From assembly GCA_013239625.1 (NCBI GenBank), contig MU053561.1, forward strand, positions 4,341,992-4,405,991: a DNA stretch of 64,000 nt. Reading direction: 5' to 3'. The position numbers and the translations under genes were made by a program. Below, piece after piece: positions 1 through 64,000 of this stretch (position 1 is its first letter; each line of letters opens with the position of its first letter). The notes beneath the pieces were generated by a model. It was not told the DNA's origin, searched no databases, and saw only the letters and a program-made list of their open reading frames with translations. This DNA comes from Lama guanicoe. Lineage: Eukaryota.

Positions 1-1426
1 ACACAAATACATATTTATGTTTTGTAAATTTATATAAAACATAAATATGTGTATTATGGTATTATTTGTTATAAAACATGTATAAAGCATAAAAATAAAT
101 AGAAATAAAAGTTCTAATATTTCTTTCTCTTATCCTAAACAAAATTCTTGCTCACTCCCTAAATTTTGGAAATACTGCTCTAATGATTTTGTGTCCAAAC
201 TTTGTCCTACAATAGAGATTTCTCAAGGACATGATATTTCACTTCTTGTATGTTTTCACAGCACCTAAGATAATGCTAAGAAACACACACAGAACTATTC
301 CACAATTCTAGAATTCCTTATCCAAACTTCTCATTATATATTGCTCTACTAAGAGAAATATCACATTATGCATTTTATTTTTTTAATATGACAATAACAG
401 CTATTAATATTCAATGTCAGATTTATTGTTACAAATAAATATCCATTAAAGATATTTTAAGGACTGAAATTATTATTTAGTCTACAACATTCAATTGACC
501 AATTCTAAAGAACATAGATACATGCAGTGATTTAAAATAGTATGTTTTGCTCTAAAAGAAGACTTAAAAATTGGATGAAAAGTCCATTTACCATCACTCT
601 AATATAAAATAATACTAAAAAATTATTTACAATTGGTTAAAACAGTTTTGGGTGTTCAAAAGTTAGTCTAGTCTATAGTGGAAAATTAAGCATTGCAAAA
701 GGAAAACAGTGTTTCAAAGTTCAACCAATTATCCAAATAAAGCACTATTACTGATAATTATTTTAATCAGATAAGTATTCAAAGCTAATAATAAAGATTA
801 CAGAAAATTATAGAGATTTTTAGAAAAACACCTACCTATCTATGAATTATTTTAATTGATACAAATAATTATTTTCACCAAAATTGGAAAAAATGTTTTT
901 ATAGCTTTATAAATCTCCACATTTGTTGATATGAAGCTTTGTAAATATGAAGCATAGAATTATTAGAATTAGCTAACTAAATGGTCATAAACTCATAAGT
1001 CAATTGAACTTCTCTATTAGCCATGAAAGTTGAATATTAACAACACCATATGATAAAATAGGATCACATTTTCTTATAATAATTCATAGTCCAACATGAC
1101 TAATCAATGAAATTTCAAAATTCAATTAAAATATAGCAGACCTTTCCCACTAAGAATTATTAAGGCCTCTAAATTCTAAAATAAGAAAAAAAGGCTACAA
1201 AAACATCTCTTGGCTCCTTATACTTCTGGACACCTATGAACTGCGTTATGAAACTGGACAGTGTTTCTTAAGATTTAAATTTTCTATCTTCAAAAAATCA
1301 AATAAAAAGTTATCAAATAATCACTATTGGTAAACAACAGAGGAGAAAATATATTTTGTTCTGAAATAATGTTTATGGTTATATAATCAATATTGTCATA
1401 TATACATGTTATTCTCTAAATCTTAC

Positions 1427-1494
1427 CCAGTTCACTTGACTTCTTCTGAAGTTCCATGGTAAGTACTTTCAACTGATCTTCACTTTTTCCCAAT
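1427..1494 (-). CDS. SYCP1: SYCP1 exon 15
   Basis: aag|A TTG GGA AAA AGT GAA GAT CAG...GAA CTG G|gtaaga; [22 protein letters not shown]; 68 nt. Confidence 0.93.
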
Positions 1495-4400
1495 CTTGCA
1501 AAATAATTATATTAGTTCACAATGTAAAATATTCTTTTACTGAGAATTTAATCTAGTAACTAAAACTGATGCAATTTAGCAACAATATATCTTAGCACAG
1601 ACTCACTCATTCAATTATTACACATTTTTTACTACCTACTTTGTGCCAGATAGTGTAACATTTGAAAACAAGATATTACTATTATACATACATAGTTGTG
1701 TATCAATTGCATCTACATAAAACTTTAAAGCTTATTGTCATGATTTATCTCTTAGCTATTGATGATAATCAAATTAATGTTTCCTACAACTTTGAAAGAG
1801 ACTGAGTATATAACTACTATTATACTGAATTCTGCCTTAGGAATAATCTAAATATGAGAACTGTGCAATTCTCTTAACTACGCTGGCTTTCCATTTCCTC
1901 ACCTATAAAACTGAGATAATTGGAATAGATGACATTTAAGGTCACTTAGAAATTTTAAATTTGAAAATCACCTGGAAAGTCTAATCAAAAATATATAAGA
2001 TTAGCTAGCAAGAAAATCTAGCCTTTCTTCCTTCACCATACACAAGCAGTAAAGAAGAAATTCTGCTAGGCTCAGGTCATGACTTCACAGAGAAGTTTTT
2101 TCCTCTCTTTCACCCTCTAGACTTAATTAACCCTTATACTAATGGGACAAAAATAATTACCTAGGCCTCATAACACAGCTTTATAAAAATAGTCCCTTAA
2201 TACAAAGTAGTGAAAAACAGAGTAAGTTTTTAACTCAAGTTTTAGAGAAACTATTCAGATGAAATGCAAATGAATACTTTATTTTATATATAGTTAAGCA
2301 TATTCATTAATCCATTGATTTAATAAAAATTTTTGAGTACCTACTCTGTACAAGGCTAGTTGCTAAATTTATAAGTCAGAAAGAAGGTTACAGACCTCAA
2401 TAAAATAAACCCACAGCCTAGGAAGTTATTTCTATTTAATAATCCACAGTTTAATTAAATACATCATATCACTGCATCAGCACTTATGAGCTTGTCTATA
2501 TTGCTGAACGCTATGAAAAGCATGCATGGGAATACCTGCTCTTTCCCTGGGATATCTACTTACCCAATACAAATTCTTAAAATGTGTTCCCAATTGATAC
2601 AATATAAAAAGAGACTTGGTTACAGTTATTATAGGAATTACAAGTCAGTTGACAATGAACAGAAAATGGCATTGAATATTAGAAGTAAATTGTTTTTATT
2701 CAGCTAAATAAGTATATTTACCTTTGCTGTTCTGTTGTTAATAATTCTTTCAAGTTGCAGATAGTAGTTTTAAGTTCAGTAACCACCAATGAATGGGCAG
2801 CTTTAGCATTATTAAATTCTTCCATTTGAGTTTCTTTTTCTCCAGTGAGCTGATATATTTTTTTTGTTGCTATTTGTAAATCCTCCTCTAAAGCCTTTTG
2901 AGTACTCTAAATGAAATACAGTACAAACAAAAGCTATGAAGTAAGGGCCTCAAGAAAAAGCTGAATTCATCTGCTTTCTGTAATTGACTGCCTTTCCCTC
3001 CCACTCTCCTTATCCTCTCACCCCCTCCTTTACCCTATCCTGGCTAATCTGGAATGTCCCATCCACTACTCTTACTTCAATTCACCATTCCTCCAAAGCA
3101 CACCTCCAAAGACTCCATGGAGTCTTCCTAACCAATCCATCCCATAGTGTTATTTCCATTTTTAAAACTATTGTAGAATTTTTGCCTGAATCACGTTGGT
3201 TCCCAGTATAGTTTTGTATTTTAATCATACTTTTGATATGTTTTTATCAAATGTCTCCAGTTAAACTCTAAGCATTTTGTAGACTGGAATTGTATCTTCT
3301 CTATTTGAAGCTTCACGTCCTTGTGCATAGTATTAGCATTCAATAAACATTTGTAGACTGATTGATGGGGTGAGAATTAGCACACACTAATCAGTTTTTA
3401 TATCATACCACACTTCTTTGCAAAGACATTTTAGTATCTTCTAGTACTGATGTCAAATGATCTTGCTTCTCATTTGATTCTTTTAAATTTTCATTCTGTA
3501 ATTCTAAAAGAGAAAGTTGTAGATAGGTAGTACTCAATAGAAAATACATACCAAGAAAACAAATTATTTGTAACAATTACTTTTTTCCTCTATTTAATAC
3601 TCCAAAATGAGGAAGAATTATGCAAATATAGATGCACTGTATTGGTCATCATCAACTTTTACTTTTTCAAGATTGCTATCATCCAAGCACTCAAAGATGA
3701 ATAGATAAGGACTTTCAGTGCTACATTTTTAGTAACAACTAAACAATGGAAACAACCTAAATATCCAACAGGAGATAAATTAAATTATGGTGATATATAC
3801 ATACAATGGTATGCCATATAGCCACTGTAAATGATGATATAGATATTTATTTATTTATTTATTTATTACTAATTTGGATATCATAAAATATCATAGAATA
3901 AAAAGGGCAAGTTAAAAACAATATTTATGTAAATAGTGCACATGAAAGGAAAGAACACACAAAAATTTCAAGAGTTATTCATCTCCTACTGGTGAAATTA
4001 TTCATGATTTATTTTCATTATTTCCTATCTTGATTTTTATATTTTTCTGAATTATTATATTACTTATTTAAATATTACCCAAAAAGCTACTGACTTCACT
4101 TGATAGCTAATATTTACTAAATTCTAAGTGCCAGATACTCGTCTATATGCTTTATATGTGTGCATTCACTTTTAAACCTCATAAAAACACTAAGGGAAAA
4201 AAGTTCATGCTCTTCGTTGGTTTAAATTATTCTATTTCCTTTTACTAGTTACCTAGACTCGGGTATGATACTTAACCAGTCTGTCTCTACTTTTCCCTCA
4301 TGGAAAATTATAGTTACTCATATCTTGAAGGGTTGCTGTTAGGATTAAACAAGATGATGCAATTTAAAATGTTTAACCACAGTGTCTAGCGTATAGTCAA

Positions 4401-7400
4401 CAAATGTTAAAGACTGTTTAAAATTCAAGGTATTTACAATACAATTGGGCAGGCAGAAAATTATCAAAGATAAGTACTGATGGGTACTCACTAGAAGTTC
4501 TAGGAATATACATAGAGGGAACACCTAAGCCAAACAGAAATGGTAAGGGTTAGAGGTAAGGGAAGATAGACATAGAGAGGGAGAGTTCAAAGTAGGCTTC
4601 CAGAAAGTAATAGCTGAGTTGAAACATTTGAAAGCCAGTAACAATTAACAAGAGTAACAGGAATCAGGGAAGAAAGATATCACAAGACAGGTGAAAGAGC
4701 ATATACAAAGGCAAAAATGAAAGAGACAAGATGACACATTCTGGAGTCTAAAGAAAATGTACTTTTTAATACATTTGAAATTTAAATTATAAGGGAAAAA
4801 TCAAATCAGATATGATTGGAAAAATAAGGACAAAAATCGTAATAGGATTTATATACAACTTGTTCAGGATTTATACACAACTTGTTCAGGATTTATACAA
4901 CATCATAACCAATGAAAAATAATGAAGGATGTTAAGCAACAGAATAATGTTTCCAGTTTGTATTTTTGTAAAAATTCCATTCTCAAAATCTGTGTAGAAA
5001 TGAAGAGATCAGTGGTCCATCTCCGGAAAAAAAATAGGAAAAGCAGATCTGGAGAGAAGGAAATGATAATTAAAGACTATCAATTATGATACTATTATGG
5101 TCTGTTATTAATAAGTGTCTCATCTGAGAAATCATGATCACAAACTAGTACTTAGGCATGTGTAGGAACTGAATATATGCTTCTTGAATATCCTAAAAAG
5201 CTCCAAGCCAAAACTTAATTTGAAGTTCCCCTAAGTTCCTCCAGGATTCCAGAAGCTACAAAAGTAAATTTTCTCTGTAAAAACATACATCCAACTCAGG
5301 CCTTAAAGAATATCCACAGATGAAATTACATGACCTCACAATCAAAAATCACAAGACTAACACACAGAGTAATCACAAAGCACAATGAGTAAAGTCAGCA
5401 AAATGAACAAAAGGCAGACTTGGACCTGACTGCAAGATTTCACATGTTAGAATTACTGGCTGTGGATTAAAACAAAAGGTATTATATCATTCTTCAAAAC
5501 TAAAAGAAGTAAGGAAGATGTCCACAAACTAAAACTTATCTAGAAATGACACATAAAATTGAAACTGGAAACTCCATTGGGGTAATGATAAGGTATGCCA
5601 TTCAAACAAACATTCCTCTAAAAAGGAATGAAAGTTCAGGATAATATATCAAGAATATTAAAATAATTAAATTCCCAACAAAATAATAAGAAATTACCAG
5701 GCACAAAATGAAGAGAAAATAGAAACTTGGAGAAGTAATATATGCAAAAACCTGCTTTTGTCCCAAGGTCATTTGCAGGTCCTGGAAAAACTAGAATTTT
5801 GATTTGAAACTATGATGAAGTGAGGAAAAGAAATATGAAAATCCAAGGACTGAATAAGGTAGAAAGCCCAAGAATTAAATCTTTGTACAATAAGCTAGGA
5901 CAAACAACATATACAAAGGAAGCAAAAGTAAACTAAACCCTCAAGCAAATTTGCAGCACAGGTTCAATCACTAGAATGGTCCAGTTAATCCAAAGCCATG
6001 AAACTGACTTAAGATTGCAGAGCCACCATGCACATGGTAAAAGTAAATACAAATCCTCTAAGGAGGAAGTTAAGTTACCTATATAACAGGCAGGCCTTAT
6101 TATACCTACAAATAATTTTTTCAAGAGAAATAATGAAATGGAATCAAAGACAACAAGGCACCCAATAAAACAAGGCACTTGGACTAAAAACTACCAGAAA
6201 CAAAAAGACAGTATAAGGCTCACAAACCTTTAAGATAAAGAATTATCAGAAAAAAACCATAAAACAGCTATTCTTAGTATATTTAAACAAGAAAACTCCT
6301 GTAAATAACAAGAAACAGAAAACTACATAAAGCAGAATAGCAGATTTGAAAAATAATAACATTTTAAAATAAACACCTTAATAATTGAAAATAAAATTGG
6401 AAGAGTTCATAATGAATGAGAAACAAATGAAGAGAGAATTAGTAAATGACAAGAATAGTCAAAATAAATCAGAATAAGGCACAGAAAAGCAAAACTGTGA
6501 AAATATAGAAAAGAAACTGAGTCGCAGAAGATAGAATTAGAAAATTAACATAATTTTTATTCAGATTTCCAAAAAGGGAGGAAATAGAATAAAACAATTA
6601 AAATGTTTGAAGAAGCAATAATAAAGGACATTAATTTACAGATTCAAGAAGCTATAAAATAAAGTGTGTATCTTAACATACTATATGAAACTGCTAAAAC
6701 ATCAAAGGCAAAAAAAAAAAAATTTGAAAAGCTACAAGAGAGGAAAAAGATACCTTATCTTCAAAGTTCAACAGTTAAATTGACAAATAACACACACAAA
6801 AAGCCAAAAGCAGGATGGTACCTTCAGTGTGCTAAGAGAAATTTCTAGGAAAACATACAGGGTGCCAACCAGAAATACGTATCATACAAAAATATCCTTT
6901 CCAGATGAGAATGGATAAACAAATGTTCAAATAAAAGAGAAATCATCATAAACACATCCTCACTAAAGAATATTCTAAGCATTATTCTTGAAGGCAGAAA
7001 AAATATGATCTAAATAAAAGCTCTGAGCAATAAGAGGAGGGATCAAGATCAAGATGGCAGAGTAGGATGCAAAAATCACCTTTCCCCAGGAACACCTCAA
7101 AAATACATCTACAGGTGGAGCAATTCTCACTGAAAACTAACTGGAAACTAGCAGAAAAACCCTTATACAACCAGGGCTGTAAGAAAGATCCACTTCGAAT
7201 TCAGTGGGAAGAGAAAAGAAAGAATCACATTGGGACCTGTGCCCTTATGAGGTGACACAGAGGAAGGGAATCCTCCTTGGGGAGTGAGCAGTTCAAACCA
7301 CATACTGGGCACTCAGACTTGTCTAACAGCAGGAAAACAAGTCTCCTTAGCTAGTTAGAAAACCAGTGACACTAACAAGGGGACTTGTAAGAAATCTAGA

Positions 7401-10400
7401 CTCAACTCATGAAGAGAAACGCAACACTTGCTTACTCCTGAAACAAGACAGAGAAAGCAAATTGAAACTGCACTGGACTCTGGTTCATTTCCTGTGACTT
7501 CCACAGTGTGTCACCCAGCCTGAGTCAAGTGCCTGCTCGGGCCTCCCTTGCTTCACAATGCAGCTCCACATTAGGGCAGGGGCTGCTGCAGCTGAGGGAA
7601 GTGCTCAGTTGTGAAGGACTATGCCAGCTGGGATGCAAAATGGCGTCTAAGCAGGGAAGGGGCAGCCATTACCAGCACTTTCAGAGACAGTGCAACCGAA
7701 GTGGTTCCAGGTTCTAACTGCAGCTGAGACCACCATAGCCTGGCCCAGACCCACACCAAGCACCCACACCAGCTCTGCCTGCTCTGTAGCCCAGCTCTAC
7801 ACTAGGGTGAGGGTTTTAAGTGGCCAAGGGGAGTGCACAGTTGTGAAGAACAAAGGCAGCTCAAATCTAGAACAGCATCTGAATAGTGCAGGGGCAGCCA
7901 TTAATGGTTCTTACAAAACCAGTGCATCAAAAGCAGTTCAGACTCTGACTGTGGCTGGGGATGTCACAGCCTGTACCCAGACCCACACCAAGCACCTGCA
8001 CCAGCCCCTCTGACTCCAGCCCCCCGGGTTGAAGGTACCCGTGCTGGGAGGGAAGAGAGCACATACTTAGAAGGAATGAAGCCAGCTCAGACCTAAACCT
8101 TAGAGTTTCTCCTTGAGCAACTTGGGACTTGACACTGCCACCAATACAGTTATGTTGGCCACTGAGCAGAGAACAAATCCTGGCTCACACCTGGCTCTGG
8201 CTCTAGTCCCTCCATCTTTAGCCCTGTCTCCTATCAAGCTGAGAGCTGCCAGCACATGCTGGGAAAAGACAGAACTCATGCTCATATCATATCCAGCTCT
8301 CCCATCACAGCCACTGGGCACACATACTCTCCTAGACAAGGATCTCCCTTCAGGACCTCAGTAGGTAGTTTTTCCACCTAGTTTCATCAAGACAGAGACA
8401 ATTAAGCAAAATGAGAAGACAGATGAATTTGTTTCAGTCAACAGAACAAGAGAAAATTCCTAAAAAACAACTAAAGAAACTAACAGTTTACCAGGTAGAA
8501 TTTGAAGCTTTAGTAATAAGAATGCCAACAGAATTAGGGGAAAGAATAAATGAACATAGTGAGAATTTTAACAAATAATTAGAAAATATAAAAAAGAATC
8601 AGTCAGAACTAAAGAACCCAGTAAATGAAATGAAAAACACATGAGGGGGAATTAACAAGTGACTAAGTAATACAGAAGAAAGCATAAGTGATCTGGAAAA
8701 TAGAAATATGTAAATCACCCAATAAGAACAGCAAAAAGAAAAAAGAAATTTAAATGAGAACACTTTAAGGGACCTCTGAGATAACATCAAGCATACCAAC
8801 ATTCGCCTTATAAGAGTCCCAGAAGGAGGAAACAGGGAAAAAGGTCAAAAATGTATTGATGAAATTATGGCTGAAAACTTTTCAAACTTAAAGAAGGAAA
8901 CAAATATCCAGGTATGGAAATACAGAGGATCTCAAACAAGATGAACCCAAATAGACACAAACCAAGACATACCAAAATTAAAATGGCAAAAGTTAAAAAT
9001 AAGAGAGAATTCTAAAGGCAGCAAAAGAAAGAGTCATAAACAAGGGAACCCCCATAAGGCTACCAGCTTAGTTTTCTGCAGAAACTTTGCAGGACAGAAG
9101 AAAGCAGCATGATATATTTAAAGGGCTGAAAGGGATAAAAGTGCAACCTAAGATACTCTACCCAGCAAGATTATCATTTAGAATTGAAGGAGAGATAAAA
9201 ACTGCTCAGACAAGCAAAAACTAAAATAATTCATCAATACTAAACATGCCCTAAAAGAAATGTTAAAGAAAGAGTTTTCTGCAAGTGGAAAAGAAAACGC
9301 TATAACAAGAACTGATAGGAAAGGAAAAATTCCACTAGTAAAGGCAAATATATAATAAAGGCTAAGCAACAACCACTTAAATACTCCAGGATGAAGATTA
9401 AAAAACAAGAAATTGTAAAACCAATAAAGATCAAAGGGATAAAAGTGAAGATGCAAAATAAGACATCAAAAACACAAAATGTTGGGGAGGGAATTATTAA
9501 AAGGTAGATATTTTAAAGTATGTTTGGACTTCAATGACTACCAGTTTATAAGAAGAAGCTATAGTTATAGGTCACCATATATGAATCCCATAGTAACCAC
9601 AAATCAAAACCTACAATAGATACACAAAAGCTAAAAAGAAAGGAACACAAGCATATCATTAAGAAAATCATCAAATCACAAAAGAGAAACTAAAAGAAGA
9701 CAGAACAACTATAAAACGACCAGAAAACAAATAACAAAATGGCAAAAAGTATATACCTATCAACAATGACTTTAAATACCAATGGACTAAATGCTCCAAT
9801 CAAAAGACATAGGGTGCACAGAAAACAAACTTATGGTTACCAGTGGGGGAAGGGGGTAGGAAGGGATAAACTGGGAGTTCAAGATTTACAGATACTAACT
9901 ACTATATATAAAATAGATAAACAAGTTTATACTGTATAGCACAGGGAACTATATTCACTAATTCAACAACTTGTAGTAACCTATAATGAAAAGAATATGA
10001 AATGGAACATACGTATGTACATTTATGACTGAAACATTATGATGTACACTAGAAATTGACACAACATTGGAAACTAACTATATACTTAATTAGAAAAAAA
10101 AGACATAGGGTGGCTGATTGGATAAAAAAATAAGACCCATCTACATTCTGCTTGCAAGATTCACTTCAGAGCAAAAGACACACACATACAGAAAATGAAG
10201 GGATAGAAAAAGATATTCCATGAAAATGAAAATGACAAGAAAGCGAGGGTAGTAATACTCATATCAGACAAAACAGACAATAAGACAAGTTTATGACAAA
10301 AGATAAGGGACATTATATAATGATAAAGGGATCAATACAAGAAGAGGATATAACACTAATGATCATGTCACCCAGACAGAAAATCAATAAGGAAACAGTG

Positions 10401-13400
10401 GTCTTAAATGACACATTAGATCCACTGGACTTAACAGATACCTACAGAACATTCCATCCAAAAACAGAAGAATATACATTCTTTTCTAGTGCACATGGAA
10501 TGGTCACATGCTAAGCTACAAAAAAAATCTCAACAAACCTAAGAGGACAGGAATTTTATTAAGCATTTTTCCAAACACAACAATATGAAACTAAAAATCA
10601 ATTAACAGGAAGAAAAATGGGAAAAACATAAACACATGAGACTGAACAACATGCTACTAAAACAACCCAAAGGGTCAATGAAAAAAGCAAAGAGGAAATC
10701 AGAAAATACCTCAAGACAAATGAAAATGGAAAAAAAAACTTTCCAAATCTATGGGACATGACAAAAGCAGTTTTAAGAGAGTTTACAGTAAAATTAGAAA
10801 AGACATAGTTAAACTCAACACCACCATAAATCAACTGGATATAATAGACATCTACAGACTACTTCATCCAATAACAGCAGAACAAACATTCTTCTCAAGC
10901 TCATGTGGAAAATTGACCAAGATAGACCACATTCTGGGTCATAAAACACACTATAACAGATTTAAAAGAAAATCCTACAATGCCTGCTCTCAGACCACAA
11001 TGGAATTAAACTAGACACTAATTGGCTTATTTGCTTTTTTATTGCTGAGTTTTCTTTATATATTATAGATAACAGTCCTTTGTCAGATATGTGGTGTGCT
11101 GTCTCCCAGGCTGTCTTTTCATCATCTTTTAAAAAAAAACATACTTTTAATATTTTTCCGTATGATTCAGGTCTGTATCACTTGGTAAATATTACATCTT
11201 ATGGCATAATTTCCTAGTTGACTTACACATTGCTAAGTGATGTTCCTTTATTTGTTTCCAGTCTTTTGCAAAATGACTGGAATTATCAAGATTATTAATA
11301 TATTTTCAAGTTTAGAAGCAATTAGAGTTTTGGCATAAATTCCTAGGTGTGGATTTTCCAGGTGAAAGGTTATATGTACTTCTAACAAATAATTCCAATG
11401 TTTTCAGCAAATTGTACATTAAAGTGCCTGTTTTACTGCATACTTGCTAACCCTGAACATAGTATTTAGTTTGTGTAAATATGATGGGTGAAATATATAT
11501 AATGATTTTAATTTGCAAATCTAAGATTAGTAATGAAGTTCTGCATCCTTACCTATTGTTACAGATGATTTCATTTATTTGGGGGCAATTACTTTTTTTT
11601 CTTGCTATTTATATATTGTCTTTTCATTGATTTGTAGAGGCTTCCTATATATTTCTGGTATTAATCTTCACTCTTTGCATCTATACTTCTCATCTTGAGT
11701 TCTCTGAACATCTTCGCCATCACTACTTTAAACTCTTTCTCAGACAAATTGCCTATTTCCTCATCACTTATTTCTTCTTCTGGGATTTTATCTTGTGCCT
11801 TGGCCTGGAAGATACTCCTCTGCTGCCTCATATTGTTTATCTTTCTATTTGTATTTTTAGATAGGTTAGTTACATTCCTTGACTTTGGAGAGGTGGCCCT
11901 CTGTGGGAGACATCCTATGCATCCCAGCAGTACACTCCTCTCTTGTCACCCAAAGGCTGCAGTCCAGCTGGTTCTAATGTAGAGTCTGGCCTGTGTTCAT
12001 GAATTCCTTCCACAGGCTTTAGGATTGTTGTTTTCTTATTCCTGGTATCTGCCGCTGGTGGATGAGACTGGACTAGAGGCTTATGCAGGTTTCCTGGCAG
12101 GAGGAGCTGGTGCCTGCCCACTGCTGGGTGGAGCTTGGTCCTGGACTCTGTGGGAAGGGCCTTGTCTAGAGGCCTTTGTGGCCTAGGAAGTCTGCTGATG
12201 GGTGGGGCTGTGTTCCCACCCTGTATATTGTTTGGCCTGAAGCTTCCCTAGGCTGTTGTATGAGACTAGGTCTTGGTGCTAATGATCCAATCAAGATTTC
12301 AGCCTCCAGGAAAGCTCATGTAGATTAACACTTCCGAAATGTCCACTACCAGCTTTTATGTCCCCTGCGTGAGCCGCAGCTGTCCCCTATGCCCTCAGGA
12401 GACCCTCCAAAACCAGCAGGCAGGCCTGGCCCATGTTTCTATGATCACTGCCTCTGCCTTTGGACCTGGTGCACTCAAGATTCTATGTATGCTTCCCAAG
12501 AAAATGAAATCTCTGTTTCCCCTAGTCCTTTGGGGCTCCTAAAGCTAGGCCCCTCTGTCCTTCAAATCCAGATGTCCTGGGGTCTCCTCCTCCTCCCAGT
12601 GCTAGAACTCAGGGCTGGGGAGCCTAACGTGGGGCTTAGAACTCTCATTCCTGTGGGAGGGCCTCTGTGACTTAATTATCTTCAGCTTGTGGGTCGCCCA
12701 CCTGAAGTGAATGAAGGGCTGCAAATGGCAAAATATCCTTCTTTCTTATGGGTGAGTTGTGTTCCATTGCATATAGGTGCTGCATCTTCTTTATCCATTC
12801 ATCTATTGATGTGCACTTAAAATGCTTCCATATCTTGGCAATTATGAATAATGCTGCTGTTAACAGTGGAGTGTATGCATAATTTTGAATTAATTCTTAT
12901 TTTGTGGTTGGCTTTATTCCTTTGATAACTATGTAAGTTTAAAAAGCTAAATCTCTAAATCTCTTAAAAACAATGAACAGTACATACATGTAAATTTTTA
13001 AAATATGTACAGTATATTGTGTATATGTATTTATATGCAATACATTGTATATTTGCAGTCAAATTATAACAATTCTACCTAATAAAACTGAAAAATGAAA
13101 AAAATAAATAAATGGAAAGATACCCCATGCTCTTGGATTAGAAGAATTAATATTGTTAAAATGGCCATACTACCCAAAGCAATCCAGATTTAATGCAATC
13201 TCTATCAAGTTATCCATGACATTCTTCACAGAACTAGAACAAATAATCCTAAAATTTATATAGAATCACAAAAGACCCAGAATAGCCAAAGCAATACTGA
13301 AGAAAAAGAATGACACTGGAGGAATATCTCTCCCAGACTTCAAGCAATACTACAGAGCTATTGTAATCAAAACAGCATGGTTTTGGCACCAAAACAGACA

Positions 13401-16400
13401 TGCAGATCAATGAAACAGAATAGAGAGCCCAGAAATGAACCCACAGACCTAACAATCAATTAATCTTCAACAAAGGAGGCAAGAATATACAATGGAGAAG
13501 ACAGTCCTGTCAACAACTGGTAGTGAGAAAACTGGACAGCTGCGTGTAAATCAATGAAGTTAGAACACTCCTTCACACCATACACAAAAATATGTCAAAA
13601 TGGCTTAAATACTTAAATATAAGACAAGACACTATAAACTTCCTGGAAGAAAACATAGGCAAAACATTTTCTGACATAAATTTCAGCACTGTTCTCCTAG
13701 GTCAGTCTACTCAGGCAATAGAAATAAAAGCAAAAATGGACATTTGGGACCTAGTTAAACTTATAAGCTTTCACACAGTGAAGGAAACTATAAGCAAAAC
13801 AACCTATGAATGGGACAAAATATTTGCAAAAGATGAGACTGACAAAGGTTTAATTTCCAGAATATATAAATAGCTCATACAACTTAATAACAAAAAAAAA
13901 CCAAACAACCCAATCCAAAAATGGGCAGAAGATCTAAACAAGTAATTCTCCAATGAAGATATACAAAAGGCCAATAGGCACATGAAAAAATGCTCAATAT
14001 CACTAACTAAAAGAAATGTAAATCAAAACTACAATGAGGTATCACTTCACACCAGATGGAATAGCCATCATTCAAAAGTCCACATATGATAAATGCTGGA
14101 GAGGGTGTAGAGAAATGGGAACCCTCCTACACTGCTGGTGGGAATGCAGTTTTGTGTGGCTATTATGGAAAAACAGTGTCAAAATTCCTCAAAAAACTAA
14201 AAGCAGACTTACCATATAATCTAGCAATTCCACTTCTGGGTATATATCCAGAGGGAAGTCTAATTTTAAAAGATACATGCACCCCAACGTTTATAACAGC
14301 ACTATATACAATAGCCATGACATGGAAACAACCTAAAAGCCCACAGACAGATGACTGGATAAATAAGCTATGGTATATTTAACAATGGAATACTACTCAG
14401 CCATAAAAAAGAATAAAATAATGCCATTTGCAGCAACATGGATGACCCTGGAGATCATCATTCTAAGTGAAGTAAGCCAGAAAGAGAAAGAAAAAAATCA
14501 CATGATATCACTCATATGTGGAATCTAAAAAAAAGAAAAAAGACACTAATGAACTTATCTACAAAACAGAAATAGACTCATAGACATAGTAAACAATTTT
14601 ATGGTTACCAGGGGAAAGGGGCTGAAAGGGATAAATTGAGAGCTTGACATTTGCAAATACTAACTAGCATGTATAAAATAAACAAGTTTCTTCTTTATAG
14701 CACAGGGAACTGTATTCAATATCTTATAGTATCCTATCATGAAAAAGAATATGAAAACAAATATATGTATGTATATGTATGACTGAAACATTATGCTGTA
14801 CACCAGAAATTGACACATTGTAAACTTATTATACTTCAATTTTTAAAAAATTACTGGGCACAGCAAAAGATAAAGACAAATCACTAAAAAATACAATTAA
14901 AAAGAAATAGAGGGGGTAGGGTATAGCTCAAGGGGTAGAATGCATGCTCATATGCACAGGGTCCTGGGTTTAATCCCCAGTACTGCCTCCAAAAATAAAT
15001 AAATAAAGGTAATTACCACCCCTTCCAAAGAAAAAAAAAACCTATGTAAATAAAGTCACCCAGAAAATGTAAAGAAAAAAATATTTTAAAAAAGAGAAAT
15101 AGAAGGTAGAATGGTGGTTATCAGGCGCTGGAGGGAAGAGGGAATGGGGAGTTACTGCTTAATGGATACAGAGTTTCAGTTTTGCAAGATGAAGAGTTCT
15201 TGAGAAATATACTGGTGATGACTGCATAACAGTGCGACTCTATCTATGCCATTGAACTGTACACTTAAAGCAATTAAGATGGTAAATTTTATGTTATGTA
15301 TACTTTATCATAGTTTTAAAAAAACAGAAACAGACCAACAGGTGAGCCAGATATTGATGTAAAAAGAAAGTAGCTATAAAATATTAATTATTAATATATT
15401 CAAAAGGATGAGATGTCATTTTTAAAAGAGGAGAATTTAACCAGAGAAGTGGAATCTTAAGAAAAAGAATAAAACAAATTTAGAAGGAAAAAAATATGAT
15501 TAAAGTGCAGAATTCAGTAGATGGGTTTAAAAACAAATTTATAGACACAGCAGAAGGCAGGGTTAGGTAACAGGTCAATAGAAGATCTCTAAGTCGAAAC
15601 AAAGAGAAAAACAAAATACATACACATGGGAAACAATGAAAAGTAACTTAAATGAATAAATTTCAGTGCTTATGAATCTGCAGAATCACACAGTACTAGT
15701 TATTTATCACCAAAAAGTTGTTTCCAGTTTATATGATAAGACCAAATATTCATTCTTCCCAATACCTATTGAATTCCTATTATACATACATAGCAATATG
15801 CTGGGCACTCGAGTTAAAAAGATACTTAGTGAGACACAGTGCCTGCCCTCAAGATACTCATAGGAGACACACAAGTAATGCTTAAGCCACTCTAAATAAC
15901 AAGGAGCTCCCTGGGCATATATCCAGAAGGAATTCTACTTCAAAAAGACACCTGCACCCCAATGTTCATAGCAGCACTATCTACAATAGCCAAGACATGG
16001 AAACAGCCTAAATGTCCATCAACAGATGACTGGATAAAGAAGATGTGGTGTATTTATACAATGGAATGCTATTCAGCCATAAAAACCAACAGCATGATGC
16101 CATTTGCTGCAACATGGATGTCCCTGGAGAGTGTCATTCTAGGTAGGGTGATCCAGGAGGAGAGAGAGGGATACCGTGTGAGATCGTTCATACGTGGAAT
16201 CTTAAAAAAAAAAAAAAGGAGCATGGATATGGAACAGAGACAGACTCATGGATGTGGAGTGCAGGCTTCTGGTTGCCAGGGGGGAGGGGGCTGGGAGGGG
16301 ATAGACTGGGAGTTCAAGGTTTGTAGATACTGACAGGCATATGCAGAATAGATAAACAAGATTATACTGTATAGCACAGGGAAATATATACAAGATCTTG

Positions 16401-19400
16401 TGGTAGTTCACAGCAAAAAAAAATGTGACAATGAATATATGTATGTTCATGTGTAACTGAAAAATCGTGCTCTACACTGGAATTTAACACAACATTGTAA
16501 AATGACTGTAACTCAATAAAAAAAAGGTTTAAATAAGTAAATAATCAGGAGCTCACTAGAATTTCGCCAACAGATTTAGAGACAAGGCAGGAGGTTCATT
16601 TTGGGTAGCGAAAGTAGCCAAAATCATGATGGTGAGATAGTAAGAACATAAAATGTAAGGGAACTTGAAACAATTTTAACATATCTGGAGTATAAGATAC
16701 AGTGATGACAGTAAGGTGAAATGAGCAGGCATAGATTAGCTGGAATTAGATAATTATTTGCCAAATAAAGAAGAGAAAATGTTTTTAAGAGAAAAGGGAA
16801 AAAAATGCCACAAGATTTCTATGATGTTTTGAAAGGGGCACAGTATTTTACAAAGTGTATTATGCATTTCAAGTGCCTTACCACTCGAACAAGTTTGAAA
16901 AATATTCAATAATAAGATAGTCTAAACATAACATGACACTAAAGATCCTTCATAATCTGATGCAAACATTTTTTTCCAGTCTCATCTGAGTTCTTGAAGA
17001 TAGACAATATAGAAACCAGTGTTTCAAATATACTCTTTCACACTCCAATGACTTGCATAAACCATTTTTTTCTGCCTATACTCTCTCCTCCAATTCACTG
17101 TCTTGTGAATCTTTAATCATCCAAGGTCTAGTTCAATAAAAAATTTTCCCTTAATGCCTTTCCAAATGCCTTTCCCCAAGAATAATTAATAATTCCCTCC
17201 ATAATGCTCCCTAAGTATTCATTTATTTATAAAATATATGAGTGCCTAATATATGCCAGGCACTGTTCTAGGCACTTGAAATGTATCACTGAACAAAGAC
17301 AGACAAAGATCCCTGTTTTCATGGAGCACCTTATTGAAACTCTGAAGAAGGTGAGAATATGGAAAGGGAAAAGAGGAGCATGTATACTTTGAAAAAGCTT
17401 CCTAAGTGACTCTATAATGCCCTCCTCCAACTGGCCCAATCCAGGTTGAGAATTATGGCATTAGAAAGCATTACAACAAAATTGTAATGAAAACTAAATT
17501 TAAAACATAATAAGAGGAATACATAAGACATAGTTATATTTTATTATATAAATCCTTACTTGTCTTTTCCTCTAATTGATTAACTTTATCTCTGGACTCC
17601 TCTAGCAGAAATGTTAAATCTTTCATTTTGTTTTCTTTCTCAGTACTCTGGACCAATAGCAGTGATACCTAAAGTGAAAATTTAAATAATACATTATAGA
17701 CATGAAAATTAAATAAGACACCTTAGCATTTATCACTATCTATGACTATTTTATGTACTTTTTTATATGCTTTTTAGTTGGCTATGCCTGGCATTTAGTA
17801 TGTGCCTGCACAATAAACATTTATTGAATAAAGGAATGAACAAACTAATGCAATATATCCAATATTACAGTATGCATTTTAAGTTATCACTTACAAGATT
17901 ATATATTGAAACCTACTGGTTCATTTGTTCTATAAATATTATTGAGCACCTATTCTGTTCCAAAAACCATAATAAGCATTGAATATACAAAGATGATGGA
18001 ACTTACCTTCAATAAAGTCATAGCCTAGACCAAGAGTCAAACAACTATACTTGAATATTGTCAGTAGCAGAAAAAAAAATATTATAGGAATCAGGAAAAA
18101 AACAACTAAATCAGTCTTAGGGGATGTAATAAAAAAACTAACCCTTCCCAGAACCCTACTTCAGGATGACACCTGCACACCAATGTTCATAGCAGCACTA
18201 TTTACAATAGCCAAGACGTGGAAACAGCCTAAATGTCTATCAACAGATGACTGGATAAAGAAGATGTGGTATATTTATACAATGGAATACTACTCAGCGA
18301 TAAAAGCCGACAACATAACACCATTTGCAGCAACACAGATGTTCCTGGAGAATGTCATTCTAAGCAAAGTAAGCCAGAAAGAGAAAGAGAAATACCATAT
18401 GAGATCACTCATATGTGGAATCTATAAAACAAAAAAAAAGCATAAATACAAAACAGAAATAGACTCATAGACATAGAACACAAACTGGTAGTTGCCAAGG
18501 GGGCGGGGGTGGGAAGGGATAGACTGGGATTTCAAAATTGTAGAATAGATAAACAAAATTATACTGTATAGCACAGGGAAATATATACAAGATCTTATCG
18601 TAGCTCACAGAGATAAAAATGTGACAATGAATATATATATGTTCATGTATAAGTGAAAAATTGTGCTCTACACTGGAATTTGACACAGCATTGTAAAATG
18701 ATTACAAATCAATAAAAAATGTTAAAAAAAAAAAAACTAACCCTTTCCAGAGAAAGAAGTGAATTGAGTCTTGATAGACAAGTACACATTAATCGGGCTC
18801 ACAGAGAAAAATGAGCATTCTAGATTCTTACAAGAACACAAAGGATTAAGAGATCGGGCTTTATTCAAAGAGCTGAAAACATTCAGATGGCTAGAATATA
18901 GAGTGCATGTAAAGAATACATGAAACATAAACTTGTAAACATAAACGAAGACTTGCAGATTCAAGATGGCAGAAAGACCTCTCCACCCTATTTTCAACTT
19001 CAAATCACACAAAAAATAACTAAGAAAACACCAAAGACTTCATCTTCCACTAAACCATGAGACTTCTGTAATCCAAACCGTAACACGTGAAAAAGGAAAA
19101 CAGAAGAAACAGAAAATGATTTAACATAAAAAAGCAAGGTCAAAACTAAAGAGTCTACACAGGGATGATTACAAATGAAAGGAAGATAAATCAATCCCAA
19201 AGAAACTCAATGTTTGAAGAATTAGAAGCAACAGATGCTGTGGAAAACAGGTATGAAACAGAAGACTAAGTACAAGGAAAATGTCTGGAAGTCTGCAAAG
19301 AGTAGTAAGATTTCCCTAGGTCCTCTTACCCTCCTTTCCTGGACTCTACTCCCTGAAAGCCAACGTAGTCAGAACTAACCTACTCTATCTTTGTAAGAGA

Positions 19401-21932
19401 CAGTAGTATGGTAAAATTGAAAAAAAGAATCTCTAAACCTGGGTATTTCAGACACAGGAAGGGGTGGGGACAAAGAATATTAATTGAGATGTCAGCATAT
19501 GGAATGTTGAGACTCAGCCTGTCTTTCCTATCCTGTCAATCCAGCTCCAAAATGCCATCAACAAAGTTTACATTCCCAGGCAGGAATCTGGAGAACTCCA
19601 GAAAAAAAAAAAAAAGTCTTATAAATAATGACATTTAGGAGTCTCCAGCAAAACACTAGATGGCCACACCATCACTTTACAGGGAACTCTCAAAATCTAT
19701 AAGCTCTGCTCATGTACCCAAATCTCCAACAAGCTTTTAGCATTTTATTCTTTTTTTGTGTTCTCTATACTAAGTACAATTTTAACTTTTAAAAAGACCT
19801 CCTTCTTTCAGAAATCTGGTTTAAAAATACAGTTAAAATACAGGAAAAAATAACTCAAAATATCTGAGTATAATACATAAAGTAGAATTCTATCATTTAA
19901 CCAGAACTTTAAGAAAACTTTAAGAATCTTCTCTGCACTTTCAATTAACATGTCATTATTGTTTAAGTAGATTTTCTTGTTATCTATAATTACGAGGTAT
20001 CAGTGGCAAGTCAAATAAAAACTCTGAAAAAGTAGGGGGAAATAGAGAAAAGAGGATTCCTTTCTATATTTTGCTTTCCATTTTGGATTCAGAAGGCTTG
20101 AAACTGATAAAGTTGGCATAATAGTCATATGAAATCAATATTCTTGCGAATGTAAAAAAAACAGACACATCATTTTCAAGTCTCCCACAAGCAAAAGAAT
20201 GTTTTAGTTCCTCTTCATTGGTGTCATGAATCATGTATTTCAAAATTAACTACAAAACGTGGGTTGAGTGGTTAATGATCATTATCTTTACATTTTATGA
20301 GGTTTTTATGTGAACAAAAGTTCTCACAAAATATTTTTGCAGCAATGTCCTAATACCTAATACCCTAATATAAATATTGTAGAAGATGTACTAATTTTTA
20401 AAAAAGTCTAGCATTCAGTATGTGCATATTTGAGTCAACGGAAATTAAGGCAAATAGAAAATATATTTGGATATGTATAATATCAAAATTCTCTCATAGA
20501 AATTTATAATGCAGGCAGCAAATACAAATTGCTCTTGAAATTTTAAGTATCTTATGATTTAGCAACTATAAAGAATACAGAGAATTGATATTTTAAAAAT
20601 ACCTGCTTTTCCTTGTCATTTACTTCCTTCTTGTATTCTTCTTCAAGGTGTTGGATTTTTTCATAATCTTCCTTTACTTTAAAAATAAAACAAATATACT
20701 TAAATATCTTAACGTAATCGTATAACAGACAAAATTTTGAGTTTCTTTTATTTTACTTCACCTCCTTATTTATCTAGATACTAAACCCCAAAGGTTTCTA
20801 AGAAGCTAAAACCGCTGTTTCTGTGCTGCTAACTTTCTGTTTAGTAAAATAATGAATTTAAATAATATCAAAGTTACAGTAACTTACAAAAATTCTGTAA
20901 TTCTTATAACAGCACATATATAAAAGCTTATTCTTTATAACACACTAATATGAAATAACAGATTTTAAACATATATACATAATTATTTTAACATGCAACT
21001 TGACCAAGAAGTGTAAAAATAAGACCAAATCACACTTATGAAATCTTAAATACAAACCATAATTTGATTTCAGGGAAAATGTAGCTTTTGAAGCCAAAAG
21101 GGTATTTTTAACATATATCAGTTCCCTGCCATAATCCACAAGATTTCTGAGGGGCCTACAAAACCATATAGAATACAAAAATTTTTAATAATTTAGGCAT
21201 CAAGCTGAAAGTATGAAAACATTGACAGAATCTAATAAAAATATAAATAGCAGAAGAGTAATATAAAAACTAAGGATCCCTACACTTAAAATGCACGTCC
21301 AGTCTGGAGTTCTCAGCTTGCACACGAAGTTCCTCAAAAGCTATTATCATTTTCTAAAATATAAAGTTTAACTTTTAAGAATTATACTCAGACTTTTTTT
21401 TTCTTTAAACAACAGAAATAATAAATTTGTATCATGTGATCATTAGATTTAAAACTACACAACTTTGAATAATGAAAACCCTATACTTTTTAATAATTAA
21501 ATAATTTACTAAAGTGTATTAACAGTGCCTAATATAGTAGCTTCTTAGATGTTTAAAGGCACTGGAAACACATTATATAATAGCAAACAGCAGCAAAACA
21601 ATTGTTCATAATCTAGTCATCTACTTAATAGCCCATATCAAAATCTGTAATTTTATATTGATTTTTGCTTACTTATTTCTGTCTTCACTAAAGTATAACC
21701 TCAGTGAGATCTCTCCCCATAAGAATCCAAATTATACTTCCATGACCTGGCAGCATGAGTTCATTCAACATTCAACAAATCCTGATTTGTAAAATTGGAT
21801 GAATTCATTTATTCATTTAATAAATAGTTGTTTAGTGTCTATTATGTGATAGGCACTGTTTTCGGCACTTAGGACATAAGACAAAGGCCTTATCATACTA
21901 GAACTAACTTATGTTACAGTGTAAGAAAGAAT

Positions 21933-21964
<32 letters not shown>

Positions 21965-24900
21965 GTATTTCAAATAAATGTGATGTAGTTTTAAGTGCTC
22001 TTCGAAAAAGTTAGACAAAGTGAAGAGATAGAGGATAACTGAATAGAAAGATATTTTAGGTAAAGTAGTAACAGTGGATAATAAAAAAGTAGAATGAAGC
22101 TCATGAGTTTGCATAAGATCTTGGACACAAAAGTTCTATACAGAAGAAACAAATTCAAAGAAGTAAGATCAGAAAGAGGTTAGCAAGTTTGAGAAACGAA
22201 GAAGAAAGGAACAACTATAGCAGAGAAGCAAAGTGGAAAATGACAGAGGATAGGATAAGAATGGTGAACAGGAACCAGACACTGATTAATAATACTTCGC
22301 ATGTTTTTCAAATTAATAGTTGTATGCCAAAATGTGCTAGTCTCTGACACAGTTAATATCTGATAAATGAAGTTAAATATTGACACTAACATGTAAATTC
22401 AAAAACTCCTAAATAGTAATACACTATTACAGGATAGAATCTTGGGAATTTTATTGTATATAATCATGTATCAAAATATAAATAAGAATCCCTTTAGCAA
22501 GAATGACTGTCCATATCTTTGTAGCTATCAATCTATTTGCTAAGAAATGCCTCTGTTTAAAATATTCAAATTTTCACTACCACTTACCTCAATGTTACTA
22601 TTTAGGTCCACATAAACTTGCCTAGTTTCTTCCCGTTCGTATTCATCTATTATAAATACAAAATATTTCAAAATTAAATGTTTAGAACAATTATAATTCC
22701 AACAAGATAATACTCAAATGTCTCGCATAAGCATTAAAATATTTAAAAATCTGTGTTAGTAAAGGGCACTGGTATATCTTTTGAGTCTTTTTAAGTAGCA
22801 TCAAAAGCAGTTTCATAAGTAAGGTATAGTCATACCTCAAAAGCTAGATGTTGTTCAGTTATCTCTAATTTCCTTTTATAGAATTACTATTCACGAGTTT
22901 ATCCAAACTTTGTAAAATATGTTTATAGTTTTAGCCTTTACAATAAGTAGGGATTTAAGAAATAGTCTATAAGGTATTTACCTTTGTATATTTAAGATTC
23001 ATGAAGTACACATGAAAGGCAAAGTTTACTGTTATCTCTGCTCTGTCTCTGAAGAGGCAGAAAGGGAGATAAACCTAAAGACAAGAACAAGTAAAGAATA
23101 GGAGTAGTCCCAAAGAGGAATCTCCGATGGATCCTCTATGATCTTTTTTTTAGGGTTTTTTTTGTTTTTGTTTTTGTTTTTGGGTTTCTTTCTAACCTGA
23201 GCAATGATTCCCTCTAGGTATACCCAAGCCTTGAGTAAAATCAGTAAAACAGTGTTGTTAGGTAGTGCTATAGGGAATTAGCATACAAGGCGGTAAGAGA
23301 AAATGTGGTTTTTTCCCTTTATCATTCCCCCAAGTGAGGCCAAGCATCACAGAAATCACATTAATAAGGAAGGTATTAGTCCCAGTAACAAGCTGCAAAA
23401 TAAGAGAATGGCAACTATGACAGACTCAAATGTCAATGAGGAACCAAACAACTAAAAAGAGGGTACATGAACTAGCTTTAGAAGAATATAAGTATCCTAA
23501 ACCCCTCAAAAATCCTGGAGAGAGCTCTAGACTTATCATAGCATGTGGAACAGAAGCTGAATCACTTTTATTTGAATATTTAAGGGCTGGAAAATTCAAG
23601 GAAATAGAGACAGAACACCTCAGTGTTTCAACAGATAGTTCATCCTTCTCACTCCATTTATTCAGTCTCATATTCACTACCTACACATTTATCAACAAAC
23701 CTTCTCTATTTCTCAGAAACCATTTGTACCAAAGAATTGTATTCTAATGCCAATACCTCTAATCTTCCCATTACCACCATCACCAGTACTTCCAAAATAC
23801 CCTCCAGTCATCCTTCTAATAAGGCAAGTACTGAAAAGTAAATAAGTAAAACTACAGAAAAGAAAATAAATTGGTATAGATGTACTTTACAGTTGTCAGG
23901 AGCAAGTTGCTACAGATAGCATAGAGAAAGGACTTTGGTACAGAGTTCTAATGTAGTAATATAATATTGTAACAATATAAGCCTATCATTTGGGTTTTCT
24001 TGGTATTTATCTACCTATATATCTGTCTGCCCACACCCATCTAATTCCCTTCTTCCTCCTTCCCTCCTGTCTTCCCTCTCTCCTCTCTACTTTTACACAC
24101 ACACACAGACACACACACACACACACTTACTTTGCTCTAATTTGGTGAACTAGATCTTGCTGTGTTCACTGCCTTAAATAAGAGATGATTCAACCAAAAG
24201 CAAAGAAAATGTCTTTGAGTTTCAAAAGCCCAGTGTTGGGGTAAGGGGAAAGATTCAGGATATAAACAAGTAATAGATTTTCAAAATATATAAGTCAGAA
24301 AAAAGTTTCTCATCCTCTAGACCTAAGAAATACTTACTAGTTTGTAAGAAAGAAGCCTTTAAAGGAGAAAGCTGAGAGAGTTTATTAGATTCTGGCAGAT
24401 ACTGAAGAATGAGTTCTGTAGCCCTTTACACTCACCACAGAAACCCCAGACAGTATGGGCAAACCAAGAGCAGAGTGGGATTGTGCTTTTTTTTTCTTCA
24501 GTAGAACTCTAGGAAGATGATAAAATGTGAGAAGAAATGCCTGTGAAATATATCTAGACAGATGGGGCCTTAGCTTCACAATTACCCTTATCCAAGCACC
24601 CTGCACAACTGAGCATGATGGGATAAAGTACAGAGAACCAGCATACCTGAATGGGCCCTGAGGACAGGTATGAGGGACAGCTCAGCAGCAACCCATGTGG
24701 ACCAATAACTGAGTATCAATCAGAATGATGAAAGTCTCAATGGACAGATGACTCAGAAACAAATGTCCCTCTCTAACACATGGTACTATACGGGCACCCC
24801 CAAATTTAAGATATAAAAAATTAATTTTTAACATATTAAGATATAAACATTTTGTGCCTGCTTGAGTTTGTTGACTATAATCATTCAGAATCATATATTC

Positions 24901-27900
24901 TACAAAATTTATCAGAGTACCAGAAAACCAGGCAGAAGGACAGAAAGGGAATTCAGCTACCATAAACAGAGCCATGCAAGGTGAAAACTTTACAAACTGC
25001 TCAGTCACCTGCCACACAACTGTAAATATAAAAAGAGAAATTCAACCACTATACCAAGGTCAACTTATCACCTAGTTTGTTTATTTAGTCTAGGTAGTTC
25101 TTGCTTTTATCAATGATGTAGATATGGTTAGAAAACCTCTATGAGGCTTATGAAAAAATACTGTCAAACAAAGAAAAGGGAACATGAAAGATGTAAAAAG
25201 GAACAATCTATCTCTGAAAATGAACTCTAGAGAATTCAAATGAAAATGTGAGAAAACCATTTGGTATTCTCAACAGAACCAGGAAAATATGGTCTCAATG
25301 AAAGAGGAACACAAAATCATAAAGAACAGGCCACAATATAAATGTGAAAATGACATGAATTAAATAGAAAAATAAATAAGGAGGAAAAGGGCAATACATT
25401 AAATAATGAGAGACTGCAAAGGAACTACAGGTTAGAGGCAGGACAAGAAAGAACTGAAACTTCAAAAGTCAAACTGGAAATACAGAAAACAAATGTAAAC
25501 ATAAAGAGTTGGAAAAAAATATTTAAACAATTAGAGAAATGGAGAACACAGGGGCCAACAAACAAATAATAAGTACACCCAAACAGAAATCAGATCAAAT
25601 GGCCAAAGATATACAAGGCTTTCCCAGTCTAAAGAAAGACTGGTGCATATAGATTGAAATGGCTGTACTGACAAAACTGTGAATTATTAGAATCAAGAAA
25701 ATGCCAGAGTCCTGGCAAGGGGGAAAATATGCACATAAATACATACATTTAGGTTAAAAATATAGGTATAGATATATGGAACCGTGATTATCCCCATTTC
25801 ACAGATTACAAAAGCGTGACACAGAAAAATTATGTTATTTGCCAGAATCTCAAAATAAAAAGTGGCGGTACATAATTAAAACACAGGTCTGCCTAATGAA
25901 ATCCAGTAAGGAAAAAAGCAAAGAATGCTATTTGGATCTAAAAATCTAAATGCACATACAAAGAATGAAGTTTTAAAAAAAGTTGAAGATTTTAATTAAC
26001 AGTGAAGTCACTAAGATTATAATACAATGTGACAATCAAGTAAGCTGACTTTAGAGTTCATTAATGACACCTATAATTACCAAGAAATAGTCCTTTACAC
26101 AGATCAAGTTACACATGAGATTACCTTATACAGGTCTGGACTCCTAAATATAACAAAGATATTCAACAGATCAACCAAAATAACAAAAGCATGAGAATCT
26201 TGAAACATCTAGGCTACGGACAAGATTCAGAAAGGACAAGTAGCCATCTTTAAAGATCTAAAGAGATAGCACATAAAAAATGGCTTAGACTTTTTCTGTA
26301 TGCCTTAAGGAGAAGAATCACAATAAGAAGAGAGAAACTGCAAAGAGATGTAAGTATATAAGATTTTATATAAAAAACAAGAGCTGCCCTCAAATGAACT
26401 TATTTACAAAATACAGACTCACAGACAGACAACAAACTTATGGTTACCAGAGGGGAAAAGGGGTGGAAAGAAATAAATTTGGAGTTTAAGATTTGCAGAT
26501 AATAACTGCTATATATAAAATAGATAACAAGTTTCTACTGTATAGCACAGAGAACTATATTCAGTATCTTGTAGTAACCTAAAATGAAAAAGAATAGGAA
26601 AAGCAATATATGTATGTATATGAATAACTGAAACATTATACTGTACACCAGAAACTGACACAACATTGTAAACTGACTATACTTCAATTTTTAAAAATTA
26701 AAAATTTTAAAAAAGGGGAAAAAAAAAGAAGAGCTGTCCTTAAATGACAATCTTGGGGTTAGTGAACTTCCATCACTGAATATATTCAAACACAAGAAAG
26801 GTTCCCATTTCGTAGTTGTAAAGAAAAAATATTAATTTCCTATAAAGAAAATTAAAGCAATGGAAATGTATGTAGAACAAAAGGCTTTAAAGTCCTTTCC
26901 AACACTAAGTAATTTAGGTTAAGGAGTAAGGCTACAAAAAAAATGTATGCAGTACCTCAAACAGCGAGCTAAAGAATTTTAATATACTTATATGTGCAAT
27001 AGACAGCCATTTAAAGGATTTTTTAAGATACATCTAAGAACAAATCTGTTCTTTATTCATTCATTCATTTATTTATTGCCTACTATCTTCAAAAACACTG
27101 TACAAAGTGTTGAATATACTGAGTCAGATAAGATAGGATCCCTTGCTGCAAGCTTACCGTGAGATGTATAGCATGTAATAGGTACTCAATAAATATTTGT
27201 TGAAGGAATTCATAAACACATGGTAAAGACATACTGAGGGTGGTAAGTGAAAGAAGAGTATTTAAGTTTTTAGATAAGGATTAAAAAATTCGGAAATATT
27301 TTCCAAGGGTAGTTTGAGATTCGAAGGACAAATAGGAATGAACAAGATGAAGAAGGCAGGAGGATTAGCCAATAAAAGAAACAATATATGCAAATACTCA
27401 AAAGCATAATCTGTTAAGAGGTTAACAAGTAGTTCTCCATGAGCATGTATATGTGGTGCATGTGGAAAACATTTGGCAAGGTGAAGTCAAGTGGCATACA
27501 CCATGCTATCCTGAAAACTATGGAAAGCTACTGAAGAAATTAGACAATGACATTATTTGATTTATTTTGAAAAAGCATCTAGGACTTTGCTTTCTGGTAA
27601 TGGCTAAGTAATTCAGAACAATCTTCCTCCTAAAGACAATTAAAACTCTGGAGGAGTTTTTTTAATTATTAAAAGAATCAAAGATCTAAAAATATAATGA
27701 TGAGTCATCAGGCCAAGAATAGGTTGAGGATTATAACTCAGAAAAGCAAAACCAACTTCCAGTGTCAGTCAAGAGGGAGTAAGCCCATTATAGCCTTTCT
27801 CTCTCATTGATTACAACTAAAAACTCTGGATGAAATACATAAAGCAAATACTTGAGGAATCTGAAAAGTAAGCAAAAGCAGGCAGACTGGGAAGAAAAGT

Positions 27901-30900
27901 AAGCGAAGAAGTGACTCATGTGGAGGTGAGTTTCCTGTTTGTTCAGTTCTTTCCTACCATCTCTCCTAGCATTATTAAAGTGTAAGGAAGGCCCCAGCAG
28001 AACTGTAACAGGAAGTATGAGCAGTCAAAGGAAATCTTGTTTTTTTTTTTTTTTTTTTTCTCTTCCAGCCCTTCCCCAAGGGTGGCCCCTGTAGTGGAGC
28101 TACAGCAGTCACAGCAGCAAGGACAAAAAAAAAAGGCAAGAGAAACTCCATGTTTCCAGCCAAAGGACAGGGGGATGGAACACCTGTAAGGCTGAGAATG
28201 AGGGGGAGATCCTAGAGAGAACTGGAGGTGATTCTCTAATTGTTTGTATGAATTGGCTTAAGTCCCATAGGGAAAAAGGAAGATGTGCATGTATAAGACA
28301 GATCAAGGCAAATATAGCAAAAGCTCTGAAATCACTATCCAAGTCTCAGAACTAATCTTTAGTGGAGAATACATGACATAGACCCAGAGTAGCATGGCAA
28401 AAGCTTTGAAAACTGAACTGATAATGGGACCCCAGGTAAGGTAAGACAGAACTTGTGGTATGAACTTGAATTGACTATCTGCTAAAATATAAACAAACAA
28501 GCAAACATTCCCCAGGGGACTTTAACAGGACACAGAATCTCACAGCATAATATTCAAAGTGTCCAGGATATAATCCAAAATTTTTCAACATTCAAAGAAC
28601 TAGGAAACTGTGATATCATTCTAAGTCTCAACCAAACAATCAAAGATAATGAAGTGCACAATAAAATAACCAACAAAAACTAGAATCTACAAAACAACAA
28701 ACCATAGAAATAGACTCCAAGGGATTCCAGATATTTGCACTGCTGGACAAAAGATTTAACAAACTAAGTTTAGTATGCTCATGGAGACAAAAAGTCAAGA
28801 TTAAAATTTTCTGCAAGAACTTGAAACTCTAAAAAGTGACACTCAGTTATTTTTAAAAAAAAAAAAAAAGCTAATGTTTACAGAACTAGAGAATGCAATA
28901 GTAGAAAACTAAGACCTAACAGATGAATTTTAAAAGTTTAGAAAAGCTAAATAGAGAATTAGTGAACTGGAAGAAAGATTAGAAGAAATGATCCTGAAGG
29001 GAGCACAATGAGAAAAAAGGGTGAAAAATATGAAGAGGGTAAGAAATATGGAAGGTACAGCATAGTGACCTCATTGCTATGACTTGAAAACATTAAACAG
29101 GCTCTCATCTAAGGGATTTTGCATTTGCCATTTCCTCTGCCTGAAATATTAGTTCCCAAAATAGCTCCATGGTACACTCCCTCATTTATTCAGGTCTCTA
29201 ATCAAATACCATTTAATTAGAAAGAACTTCCCCAAACACCCTATCTAAAACATTCTCTTTTTAAGCAGTTATCATCACCCAACGTATATTCTATTTATTC
29301 ATTTATGGTATGTGTCCCTCTACTAGAATGTATACTCCGCAACAGCAGAAACTTTGTCTGTTTACTACTGTTTTTCCTCAGCATCTAGAACATTTCATGA
29401 CACACAGGAGGCACTTTTAAAAATGTTGAATGAATAAATAAAAGACAGAGAAAATCGCAATAGCAAAGATAAAGGCTTAAGGCAAGATTCTAGACAGAGT
29501 TTATACTAAGGCAAGCATTACGATTTTTTAGGAGAAAAAGAATCTACATGTCACATCAAGATACATTCTTTAGTTTATTTAAGAGATCACCTAAAAATGT
29601 TTAAAAGATTCTTCAAACCTTTCCCACAGTCTGATCTCTGACTTAGAGAGCTTAGAACTAAACAGAAGAAAGAACAGGTAGTCTTATTTCTCTAGCCCAG
29701 GTTACTTTCTCCAAGGTGGTCAATATACTATCTCTCTACCCTCTACCCATATACTTTTCACCACTCTATATCTAGGCAGAAAAGTTAACCTTGAAAGTTG
29801 AATAGAGATGGTATAGTGAAAAAGCTGGCAGTGGTGCAGTACATTCTGAAAGGTATAGTTACAAATGCAAAGTAATATAGGCAAGGACCAAGAATTTAAA
29901 AACCTAGTAATACTGCATGCTGGAAATAATAGTAGCTAACATTTATTGAGCACTTGGCACTGTTCTAAGCATTATATATTTATTAACCAATTTAATTCTC
30001 AAAACAACACTAAGAGGCACTTTATTAACTAATAATCAGATGGACAGATTACATAAATTATCCAAATTATTCAAGATCGAGCAGACAGAAACTGAAAGTT
30101 TGAATTTGAGCACAGGGCTATATAACTTCAGCTCAAGCATTAAGCCGTAAGCTGTTTCATATATATACCACAAAATTAATACAATGTTTTAAAAAAAAAG
30201 TTTCTTTAGGAGAAATTTGAGAACTCTATAAATAACTACATTGCTATTCTTAAGTAACATGCTTCCAGCATAGCCCTCCATCAGCATTTTCTATTATGAA
30301 CATGGTTATATATTATTCTTCATTCAATTTCCTAGCTGTTCCAGACAGAAGAGAAGGTTAGTTTCAAGAGCACACTTTAACTGAAATGAGAATTAACCAT
30401 AAATGCCAAGTATATAGCTTCAGAAATATATTATCTTTCAAAAAGCTTTGAGCTTTGAAAGCTCAAAGAACCAAGAATCTACTTAATACTTATACAAAGA
30501 AATGGTATGAGGCACATATACGTTGCTCCAATCAAAATTGGTTCCAAAAAGTGAAAAGATAATTTGTTCGCCTCTCCATCCACCACCAATTAAAATGTAA
30601 CAACAAATTGATAAAAATCACATAAAACAAGAAAGATATTTACATTTCTTTGTCTTTTCTGCAGATCTGGCACAGGTTTCTTTTAGCAGATTACATAAAT
30701 GTCTTGTAGCATTATTCCTGAAACAAAGGAAGGAGTTTGCATAAGTGTAATCTGACTTCCAAGCAAAAGTATATATAAAAGTTATGAAATATTACTTTTA
30801 CAATCTTAAAGAAAATCTTAAAACCTTATAATATTTTGTAAATATCAAATATCGTTCACAAGTGACTATATGAAAGAAAAATGAGTTGACTGTACTGTTA

Positions 30901-33608
30901 ACAAAGATGATTTAATAGCTGACTCCTTTTAAAGTAAATGGCCCCTTAAAAAAATAAATAAAAATAAATGGCTCTTTAACAAGTTTCGACCCAAGTAGCT
31001 TTCAATAACCTTTCAGTAAACAGTTCCATATCCAACTAATAAAATGAGAAGTGAAGACTGGGATTTTCACTACCATAAGAAAAAAAAAATCACATGATAA
31101 TTTCAATAGATTTAGAAAACGATTTGACAAAATTCAACATTCATTCAAGTTAAAAATTCTCATCAAAGTTGGTATAGAGGAAATATCTCAACATAGGCCA
31201 TTTAAGACAAACCAACAGCCAACATAATACTCAACAGTGAAAATCTGAAAGACTTCCCACCAAATTCAGAAGTAAGACAAGGATGCCCACTGTCACTGCT
31301 TCTATTTAACATAGTACTGGGTGTCCTAACCACAGCAATCAGATGAGAAGAAGAAATACAAAGTACCAAAATTGGAAAATAAGAGGGAAACTGTCACTCT
31401 TTGCAGATGACACTATATTATATATAGGAAATCCTGAAGACTCCAAGAAATAATTGTTAGAACTAATAAATGAATTCAGTAAAGCTGCAGGATACAAAAC
31501 CAATATACAAAAATCAGCTGCATTTCTGTACATTAATAATGTACACTCAGAAAGAGAAATTAAGAAAATAATTGCATCAGAAAGAAAAAAATGCTTAGAA
31601 ATAAACTTAACCAAGGAAGTAAAAGATATGTACACTGAAAACTACAGGGACACTGACAAAAGAAACTGAAAAAAAACATGAATAAATGGAAAAATCTTCC
31701 ATGCCCATGGATTAAAAGAATTAATATTGTTAAAATGTCCATATTACCTAAATGGGTTCTGGAACCAATTCCAACTTGGGGAGGGGGTTCCCCACATCAA
31801 CAAGCAATTCTTGGCACACAGTTACGTGTCCTACAAATTAACTCAATTATGACACCATGTACCTGGAGATAGCATCAGATTTCACAGGTTAAGGATTCAG
31901 TTATACAAGTCTGCTATCCTCCCCCTGTCCCAACCTCAGATTCCAGCTGCAATCCCAGGTTGTTACTTGTGTTTCTGTCAAACTGGGAATAAATCAGAGG
32001 TTCCCATGACCTCCTCCTCAGGTTCTATTAATTTGCTAGCATGGCTCACAGAATTTAGAGAAACAATTTACTTAGTAGATTACTGGTTTATCATAAAAGG
32101 ATATAACTCAGGCCAAGTGGAAAAGATGAATAGGGCAAAGTATGAGGAAAGAGCAAAAATCTTTCATGCTCTCTCTGAGCTCACCATTCTCCCCAAATCT
32201 CCACATGTTCACCAATCCTGAAGCTCTCAAACTCTGTTCTCTTAGGTTTTTATGGAGGCTTCATTACATAGACATGATTGATTAAATCTTCAGCCATTGG
32301 CAACTGATTCAACCTCCAGGCCCTCCCCTCTCCCCAGAGGTAAGGGGAGTGAAGGGTAGGACTGAAAGTTCCAACCCTTCAAACACTTGGTTGGCTTTTC
32401 TGGCAACCAGCCCCTATCCTTAAATGGGATCCAAAAGTCACCTCATTAACAAGACACCTTTGTCACTCTCATCATTTAGGAAATTCCAAGAGTTTGTAAA
32501 GCTATGATTCAGGAAAGATGGCTGAAAACCAAATATATATGTGAAATATATTTTGGTCGTCTGAATGACCAAGTATTTCTTTTCTTATAAATCACAATAC
32601 TACACCACTCATAGCAATCTACAGATTCAGTGCAATTCCACTCAAATTTGTAGTAGCATTTTTCACAGAAACAGAACAAACAATACCAGAATCTATATGG
32701 AATCACAAAAGACCCCAATTAGACAAAGTAATCTTGAGAAAGAAGACCAAAACTGGAGGCATCACACTTTCTGATTTGAAAGTATGTTATAAAGCTATCA
32801 TAATCAAAACATTATGGTATTGGCATAAAAACAGACACATAAAACAATGGAACAGAACAAGAGAGCCCAGAAATAAACCCATGAGTATATGGTCAATTAA
32901 GTCACAACAAAGAAGCCAAAAACATACACATTGGAGAAAGGACAGTCTCTTCAATAAGTGGTGCTGGGAAAACTAGACAGCCACATGCAAATGAATGAAA
33001 CTGGACCACTACCTTACACCATACACAAAAATAAACTCAAAAGGGATTAAAAACCTGAACCTAAGACCTGAAAACATAAAATTCCTAGAAGAAAACATAG
33101 GCAGTAAGCTCCTTAACATACGTGATAATTTTCTGGATTTGATACCAAAAGTAAAGGCAACAAAAGGAAAAATAAACAAGTGAGCTACATCAAATTAAAA
33201 AAGCTTCTACACAGCATAAACAAAATTAAAGGGCAACCTACTAAATGAGAGAAAATATTTGCAAATCATATATCTGATAAGGGATTAATATCCAAAATAT
33301 ATAAAGAAATCATAAAACTCAATAGCAAAAAAAATTAAACAATCTGATTTAAAAATGAGCAGAGGACTTGAACACAGATTTTTTTCCAAAGAAGATATTC
33401 AGATGGCCAACAGGTACATGAAAAGGTCCTCAACATCACTAATCACCAGGGAAATGCAAATCAAAATCACAGTGAAATACTACTTCACACCTGTTAGAAT
33501 GGCTATTATTTAAAAAGACAAGAGAAGGGGAGGGTATAGCTCAGTGGTAGATTGTGTACCTAGCATGTACAAGGTCCTGGGTTCAATCCCCAGTACCTCC
33601 AATTAAAA

Positions 33609-33639
<31 letters not shown>

Positions 33640-36600
33640 ACCAACCAACCAACCAACCAACCTAATCACCTTCCCCCTAAAAAGTTCTGGGTATTTATCC
33701 GAAGGACACAAAAGCACTAACTTGAAAAGATATATGCGTCTCCATGTTCAATGCAGTATTATTTACAGCAGCCAAGACGTGGAAGTTACCTAAGTGACCA
33801 CTGATGAATAAATGGATAAAGAAAATGTGGAATATATATACAATGGAATATTATTCAGCCATAAAAATGGAGGAAATCCTGACTTTTACAACATTATGGA
33901 GAGAACTTGAGGGCATTATGCTATGTGAAATACTTTAGACAGAGAAAGACAAATACCATATGGCCTCATTTATATGTGAAATCTTTTTTAAAAATTTAAA
34001 AAGAAACTCATGCAGATAACAGATTGATGGCTGCCAAAGGTGGGGGTAGGAAGGAAGAAAAATGAATGAAGGGGGTCAAAAGTTATAGCCTTACAGTTAT
34101 AAAATAGGTCCTGAGGATGTAGTGTATAGCATGATGAAGACAGTTAATAACACTGTATATTTGAAAGTTCCTAAGAGAGCAGAACTTGAGGGTTTTCATC
34201 ACAAGAAAAAAAATTTGTAACTATATGTTGTAATGGATGGATTTATTGTGGTGATCATTTTGCAATATATACAAATATCAATCATTATCTAGTACACTTG
34301 AAAATAATATAACGTCATATGTCAACTGATCTCAACCAAAAAAAAATTTTTTTAAAGATCAATATAATGCAGTCAGATCTTCCAAATCTTATTAAATGTT
34401 ACTGAAAGTTAAAAAAAAAAAGACCTCTGGGTGTCTTGAAGTTATTGACATATACAGCAGTTAGGTTTAATTTTCTAACCTATAATTTTTCTGCAGAAAT
34501 GAATTATTACAGATTAATAATTTATAATAATTTATTAGCTCAGTGAAAGGCAAAAGATGGAATATTACATAAACTATATCCTTTAACATTTTCAATAACC
34601 TAATAAATGAAAAATTTAAGAAGTCACTGGCCTTTGATTTCAGTCAAAGGTGGTTTGGTTTTGTTTCCAAAGCCTGTGACTATTCTCTAGCACAGACCAG
34701 TAGTTTCCAAAGTATGACCCTTGGGCCAGCAGCATCCACATCACTTGTTAGATGTGCAAATTCTTAAACCTACTCCACAGAATCAGAAACTCTGGTAGGG
34801 GAGGAAAGGCCAACAATATGTTTTAACAAGTTCTGCAGGTAATTCTGAGGCTTGCTAAAGTTTAAGAACCACTGTCTACAGAGAAAAATTTTTCTATTTT
34901 TACTGGTTTTGTAAAATCAAAACAAGTAACTATACACCTAATTCTTCAACTACAACTTGAAGAAACATCTTCAGCCTTTTCCTGTCAACTTAAGGTGAGA
35001 AGTAGAGGAGTGCCTTTGGCAATTTGTTCCCCAAACTACAATGACCCTTTGAGCAGCATAGCCTGGCATAAAACCAGCCATATACTCCATATACAAGCAA
35101 TCATTCAGTCAAACAATATTCCTTGCAAGTTCACTATATACTTAGTGGCCTAATATACTTTTCACTGACTCCAAAATAACCATCTGCAGTAACTTTCAAA
35201 CTTTTTTTAAGAAACAAAATCCTTTTTCAAAATGAAATCTTAACTGATTTTAAATCATACAAATCACAAGATTTAAAATCATATAAAAATAAAGCTGTTC
35301 TTGTTAAAGTAAGGAGAGAAAAGGAACTACACCTGTCACCACTCAGCCTATTCTTCAGCCCACCTTTCTGTAATGCATACCCTCCTCCTCTACTTCAAGA
35401 TAAAGTCAAAACTCCTCAGTATGGCATGAAATACTAAAGTAGTAACCTCTAGTTCCCTTTTGGGATAACTCCTATTCATCCTTTATACATTGTCTTCTTC
35501 AGATAGCCTCTAACAACCACCACCATAGCATTTGTATGCATGGGGCAGGGCTTGGTAAGGTTTAACTCATCAAAGTATTTAAACAAATCCCAGATAAGAC
35601 TCTGACAAAAATCCAATGTTGTAATTTTTAAGGTAATTTCTGAAAATATGTAATTGTGATGCTTCAGGCTTGACTGCTGGAATTTGAAAATTTAAGACAC
35701 CACTGTTATATCTAATGGTGAAAATCAGATCATATATGAGATCTTGTTCCATTCAGAAAGAATAATGCCTCCAAAATTATCTAAATTACCTCAAAACTCT
35801 CTTCCTGCTCAAAAATGTCAATGAATCAAAGTGTCCATTCTCTCACAAACTTCTATTACAGGCCAAGCACAAGGTTTTGAAATACCCAGAGTCACCCAAA
35901 GTCTCTTTCAAGCTCAAGAAAGAAAACAAAAACAAAAAAACAAAAAACATGAAATTTTTTTAAAAATTAAAAGATTAAAAAAAAAAGAAATAATACTCTA
36001 AAACTACATCCCTTTCAGAAAGTCATGATCATGTAAATAATGGGCTGGTTGAACTACTTTATCTTAAATTTGTCATCCAATAATCAAATCACTCTATCTT
36101 AAGTACTACTTTTTTCTTACTTATATTCTGACAAAGCTCTTAACTAAATGTTAGGTTCTCTCAGATGATAACTGACGATTCAGTATTTGATGCCAAAACT
36201 GACACTCAACTGGATCAAGTGCTTAAAATAGAAAGATACCACTCCAAAAAATAAAGCCATTCCCTCCCACCTCAAAAAATGGCATAAATTCTATACTATA
36301 CTATGTATACTATACTATTCTACACTACACTGAATACTATATAACTAAACTAAGTAGTCACAGTATTTACAATGTTTATTAATGGAAGCAGCAGCCATTT
36401 TTAAGAAAACTCACAAGTTACCAAATACTGGTATTAGCTACAGTAGCCTTTAGATCTGTATTAAACTGTAGAAACTCAATCACATACCCATATAAAAATG
36501 ACAAGTACAAAAAAATACAGTAGGCACACAATGTTAGATCCTTCCTTTTCTATCTCCCTTCCCCCTAATAATTAAACCTCATTTAAGCAGGAAAAAAATT

Positions 36601-39600
36601 AAGGTATAACATTAAGATTTTTTTTTTCTGGGAAGTCATAGGTTGTCTTTCAACTGGGCTAAAACAATCCATTGTAATAGCATTTTTCAATTATTAGAAA
36701 CTTCACTGACAATGTGATAAGCCTTCTAGAACTGCGTTTAGCATGATGTTTAACTTAAAGCAAGTAGGAATAAACAAACTTGGCACTTTGTCTGGACTCA
36801 CACATCAGGTTCTAACTATTCAATATTCACCTGGCAAGCAAATTAAACAGTTATACTTTTCTACTAAATTCTGCATGATATCATCTGAACAAAGTGAGAA
36901 AAGTATAAAATAAGGCTTAGATATTGTTTGGACAAAGGAAAGGAAAAGTCAAAGATGATACTAAAGCTTAAAACCAAAGTTAATGGAAGAATAATTGGGC
37001 CACAGGCAAAAATAGAAATTTGAAAATGAGAATTAAATTGGAACTAAGTTGAACCCTATTCTGCATGTGCTGCACCTAAAACAATAGTCAAAAAGAAAAG
37101 CAGACAATATACATAGTTGTAGATATGGGATTATCAGGTACCTTTTTTAACACCAAGTAATGGCTTCCCCTGCCTGACATTTTAAAAAGTGAGAAGTTAT
37201 TAGTCAGTGACCATAGTTTGCCAAATGCAAGAATGTCAAATAGTTATGACTTCCTTTTTTCCACAACACCAAAACAGAATTCTATATATAAGTTAATATT
37301 ACAAGAGAAAGTGCTCATTAAATTTTTAGAAATTATTTTAATAAGTTTGGAATAAAAAATTCATAAAGAATAAATTCATTAAATTATTACTTACTCTTTT
37401 ATTAAATCTTTATTTTCTTGAATTCCTTCTTCTAATTTCAAACTTACTTTTTCATTTTCAAACTAATGTACAAGACAGAAGAAAAGTTCATAACATTTTG
37501 ATTAGCAAAATAAACATGAGTATAATCATTAAGCAGCATTTCTTTGTTAACATGCTACAATGATCTGTAAGTTATTTTCTTTGAATACAAAAAAGAACTT
37601 TTTTGTCACACTTATGAATGTCCTATAAGAACATACTTTCATCAATCTAAAATTAGGTTTGCTGAATTATCTCCGAAAAGTATCTAACAATATTTTAATG
37701 TAATAGTATCTTCCCTAAACATTTCTAAACATTTGAAATGATGTTTTATCTTTGTCCTAGCCCAATGTTGCATTTTCTCAAAGTTTTCCTTTCACTATGC
37801 CATAAAATTGAAGCTAAAGAGTTTCAAATTTAAAGTTTTATCTACAAATGTCATGTTCTAATATAATAAAAAGACATTAATATCAAATAAAACATAATCA
37901 GTAATAGGAAAATAACAAAAACTAAAAATTCTATAATTAGAATCATTAAATCAATCTTTATCAAAAGTAATTTATTATTTCCCTAATAATTTGCATTAAG
38001 TTTTGTGTAGCTTGTCATCTATGCTCATCCTAAAGTTGAAATGCAACTAATATCAATGAAACTTCAAAAAAGCACTATTCTTAAAATCCACATCACAGAA
38101 ACAAAATAAACTCAACTCATTCTGAAATAATATTCTAGTTTAAATAGTATTATAAGATTTACTATACTATATTTTCAATTTCAAATCTCATTATACCTGT
38201 AGTTCTTGAATGGCTTTCCGCTGTGCTTCAATTATCTTTCTGTTTTCCTGCAACTTATTTTCTTTCTGCTTCAGCTCAGATTCTACACTCACCTTCCACT
38301 TCTTGATCTTTTCAGCTTCCTTATACAATTTTGAATACAGTCTGCTCATTGGCTCTGAATTCTATTATAAAATAGTTTTCCAAAGATTATTAACTATTCA
38401 AAATTTTAGTATAACCAAACTACAGATGCCTATTGAAAATATACATGAGTGTCTTAACAGTTGAGACCAAATTTCTCTTCAGTTTATGCCCTAATAGCAT
38501 ATTGAAAGCTACATTAACTTTTTTAACTACTAAGGCAATATTAGCTACTTCATTAAGATTACTGGTCATTTGACTAAGCTATTCCTCGCTGAATAATATC
38601 AAATAACTTCCAAATGTACTTAAGCCAGAAGTCAGAAATATTTAAGTCAATGAGAGAAACCAGCTGGTTAAAAGCTAAATAAATCATTCTATATGAAATC
38701 TATAAATTTTAGCAATGGTCTTGAAACATTTGGGTTATACAAATAGCTTAAGGATTAACCAAAGGATATGAAGTTTAAAATACAATAACATGAAAAATAA
38801 TAGTGAACACAAGGTCTAACTTTCATTCAGCCTGAGGTTTTATTTGGATTTTATTTGGATATTATTCTGCATTATCCATTTCCACATTATAAGGTAAACG
38901 CCAAAGGTTTTTGGGTTTTTTTAATCACGCTATTGTCTGCTTGCTGATAGCTCTTTGTTATTAAAATATATGTAAGTTCCAAATATCTAAATTTGTGATA
39001 CCATAATCCCAGCAACAAACAGTAATAAAGCACTTAATCAGGCCATAGAATGTCTCTTTACTTTAAAGATATCTATGTGCCATAAGAATGATTTTTATAA
39101 CTAAAATCAAAAGTACAACATATCCTACAAGTTCCTTAGACAGTAAATCAGACAATCATACTTATTAATTCAAGAATTGTCCATAAAATACTGGCTTAAC
39201 TCTCAGCCTTTTCACATATTGTATTCATCTCCCCTTTTGTTACCTTGATTTTTATGATTTAAAATTAAATTGCCCCTTAAGAATGAATGCTTTATAACCC
39301 AGGAAAATACAGAGGCCTAGTATTTCAGCAACTTCCAAATAAAAACAAAGGGAAAAAAAGGTTTTAAAGAATATAATTTAAAACATTAACCAAATATTAA
39401 TACTTTTGAAACTTTAAAAGAAAGATAGTTACAAATAATAATAAATGATACTCTAATTACATGAAATTTAGTATGTGTGGGAAATCGTCTGACCTCAAAA
39501 TCAGAGTCTTTGAGTCCTTCCTGGTAGTGACAACTGTCAGAATTATCAACCTAAAAAAATGAATAAATTTTTCCTATAAGAAAATATTTCTGGTAAGAGT

Positions 39601-41135
39601 TTCCAAATAGTAGCAATTAAATACTGAAGACTAGTAATTCAACAACTAAAGACTTCTTTTTCTTTTTCAAGCAAGCAATGGAATATCTAAACAGATTCCA
39701 TCTATGTACACTATACTTAACTGACCTGTTCAAGCATGGGCAAAAAGTTAACTTTTTGTAAAGCAGGATCTGCAAGATAAAAGACAACTGGTATTAAATT
39801 TGCCAACATCTTATTTTTCATATTAAGTATTATATCTTGCTTTAATGTTAAGGCTATCAATATAACACCTGTTATATTTTCAATATCTAGCAATGTATAT
39901 TTTAAAAATGCTTCTATGTATGGTGATACAAGCTTTTCTAGTCTCCTACCTGAATCAATGTTTTCCCCAGTTTTGGAGAGATTAGTCATTGCAAATGGAA
40001 AACCAAAATCATCTTCAACACATTTGTTGAAACCCTAGAAACACAAAGAAGTTCTTAAGCATACTATCCCATACCACTCTAATAACTACCAGTGTAATAC
40101 GTAATTACATTTATAATATACATCTGCTTAAAGAAGTGACTATAATTATAAATCCTTTAATGCATATATTGTGTTAAAAATATCAAATGCTTTTGTTATG
40201 TAAATAAAGCAAAAATTTCTAATTTTCACTTGTAAGATAAAACTAAATAAAAATTACATGATACATGCCTTGTATATACTCAGGAATAATATTAGTAATT
40301 TTAATCAGTAGCATAGAATTTTAGTTTTCTTCAATTTCATTGTGATCGTTCCTTTGCTAGAACTGAGGATTATCTTCACTGAATAGCATTTTAATGTTAT
40401 ACTCTTTGCTACAGAGACATAAGAATTTTTTTACAGCATATAAAATTAAAATATTCATTGCTTCATCCCATCTCCAACATAAAGTTTCAAATGAGAAATT
40501 TAAATAAATTACTAGAAAAGGGCCTATTTCACCTGAGAAACTTGGTATAATTCCTCCCTTCCAATAAAAATCTACTATTTAAATGAATTTCCCTTTTTAT
40601 CCAGGAAGCTCAGTCAAATTTTAAGCTCAGTCACACTAATTCTTACCAGTATGTCAACATATTTGTCCAAATTTTCTTAATTTTCCTTGATCCTAATATT
40701 CTTCTAATTTGTATTTTACTTTTTCATTTTATATGCTTATAAGTTGCTTCAAATCATTTAAAGAAAGAGGGAGGATTAAAATAATCAGGTCCCAGTATGT
40801 ATGCAGAGTTCTAAAACAGCAGTGATTATATCTTTAAACGAATGATGCTTAAACACACTACGTACGCTCATTGTTCATTCACAGCAACGCTATACAAAAT
40901 TCTTGAGAAATCAGACTGTATTTAATGAAAGAAATATATATATATAATATAACCAGGAAGAAAGTTTACTTTGCCTCATTTACCTAAAGTTAAGAATAGG
41001 CAAATCAAGACTCATATGCAAATTTACCTTGAAGAAATTAGAATCTCCTCCCAAGGTCTGAGGTTTCACTGCAGATACTTGACTGCTACTTAATCTTGGT
41101 GGCACAAACAATGTAAAGGGCTTTTGCTTTTCCAT
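1427..41135 (-). CDS. SYCP1: Synaptonemal complex protein 1, partial spliced CDS (exons 2-15, about 420 codons; continues beyond the window start)
   Basis: Join of 41135-41028, 40034-39950, 39769-39726, 39550-39494, 38361-38197, 37462-37395, 30717-30644, 22646-22588, 21353-21284, 20676-20603, 17668-17560, 3503-3409, 2906-2722, 1494-1427 = 1261 nt. All introns are GT-AG, phases are consistent and there are no stops. Translation starts [26 protein letters not shown] and then becomes coiled-coil. Confidence 0.97.
2722..2906 (-). CDS. SYCP1: SYCP1 exon 14
   Basis: tag|[31 protein letters not shown]...LLTTEQQR|gtaaat; 185 nt. Confidence 0.95.
3409..3503 (-). CDS. SYCP1: SYCP1 exon 13
   Basis: tag|[31 protein letters not shown]|gtatga; 95 nt. 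Confidence 0.94.
4844..4900. repeat. 22-bp tandem repeat, about 2.6 copies
   Basis: AGGATTTATAYACAACTTGTTC repeated. Confidence 0.9.
5170..7030 (+). mobile_element. Old degraded L1 5'UTR/ORF1 fragments (boundaries approximate)
   Basis: A-rich ORF1-like sequence (gaagagagaattagtaaa, cagattcaagaagc, aaaatatcctttcc). Confidence 0.55.
7035..11010 (+). mobile_element. L1 5' half: 5'UTR, decayed ORF1 (about 8411-9290) and ORF2 endonuclease region (from 9739)
   Basis: Starts with the AAGATGGC motif. ORF2 N-terminus [26 protein letters not shown] and further EN fragments [29 protein letters not shown]. Multiple stops and frameshifts. Confidence 0.9.
9817..10097 (+). mobile_element. 5'-truncated younger L1 3'UTR nested in the older L1 ORF2
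   Basis: Perfect 15-bp TSD AAAAGACATAGGGTG at 9802-9816 and 10098-10112; A tail. Confidence 0.9.
11010..12900 (-). mobile_element. Mosaic of minus-strand L1 pieces (ORF2 fragments, a 5'UTR/ORF1 segment about 11670-12710, a 3' segment about 12715-12900)
   Basis: T-rich reverse L1 motifs (ttgctgagttt...cagatatgtgg; ctttatccattcatctattgatg) and a GC-richer reversed 5'UTR. Confidence 0.7.
13105..14850 (+). mobile_element. L1 ORF2 C-terminal part plus 3'UTR
   Basis: [41 protein letters not shown] motifs; 3'UTR and A tail. Confidence 0.92.
14912..15090 (+). mobile_element. tRNA-derived SINE, Vic-1-like (camelid)
   Basis: GGGGGTAGGGTATAGCTCA (A box)...GGTCCTGGGTTTAATCCCCAG (B box), (AAAT)n, C-rich tail; imperfect TSD AAAAGAAATAGA. 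Confidence 0.8.
15910..16538 (+). mobile_element. 5'-truncated young L1 3' end carrying an A-to-G hypermutated tract
   Basis: [23 protein letters not shown]2 end and 3'UTR; TSD AAATAACAAGGAGCTC (15894-15909) / AAATAATCAGGAGCTC (16539-16554). Confidence 0.92.
17560..17668 (-). CDS. SYCP1: SYCP1 exon 12
   Basis: tag|[36 protein letters not shown]|gtaagg; 109 nt. Confidence 0.95.
18150..18732 (+). mobile_element. 5'-truncated young L1 3' end (sister of 15910-16538)
   Basis: [21 protein letters not shown]; polyA; TSD AAAAAACTAACCCTTYCCAGA at about 18132-18152 and 18731-18751. Confidence 0.92.
20603..20676 (-). CDS. SYCP1: SYCP1 exon 11
   Basis: aag|[24 protein letters not shown]|gtattt; 74 nt. 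Confidence 0.94.
21284..21353 (-). CDS. SYCP1: SYCP1 exon 10
   Basis: tag|[23 protein letters not shown]|gtaggg; 70 nt. Confidence 0.94.
21932..21964. repeat. (TACA)n(CA)n compound microsatellite
   Basis: Seen directly. Confidence 0.85.
22588..22646 (-). CDS. SYCP1: SYCP1 exon 9
   Basis: tag|[19 protein letters not shown]|gtaagt; 59 nt. Confidence 0.95.
24095..24126. repeat. (CA)n microsatellite, interrupted
   Basis: Seen directly. Confidence 0.85.
25900..26810 (+). mobile_element. Ancient CR1/L3 LINE 3' fragment, interrupted by an L1
   Basis: gccatctttaaagatctaaag...gcttagactttttctgt...agagctgtcc...gtgaacttccatcactgaatatattcaaaca resembles the L3 3' end. Confidence 0.55.
26398..26728 (+). 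mobile_element. 5'-truncated L1 3'UTR insertion
   Basis: TSD AAGAGCTGYCCTYAAATGA at 26379-26397 and 26729-26747; same 3'UTR family as 9817-10097 and 14560-14850. Confidence 0.9.
27580..29060 (+). mobile_element. Old L1M 5'UTR/ORF1 fragments
   Basis: gacttccagt/ggactttgctttctgg starts; ORF1 coiled-coil-like gagaattagtgaactggaagaaag. Confidence 0.55.
30644..30717 (-). CDS. SYCP1: SYCP1 exon 8
   Basis: cag|[24 protein letters not shown]|gtaaat; 74 nt. Confidence 0.95.
31753..32604 (-). mobile_element. Solo LTR, MER21-like, inserted in the L1
   Basis: Interrupts L1 ORF2 between ...atattacc and ...agcaatctacagattc; the minus strand begins TGTAGTATTGTGATTTATAAG; internal tacctggagatagcatcagat. 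Confidence 0.7.
33526..33683 (+). mobile_element. Vic-1-like tRNA-derived SINE
   Basis: GGGGAGGGTATAGCTCAGTGGTAGA...GGTCCTGGGTTCAATCCCCAGTACCTCC followed by (AAAT)n(AACC)n. Confidence 0.85.
34698..34874. mobile_element. MER5A-like hAT MITE
   Basis: Termini CAGTAGTTTCCAAA ... TTTAAGAACCACTG; internal gaatcagaaactctgg. Confidence 0.75.
37395..37462 (-). CDS. SYCP1: SYCP1 exon 7
   Basis: tag|[22 protein letters not shown]|gtaagt; 68 nt. Confidence 0.95.
38197..38361 (-). CDS. SYCP1: SYCP1 exon 6
   Basis: tag|[55 protein letters not shown]|gtataa; 165 nt. Confidence 0.96.
39494..39550 (-). CDS. SYCP1: SYCP1 exon 5
   Basis: tag|[19 protein letters not shown]|gtcaga; 57 nt. Confidence 0.93.
39726..39769 (-). 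CDS. SYCP1: SYCP1 exon 4
   Basis: cag|[14 protein letters not shown]|gtcagt; 44 nt. Confidence 0.93.
39950..40034 (-). CDS. SYCP1: SYCP1 exon 3
   Basis: tag|[28 protein letters not shown]|gtagga; 85 nt. Confidence 0.93.
41028..41135 (-). CDS. SYCP1: SYCP1 exon 2 coding part (start codon); the exon probably begins at 41159 with 24 nt of 5' UTR
   Basis: ATG at 41135-41133; [36 protein letters not shown]|gtaaat; acceptor AG at 41161-41160. Confidence 0.96.
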
Positions 41136-41259
41136 TTTCTCTCTTCCAGTCGTAATTATCTATTGCTCCAGAGGGAGGAGAAAGCGTTTTACGTTGTTTC
41201 GTTAATCCTACTGATTCTTTATCTTAAGGGTGACGTTTGTATAATAAATGGGGATATAA

Positions 41260-41890
41260 AGAAATGGACGAAACCTTCGCCACCACGTTAGCCTACAGCG
41301 TCGCTTACTGCCGAGGTGATCAAAGTAAAGACATCCCCAATTTGTCCCACCATCCCCCACCCCCACCCCCAAAGGCCACGCTGGCGACGGATATAATCGA
41401 GAAACTCGAACTAGGCATATCCACTGCAACAGCCTGAAAAGAAAGCCTTCTACCTCCTCCAGCCCCGTCAAACTGCACCTCCTCGCCGGGAAGAACTATC
41501 TTAGGTTCTCACAGGACTACCGAGAAGACGCCGGGCTGCCGTTGTGAGGGAGCGGCGGTATCAAAACCTCGCCCCGCTCGGGTTCCGTCCTCAGGGAAGG
41601 AACTCGACACACCTCCCCTTACCTTTAAAAACCTAGCGGGAAACCGCAGACTCGGTGCCCACGCGAATTGCCACCTGCCGTCTCTTAGGACAGCGGAAAG
41701 AACCGCGGGCTTCTGCCTCCGAACCTCAGAAAAGGCGGGAAATCGCACCACCTCTGCGGCCAAGAGGGAGGGGCGGCGCCGGTGGCGGTTTAACGGCTAA
41801 ATAACGGTCATCCGCCTTGGTTGGCTGGGCGCCCAAGCCCTACATCTCGCGAGATTTGCCTTTACGTTCGTAACAATTCTTGTCCGCATT
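41260..41890 (-). promoter_or_regulatory. CpG-island promoter of SYCP1
   Basis: The only CpG-dense stretch in the window. Contains TAACGG (MYB) at 41791 and 41802, TCTCGCGAGA at 41845-41854, GCGGGAAA (E2F-type) at 41636 and 41735, and a GC box at 41771. Confidence 0.85.
41623..41780 (-). other. SYCP1: SYCP1 probable non-coding exon 1 (5' boundary approximate)
   Basis: Strong donor AAG|gtaagg (GT at 41622-41621) inside the CpG island, just upstream of exon 2. Confidence 0.6.
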
Positions 41891-41919
41891 CTGTTTCTAC
41901 TTAGAGTTCACATTCTTTA

Positions 41920-42860
41920 AACTTCTGCTATTGTTAGAGGATGCAAGGAGAACTATCAGGTGCTGTGATAGATTGGAGTTGAGAGTGAAAAATCTATTTC
42001 TGTCCTCCAAGAGCTCACAGTCTTAGGAAGAAAACAGAAGAGCGAACTATTATAGACACCTGTAATAATTTAACGATCGTAATTTTTAAGACTCGTTGGG
42101 ACACAGGGAAAGCGGCATTTACAGTGACTTGGGAGTCAGGAGAGGGCTGCACGGATGTGGTGCCCGTCTGTTACTGCTTCCGCAGAGAACAGAAGGGTCA
42201 ACAGAGCGCTGACTGGATAGTGAATGGTGGAAGGGATATTCCTGGCTGAGGGACGGTAGGCAAAGGCACTAGAGTTGTGAAAGAGAGAAGTACTAGAGTG
42301 TGTGAGTCCAGAACTAACACAATATTATCGATCAACTATACTTCAATTTTAAATTTTTTAATTTAATGTCTTAAAAAGTGAGTGAGTCCAAGAAGCGTGG
42401 TGTATGCGTGTGAGGACACAGTGGGAAAATGGCAAGAGATGAGGCTGGAGACAGCACAGATAAGAAGCCTTGCAAAAGCTTTTGGATTTTAGTCTTTATG
42501 GATGGGGATCTTGACGAATTTTGAGTTGAAAGGGAGGCATGATCAAGTTCAGAAGAAAATTTGTAGAATGAAAAACAGTTTAGGTTTAGGAGACTGGAGT
42601 TAGGGAGACAGTTTAAATAGCCTGAATAAGGCATGAGAACCTGAGCTAGACAGCAGCCGTGAAGATGAAGCAAGGGTGCCAAATATAAAAGCTATGCAGA
42701 AAATAAAATTAATAGGATTAGATGGCTTTTTAAAGTGAGCAGCGAAAGAGAGAAATCTAAGATTACTGGGTTTCAAACTTGCATTACTAGAATAGAATAA
42801 ATACTTAGGTTTGAGCAATAAGATAATGAGTTCTGTTCTTGATATATTGATTTTATTTTC
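41920..42860 (-). mobile_element. L2 fragment between NR1H5 and the SYCP1 promoter
   Basis: tgtcctccaagagctcacagtc...gggaggcatgatcaag...gatgaatgagttc-type L2 motifs. Confidence 0.6.
42311..42376 (+). mobile_element. Very short (about 65 bp) L1 3'-terminal insertion
   Basis: gaactaacacaatattatcgatcaactatacttcaat matches the L1 3' tip; TSD AGTGWGTGAGTCCA at 42297-42310 and 42377-42390. Confidence 0.8.
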
Positions 42861-43672
42861 TAACTTTCTTCATGTATTTTAGCTGATGCTTTTCCAAAGG
42901 ACTTTGGTAATATTTTTAAATAACTCATTTTGTTTTGTATCAGTTTAACCTATCAGACATAATAGTTTCTGCCAAAATTACAAAATTTTTGAGCTGGAAA
43001 GGATGATCCATGGTTAACTCTTTCATTTTACATTTTACGGAAACTGAGTCTAGATACTCTAAAAAAGATAAAATACTCCCTTCAAGAGATGATACCAAGA
43101 ATAAATGCACAAGATAACCCCTGGGGATAGTAATTGATAAGTTTAATTAAGATTTTTTATAAGTTGAGGGTTGAACAAAGATTTGTTCCTCTTCAATAAT
43201 TCATAAAATGCTATAATAGGAATAGGTTTTAAATGTTAGTGCTTATCCAATGACCTGTCCTTAATTAATGGGTTTCACAAGCTGCCTTTATTCTGATTAT
43301 AACTGTTACCACTAAATAGCCTTTTTCATGTCTACACATAATCTATATATTTTCACACAATCTTCTACTAAATAAAAAAAAAAAGTTTCTTCAGGTAAGA
43401 ACTCCATTTAGTATTACTCCCTTCTGAAGGAACCATGCACTAACAATAACAATTGCTTCTTTGGGACAAATCTTGAAAAGAATCCTAGATATCCATCTAG
43501 TGGTGGTCCTATATTCCATAAAATTTAATTGAGCCCTTGATGATGTCCACTTTATGGCAATATATGGGTAATACAGCAGTTCTGTTTCTGTTTTTCAAAT
43601 CAGTCCTCCTATGATGATAGAATAAATGATCTAGATTTAGGAAGTTTAAGACAAACTAAACATTCTAAAAGT

Positions 43673-43920
43673 TCAGCAATGTGAATACAAATTCCATTTC
43701 TCAGAAAGTAAACTAGCCAATCTGGGGTCCTTTGTTTTCCAAATGCTAAGTATTTCTGAGTGGTTGTGATTCAGTGTTCTCAGTTCAGTGAGCCTCCCTA
43801 TGAGACGAGCAAAATGCTGTAGGTCTTCTGGATGATAAATTTTTGAATATTTGTACAAGATTTGTAAAACTGGTTCTTGTAAATTTTCCACATGTTGCTT
43901 ATTTTTAAGGCATGGACGAT
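43673..43920 (-). CDS. NR1H5: NR1H5 coding exon 10 (C-terminal LBD/AF-2, stop)
   Basis: cag|(D)[57 protein letters not shown]...[15 protein letters not shown]. Confidence 0.95.
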
Positions 43921-46900
43921 CTGAAAAACATCATTATATATATATCTTAATGAATACTGGAAAATGGTAAAAGATAAATTAAAACAATACAGATTTTAAA
44001 TAATAAAAATAGCAAATATTTACTGAACCCTTAATATATGCCAGATTTTATGTTAGATAACTTGCTTCTATGCAAAATCTTATTTAATCCTTATAATACT
44101 CTATGAAAGAGAATTTCTTAATGATTAGACAGCACCCATTCATCCAGTCATTGAGCTGGAGATACACAATGAACATAACAGACTAAATTTTCTGCCCTCA
44201 TTGAGCTCATATTTTGGGTCTGGGAGAAATAAGGGAGGAAAAAGACATATATACATTTTTTAAATAAAAATATATGACAACAATAAATTTTATAGAGAAA
44301 AATAAACAGAGGAGAGGATGAGAATTAGGGTAGAGGGGAGATAGCTGTTTATATAAAAGTAATCAGAGTTAAGATGACATTTAGCAGAGATCCAAGATGG
44401 TGAAGGACGGAGCCATAAAGCTACCTAGGAAAGAGTTTTCCAAGCAGAAGATTTGTCATGTACAGTAGAACCTATGGCAGGAGGCTGCTTGAAATTTTAA
44501 GGGAACATATGCGTCAAAAACAATGTGACTGTGGAGTTGAAGCAAAAGAAATAGTAGTGGGCAATGATGGAAAGAACTTTGGCTTTAAACTGTGTAAATC
44601 AGGAAGCCATTAAAAGGTTCTGAGCAGAGGAATGACATGATCTGGCTCATCTTGTCAAAGAGTCACTCTGTCTACTGTATTGAGAATAGATCCTAGGAAG
44701 GCAAGGGCAAAAACAGGAAAGTGAGTTAGGATAGCAGTATTATTAGGGTGGCAGGGACAGAGACAGTAAGAAGTGGTTGAATTCTGGATATATTTTGAGG
44801 CTGGAGCCAACAAAAGTTGTTGCATATTTGATATGGGTAAAAGAAAGAAAGAAGTGAAGGATGACTTCAAGAATTTTGGCTTATGCAACTTAGGGGATGG
44901 GGTACAATTTAGTAGAGATGTAAGAAGAATATGGGAGAATTGAGGGGGGAAGAGATCAGGAGTTCACATTCAGATATGTTAAATTCTTTATGCCTGCTAA
45001 ACATCCAAGCTGAAATCTTGAGTAGGCCATTTAATGGAGTTTAGGGGAGCAGTCCAGGTTGGTATATAATTTGGGAGTTGTCGGCCTATAGATGGCATTT
45101 AAAGCCATGAGATAGGATGAAATTTCAAAGGAAATGAGTATAGAAGAAAAGATAACTGAGCCCTGGGACACTCTAATATTTATCAGTGTGGAAGATGAGG
45201 AATTAACAAAGGAGACAGAAAGAGCAGCTACTAAGGAGAGAAACCAAGATAGTGTAATGTCCTGGAAATCAAGTGGGAAAAAAAAATCAAGTCAAAAAGG
45301 AGGGAGTGATCAACTGAAGCCTAGTGGTAAGTGTTCTAAGAAAGAGGGTGTGATCTGCTCTGTCAAATGTAGCTGATGGGTCAAGTGAGATGAAGACTAA
45401 GAACTGACTACTGGAATCAGCAATTTCAAATTACTGAAGCTCTTGGCAAGTTATGGTGGAGGGGGAAGGGAGGGGACAAAATCTTACTGTATTGGGTTCA
45501 GGAATGAATGAGAGGAAAGAAATGGAGGCAGAAATATAGACAACTCTAAAAAAACTTTTTTTTTTCCTGTAATATAGAACAGAGAAATGGGAGAACAGCT
45601 GAAAGGGGATCTGAGGTCAATAGGCTTTTTCTTTTAAGATGCAACGAATTACAGAATGTTTGTAAGCTGAAGGCAATTTTTAAGAAAATTCACACATTTG
45701 GAATCAATGAATAATATAATAACTATAAATTTCATGCTTTCATTGCCAAACTTAATCCAAATTTTTACTGCTAAATGTTTTTTTACCTGAAAAAAACACA
45801 ATTGTTGCTGCAAGCAGAGCATATTCAGTATTAGTAATATTAAGCTCACTCATTCTTCTGTAGAAGTAAAACAGTGTGGTAATAAATTCTTCAACAATCC
45901 CTAAAAAGAAATACGAAATGTATTTTCATCAGAACATAGTGCAAAATCAAACATAGTACCATTATCCTATTTTCTCAAAGCAGTAAAAGAAAATGAAACA
46001 TATTTGACCAATTTTTTTCCATCCAATAAAATATTTTGTATTATATGTAATATTACCAGTCAGCATAGTAGAAGGACAGTCTTCATTGCAAAATGTTTCC
46101 ATAGAATAAATAACACTTCTATCACCACTCTGTTTGTGACAATTCAGTGAATGAGCTGAGTGATTTGATAGTTTCATAGTACCTAGTTAAGGGAAAAATA
46201 TAAAGTCTGATTTTTTAAATACAGATAGTAAATTCAATCTCTCTAATCTCTGTTAGACAGGAGAAGTTCCCAACAAATGGTAGCTTTATAATTTTTATTA
46301 CTGAAGCGTGGATCTAGATTAATAGTTCTTATTTTATATAAAAATTATATAGAAGACTCTCCAAAAATGTGCCTTCCACAATGCTATATAAAAAGAATGG
46401 CTTTCTTTAAAAGAAAATCAAAAGCTAGACCATAATAAACAGCTATTATGAAGTACTTATTCCTATACTGAGTAGTAAAATAAAAACATAATAAGAAAAA
46501 ATATCTCAGTTACATAATTTGTTTCTAAATTTGATAGTGACTATTAACATTAAAATTCAATTAATTGGCCTTTTTTACTTTCAGAAGCTGGTGAAAGACA
46601 TTCTTTCTGACTGTAAATTTGGGCCGCATGAAGGAACATCACTTCAGTTTTTGATCCCTTCTGTAATGCAGTCTGATCCTCACTGGTCAAATTTTCAAAT
46701 CCTTTAAGAAAAGATCACATAATTGTTTGAAATAGATAATGAAAAGATAATTTTCAGGTATAGGATTTAACATTTTTATATTATTTATTTAATTATGATA
46801 TGAATCCTAACTGTTCCCTTAGAATAATCATGATATGTAACTTCAAATCTGAATAAAATTCTTGATTCTACACGGTAGTATTTTGGGGTACTTTCATCAG

Positions 46901-49340
46901 AACTGGATATTAATACTTTCCTGTGGTAAGAACAAATTAAACATAGTTGGTTTAACCTTGAAGAATCTATTTTTACAGAGCGTTATCTGTACATGTAAAT
47001 AGATAGCTAAGTTTCGGCCAACAGTGGGTTGATTTTTTTTTTTGTATTGTACAGGGAATTTTATCTGTTTCATGTTTTATCTAAAAACCAAAAATAATGT
47101 ATTTCCAAAAATAAAAATAAGATAAAACATACAACCAATCATAGTTTGTCTTAACTCTAAGTCTTCGAAGTCACCTGTATAATATTTTTAAATATTTCTA
47201 TTTTCACCTACCTGATTGATTAAAGCAAATAAAGTAAAACATGATTTTGAATTTAGAAGCAGTTTTGGTTGAAAAATAGGTTTTGTTTCCTTAAAACATC
47301 TCCTTCCTTTAAAACAAGGAACTTTAAAAAAATTAAGTATTAAATTAATTTTTTTTTCCAGAGGTAAGGTGATTACCTGGAAGTCCCTTGGTAAAATCCA
47401 TGAACATTTTTATTTGTACGATAACTGTCTTGGAGAGTTGCAAAAAGCTCAGTTCAGGATTTGCATATTCCTGCAGCTAACCACCAGAAAGAAATACGAT
47501 TAATAATTTTTTTCTTTCCAATAGCTGTTTAAATTTTAAACTATATTTATGGTGTTATTTTCTAAATTTTAAACTTATATTTATGGTGTTATTGTAATTT
47601 CATAATTACAAATTACTTCTTGCCAGTAATGAACACATACAAAGCTTTGTGTTTCTTCTAAAGGAACTTTGTATTTTTGATGAGCAGCCACAATGTTATT
47701 AATGAGCTGATTTTCCTCTTGTGTTAGTTCCACGCTCTCCTGAATCTGTAAGAAAGTACAGGGGCAAAACTATACTGTATACTTATTAAATAAGACATCA
47801 TCATTAACAAAACAGGAAATTTCACTTTTCCAGATCTAGTGGTGGATGACACAAGTTTGTTGTTTACCCCTTCCTCTTTCACTTTGATGTTAGAGCAAAA
47901 ACTGTTATTCTTCTGTTTAAAGTTCTTTTGAAGCCTCTTTGATTTGCATTGGATTTCTGTAAGCAAACCTGTAACATTAGAAAATTCATATAAAATGTTT
48001 TAGGTATAGCAAATTATGGGATTTGATGAAAATTGTCTTGTACACAAATATCATAAACTTGTCTTTTCACAAAGAACCTTTCTTTTTTGGTGAGCATGTA
48101 CAACAGCAATTAAATTGACTACATTACTCTCTCCTTTTCCTAACACAACTACCTGTCTACTTAAAATTACATAGTCGTCCTGGACATAAATTAATGTTAA
48201 TTTTGCATCTCCAAATTATAAATTTAGACCTTTTTATATTAGTGAAATTTCCACATTAATTATATCTTGGAAGCAACAGAATGTTGATTGGTACATTGAA
48301 GGGAAACTCCTAATTTATAATTCTGCTTTTTCTAGATGAATTATATAACTTTAGGTTAAATAACATGAAAATACAAGGATTTCCAATTAAGAAGAAAATA
48401 TGATTATTACCAAAGTTAGAGCAATATAGTATAGAACAGAGTTTACTGAAATAATTACCTAGATTGGTAACTTGCTATCCTAACTTAGCAGTTGCTAGAG
48501 AAATAGCTTAAATTCAGACAAATATGTTATGTTCAAATATATTCAAAATAACTTGAAGAATGTATTAAGTTCCCAGCAAGGTAAGAAAAACTAAAACCCC
48601 TCTCAATAAACAAAAAACAAAAAAACAATAACACTTACATTCTTCCAACATTCCTACTGCCTTACACTTTTTTAGTCTACACTCTTGACATTTTCTACGC
48701 ATGTACATGTCCATTTCACAGTGACCACCATTCTTGCAATTATATACTGCATTTTTGGTGATGCTACGTCGAAAAAACCCTAATAACAAAAAGATTTTTT
48801 AAAAACTTTATTAAGTAGGTATTTTTAGTTACTTATTTTTATTAATATATAGCTCCATAGTAAAGTAATAAAATTAACTAAGTTACTTCAGTAAAATGTT
48901 TTTCCCCCAATAAGAAAGTTTGGTTTAATATACATTTATCTGGATAATTGTTTTAATCCTCTTCTGTTTGACATATTTTATTCCAAGGTTGTTCCTGTCC
49001 ATAATTTATCTGAAGATTAAACTAAATAACCCCAACACATTAAAATAACTCTATTTTACTATGGTTATAATATATCATCCAGAAGATTTTTAAAACTATG
49101 TTTTACAGAATATCAAGATTCTGTGAAACATCTCTCAAGGTTCCCTAGAAAGAATATGTGCTAATGTAAAATAAAACTATAAGGAAAGCCTTTCTGTTTC
49201 TCTCCTCACATTTCCACCTCAACTCGTAAAGGAAGAGATATTCATCCAAACTTAATTCCTTTGTCCTTCTCCCTTTTTAGCATTTCCCCAGATGAGAAAA
49301 TATTGCTAATTTATTTGGTCCAAGATGTTGAATGGGCCAT

Positions 49341-49388
<48 letters not shown>

Positions 49389-52300
49389 GGGAGAGGAGGT
49401 GGAGTGTCTACATTTTCCTAAATCCATGCATTGCAGTCTCTTCCCATTTCCTCTGTCATTTTCCATTCCTGTGCAATAATTGGGCTATCTTCATCTTATT
49501 CCATTCCAAGCAGAGAAGTTGATTAGTCAACTAGAACCCTCTTAGAACCTTGCAATACTCTTTATCCATAGACATACTTGAGAGTGAAAGTTTCATAACT
49601 CTGACTCAAAAAAGGGAGTAGAAAGCTCAGTTTGTGTTTCCAGAACTATGCCTCATTTTTCAGCTTAGTTTGAACAGCAAGGCCCTGCATTTTTATGACT
49701 AAGCAAATACTGGCCCAGCTATTCCATTTGTAAAGCTTTTACCTTTATTCCCCTTGATCTTCAGCTGTCTATTCTTTGACAGGAATGAGTTGTGAGATTC
49801 TGACAATAAAACTTCACCCTGAACTTCTAACAGACATGTTTACCTAGTGCTGTATTGGTCTAATCATTTCCAGGTTCTGCCCCCAATACTGCATTTGTGA
49901 ATTAAAAAAAGAAGTATTTCAAAACCTCAAAACTTCATCAAGGATTATTTTGCTCTTTGAAAATGCCATTGTCAATGATGGTCTTCACTTAAAGATTTCT
50001 TCATTTGTTTTCAAAAGAGCATTCCGAAAAGATAGCATCTTAGAAGTCATTTAATTCAAATTTCTTCCTAATCCATAAATTATCAGCCACATGAGAAGAT
50101 GTAATTGTTAAAATTGACATTGTTTTAACAGACATATTCCATTCCAACATCAGATTCATCTAGGAACATGGAAACTTTTTGCTACATAAGTGTTTTGAAA
50201 TTTATATTTAAATGTAAAAGTCTTCGAAATTGAAAAGAAAACCCAGTCAAAACTTCATTACATTCCATGTTCATGTCTTTGATCCCACAGACTGATCACC
50301 TTTAAACACATCAAGGACTCTCCTTGGTTTTATTTTTCACATTTTAAAAAGTAAGAATATTCTTACATGCTTAAAATTTCATCACTCTTCAGTGAACACT
50401 AAGATTAAGTTTTGTTTTAACTTTATCCTTACCTTTGCAACCTTCACAAGTAAGGGCATTATAATGATATCCTGACGCTTTATCACCACAAACTACGCAG
50501 AGTTCTTCCTGTCCCTTAATTCGAATAGAAGAATGAGTTATTCTGGACCTTTTTATTCCAAGGTAACCATCTTCAGCATCATGGGCAACCACATACGTGG
50601 ATTTATTTAATTCACAGGAAACAAGTCCATACTCTCCACCATTGAACTGTGGATCCAAGCGATAAGTGTTGAAATGACTTTGTAAAGATTCAGACTGTAG
50701 AACTGGAGGAAACTGGACAGTAGAACATTGGCCATAAGGAGATTCTTGAAAATCAGTGTCATGTAGCTGATAATTGATTTGTTCTGGCAATATATCTAGT
50801 ATTTTAACATAAAAAAAAACAAACGGTGATAGTCAAAATTCATAATCATTTTCAAATTTCAAAGAGTTTTATATTCAAGAAACACAATTAGTTCAACATG
50901 TCCACTATATCCCAGGGACTTGCTCTTCAGCTTGAGAGGCAGACAGTAAACTGAATTGCAATGTATGATAAGTGCTGCCATCCCAGAAGTATGCAGAGGT
51001 TGCTCAGGAGCTGGGAGAAAGGGTTGCTCATGGCCTATATACCAACCCAGTCTATCTCCTTAAGTAGAAATGAGTATTTCCCAGAGCTTGGAATGAAAGC
51101 TTTTCCCTATCATCTGCATTTTCCTTGTCATGGATACAAATGTTTTCAGTGCAATCAGATCAGTAAAGAAATGAATTAATAATTTATCCAACCCTCACCC
51201 TTGCCAAAAAAAAAAAAAATCAAACTAAAATACAGTACCAGTTATCTGGTTATTTCCAGCAAAAAAATTTTTTGTTTGAACTCCTCATTTTTATACCTTA
51301 GCCATTTGTAGACCTTATTTAAATTACTAGTTTCTTTTTGTTTTGCTGTCTATCAATTCTAACTAGCACTATCTGGAGATAAATTCACTTACCTCACAGG
51401 GTGACTGTAAGGATGAAATAAGTATGACATGCAAAAGTATATAATACAAAATGATACTTAATGGATATCTTTATTATTATTATCAGAAGCTCCCAAACAC
51501 CAACTTACTTTCTGTTTTCAGGAGAGTTACTGAATCTAAATCCAGAAAATTGGGTCCAAAAAGACCCAGGAATACTTAATGTCTCTATGTCTATATCTAG
51601 TAATTTTGTACTTTTCCTGGTGCTGAATCACAAGGTGTTTTGATTTATTTTTATTCCCAAAATTCCAAGACTGGTAAACAGTATAATTCCTATTAATTCA
51701 CATAAATCATTTACAATTTTATAGCAGCCAGTCCAATGCAAAATGTTGAATAAATAACATAATAGCCTGATATAAGAAAAATGTTATCGGGAAAAATAAT
51801 GTAACTTTTTTTAAACAAGGGGGCTCTTCTTGGCTGAGTATCAAAAGACTGCAGAATACTGGCTAATGTTCCATTGGTATGGAAATCAGAGTTCAAGCTG
51901 TAAACGAAAACTGCATTTAAAACGAAATTCATATTGTAATTACAATCTTAGTCTTTTTGGAGAAAATCCCTATTGTCTCCTAAATTCTGTTTTCTATTTC
52001 TTTCCCTTTGATAAAAGTCTTATATTAAGATTAAAATTTCAAGTACATTGAATAGCTACTCTGAACTACAATTTCCAAATTACATGTGAACTAGCTTCAG
52101 CTAATCCCTAAAAATAACTTCTAATTTGCATGTTAATTCTACTTTTAAAAATTGAATACAATTTTAGACTGTGGTGCTTTTTCTTCTTTACATTTGATTC
52201 TGGCTTACAAAATCTTAGTATTTCTGATTTTTGAAATTCATTATATTCTCCAGTCAGGAATAAAGTCACTGGTTAATTTGTTAATTTCTTAAAAAAACAA

Positions 52301-52451
52301 AAAACAAAAACAAAAAACTGTGATTAAACATAATTCCCACCAAAAAAAGTTTTATTAACTATTTTACTATCATTTTTTGTGACATACCATAGTACTGCAC
52401 TGGTTCAACAAGACAATACCCATCAGATGCAGTGACATAAGTATTGGCCAT
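43673..52451 (-). CDS. NR1H5: Farnesoid X receptor beta (nuclear receptor NR1H5), complete spliced CDS, 508 aa
   Basis: Join of 52451-52388, 50795-50433, 48779-48639, 47968-47826, 47745-47641, 47476-47377, 46701-46579, 46182-46057, 45900-45787, 43920-43673 = 1527 nt with no internal stops. N-terminus MANTYVT, C4 zinc fingers ([28 protein letters not shown]), LBD ending [12 protein letters not shown]. Position upstream of SYCP1 matches known synteny. Confidence 0.95.
44130..45650 (-). mobile_element. L2 LINE in the last NR1H5 intron
   Basis: ctgccctcattgagctca, gagcagaggaatgacatgatctg, ttctggatatattttgagg, gagccctgggacactc motifs. Confidence 0.8.
45787..45900 (-). CDS. NR1H5: NR1H5 coding exon 9
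   Basis: tag|[37 protein letters not shown]|gtaaaa; 114 nt. Confidence 0.93.
46057..46182 (-). CDS. NR1H5: NR1H5 coding exon 8 (FXR-beta LBD insertion)
   Basis: tag|[41 protein letters not shown]|gtaata; 126 nt, frame-preserving. Confidence 0.85.
46579..46701 (-). CDS. NR1H5: NR1H5 coding exon 7
   Basis: aag|[40 protein letters not shown]|gtaaaa; 123 nt. Confidence 0.9.
47377..47476 (-). CDS. NR1H5: NR1H5 coding exon 6
   Basis: tag|[33 protein letters not shown]|gtaatc; 100 nt. Confidence 0.9.
47641..47745 (-). CDS. NR1H5: NR1H5 coding exon 5
   Basis: cag|[35 protein letters not shown]|gtatgt; 105 nt. Confidence 0.92.
47826..47968 (-). CDS. NR1H5: NR1H5 coding exon 4 (hinge)
   Basis: cag|[17 protein letters not shown]...VSSTTRSGK|gtgaaa; 143 nt. 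Confidence 0.92.
48639..48779 (-). CDS. NR1H5: NR1H5 coding exon 3 (second zinc finger)
   Basis: tag|[46 protein letters not shown]|gtaagt; 141 nt. Confidence 0.96.
49343..49386. repeat. (GT)n microsatellite, about 22 units
   Basis: Seen directly. Confidence 0.95.
50433..50795 (-). CDS. NR1H5: NR1H5 coding exon 2 (A/B domain and first zinc finger)
   Basis: tag|[18 protein letters not shown]...[23 protein letters not shown]|gtaagg; 363 nt. Confidence 0.96.
52388..52451 (-). CDS. NR1H5: NR1H5 coding exon 1 (start codon; exon acceptor probably at 52499)
   Basis: [21 protein letters not shown]|gtatgt; upstream acceptor gttcccttcag| at 52501-52500. Confidence 0.92.
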
Positions 52452-52749
52452 TCTTTTGTCCAATTTTCACTTCTTCATTAGTGAATGCTAAAATAGAACC
52501 TGAAGGGAACAAAAATTTTGTAGACTATTGGAAAGTGTGATTATCAAATCCATATGATTTTGTAAAATTACAGTACTGTTTTTGAAAAATAAAGAATTTA
52601 GTAGACTTTGTACATGAGACATTTATATTTACACTTTAACTGGAAGAATATTGATTTTTCGTATCTCTACGTACCAAATTATTTAATTGTAACAATTTCT
52701 TATTGATCAGCTCTTTATAAATAACCTAAATCTTTGTAATAATCATTGT

Positions 52750-52960
52750 GGCTCATGAAAGGATACCAAGCTTTGGAGTTAGACTTCATATATTGTTTTC
52801 ACCACTTATTTATGGGTCATTTATTATACCTCCCTGAACCTCAGTTTCCTCATTTGTAGAAGAGAAACGATAAAACACATCTAGCAAAGTTGTTGGGAGA
52901 GTTTAATTACATATTTGAGATCCAGCACAGTTCTTGACTTAAACAGAGTCTACAATTATT
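52750..52960 (+). mobile_element. MIR SINE
   Basis: Core cctccctgaacctcagtttcctcatttgta. Confidence 0.7.
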
Positions 52961-54367
52961 ATTCTAATAGTTTCAAGATCTCAGTGTTCTAAATTTAGAT
53001 GAATTAGGAAGAAAAAGTAATTTTTCATAAAGAAAATTAAAGGGTAGGGAAAGAATGGCTTTCATAGCACTTTTTTAAATCTTTTAAGTCCTTTGTAAAT
53101 ATTAATTTTTCATAGCACTGTGATATGCTAAACATTAAAACATGGTTCTACTTGACTAATGAAAACAGTTGTTTGATTACTGAAAAGTGTTTTGTTTTTA
53201 AAAATAAAGGCCCAAAATGATAAGCTGCTATGAGGAAAACTTATTCAAAATCTAAGACTATACCTTATGGGAAAAGCTATTTTTGCTACTTCCTAGGAAG
53301 GAACTCCAAAAATAATGAACCTTTGAATAGACTTAAACAGGAAATCAAAAAAAGAAATTGGAAGTTATTAAAAGAAAATAATGGTCACTCTAGAATCCTT
53401 CATATTTTATAGCTTTATTCTCTCTATTAGAACATAAAAACTGTTTTCACCATTTAAAAGAACCAAAAAAGAAGAAAATGGGTTTTAAATCATGCCAAAA
53501 GATATGCATGACCAACTTCTGAGATAGCTTCTCAGATTATATTGAAAAATCTTTTACTTAGATTTATTTCATGTGTGATGGGTTCATGGCTAAGGTTTCT
53601 ATATCCCTGAAGGTGATGCAAATAGTAATATTGCCAAAATTTCTCCTTTATTATTTAATAGACTCCAAGCTCCTTTAAAAGCACTTGAATCTTCCACTCT
53701 CTGACAGCACAGCAGCAGTCACACAGAGGAAGTATTGGATGGAACAGATGAAGCAAAGGTGGTGCCCCCAAATAAGTGTGATTTCAGTATGACTTTTTCC
53801 TTGAAAAGTAAGAACTAAAATCAACAGGCCCAGCCAGTACCCACTTCTGTTTTCCCTGTATCACAATAGGATAATTGGCTCTCCATACAAAAAGAATTCT
53901 GAATGCTATCAGTTTAACCTGTGTGATACTTTTTAGCAACAGTGTTAAGACTTTTCCACACTTCTCTTTTGAGTCTCAAATAGATTTCAGAAAATTCCAA
54001 ATGCATGTGAAAACTTGAAGTTGTTATTCCCCTTTCTTTTAAAATCGCTGCTTTTATCATTAGGCTTCATTTAATATTAAACATATGAAAACCACTGAAA
54101 TTTTTAAAGTATTTGGTACTGCTTTGGCATAGACTTTTGCTGAGAGAGATTTCATTTAAGAAGTAATACAGAATAAACCAGAGGTAGCTCATTAAAACAA
54201 AACTGGTAATATCCTGGCAAATACACACGGAAGTATCTTAAAACAATGCTGCTGTCAGGGTTCATATCATAAATAACAATGTTCTCAAACCAAATCTTTC
54301 CAATACTGAAAAATAAATGCCCCCAAATATTGTCTAAAGCAGAAAATTTTTTTCAGCCTATGAACTA

Positions 54368-56883
54368 CAGGTGTACCTCAGAGATATTGCATGTTTTGGT
54401 TCCAGATCATCAAAATAAAGCAAATATCACAAGAAAGCAAGTCACATGATTTTTTTTATTTCCCAGTGCACATAAAAGTTATGGTTAAACTATACTGTAG
54501 TCTATTAAGTGTGCAATAGCATTATGCCTTAAAAAATGCATACCTTATTAAAAAATACTTTATTGCTAAAAAAAAATGCTAACCATCATCTGAGGCTTTA
54601 GAGAGTCATAATCTTCTTGCTGGTGGAGGGTCTTGCCTCAGTGTTGTTAGCTGCTGATGATCAGAGTGGTGGTTGCTGAAGGTTGGCATGGCTGGGACAA
54701 TTTCTTAAAATAAGATAATTATGAAGTTTGCTGCATTAATTTAACTCTTCCTGTCATGAACGAGTTCTCTGTAGCACTGCTATTTGAGAGCATTTCACCC
54801 ACAGTAGAATTTCTTTCAAAATTGGAAATCAATCCTCTCAAACCCTGTCAGTGCTTTACAAACTTAGTTTATGTAATATTCTAAGTCCTCTGTTACTATT
54901 TCAACAACCTTCACAGCATCTTCACCAGGGGTAGATTCCATCTCATGAAGCTACTTTCTTTGCTCATCTATAAAATGCCACTCCTCATCTGTTCAAGTTT
55001 TATCATAAGATTGTAGCAATTCAGTCACATCTTCATGTTTGACTTCGAATTCTAGTTCTCTTGCTGTGTCCACCACAACTGCACTTACTTCCTCCACTGA
55101 AGTCTTGAACCCCTCAAAGTCATCCGTGAGGGTTGGAATCAACTTCTTCCAAACTCCTGTAAATGTTGATATTTTGACCTCTTCCATGAATCATGAATGT
55201 TCTTAATGGCATCTAGAAAGGTGAATTCTTCCCAGAAGATTTTCAATTTGCTTTGCCCAGATCATCAAAAGAATCACTATCTGTGGCAGCTATAGCCTTA
55301 TAAAATACATTTCTTAAATAATAAGACTTGAAAGTCAAAAGCCATAAGTTTCAGAATGAATGTTGTGTTAGCAGCATAAAGACGAAATTAATCTTGTCTA
55401 TCTCCATTAGAGCTCTTGGGTGACCAGATGCATTGTCAATGAGCAGTAAATTTTGAAAAGAATGTTTTTTTTCCTGAGCAGTAAGTTTCAACAATGAACT
55501 TAAAATATTCAGTAAACCATGTTATAAACAGATGTGCTGTCATCCAGGCTTTGTTTTTCCATTTATAGAACACAGCAGAGTTGATTTAGCATAATTATTA
55601 AGGACCCTAGGATTTTCAGAATGGTATCCAGAATGGTAAAGGAGCATTGGCTTCAACTCAAGTCACTAGCTGCATTAGCTCCTAACAAGAGTCAGGCTTC
55701 CCTTGAAGCTTTGAAGCCAGGCATTCTCTCTAGCTGTGAAAGTACTAAATGGTATTTTCTTTGAATGTAAGGTTGTTTCATCTACATTGAAAATCTGTTG
55801 TTTAGTGGAGCTGCCTTCATTAATGCTCTTAGCTGGATCGTCTGTGTAACTTGCTGTAGCTCCTTCATCAGCACCTGCTGCTTCACCTTACACTTTTACA
55901 TTATGAAGATGGCTTGTTTCCTGAAACCTCGTGAACCCACCTCTGTGAGCTTCACACTTTTCTTCTGCAGTTTCCTCATCAATCTTAACCTTCATAGAAT
56001 TGAAGGGAGTTAGGGCCTTGCTCTGGATTAGGCTTTGGCTTAAGGGAATGTTGTAGCTAGTTTGCTGTTCTGTACAGACCATTAAAACTTCCTCCCTATG
56101 AGTAATAAGGCTGTTCTACTTTCTTATCATTCGTGTGTTCACCGGAGAAGCACTTTTAATTTCCTTCAAGAACTTTTCCTTTGCATTCACAGCCTGGCAA
56201 ACTGTTTGGCACAGAGGCCTGGCTTTTGACCTGACTCAGCTTTTGACATATCTTCCTCATTAAGCTTAATCACATATAGTTTCTGACTTAAAGTGAGAGA
56301 CATGAGATTCTTCCTCTCACTTGAACACTTATAAGCATTGTTGGGTTATTCATTGGCCTAATTTCAATATAATTGTGTCCCAGGAAATAGAGAGGCCCAA
56401 GGAGAGGAGAGATGGGCAACAGCCATTTAGTGGGTCAGTGAGAACACATACATTTATTGATTAAATTCACTGTTTTATAGGGGCATGGGTTCCTGGTGCT
56501 GCAAAACAATTACAATAGTAACATCAAAGATCAGTTATCAGGGGGAGGGTATAGTTTAGTGGTAGAGTGCATGCCCAGCATGCACAAAGTCCTGGGTTCA
56601 ATCCCCAGTATCTCCATTAAAGATAAATAAATAAATAAAAACCCTATTATCCCCCCCAAAAAAACAAACAAGATCAATGATCACAGATCACCATAACAAA
56701 TGTAATAATAATAAAAAAGTTTGAAATATGAGAATTACCAAAATGTGACACAGAGACACAAAGTGAGCAAATGCTGTTGGAAAAATAATGCCAACAGACT
56801 TGCCTGATGCAGGGTTGCCACAATTTGTAAAAATCTCAGTATCTACAAAGTGCAACAAAGTGCCATGAAATGAGGTATGCTTA
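54368..56883 (-). mobile_element. Full-length Tigger1 (TcMar/pogo) DNA transposon, transposase decayed
   Basis: TA|CAGGTGTACCTC ... GAGGTATGCTTA|TA terminal inverted repeats with TA TSDs; transposase fragments [18 protein letters not shown] and NIPLSQSLIQSKAL; about 2.4 kb excluding the SINE. Confidence 0.92.
56541..56669 (+). mobile_element. Vic-1-like SINE nested in Tigger1
   Basis: GGGGGAGGGTATAGTTTAGTGGTAGAG...CTGGGTTCAATCCCC; TSD AAGATCAGTTATCA (56527-56540) / AAGATCAATGATCA (56670-56683). Confidence 0.87.
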
Positions 56884-57889
56884 TATACCAGGGTATATAT
56901 GGGAAATATACATAAATAAGCCACTGAGTAAAATGTGCCTTTTAAATTATGAAATATTTACCTATTTTATATGCTATAGTAATAGTTACATTATTTTCTA
57001 CACAAAATTTTCACTAATTAAATTTTTCTTTATACTTTTAAATGTTTAATAGAAGTATTATAATATGTATTCATGGTAAAACAAATCTTTCAGAGTGTGT
57101 TTATAAAATTAGCTTAAAACACTTAAGTAATTATTAATGACATAGAGAGAGATATGTAATCAAAAACTTCCTATCCTATTAAAATAAAGAGAAAAGTTAC
57201 AGTGGGCTTGGAATGATTCATTTGGTTATCTTTCCCAGTAAATATTTACTTAAAGAGAAATTAACTCAGTTCAGAGAGGAGATTTTATCAAGAGGATCAA
57301 TTTGGCATGGGCAAAGTCTATATTTTTCTTTAACAAATATGACTTTATAAAAAACCGTGCTTTTCACAGATCATGATAGCCATGTTACTGAAAAGCTGCC
57401 TAATTGCATAAATGAATTTGCATATCCTCTGCTTTAACCATAAATTGTCCTTAGTAACTCTTCATATATCTTCAACCTTAACAGGAAAAACGTTGATTTC
57501 TGAAAACTACATCTGTATGTTAAAGAATTTCACAGTTTTTACATTTTTACTCTTGCAATATATGTCATTTGAATCATGAATAATTCACTGCTTAAAATGG
57601 ACATAATTGAAAAGTAGATTGCTTCACAAGGAAAACATTTTAGTTTTCATAGTAGCCTCTACTCAAAAGTGAGTGATAGTGCTTTATGATGCATAATTAT
57701 TAAAAGGATTTTTTATGGTAGTGTTTCTTTGAGCCAAAACTCTTTGAACTTACTGGAACCAGGAAAAATGAAAAGAATATATTTGAATAATAACGCAAAT
57801 TAAGGCTTCTTGATTCCTTCATAAGAATCTATCCTTTAACTTTAGAGTACAGGGAGGATTTTACACTGTGAAGTCTTCTCATAGTTTTA

Positions 57890-58165
57890 TTATACAGCTT
57901 TATTGAGATGTAATTTACAGAACATAATATTCCTTCTTTTAAATTCACTATACAGTTCAGTAGGTTTTAGAATATTCAGAGTGTGCAGCTATTACCACTA
58001 TATAATTCCAGAGCATTTTCATCACCCCAAAATGAAATTCCACACCTGTAAGAATCACACCTCATTCCTGCCTCTCGCCAATTCCTGACAACCACTAAGC
58101 AACTTTCTGTTCCTATGGATGTGCCTGTTCTAGACATTTCATATAAATGGAATCATATAATCCAC
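57890..58165 (-). mobile_element. L1M 3' end fragment
   Basis: acagctttattgagatgtaattt...ctagacatttcatataaatggaatcata. Confidence 0.75.
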
Positions 58166-58886
58166 ATACAGATTTAAATGAAAAAAGTATTTAATATCAT
58201 GTCAAGTAGCTTTCACAGTTTAAGATAGAAAGAAAATAAACTAAGTATTTAGAAAATTCATGACTATGAAATTAATATTTTATGTACTTCAGAGGCATAT
58301 AAATATATTTTGTGTCTATTTCCATAATTTGGAACAATTTTTGCAATTATTGCATCATAGAATTTTCAATAGAATTATAATTCCCTGAATACACCTTTAT
58401 CAGAATATATTTGAAGTTGGTTTGAATTTACATGTAACTATTGCTCAAAAAAATAAAATATATTTTACCAATAAGATCTTGATTTAAAAATAAGTTTCAT
58501 TTTTAAAATACAACAGTAAAGATTATTGTGAAGTGATTTATAGTATTACATCAAATATCAAGTCCAACTACAGTCCCAAGTTACTTTATCATTCTTTAAG
58601 AAAGAACCAAATTATTGCATAATCTACCTTACTTAATTAAATGTCTTATTTTCAAAGGGAAAATGCTTTTTACAGTTTGACTACTGTAGTAACAACAATT
58701 AGCTTATTCACCTTGAAAAAATTAAGTTAATGTTAGTGGAAACTAAACATCTCAAGAAATACCCTTTAATTTATTAATATCATACAATTTAATAATAGTT
58801 TCAAGTAAATTGTAGACAAAATTAACATATTTAATTTAGACAGCAAAAACACATTTTTCTTATTTTAGAGAAAACAAAATACTCAC

Positions 58887-59240
58887 AGTTCAGTGATATT
58901 ACTAGAGATTGTCCTTTTCCTCACAGTATGAGTAGAGGTAGATTTAGCAATGACTTTAACTTTCCAGCTGGAGCAAACTGGGCCTTTTCCCTATTTATCA
59001 AGGAGTGGAAAGCGGGGCATGCTGCATACACTTAGGCTCCAGACAATCTGCAGAGAAATGCTTCAGCTTATCTCAGAGACAAACTTTCCACACAATCCTC
59101 TCGGGTCAAAACAAGGGCAGTTACAGGCTAACATAAATCAAATAATAACCAGATCATCAGTGATAGAAGCCTTTGGGACTTTCAGGTCACATTCTCCCAG
59201 AGTCCCTTATTGTTTACTTAACAAATATTTTGTTTTCTTG
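58887..59240 (-). promoter_or_regulatory. Candidate NR1H5 non-coding first exon and promoter
   Basis: Donor |gtgagt at 58886-58881, TATA-like GATAAATA near 58995, forkhead motif TGTTTAC at 59211-59217, non-repetitive sequence. Confidence 0.3.
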
Positions 59241-61579
59241 ATTGCATTTTCCATTGTCCCATTTTGAATACAAAACATTAGTCTCTGCAAAGTACTGAGT
59301 AATAGATACAGGAAGGAAAAAAACCTTCATTAAATTCACACTCCACTAACACAGGTGCTATAACAAATTTGAAGTTAATTTTTTCATTACCTACAAAAAA
59401 GTGAACTTGTTAAACCAAATAACAGCGTGAATAATAATTCATAGATTACTACAATGTTAGATGTATACAAGTCATCTAATCCAACTGTCTCATGTTTTTG
59501 GCAAAGAAAAACTGCAATACAAATAAATACTACTTCTTGTCCAAGTTCTCACAACTACTTAGTAGCAGAGATGAAACTCAATGAAAATCCAAGCAGCTGA
59601 ACAGGATTTATAAATAATTTCACTATGATTTTTTCATGGCACTTACATAAATAAAGTTTGTTGGATACCAGGCTCATAGTCTCATCCCTTTAAGGCATTT
59701 CTACAGACGCAAGTTTACAAACATGTTTCACCACTAAACTCCATCTTCCTGGTCACACCTCCTCTGACCTGATGACTCACTTTTTTTAATCTTGTCTTAG
59801 TCCTACCCAGTTCCACTTTTGCATAAATATGGCACAGCTTCAGTATACACCTTTACCTTTCCTGGCATCTGATCTTGTCCACCTCCAGTTTCTGCCTTCA
59901 AACTATAATACTGATGATGAATTCTTCAAGGGTCTTCATCTACCACAGGGCAGAATTCACGGTAAATTCTGCAAGTCACGTCATGTGGAGTTTCGCTTAC
60001 TTTTTAAAATAATAGGCCTTGTATCTGTGAATTTTAATTAGTGAACCAAATAATAATCACAGCATTGTAATTCATTTGTGTTGATCCTAAAATATTTCAA
60101 AAATAGGCTTCAAATTATGTCTCAAAGAAGTGATATTCTACTAGCAGCCTTACATTGAAAAATAGCTAAACAAACATATACTACTTGATATTTTTTAAAA
60201 GCAATGCTTAACTTCTAAATATTTATCAGGAGCATTTGTTCCTTAAGAGAACACTACCCTTTCACTATCAGTATACAAATATCAGGAATAATTCATAAAT
60301 TTTATTGTTGAGATAAGTCCCAATTTTAACCTCTGATTATAAACAAAATTAGTGGTTTCTGTATTAAAATAATATATTTTCACATACTCATTTGATTCAA
60401 ACTTTTTGCTTATTCATATTATCTTGACCACTCATACCTTCAGTCCCACCCTAATTATATCTGAGATACTACAGTTCATTTGTTAATCATCTTCTTTGTT
60501 TAGTTTCACAAAGACTAACTCATCCAGAACTTGATAGCTACAAAATTTTACATGTACTTCCCTGGTTTATAATAATATTCCAGACTTACTGACATTAGCA
60601 TAGTACTCATTCTAAGGCACTTAAAGACATGCAAATATATGTTGATATTTTAAAATAAGAAAAGGAGAATATATTTTTTTAATTTTACACATGCTACTGT
60701 CACCTGAGTGTTCTATTTATAATCACAGTTCACCGATATTTCTTAATAATCAAAAATGAGGAAATTTCTTGAAATGTATTCTTTTATACTGTCACTCAAT
60801 ACATAGCTAGTCTGTATGGATAGATACACGCCATTTAAAATACTAACATTACCTTATCAGTTACAAATAACCTGAGTTACAAATCTAACCCATTTGTTTG
60901 CTGTAAAGTTAGGACATCATTAAGGAAGGCTCTTTGAGAAAGTGACATCTAAGACAAGACCTAAAGGATGAGGAACAGCCAGCCACAGAAAAAGCTGAGG
61001 GATGAGTGTTTTAGTGGGAACAGCACATTTACGTATGTTGGCTTGTTTAGTGATGTATGTTGGCTTATTTAACACCAAAAGAAGGCCAGTATGGTGAATG
61101 GTGACAGAATACAGGACTAGAACAAGAGGAGACTGAAGAGAAAATCAAACCAGATTGTAAGAGCCTTAGAAGTCTGAATTTCCTTCTGGGTGTAATAAGA
61201 AATCATTAAATGATTTTAAGCATAAAAGACACAATCTGAAGTATATTTTTTGTTTTGCTGGGTTTTTTTAATTGGATAATATGCTATTATTTTGGGGGAT
61301 AAACAAAGTTTATTCTAGGAAGAGCAACTCATTGAGAGATATAACCATTTAAAAATTTACATATATGCACAGTTCATTGTTTCTAAAAACAGTTTAGAGC
61401 TTTAGCTTTTTAAACTTACATTTTTATCAAAGGAATAAAGCCAACCACAAAATAAAATCAACAGAATGCAGTAATTCAATAACAAAGGACAGTCAAAAGT
61501 GCTTACACATTTTATTTATTATTTATAACTTAGATGATTGATTTCTTGAATGTATGTAAGAACATTTGTTGGCTTGCTT

Positions 61580-63920
61580 TTAATTGAGATTTTTATTGAG
61601 ATCATTATAGATTCACTTGCAGTTGTAAGAAATAATACAGAGTATCGAACACATATGCTTAATCTGGTTTCCCCCAACGGTAACATTTTGCAAAATTGTG
61701 GTACATCACAACCAGGATCTTGACATTGATATAAACCACCTTATTCAGAGTTCCCCAATTTTACCTGTACTTATTTATATACGTGGATTAAGTTCTCTAC
61801 GATTGTATCACCTGTAGTAGGTTCATGTAGCCATCACACAGTCAAGATACTGAATAGTTCCAATATCAGAATCCCTCATGCTACCCTGTTTTAACCACAC
61901 CCACCTCCTCATTCCCTCTCCCCGTTCCTAACCTCTGGCAACCACTATTTCGTCTTCCATTTGTAAAATTTTGTCTTTTCAAAATGTTATATAATTGCTC
62001 ATACATTGTATAACCTTTTATCATTGTCTTTTTTCTTCAGCATAATTCCCTAGTGATTGATCCAAGTTGTTGTATACATCAACAGATCACTTATTTTCAT
62101 TGCTGAGTAGTAGTCTATGGGAATAGTTATGGGAGTACCACAGATTAAATATTCACCCGTGGAAGGACTCACGGGTTAATTCTATTTTCTACTATTGCGA
62201 ATAAAGTTGCTATGAGCACTCGTGTACAGATTTATGTGTGAACGTGTTTTCGTTACTCTGGGGTAAGTGCCCAAAAGTATAATTTCTAGTTTTATGATAT
62301 TTGTATATTTTATTTCATAAGAAACTGCCAAACTTTTCCAGAATAACTGTACAACTTTACATTTCTACTCACAATGTATGAGTGATGCAGTTTCTCTGCA
62401 TCTTTGCCAGAATTTGATGTTGTTACTATTTTTAATTTTAGTCTTTCTGATAGATGTGTAGTGATATTTTGTGGTTTTCATTTGCATTTCCCTGGTAGCT
62501 AATCATATTGTACATCTTTTCACATGCTTATTTGCCATCTGTATATCCTCTTTGGAGAAATGTCTGCTCATGTCTTTTCCTCATTTTCTAATTGGATTGT
62601 TTATCTTTTTACTGTTGAGTTTTGAGGGTTGTTTACATATTCTAGATACTACTCTTTTGTTGCATATGTGGTTTGCAAATATTTTTCCTAATCTGTAATG
62701 TGTCTTTGCATACTCTTTATAGGGTCTTTTGCAGAGCAAAAGTTTTTAATTTTGATGAAGTCTAATTTATCAATTTATCCTTTTAAGGATTGTACTTATA
62801 GTGTTAAATCTAAGAACTCTTCACCTAGCTCTAGATCCCAAAGAATTTCTCCTATGTATTTTTCTGAAAGTTCCATATTTTAAGTTTTACATTTAGATCT
62901 AGGATTCACTTTTAGTTAATATGTTTATAAGATATGAAGTTTAAGTAAAGGGTTTTTTGTTTTTTGTTTTTGTCTATGGATGTTCAGTTGCTCCAGTAAT
63001 ATTTGTTGAAAAAGTGATCCTTCCTCTGTTGAATATCTTTTGCACTTTGTCAAAATTCAGTTGGGCATAGCTGGGTGAGTCTGTTTCTGGGTTCTCTATT
63101 CTGTCTGTTGATTTATGCGTCTTACCTCTCCACCACTACTGTACCATGCTGTTTTGGTTGCTATCGAGAAAGGCTTAATGTTGAGTGGAGGGATTCTTCC
63201 CACTTTATCCTTCTTTGTCAAGATTGTTTTAGTTATTCTGGAACCTATGCTTTTTCATTTAAATTTTAAAATACGTTTGTCTATTTCTACCAAAAAAATT
63301 GCTGGGATTTTTATAAAAATTGTATTAAATCTATTGATCAGTTTGAGAAGAACTGACACTTGTACTACATTGAGTTTTCAAATCCATGGTGTATCTCTCC
63401 ATTTATTTAGGTGGTCTTTGAGTTCTTTCATCATAAATTTCAGCATACAAATCCTGTACATCTTTTGTTAAGTAAATAAACTGAGTACTTCATTTTCTCT
63501 GGAGTGATTGTAATGGCACTGTTTTTAATTTTAGTTACTTCATATTCATTGTTGGTATATAGAAATGTGACTGCATGTTTCTGTTCATCTTGTATCTTGA
63601 AACCTTGCTGAACTTACTTATTAGTTCTAAAGTGATTTTTCTATTCCTTGAAATTCTCTATGTAGACAGTCATCATCTGCAAGTATAAATAGTTTTATTT
63701 ATTCCTTTCTCACCTGTATGCCTTTATTTCTTTTTCTTGACTTTTTACAATGGCTAGAACTTCAAGTACTATGTTCAGTAAGAATGGTGAGAGCAGACAT
63801 CCTTACCTTTCTCCTAATCTTAGGGAGAAAGCATTTAGTTTTTCACTATTAAGTGTGATGTTAGCTAAGATTTTTATAGCTGTCCTTTACCAAGTTGAGG
63901 TAATTCTCCTCTATTCCTAA
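61580..63920 (-). mobile_element. Old L1M 3'UTR and ORF2 (reverse orientation)
   Basis: gtggttttcatttgcatttccctg, gagcaaaagtttttaattttgatgaagtc, gtcatcatctgcaa (reverse FADD), gagcagacatcctt. Confidence 0.88.
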
Positions 63921-64000
63921 GTAAACTACTATATGAGTGAATTTTATTTTCATATAATTCTGATGCTATATGGGGAGAAGAGAAAGATAAGAAGTGAGGT

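Follow-up and report, generated by a model that had tools for sequence, protein, structure and literature searches.

The question raised by this locus is what converted A to G, on one strand only, along part of a single L1 copy in an intron of the guanaco SYCP1 gene. The window, that is, the whole stretch of DNA analysed, comprises 64,000 nucleotides of Lama guanicoe contig MU053561.1, and the A>G tract within it is known from one assembly alone (GCA_013239625.1). The L1 copy concerned, hereafter copy A, and its surroundings are described by the following features:

15910..16530, plus strand (sense): copy A, a 5'-truncated L1 3' end consisting of the last part of ORF2 and the 3' UTR
15893..15909, plus strand: 5' copy of the target-site duplication (TSD), 17 nt, the best direct repeat across the insertion
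16531..16537, plus strand: degenerate A-rich tail remnant of 7 nt, read from the sequence between the L1 end and the 3' TSD
16538..16554, plus strand: 3' copy of the TSD, identical to 15893-15909 at 15/17 positions
17558..17671, minus strand: SYCP1 exon, PF05483 positions 241-278 (C1182:4359549-4359662, E=1.8e-13), forming the intron border on the upstream side of the gene
3397..3504, minus strand: next SYCP1 exon, PF05483 positions 278-313 (C1182:4345388-4345495, E=9.7e-7)

With its tail remnant, copy A extends over 15910-16537 and carries the 17-nt TSD, A-rich at its 5' end, on both sides. Its translated frame matches proteins named camelid LINE-1 ORF2 by their sources, in the C-terminal part of ORF2, and its homology to L1 3' ends begins at a truncated 5' end and stops at the element's own 3' end; all 30 of the other L1 3' ends align to copy A, from about query position 11 to 624-641, with 82-88% identity. 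By its 5' truncation and its TSD, copy A is an ordinary insertion made by target-primed reverse transcription (TPRT). The preliminary description of this DNA had called both the TSD and the A tail intact: the TSD is present but imperfect, and the statement on the tail was exaggerated, the 7-nt remnant, with its ambiguous border to the A-rich 3' TSD, being all that remains. The insertion lies within the SYCP1 intron between the two exons listed above, antisense to the gene. All matched SYCP1 exons are on the minus strand, as had been assumed, and the plus strand is therefore the template strand. SYCP1 is a meiosis gene, transcribed in meiotic germ cells.

The substitutions were counted on a MAFFT alignment of copy A (15900-16540) with its sister copy B (18140-18740) and an older copy C (14215-14850), and the ancestral state was defined by majority (>=60%) among 30 further copies in this genome (29 genome loci and copy B). 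The two stretches compared are the following:

16050..16320, plus strand: A>G hypermutated tract, with 35/116 ancestral A changed versus 2/53 T>C
18150..18732, plus strand: copy B, the sister L1 3' end, which serves as unedited comparator in the alignment with copies A and C

Relative to the majority, A>G changes make up 35 of the 47 substitutions in the tract, the remainder, apart from T>C, being 3/39 C>T, 2/59 G>A and five transversions (two A>T and no A>C). A tally by substitution class had been proposed as a check on whether T>C might be equally frequent, and it is not (p=4e-5, Fisher). The tract thus carries 35 A>G changes in 271 nt, corresponding to 13% of all bases and 30% of A, while the threshold used by Porath 2014 to define hyper-editing is 5% (PMC4365171). 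In the tract core, at about 16131-16319, the changed fraction rises to 37% (31 of 84 ancestral A). The edges are sharp when viewed in 40-nt bins, with peaks of 9/20 and 10/21 followed by 0 beyond 16350, and the L1 flanks are nearly free of such changes, with 0/51 A at 15910-16049 and 2/88 at 16321-16530 (p=1e-11 for tract versus flanks, Fisher). The cluster is strand-specific and confined to the insert.

Direct comparison of copies A and B within 16050-16320 yields 38 A>G, 2 G>A, 3 T>C, 8 C>T and 9 transversions, which bears out the roughly 30 A>G against about 2 in the reverse direction that had been estimated by hand. The older copy had been taken to mark G as the derived state; indeed, where copies B and C agree, 28 A>G changes fall on the lineage of copy A and 2 on that of copy B. 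Likewise, the twelve changes reported for 16141-16190 are exactly the number found there in the site list against the majority. The claim that sequences upstream of 16050 are nearly identical is true with respect to the family majority (3 differences in 139 sites) but not with respect to copy B (16 differences). In the columns of the tract, copy B has acquired 3 A>G, 4 T>C and 6 G>A changes of its own, and each of the 30 control copies carries 0-8 A>G.

The direction of the changes bears on several processes that were considered and rejected. Transcription-associated asymmetry arising from the minus-strand SYCP1 gene would favour T>C on the plus strand, contrary to what is seen in the tract, and editing of the SYCP1 pre-mRNA would also map to the plus strand as T>C. 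Spontaneous deamination of a displaced single strand would be dominated by C>T, but C>T amounts to 3/39, two of them at CpGs created by the A>G changes.

Most of the Gs are private to copy A: among the 35 A>G sites, G occurs in none of the 30 other copies at 16 sites and in at most one at 25. Site 16050, with G in 10/30 copies, and three other sites, with G in 4-5/30, indicate that a few of the 35 changes are ordinary variants. This sharing is what could be said for an inherited or recombinational origin of the Gs, whether from a G-rich L1 subfamily or source element, through gene conversion from such a source, or through GC-biased gene conversion. However, the 25 sites with G in at most one copy argue against it, no genomic match to the tract other than itself exceeds 82% identity (40 scored of 5589 candidates), and GC-biased gene conversion is strand-symmetric by nature, yet T>C is as rare as noted above. 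Judged from these comparisons, an origin of this kind is highly improbable and largely refuted. The possibility that many L1 copies share the same Gs, raised earlier as an objection, was not borne out either; the Gs do not represent a subfamily variant, and 16050 is the only widely common one.

The neighbours of the changed bases provide evidence on the agent. By 5' neighbour, the changed fraction of A is 9/19 after U, 21/51 after A, 3/21 after C and 2/22 after G; the depletion of 5' G has p=0.019, and grouping into W and S gives 30/70 versus 5/43 (p=7e-4), A or T preceding 30 of the 35 changes. On the 3' side, the fraction is highest before G (8/19), compared to 15/50 for A, 5/17 for C and 7/27 for U, although this G preference is not significant (p=0.28). 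A 5' neighbour bias disfavouring G had been suggested as a test for ADAR, and it is present (2/22 after G versus 30/70 after U or A). Hyper-edited sites are reported to be depleted of G upstream and enriched in G downstream (PMC4365171), and an excess of 5' A or U together with depletion of 5' G is given as the ADAR-type pattern in another source (PMC8586724). The 5' neighbour bias of the tract matches that of ADAR.

Three dinucleotides inform on the age of the Gs:

16175..16176, plus strand: CpG that arose from an ancestral CA through A>G, still intact
16230..16231, plus strand: CA in the family, now TG, attributed to A>G followed by CpG decay (among the 30 copies, C>T in 3 and A>G in 0)
16253..16254, plus strand: CA in the family, now TG, attributed to the same two steps (among the 30 copies, C>T in 1 and A>G in 1)

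The CA>TG changes at 16230-31 and 16253-54, first noticed by comparison with the two other copies, stand against the family majority as well. A C preceding a changed A is now T in 2/3 cases, versus 1/36 for the other C (p=0.012). Two of the three CpGs made by A>G have thus decayed to TpG, which indicates that the Gs are old germline DNA.

The same observation weighs against an assembly or sequencing artefact, according to which the Gs would be absent from the DNA of the animal, since C>T enrichment at G-made CpGs needs real methylated DNA over evolutionary time. Moreover, errors would have to hit only A, in an ADAR-like 5' context and in one repeat copy with clean flanks. On the other hand, when the 145-aa open frame spanning the tract was compared with proteins (7641 matches at E<=1e-10 among 8000 scored), no identical ORF from other sources emerged, the best having 79% identity among 120 matches listed, and an exact 50-mer of the tract had 0 matches in metagenome contigs; systematic clustered errors in Sanger traces do exist, though those described are of the G-to-A type (PMC2873906). 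Sequencing runs add some information: 20 runs with 7 organism labels contain 0.70-0.84 of the sampled words of 15700-16700, a share not localisable to the tract. Private Gs are carried by 27.7% of the 31-mers of this interval, giving an expected ceiling of 0.72 if all G-bearing words were absent, so that only the highest shares favour the Gs, and weakly; the four best independent-looking runs (X2, X3, X4 and X15) reach 0.74-0.78. We regard an artefact as very unlikely. One run of a further organism label contained 0.17 of the sampled words.

Hyper-editing of long double-stranded RNA is a promiscuous A-to-I conversion, typical of ADAR1. The reading that we favour, with a probability of roughly 0.6 and on the basis of sequence patterns, is that an L1 RNA was hyper-edited by ADAR within a duplex of about 190-270 nt and then fixed by TPRT. 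This agrees with the proposal of the preliminary description, which is supported by the private, one-stranded A>G changes, the 5' G depletion and the scarcity of T>C. A transcript of a then-active camelid L1 subfamily would have become double-stranded over about 190-270 nt spanning the junction between ORF2 and the 3' UTR; the partner would most likely have been either an antisense RNA containing L1 sequence or an L1 fragment carried in inverted orientation by the transcript itself. ADAR would have deaminated about one third of the sense-strand adenosines to inosine, and the L1 reverse transcriptase would have read inosine as G during TPRT into the SYCP1 intron in the germline, so that the edits became permanent A>G changes on the sense strand of a TSD-flanked, 5'-truncated insertion; two of the three CpGs made by editing would later have decayed to TpG. 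We infer ADAR as the enzyme, a double-stranded partner, and editing before reverse transcription.

Regarding the partner, inverted L1 3' fragments were found within 1.5 kb at 3 of 30 sampled L1 loci. An intramolecular fold of the L1 3' end found no support as the editing substrate, and stems in the 3' 640 nt do not explain the sites: in folds of this region from three unedited relatives, edited A were not commoner in stems than unedited A (pair probability 0.18-0.21 versus 0.26-0.29, p 0.22-0.37). In cell culture, both ADAR1 and ADAR2 bind L1 ribonucleoproteins and restrict L1, but the restriction is editing-independent, and no editing was detected when over 2.5 kb of L1 RNA was examined with ADAR1 and over half of the L1 with ADAR2 (PMC5224506; PMC8677026). 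This lack of L1 RNA editing in culture counts against the ADAR reading, as does the result of the folds.

The strand and type of the changes would also fit an error-prone polymerase that made the plus strand, either while the second strand of the TPRT intermediate was synthesised or when a patch was repaired later on, and that inserted G opposite template T, the mispairs then escaping repair; a G misinserted into the growing sense strand appears there as A>G. Candidates are pol iota and, at WA sites, pol eta, the 5' W bias being equally the WA context of pol eta, and the sharp edges of the tract could mark a polymerase switch. However, the spectrum is nearly pure, 35 A>G standing against 2 A>T and 0 A>C, and the remaining substitution classes are not elevated there. 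In somatic hypermutation, A>T and A>C account for much of the error of pol eta at A, and this enzyme inserts G opposite T at a rate of a few percent, compared with the 30-37% seen here; pol iota, for its part, would change most A and acts too distributively to span 190-270 nt. These rates and processivities count against a polymerase, which we regard as an unlikely source of the tract.

A different sequence of events would place the editing after the insertion and in DNA itself, with ADAR deaminating dA on the plus, template strand of an RNA:DNA hybrid (R-loop) formed by SYCP1 transcription, and dI being replicated as G. ADARs have been reported to deaminate dA in DNA/RNA hybrids with unchanged neighbour preferences, and full-length ADAR2 to edit a long matched hybrid (PMC5389660). 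Since the SYCP1 exons are all on the minus strand and the plus strand serves as template, such editing would reproduce the strand, the type of change and the 5' bias alike. Against it, dI in DNA is described as open to repair (PMC5389660), and the tract lies wholly within one retroelement insert. The ancestral plus strand of the tract has 116 A, 59 G, 39 C and 53 T; with such a purine-rich strand, the RNA paired with it would consist mostly of pyrimidines, a composition that makes for the thermodynamically least stable hybrids. We know of no germline precedent for ADAR editing of the DNA strand of a hybrid, and consider this course of events quite unlikely.

The ADAR reading of the tract can be compared with known systems of editing. 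APOBEC3-edited retroelement fossils are alike in that a host deaminase acts during retrotransposition and leaves repeat copies that differ by clustered mismatches of a single type, but APOBEC3 deaminates C on the minus-strand cDNA, giving sense G>A, and no sense-strand G>A cluster is found here (2/59, versus 35/116 for A>G). Carmi, Church and Levanon reportedly described in 2011 APOBEC3 G>A clusters in retrotransposons, endogenous retroviruses among them. APOBEC3-type G>A-edited retroelements were also described by Zaranek in 2010 (PMC2873906). ADAR hyper-edited RNA clusters resemble copy A in being composed of A>G alone on one strand, at a density that in copy A is far above 5% of bases, with 5' G depleted and the rate highest before a 3' G, which in copy A is a trend (PMC4365171). 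They differ in being seen in RNA over unchanged DNA, while the changes of copy A are in germline DNA, and the duplex partner of copy A is putative.

A>G hyper-editing fixed by reverse transcription is described for avian RAV-1 and avian leukosis virus (ALV) and for HTLV-2/STLV-3, and the route proposed for these proviruses, an ADAR-edited template with inosine read as G, is the one suggested here (PMC8586724). These are, however, exogenous retroviruses observed in culture or infection and reverse transcribed in the cytoplasm, whereas copy A is a germline-inherited non-LTR element copied at its chromosomal target. Closer in this respect is Mtv61, an endogenous MMTV and thus a germline retroelement copy, whose 5' half has 131 A>G changes beside 107 G>A and 70 C>T. 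ADAR was considered there as the cause of the A>G excess; the excess is modest and the authors state that its context does not fit ADAR (PMC12548423). In copy A the excess is about 17-fold and the context does fit.

A full-text literature search, with some likely sources outside its reach, yielded no published account of an L1 copy of this kind. [quoted passage not shown] If copy A is a clean fossil of RNA editing, then L1 RNA does become hyper-edited in cells contributing to the germline, TPRT can still be completed on a template rich in inosine, and a single round of RNA editing can give a retroelement copy dozens of heritable substitutions. If instead the editing took place in DNA, the tract would represent heritable ADAR-driven hypermutation of chromosomal DNA in the mammalian germline. 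As a clean fossil, copy A would also offer a search image for genome-wide surveys, namely clusters of A>G on the sense strand that show 5' G depletion and lie wholly between TSDs, and such surveys would measure the frequency and the lineages of edited insertions.

A 15-mer holding two of the tract Gs had 7 matches including copy A, versus 3 for the reversed control. Five of the six other matches are L1 3' ends with 3-10 A>G and 3-7 G>A in the tract columns, none of them hyperedited, and the sixth (L035), having no L1 match, was dropped; this single probe, with its five L1 3' ends, thus gave no second example. Within the window, 13 repeat pairs of at least 200 bp were compared, and strong A/G asymmetry was seen only in the pairs that include copy A.

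Copies A, B and C, three L1 3' ends located at 15910–16530, 18150–18732 and 14215–14850 of the window, respectively, of which C is the older, were aligned together and their differences were tabulated. Between 16050 and 16320, hereafter the tract, copy A differs from its sister B by 38 A>G, two G>A, three T>C and eight C>T changes, in line with the approximately 30 G-for-A replacements, against about two in reverse, counted in the preliminary description. With C as an outgroup, 28 A>G changes fall on the lineage of A and two on that of B, which confirms that G is the derived state in copy A. A reference set was then composed of 29 fetched genome loci and copy B (30 copies), and the ancestral state of each column was defined by a majority of at least 60%.

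Changes in copy A relative to the ancestral state
15910–16049: A>G 0/51
16050–16320: A>G 35/116, T>C 2/53, C>T 3/39, G>A 2/59, five transversions
16321–16530: A>G 2/88
16131–16319, + strand: dense core, 31/84 A changed

A>G accounts for 35 of the 47 substitutions in the tract; it is far more frequent than T>C (Fisher, p=4e-5), contrary to the equal frequencies expected of a strand-symmetric process, and is concentrated in the tract relative to its flanks (Fisher, p=1e-11). In 40-nt bins, the A>G fraction rises from 2/16 to 9/20 and 10/21, and is zero from 16350 onward.

The search of the assembly (2.05 Gb, 55,231 contigs) showed that the best match to the tract besides its own locus is only 82% identical (40 scored of 5589 candidates). 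The same calculation on the tract columns of the 30 other copies gave 0–8 A>G and 0–4 T>C each, although these controls are biased towards shared Gs, being chosen as best matches to a G-rich query. G is absent from all 30 copies at 16 of the 35 sites and occurs in no more than one copy at 25, which argues against a subfamily variant; site 16050, with G in 10/30 copies, is probably an ordinary variant. Comparing the window with itself yielded 13 pairs of repeats 200 bp or longer; A/G asymmetry is strong in four of them, each of which includes copy A. Altogether, these controls indicate that the feature is real in the assembly, private to copy A and far beyond chance. A 15-mer holding two of the Gs matched six other places, five of them L1 3' ends, and none of these five was a hyperedited copy. 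In the tract columns, L1 copies L033 (about 1123–1786, minus) and L036 (about 1476–1857, plus) carry 10 A>G versus one T>C and six G>A, and eight A>G versus no T>C and five G>A, respectively, and both have G at the alignment positions corresponding to 16176 and 16178; this mild excess is too weak for a call. An old L1 pair (18183–18423 and 33744–33984, 70% identity) displays a mild asymmetry of another kind, 17 T>C versus four C>T, with A>G (11) and G>A (12) balanced.

How often A became G varies with the 5' neighbour (U 9/19, A 21/51, C 3/21, G 2/22), with depletion after G (p=0.019), as anticipated for ADAR, and a preference for W over S (p=7e-4). No significant effect of the 3' neighbour was detected (G 8/19, A 15/50, C 5/17, U 7/27). 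The rate after C is probably an underestimate, since a CpG made by editing can revert to CA besides going to TG. This pattern is the ADAR motif of hyper-edited RNA (PMC4365171) and viral hyperediting (PMC8586724).

The spectrum excludes three other processes. GC-biased gene conversion is symmetric, while the tract is almost purely A>G on one strand; APOBEC3 would give sense G>A (2/59); and in spontaneous deamination of exposed single strands, C>T would dominate (only 3/39). Transcription-associated bias from the host gene SYCP1 would favour + strand T>C, as would editing of SYCP1 pre-mRNA, yet T>C is at 2/53. Insertion of G opposite T on the sense strand, during second-strand synthesis or in a repair patch, is an unlikely alternative. 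Polymerase iota inserts G opposite T (PMC3031609). Polymerase eta makes errors of this type at WA sites. An enzyme of this kind would reproduce both the strand and the 5' W bias, but the purity of the spectrum (A>T two, A>C none) and the A>G rate speak against it.

An ancestral CA became CG at three dinucleotides of the tract.

16230–31, + strand: CA to CG, now TG
16253–54, + strand: CA to CG, now TG
16175–76, + strand: CA to CG, still CG

Of the C preceding an edited A, 2/3 are now T, compared with 1/36 among the remaining C of the tract (p=0.012), which bears out the proposal that TG replaced CA at the first two by CpG deamination. Such decay needs a long-standing methylated germline CpG; it indicates that the Gs are old DNA and is hard to reconcile with a base-calling or assembly artefact, an explanation that is accordingly improbable. 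In a survey of 20 sequencing runs with seven organism labels, 0.70–0.84 of the sampled words of 15700–16700 were present; private Gs occur in 269 of 971 31-mer words, so a run without any G-bearing 31-mer would hold at most about 0.72, and the survey is weakly informative on the presence of the Gs. A>G aside, 23 positions of copy A between 15910 and 16530 depart from the majority state, a number inside the range of younger control copies; about 15 differences (~2.4%) are private, which, with mammalian neutral rates, would suggest an insertion age of the order of 10–25 million years.

Copy A is a 5'-truncated L1 3' end comprising the end of ORF2 and the 3' UTR, alignable from 15910 to about 16530 with all 30 other L1 3' ends. 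The window is mammalian: the proteins closest to its L1 ORF2 fragments, among the matches listed, are named LINE-1 ORF2 of Camelus dromedarius.

15893–15909 and 16538–16554, + strand: direct repeats (TSD) flanking copy A, 17 nt, 15/17 identical
17558–17671, minus strand: SYCP1 exon match (PF05483), bounding the intron holding copy A
3397–3504, minus strand: SYCP1 exon match (PF05483), the other bound

The TSD reported earlier is thus present, while the A tail, described as intact, is reduced to a 7-nt A-rich remnant before the 3' repeat. The ORF2 frame is open for 145 codons stop-to-stop (15896–16333, +), extending into the former 3' UTR, A>T at 16203 having removed the usual stop; this is probably meaningless, copy A being truncated and intronic. 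A short element resembling by eye a tRNA-derived SINE follows copy C (about 14905–15010, +).

The SYCP1 family PF05483 has 17 matches on the minus strand of the contig, and the intron between the two listed exons contains 15900–16540. Nine exon-sized matches (2718–2909, 3397–3504, 17558–17671, 20594–20686, 21276–21374, 30636–30731, 37391–37465, 38185–38364 and 39930–40046; coordinates converted from the contig) span model positions 6–372, placing the 5' half of SYCP1 within the window. Just past the first exon match, the + strand GC skew is strongly positive (0.16 and 0.28 in 2-kb windows, 42001–46000). Copy A, with its sense on the + strand, is antisense to SYCP1. The + strand being the SYCP1 template, an R-loop formed during meiosis could expose it to ADAR acting on DNA, and + strand A>G arising after insertion would match the strand observed. 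DNA/RNA hybrids are indeed substrates in which ADAR deaminates dA, keeping its usual preferences (PMC5389660). However, the RNA of this hybrid would be rich in pyrimidines, and the whole tract falls inside a single insert, making this route quite improbable.

The reading of the preliminary description, an ADAR-hyperedited L1 RNA fixed by reverse transcription, is the best supported, with a probability of roughly 0.6, and editing before reverse transcription is the simplest way to obtain sense A>G restricted to a TPRT insert. ADAR would convert A to I within an L1 RNA duplex, and the L1 reverse transcriptase would pair I with C, producing sense-strand A>G. Had the cDNA of the RNA:cDNA hybrid been edited instead, the sense strand would show T>C, which was not observed.

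Full-text searches brought up no germline L1 copy described as bearing an ADAR-type A>G tract; retroelement A>G clusters may be touched on in Carmi et al. 2011 and in Knisbacher and Levanon 2015. Deaminase footprints fixed by reverse transcription are already known; the novelty here, if true, would lie in ADAR, LINE-1 and the germline. Documented cases of this route are the A>G hyperedited retroviruses RAV-1, avian leukosis virus and HTLV-2/STLV-3 (PMC8586724). An endogenous MMTV has a modest A>G excess without the ADAR context (PMC12548423), while copy A has this context. Editing of L1 RNA was not detected in cell-culture work (PMC5224506; PMC8677026), and a review calls it undetermined what part ADAR editing plays in the evolution of retroelements (PMC4982230).

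When three unedited relatives were folded, no stem in the final 640 nt accounted for the edited sites, so the duplex partner of the L1 RNA would lie outside this segment; candidates are an L1-containing antisense RNA and a piece of L1 in inverted orientation on the same transcript. At 3/30 sampled L1 loci, an inverted L1 3' fragment lies no more than 1.5 kb away (L002, L010 and L011), suggesting that such configurations are common; dsRNA could form from these pairs if co-transcribed. At L010, the inverted fragment directly adjoins the L1 copy and has the look of a twin-priming-like 5' inversion.
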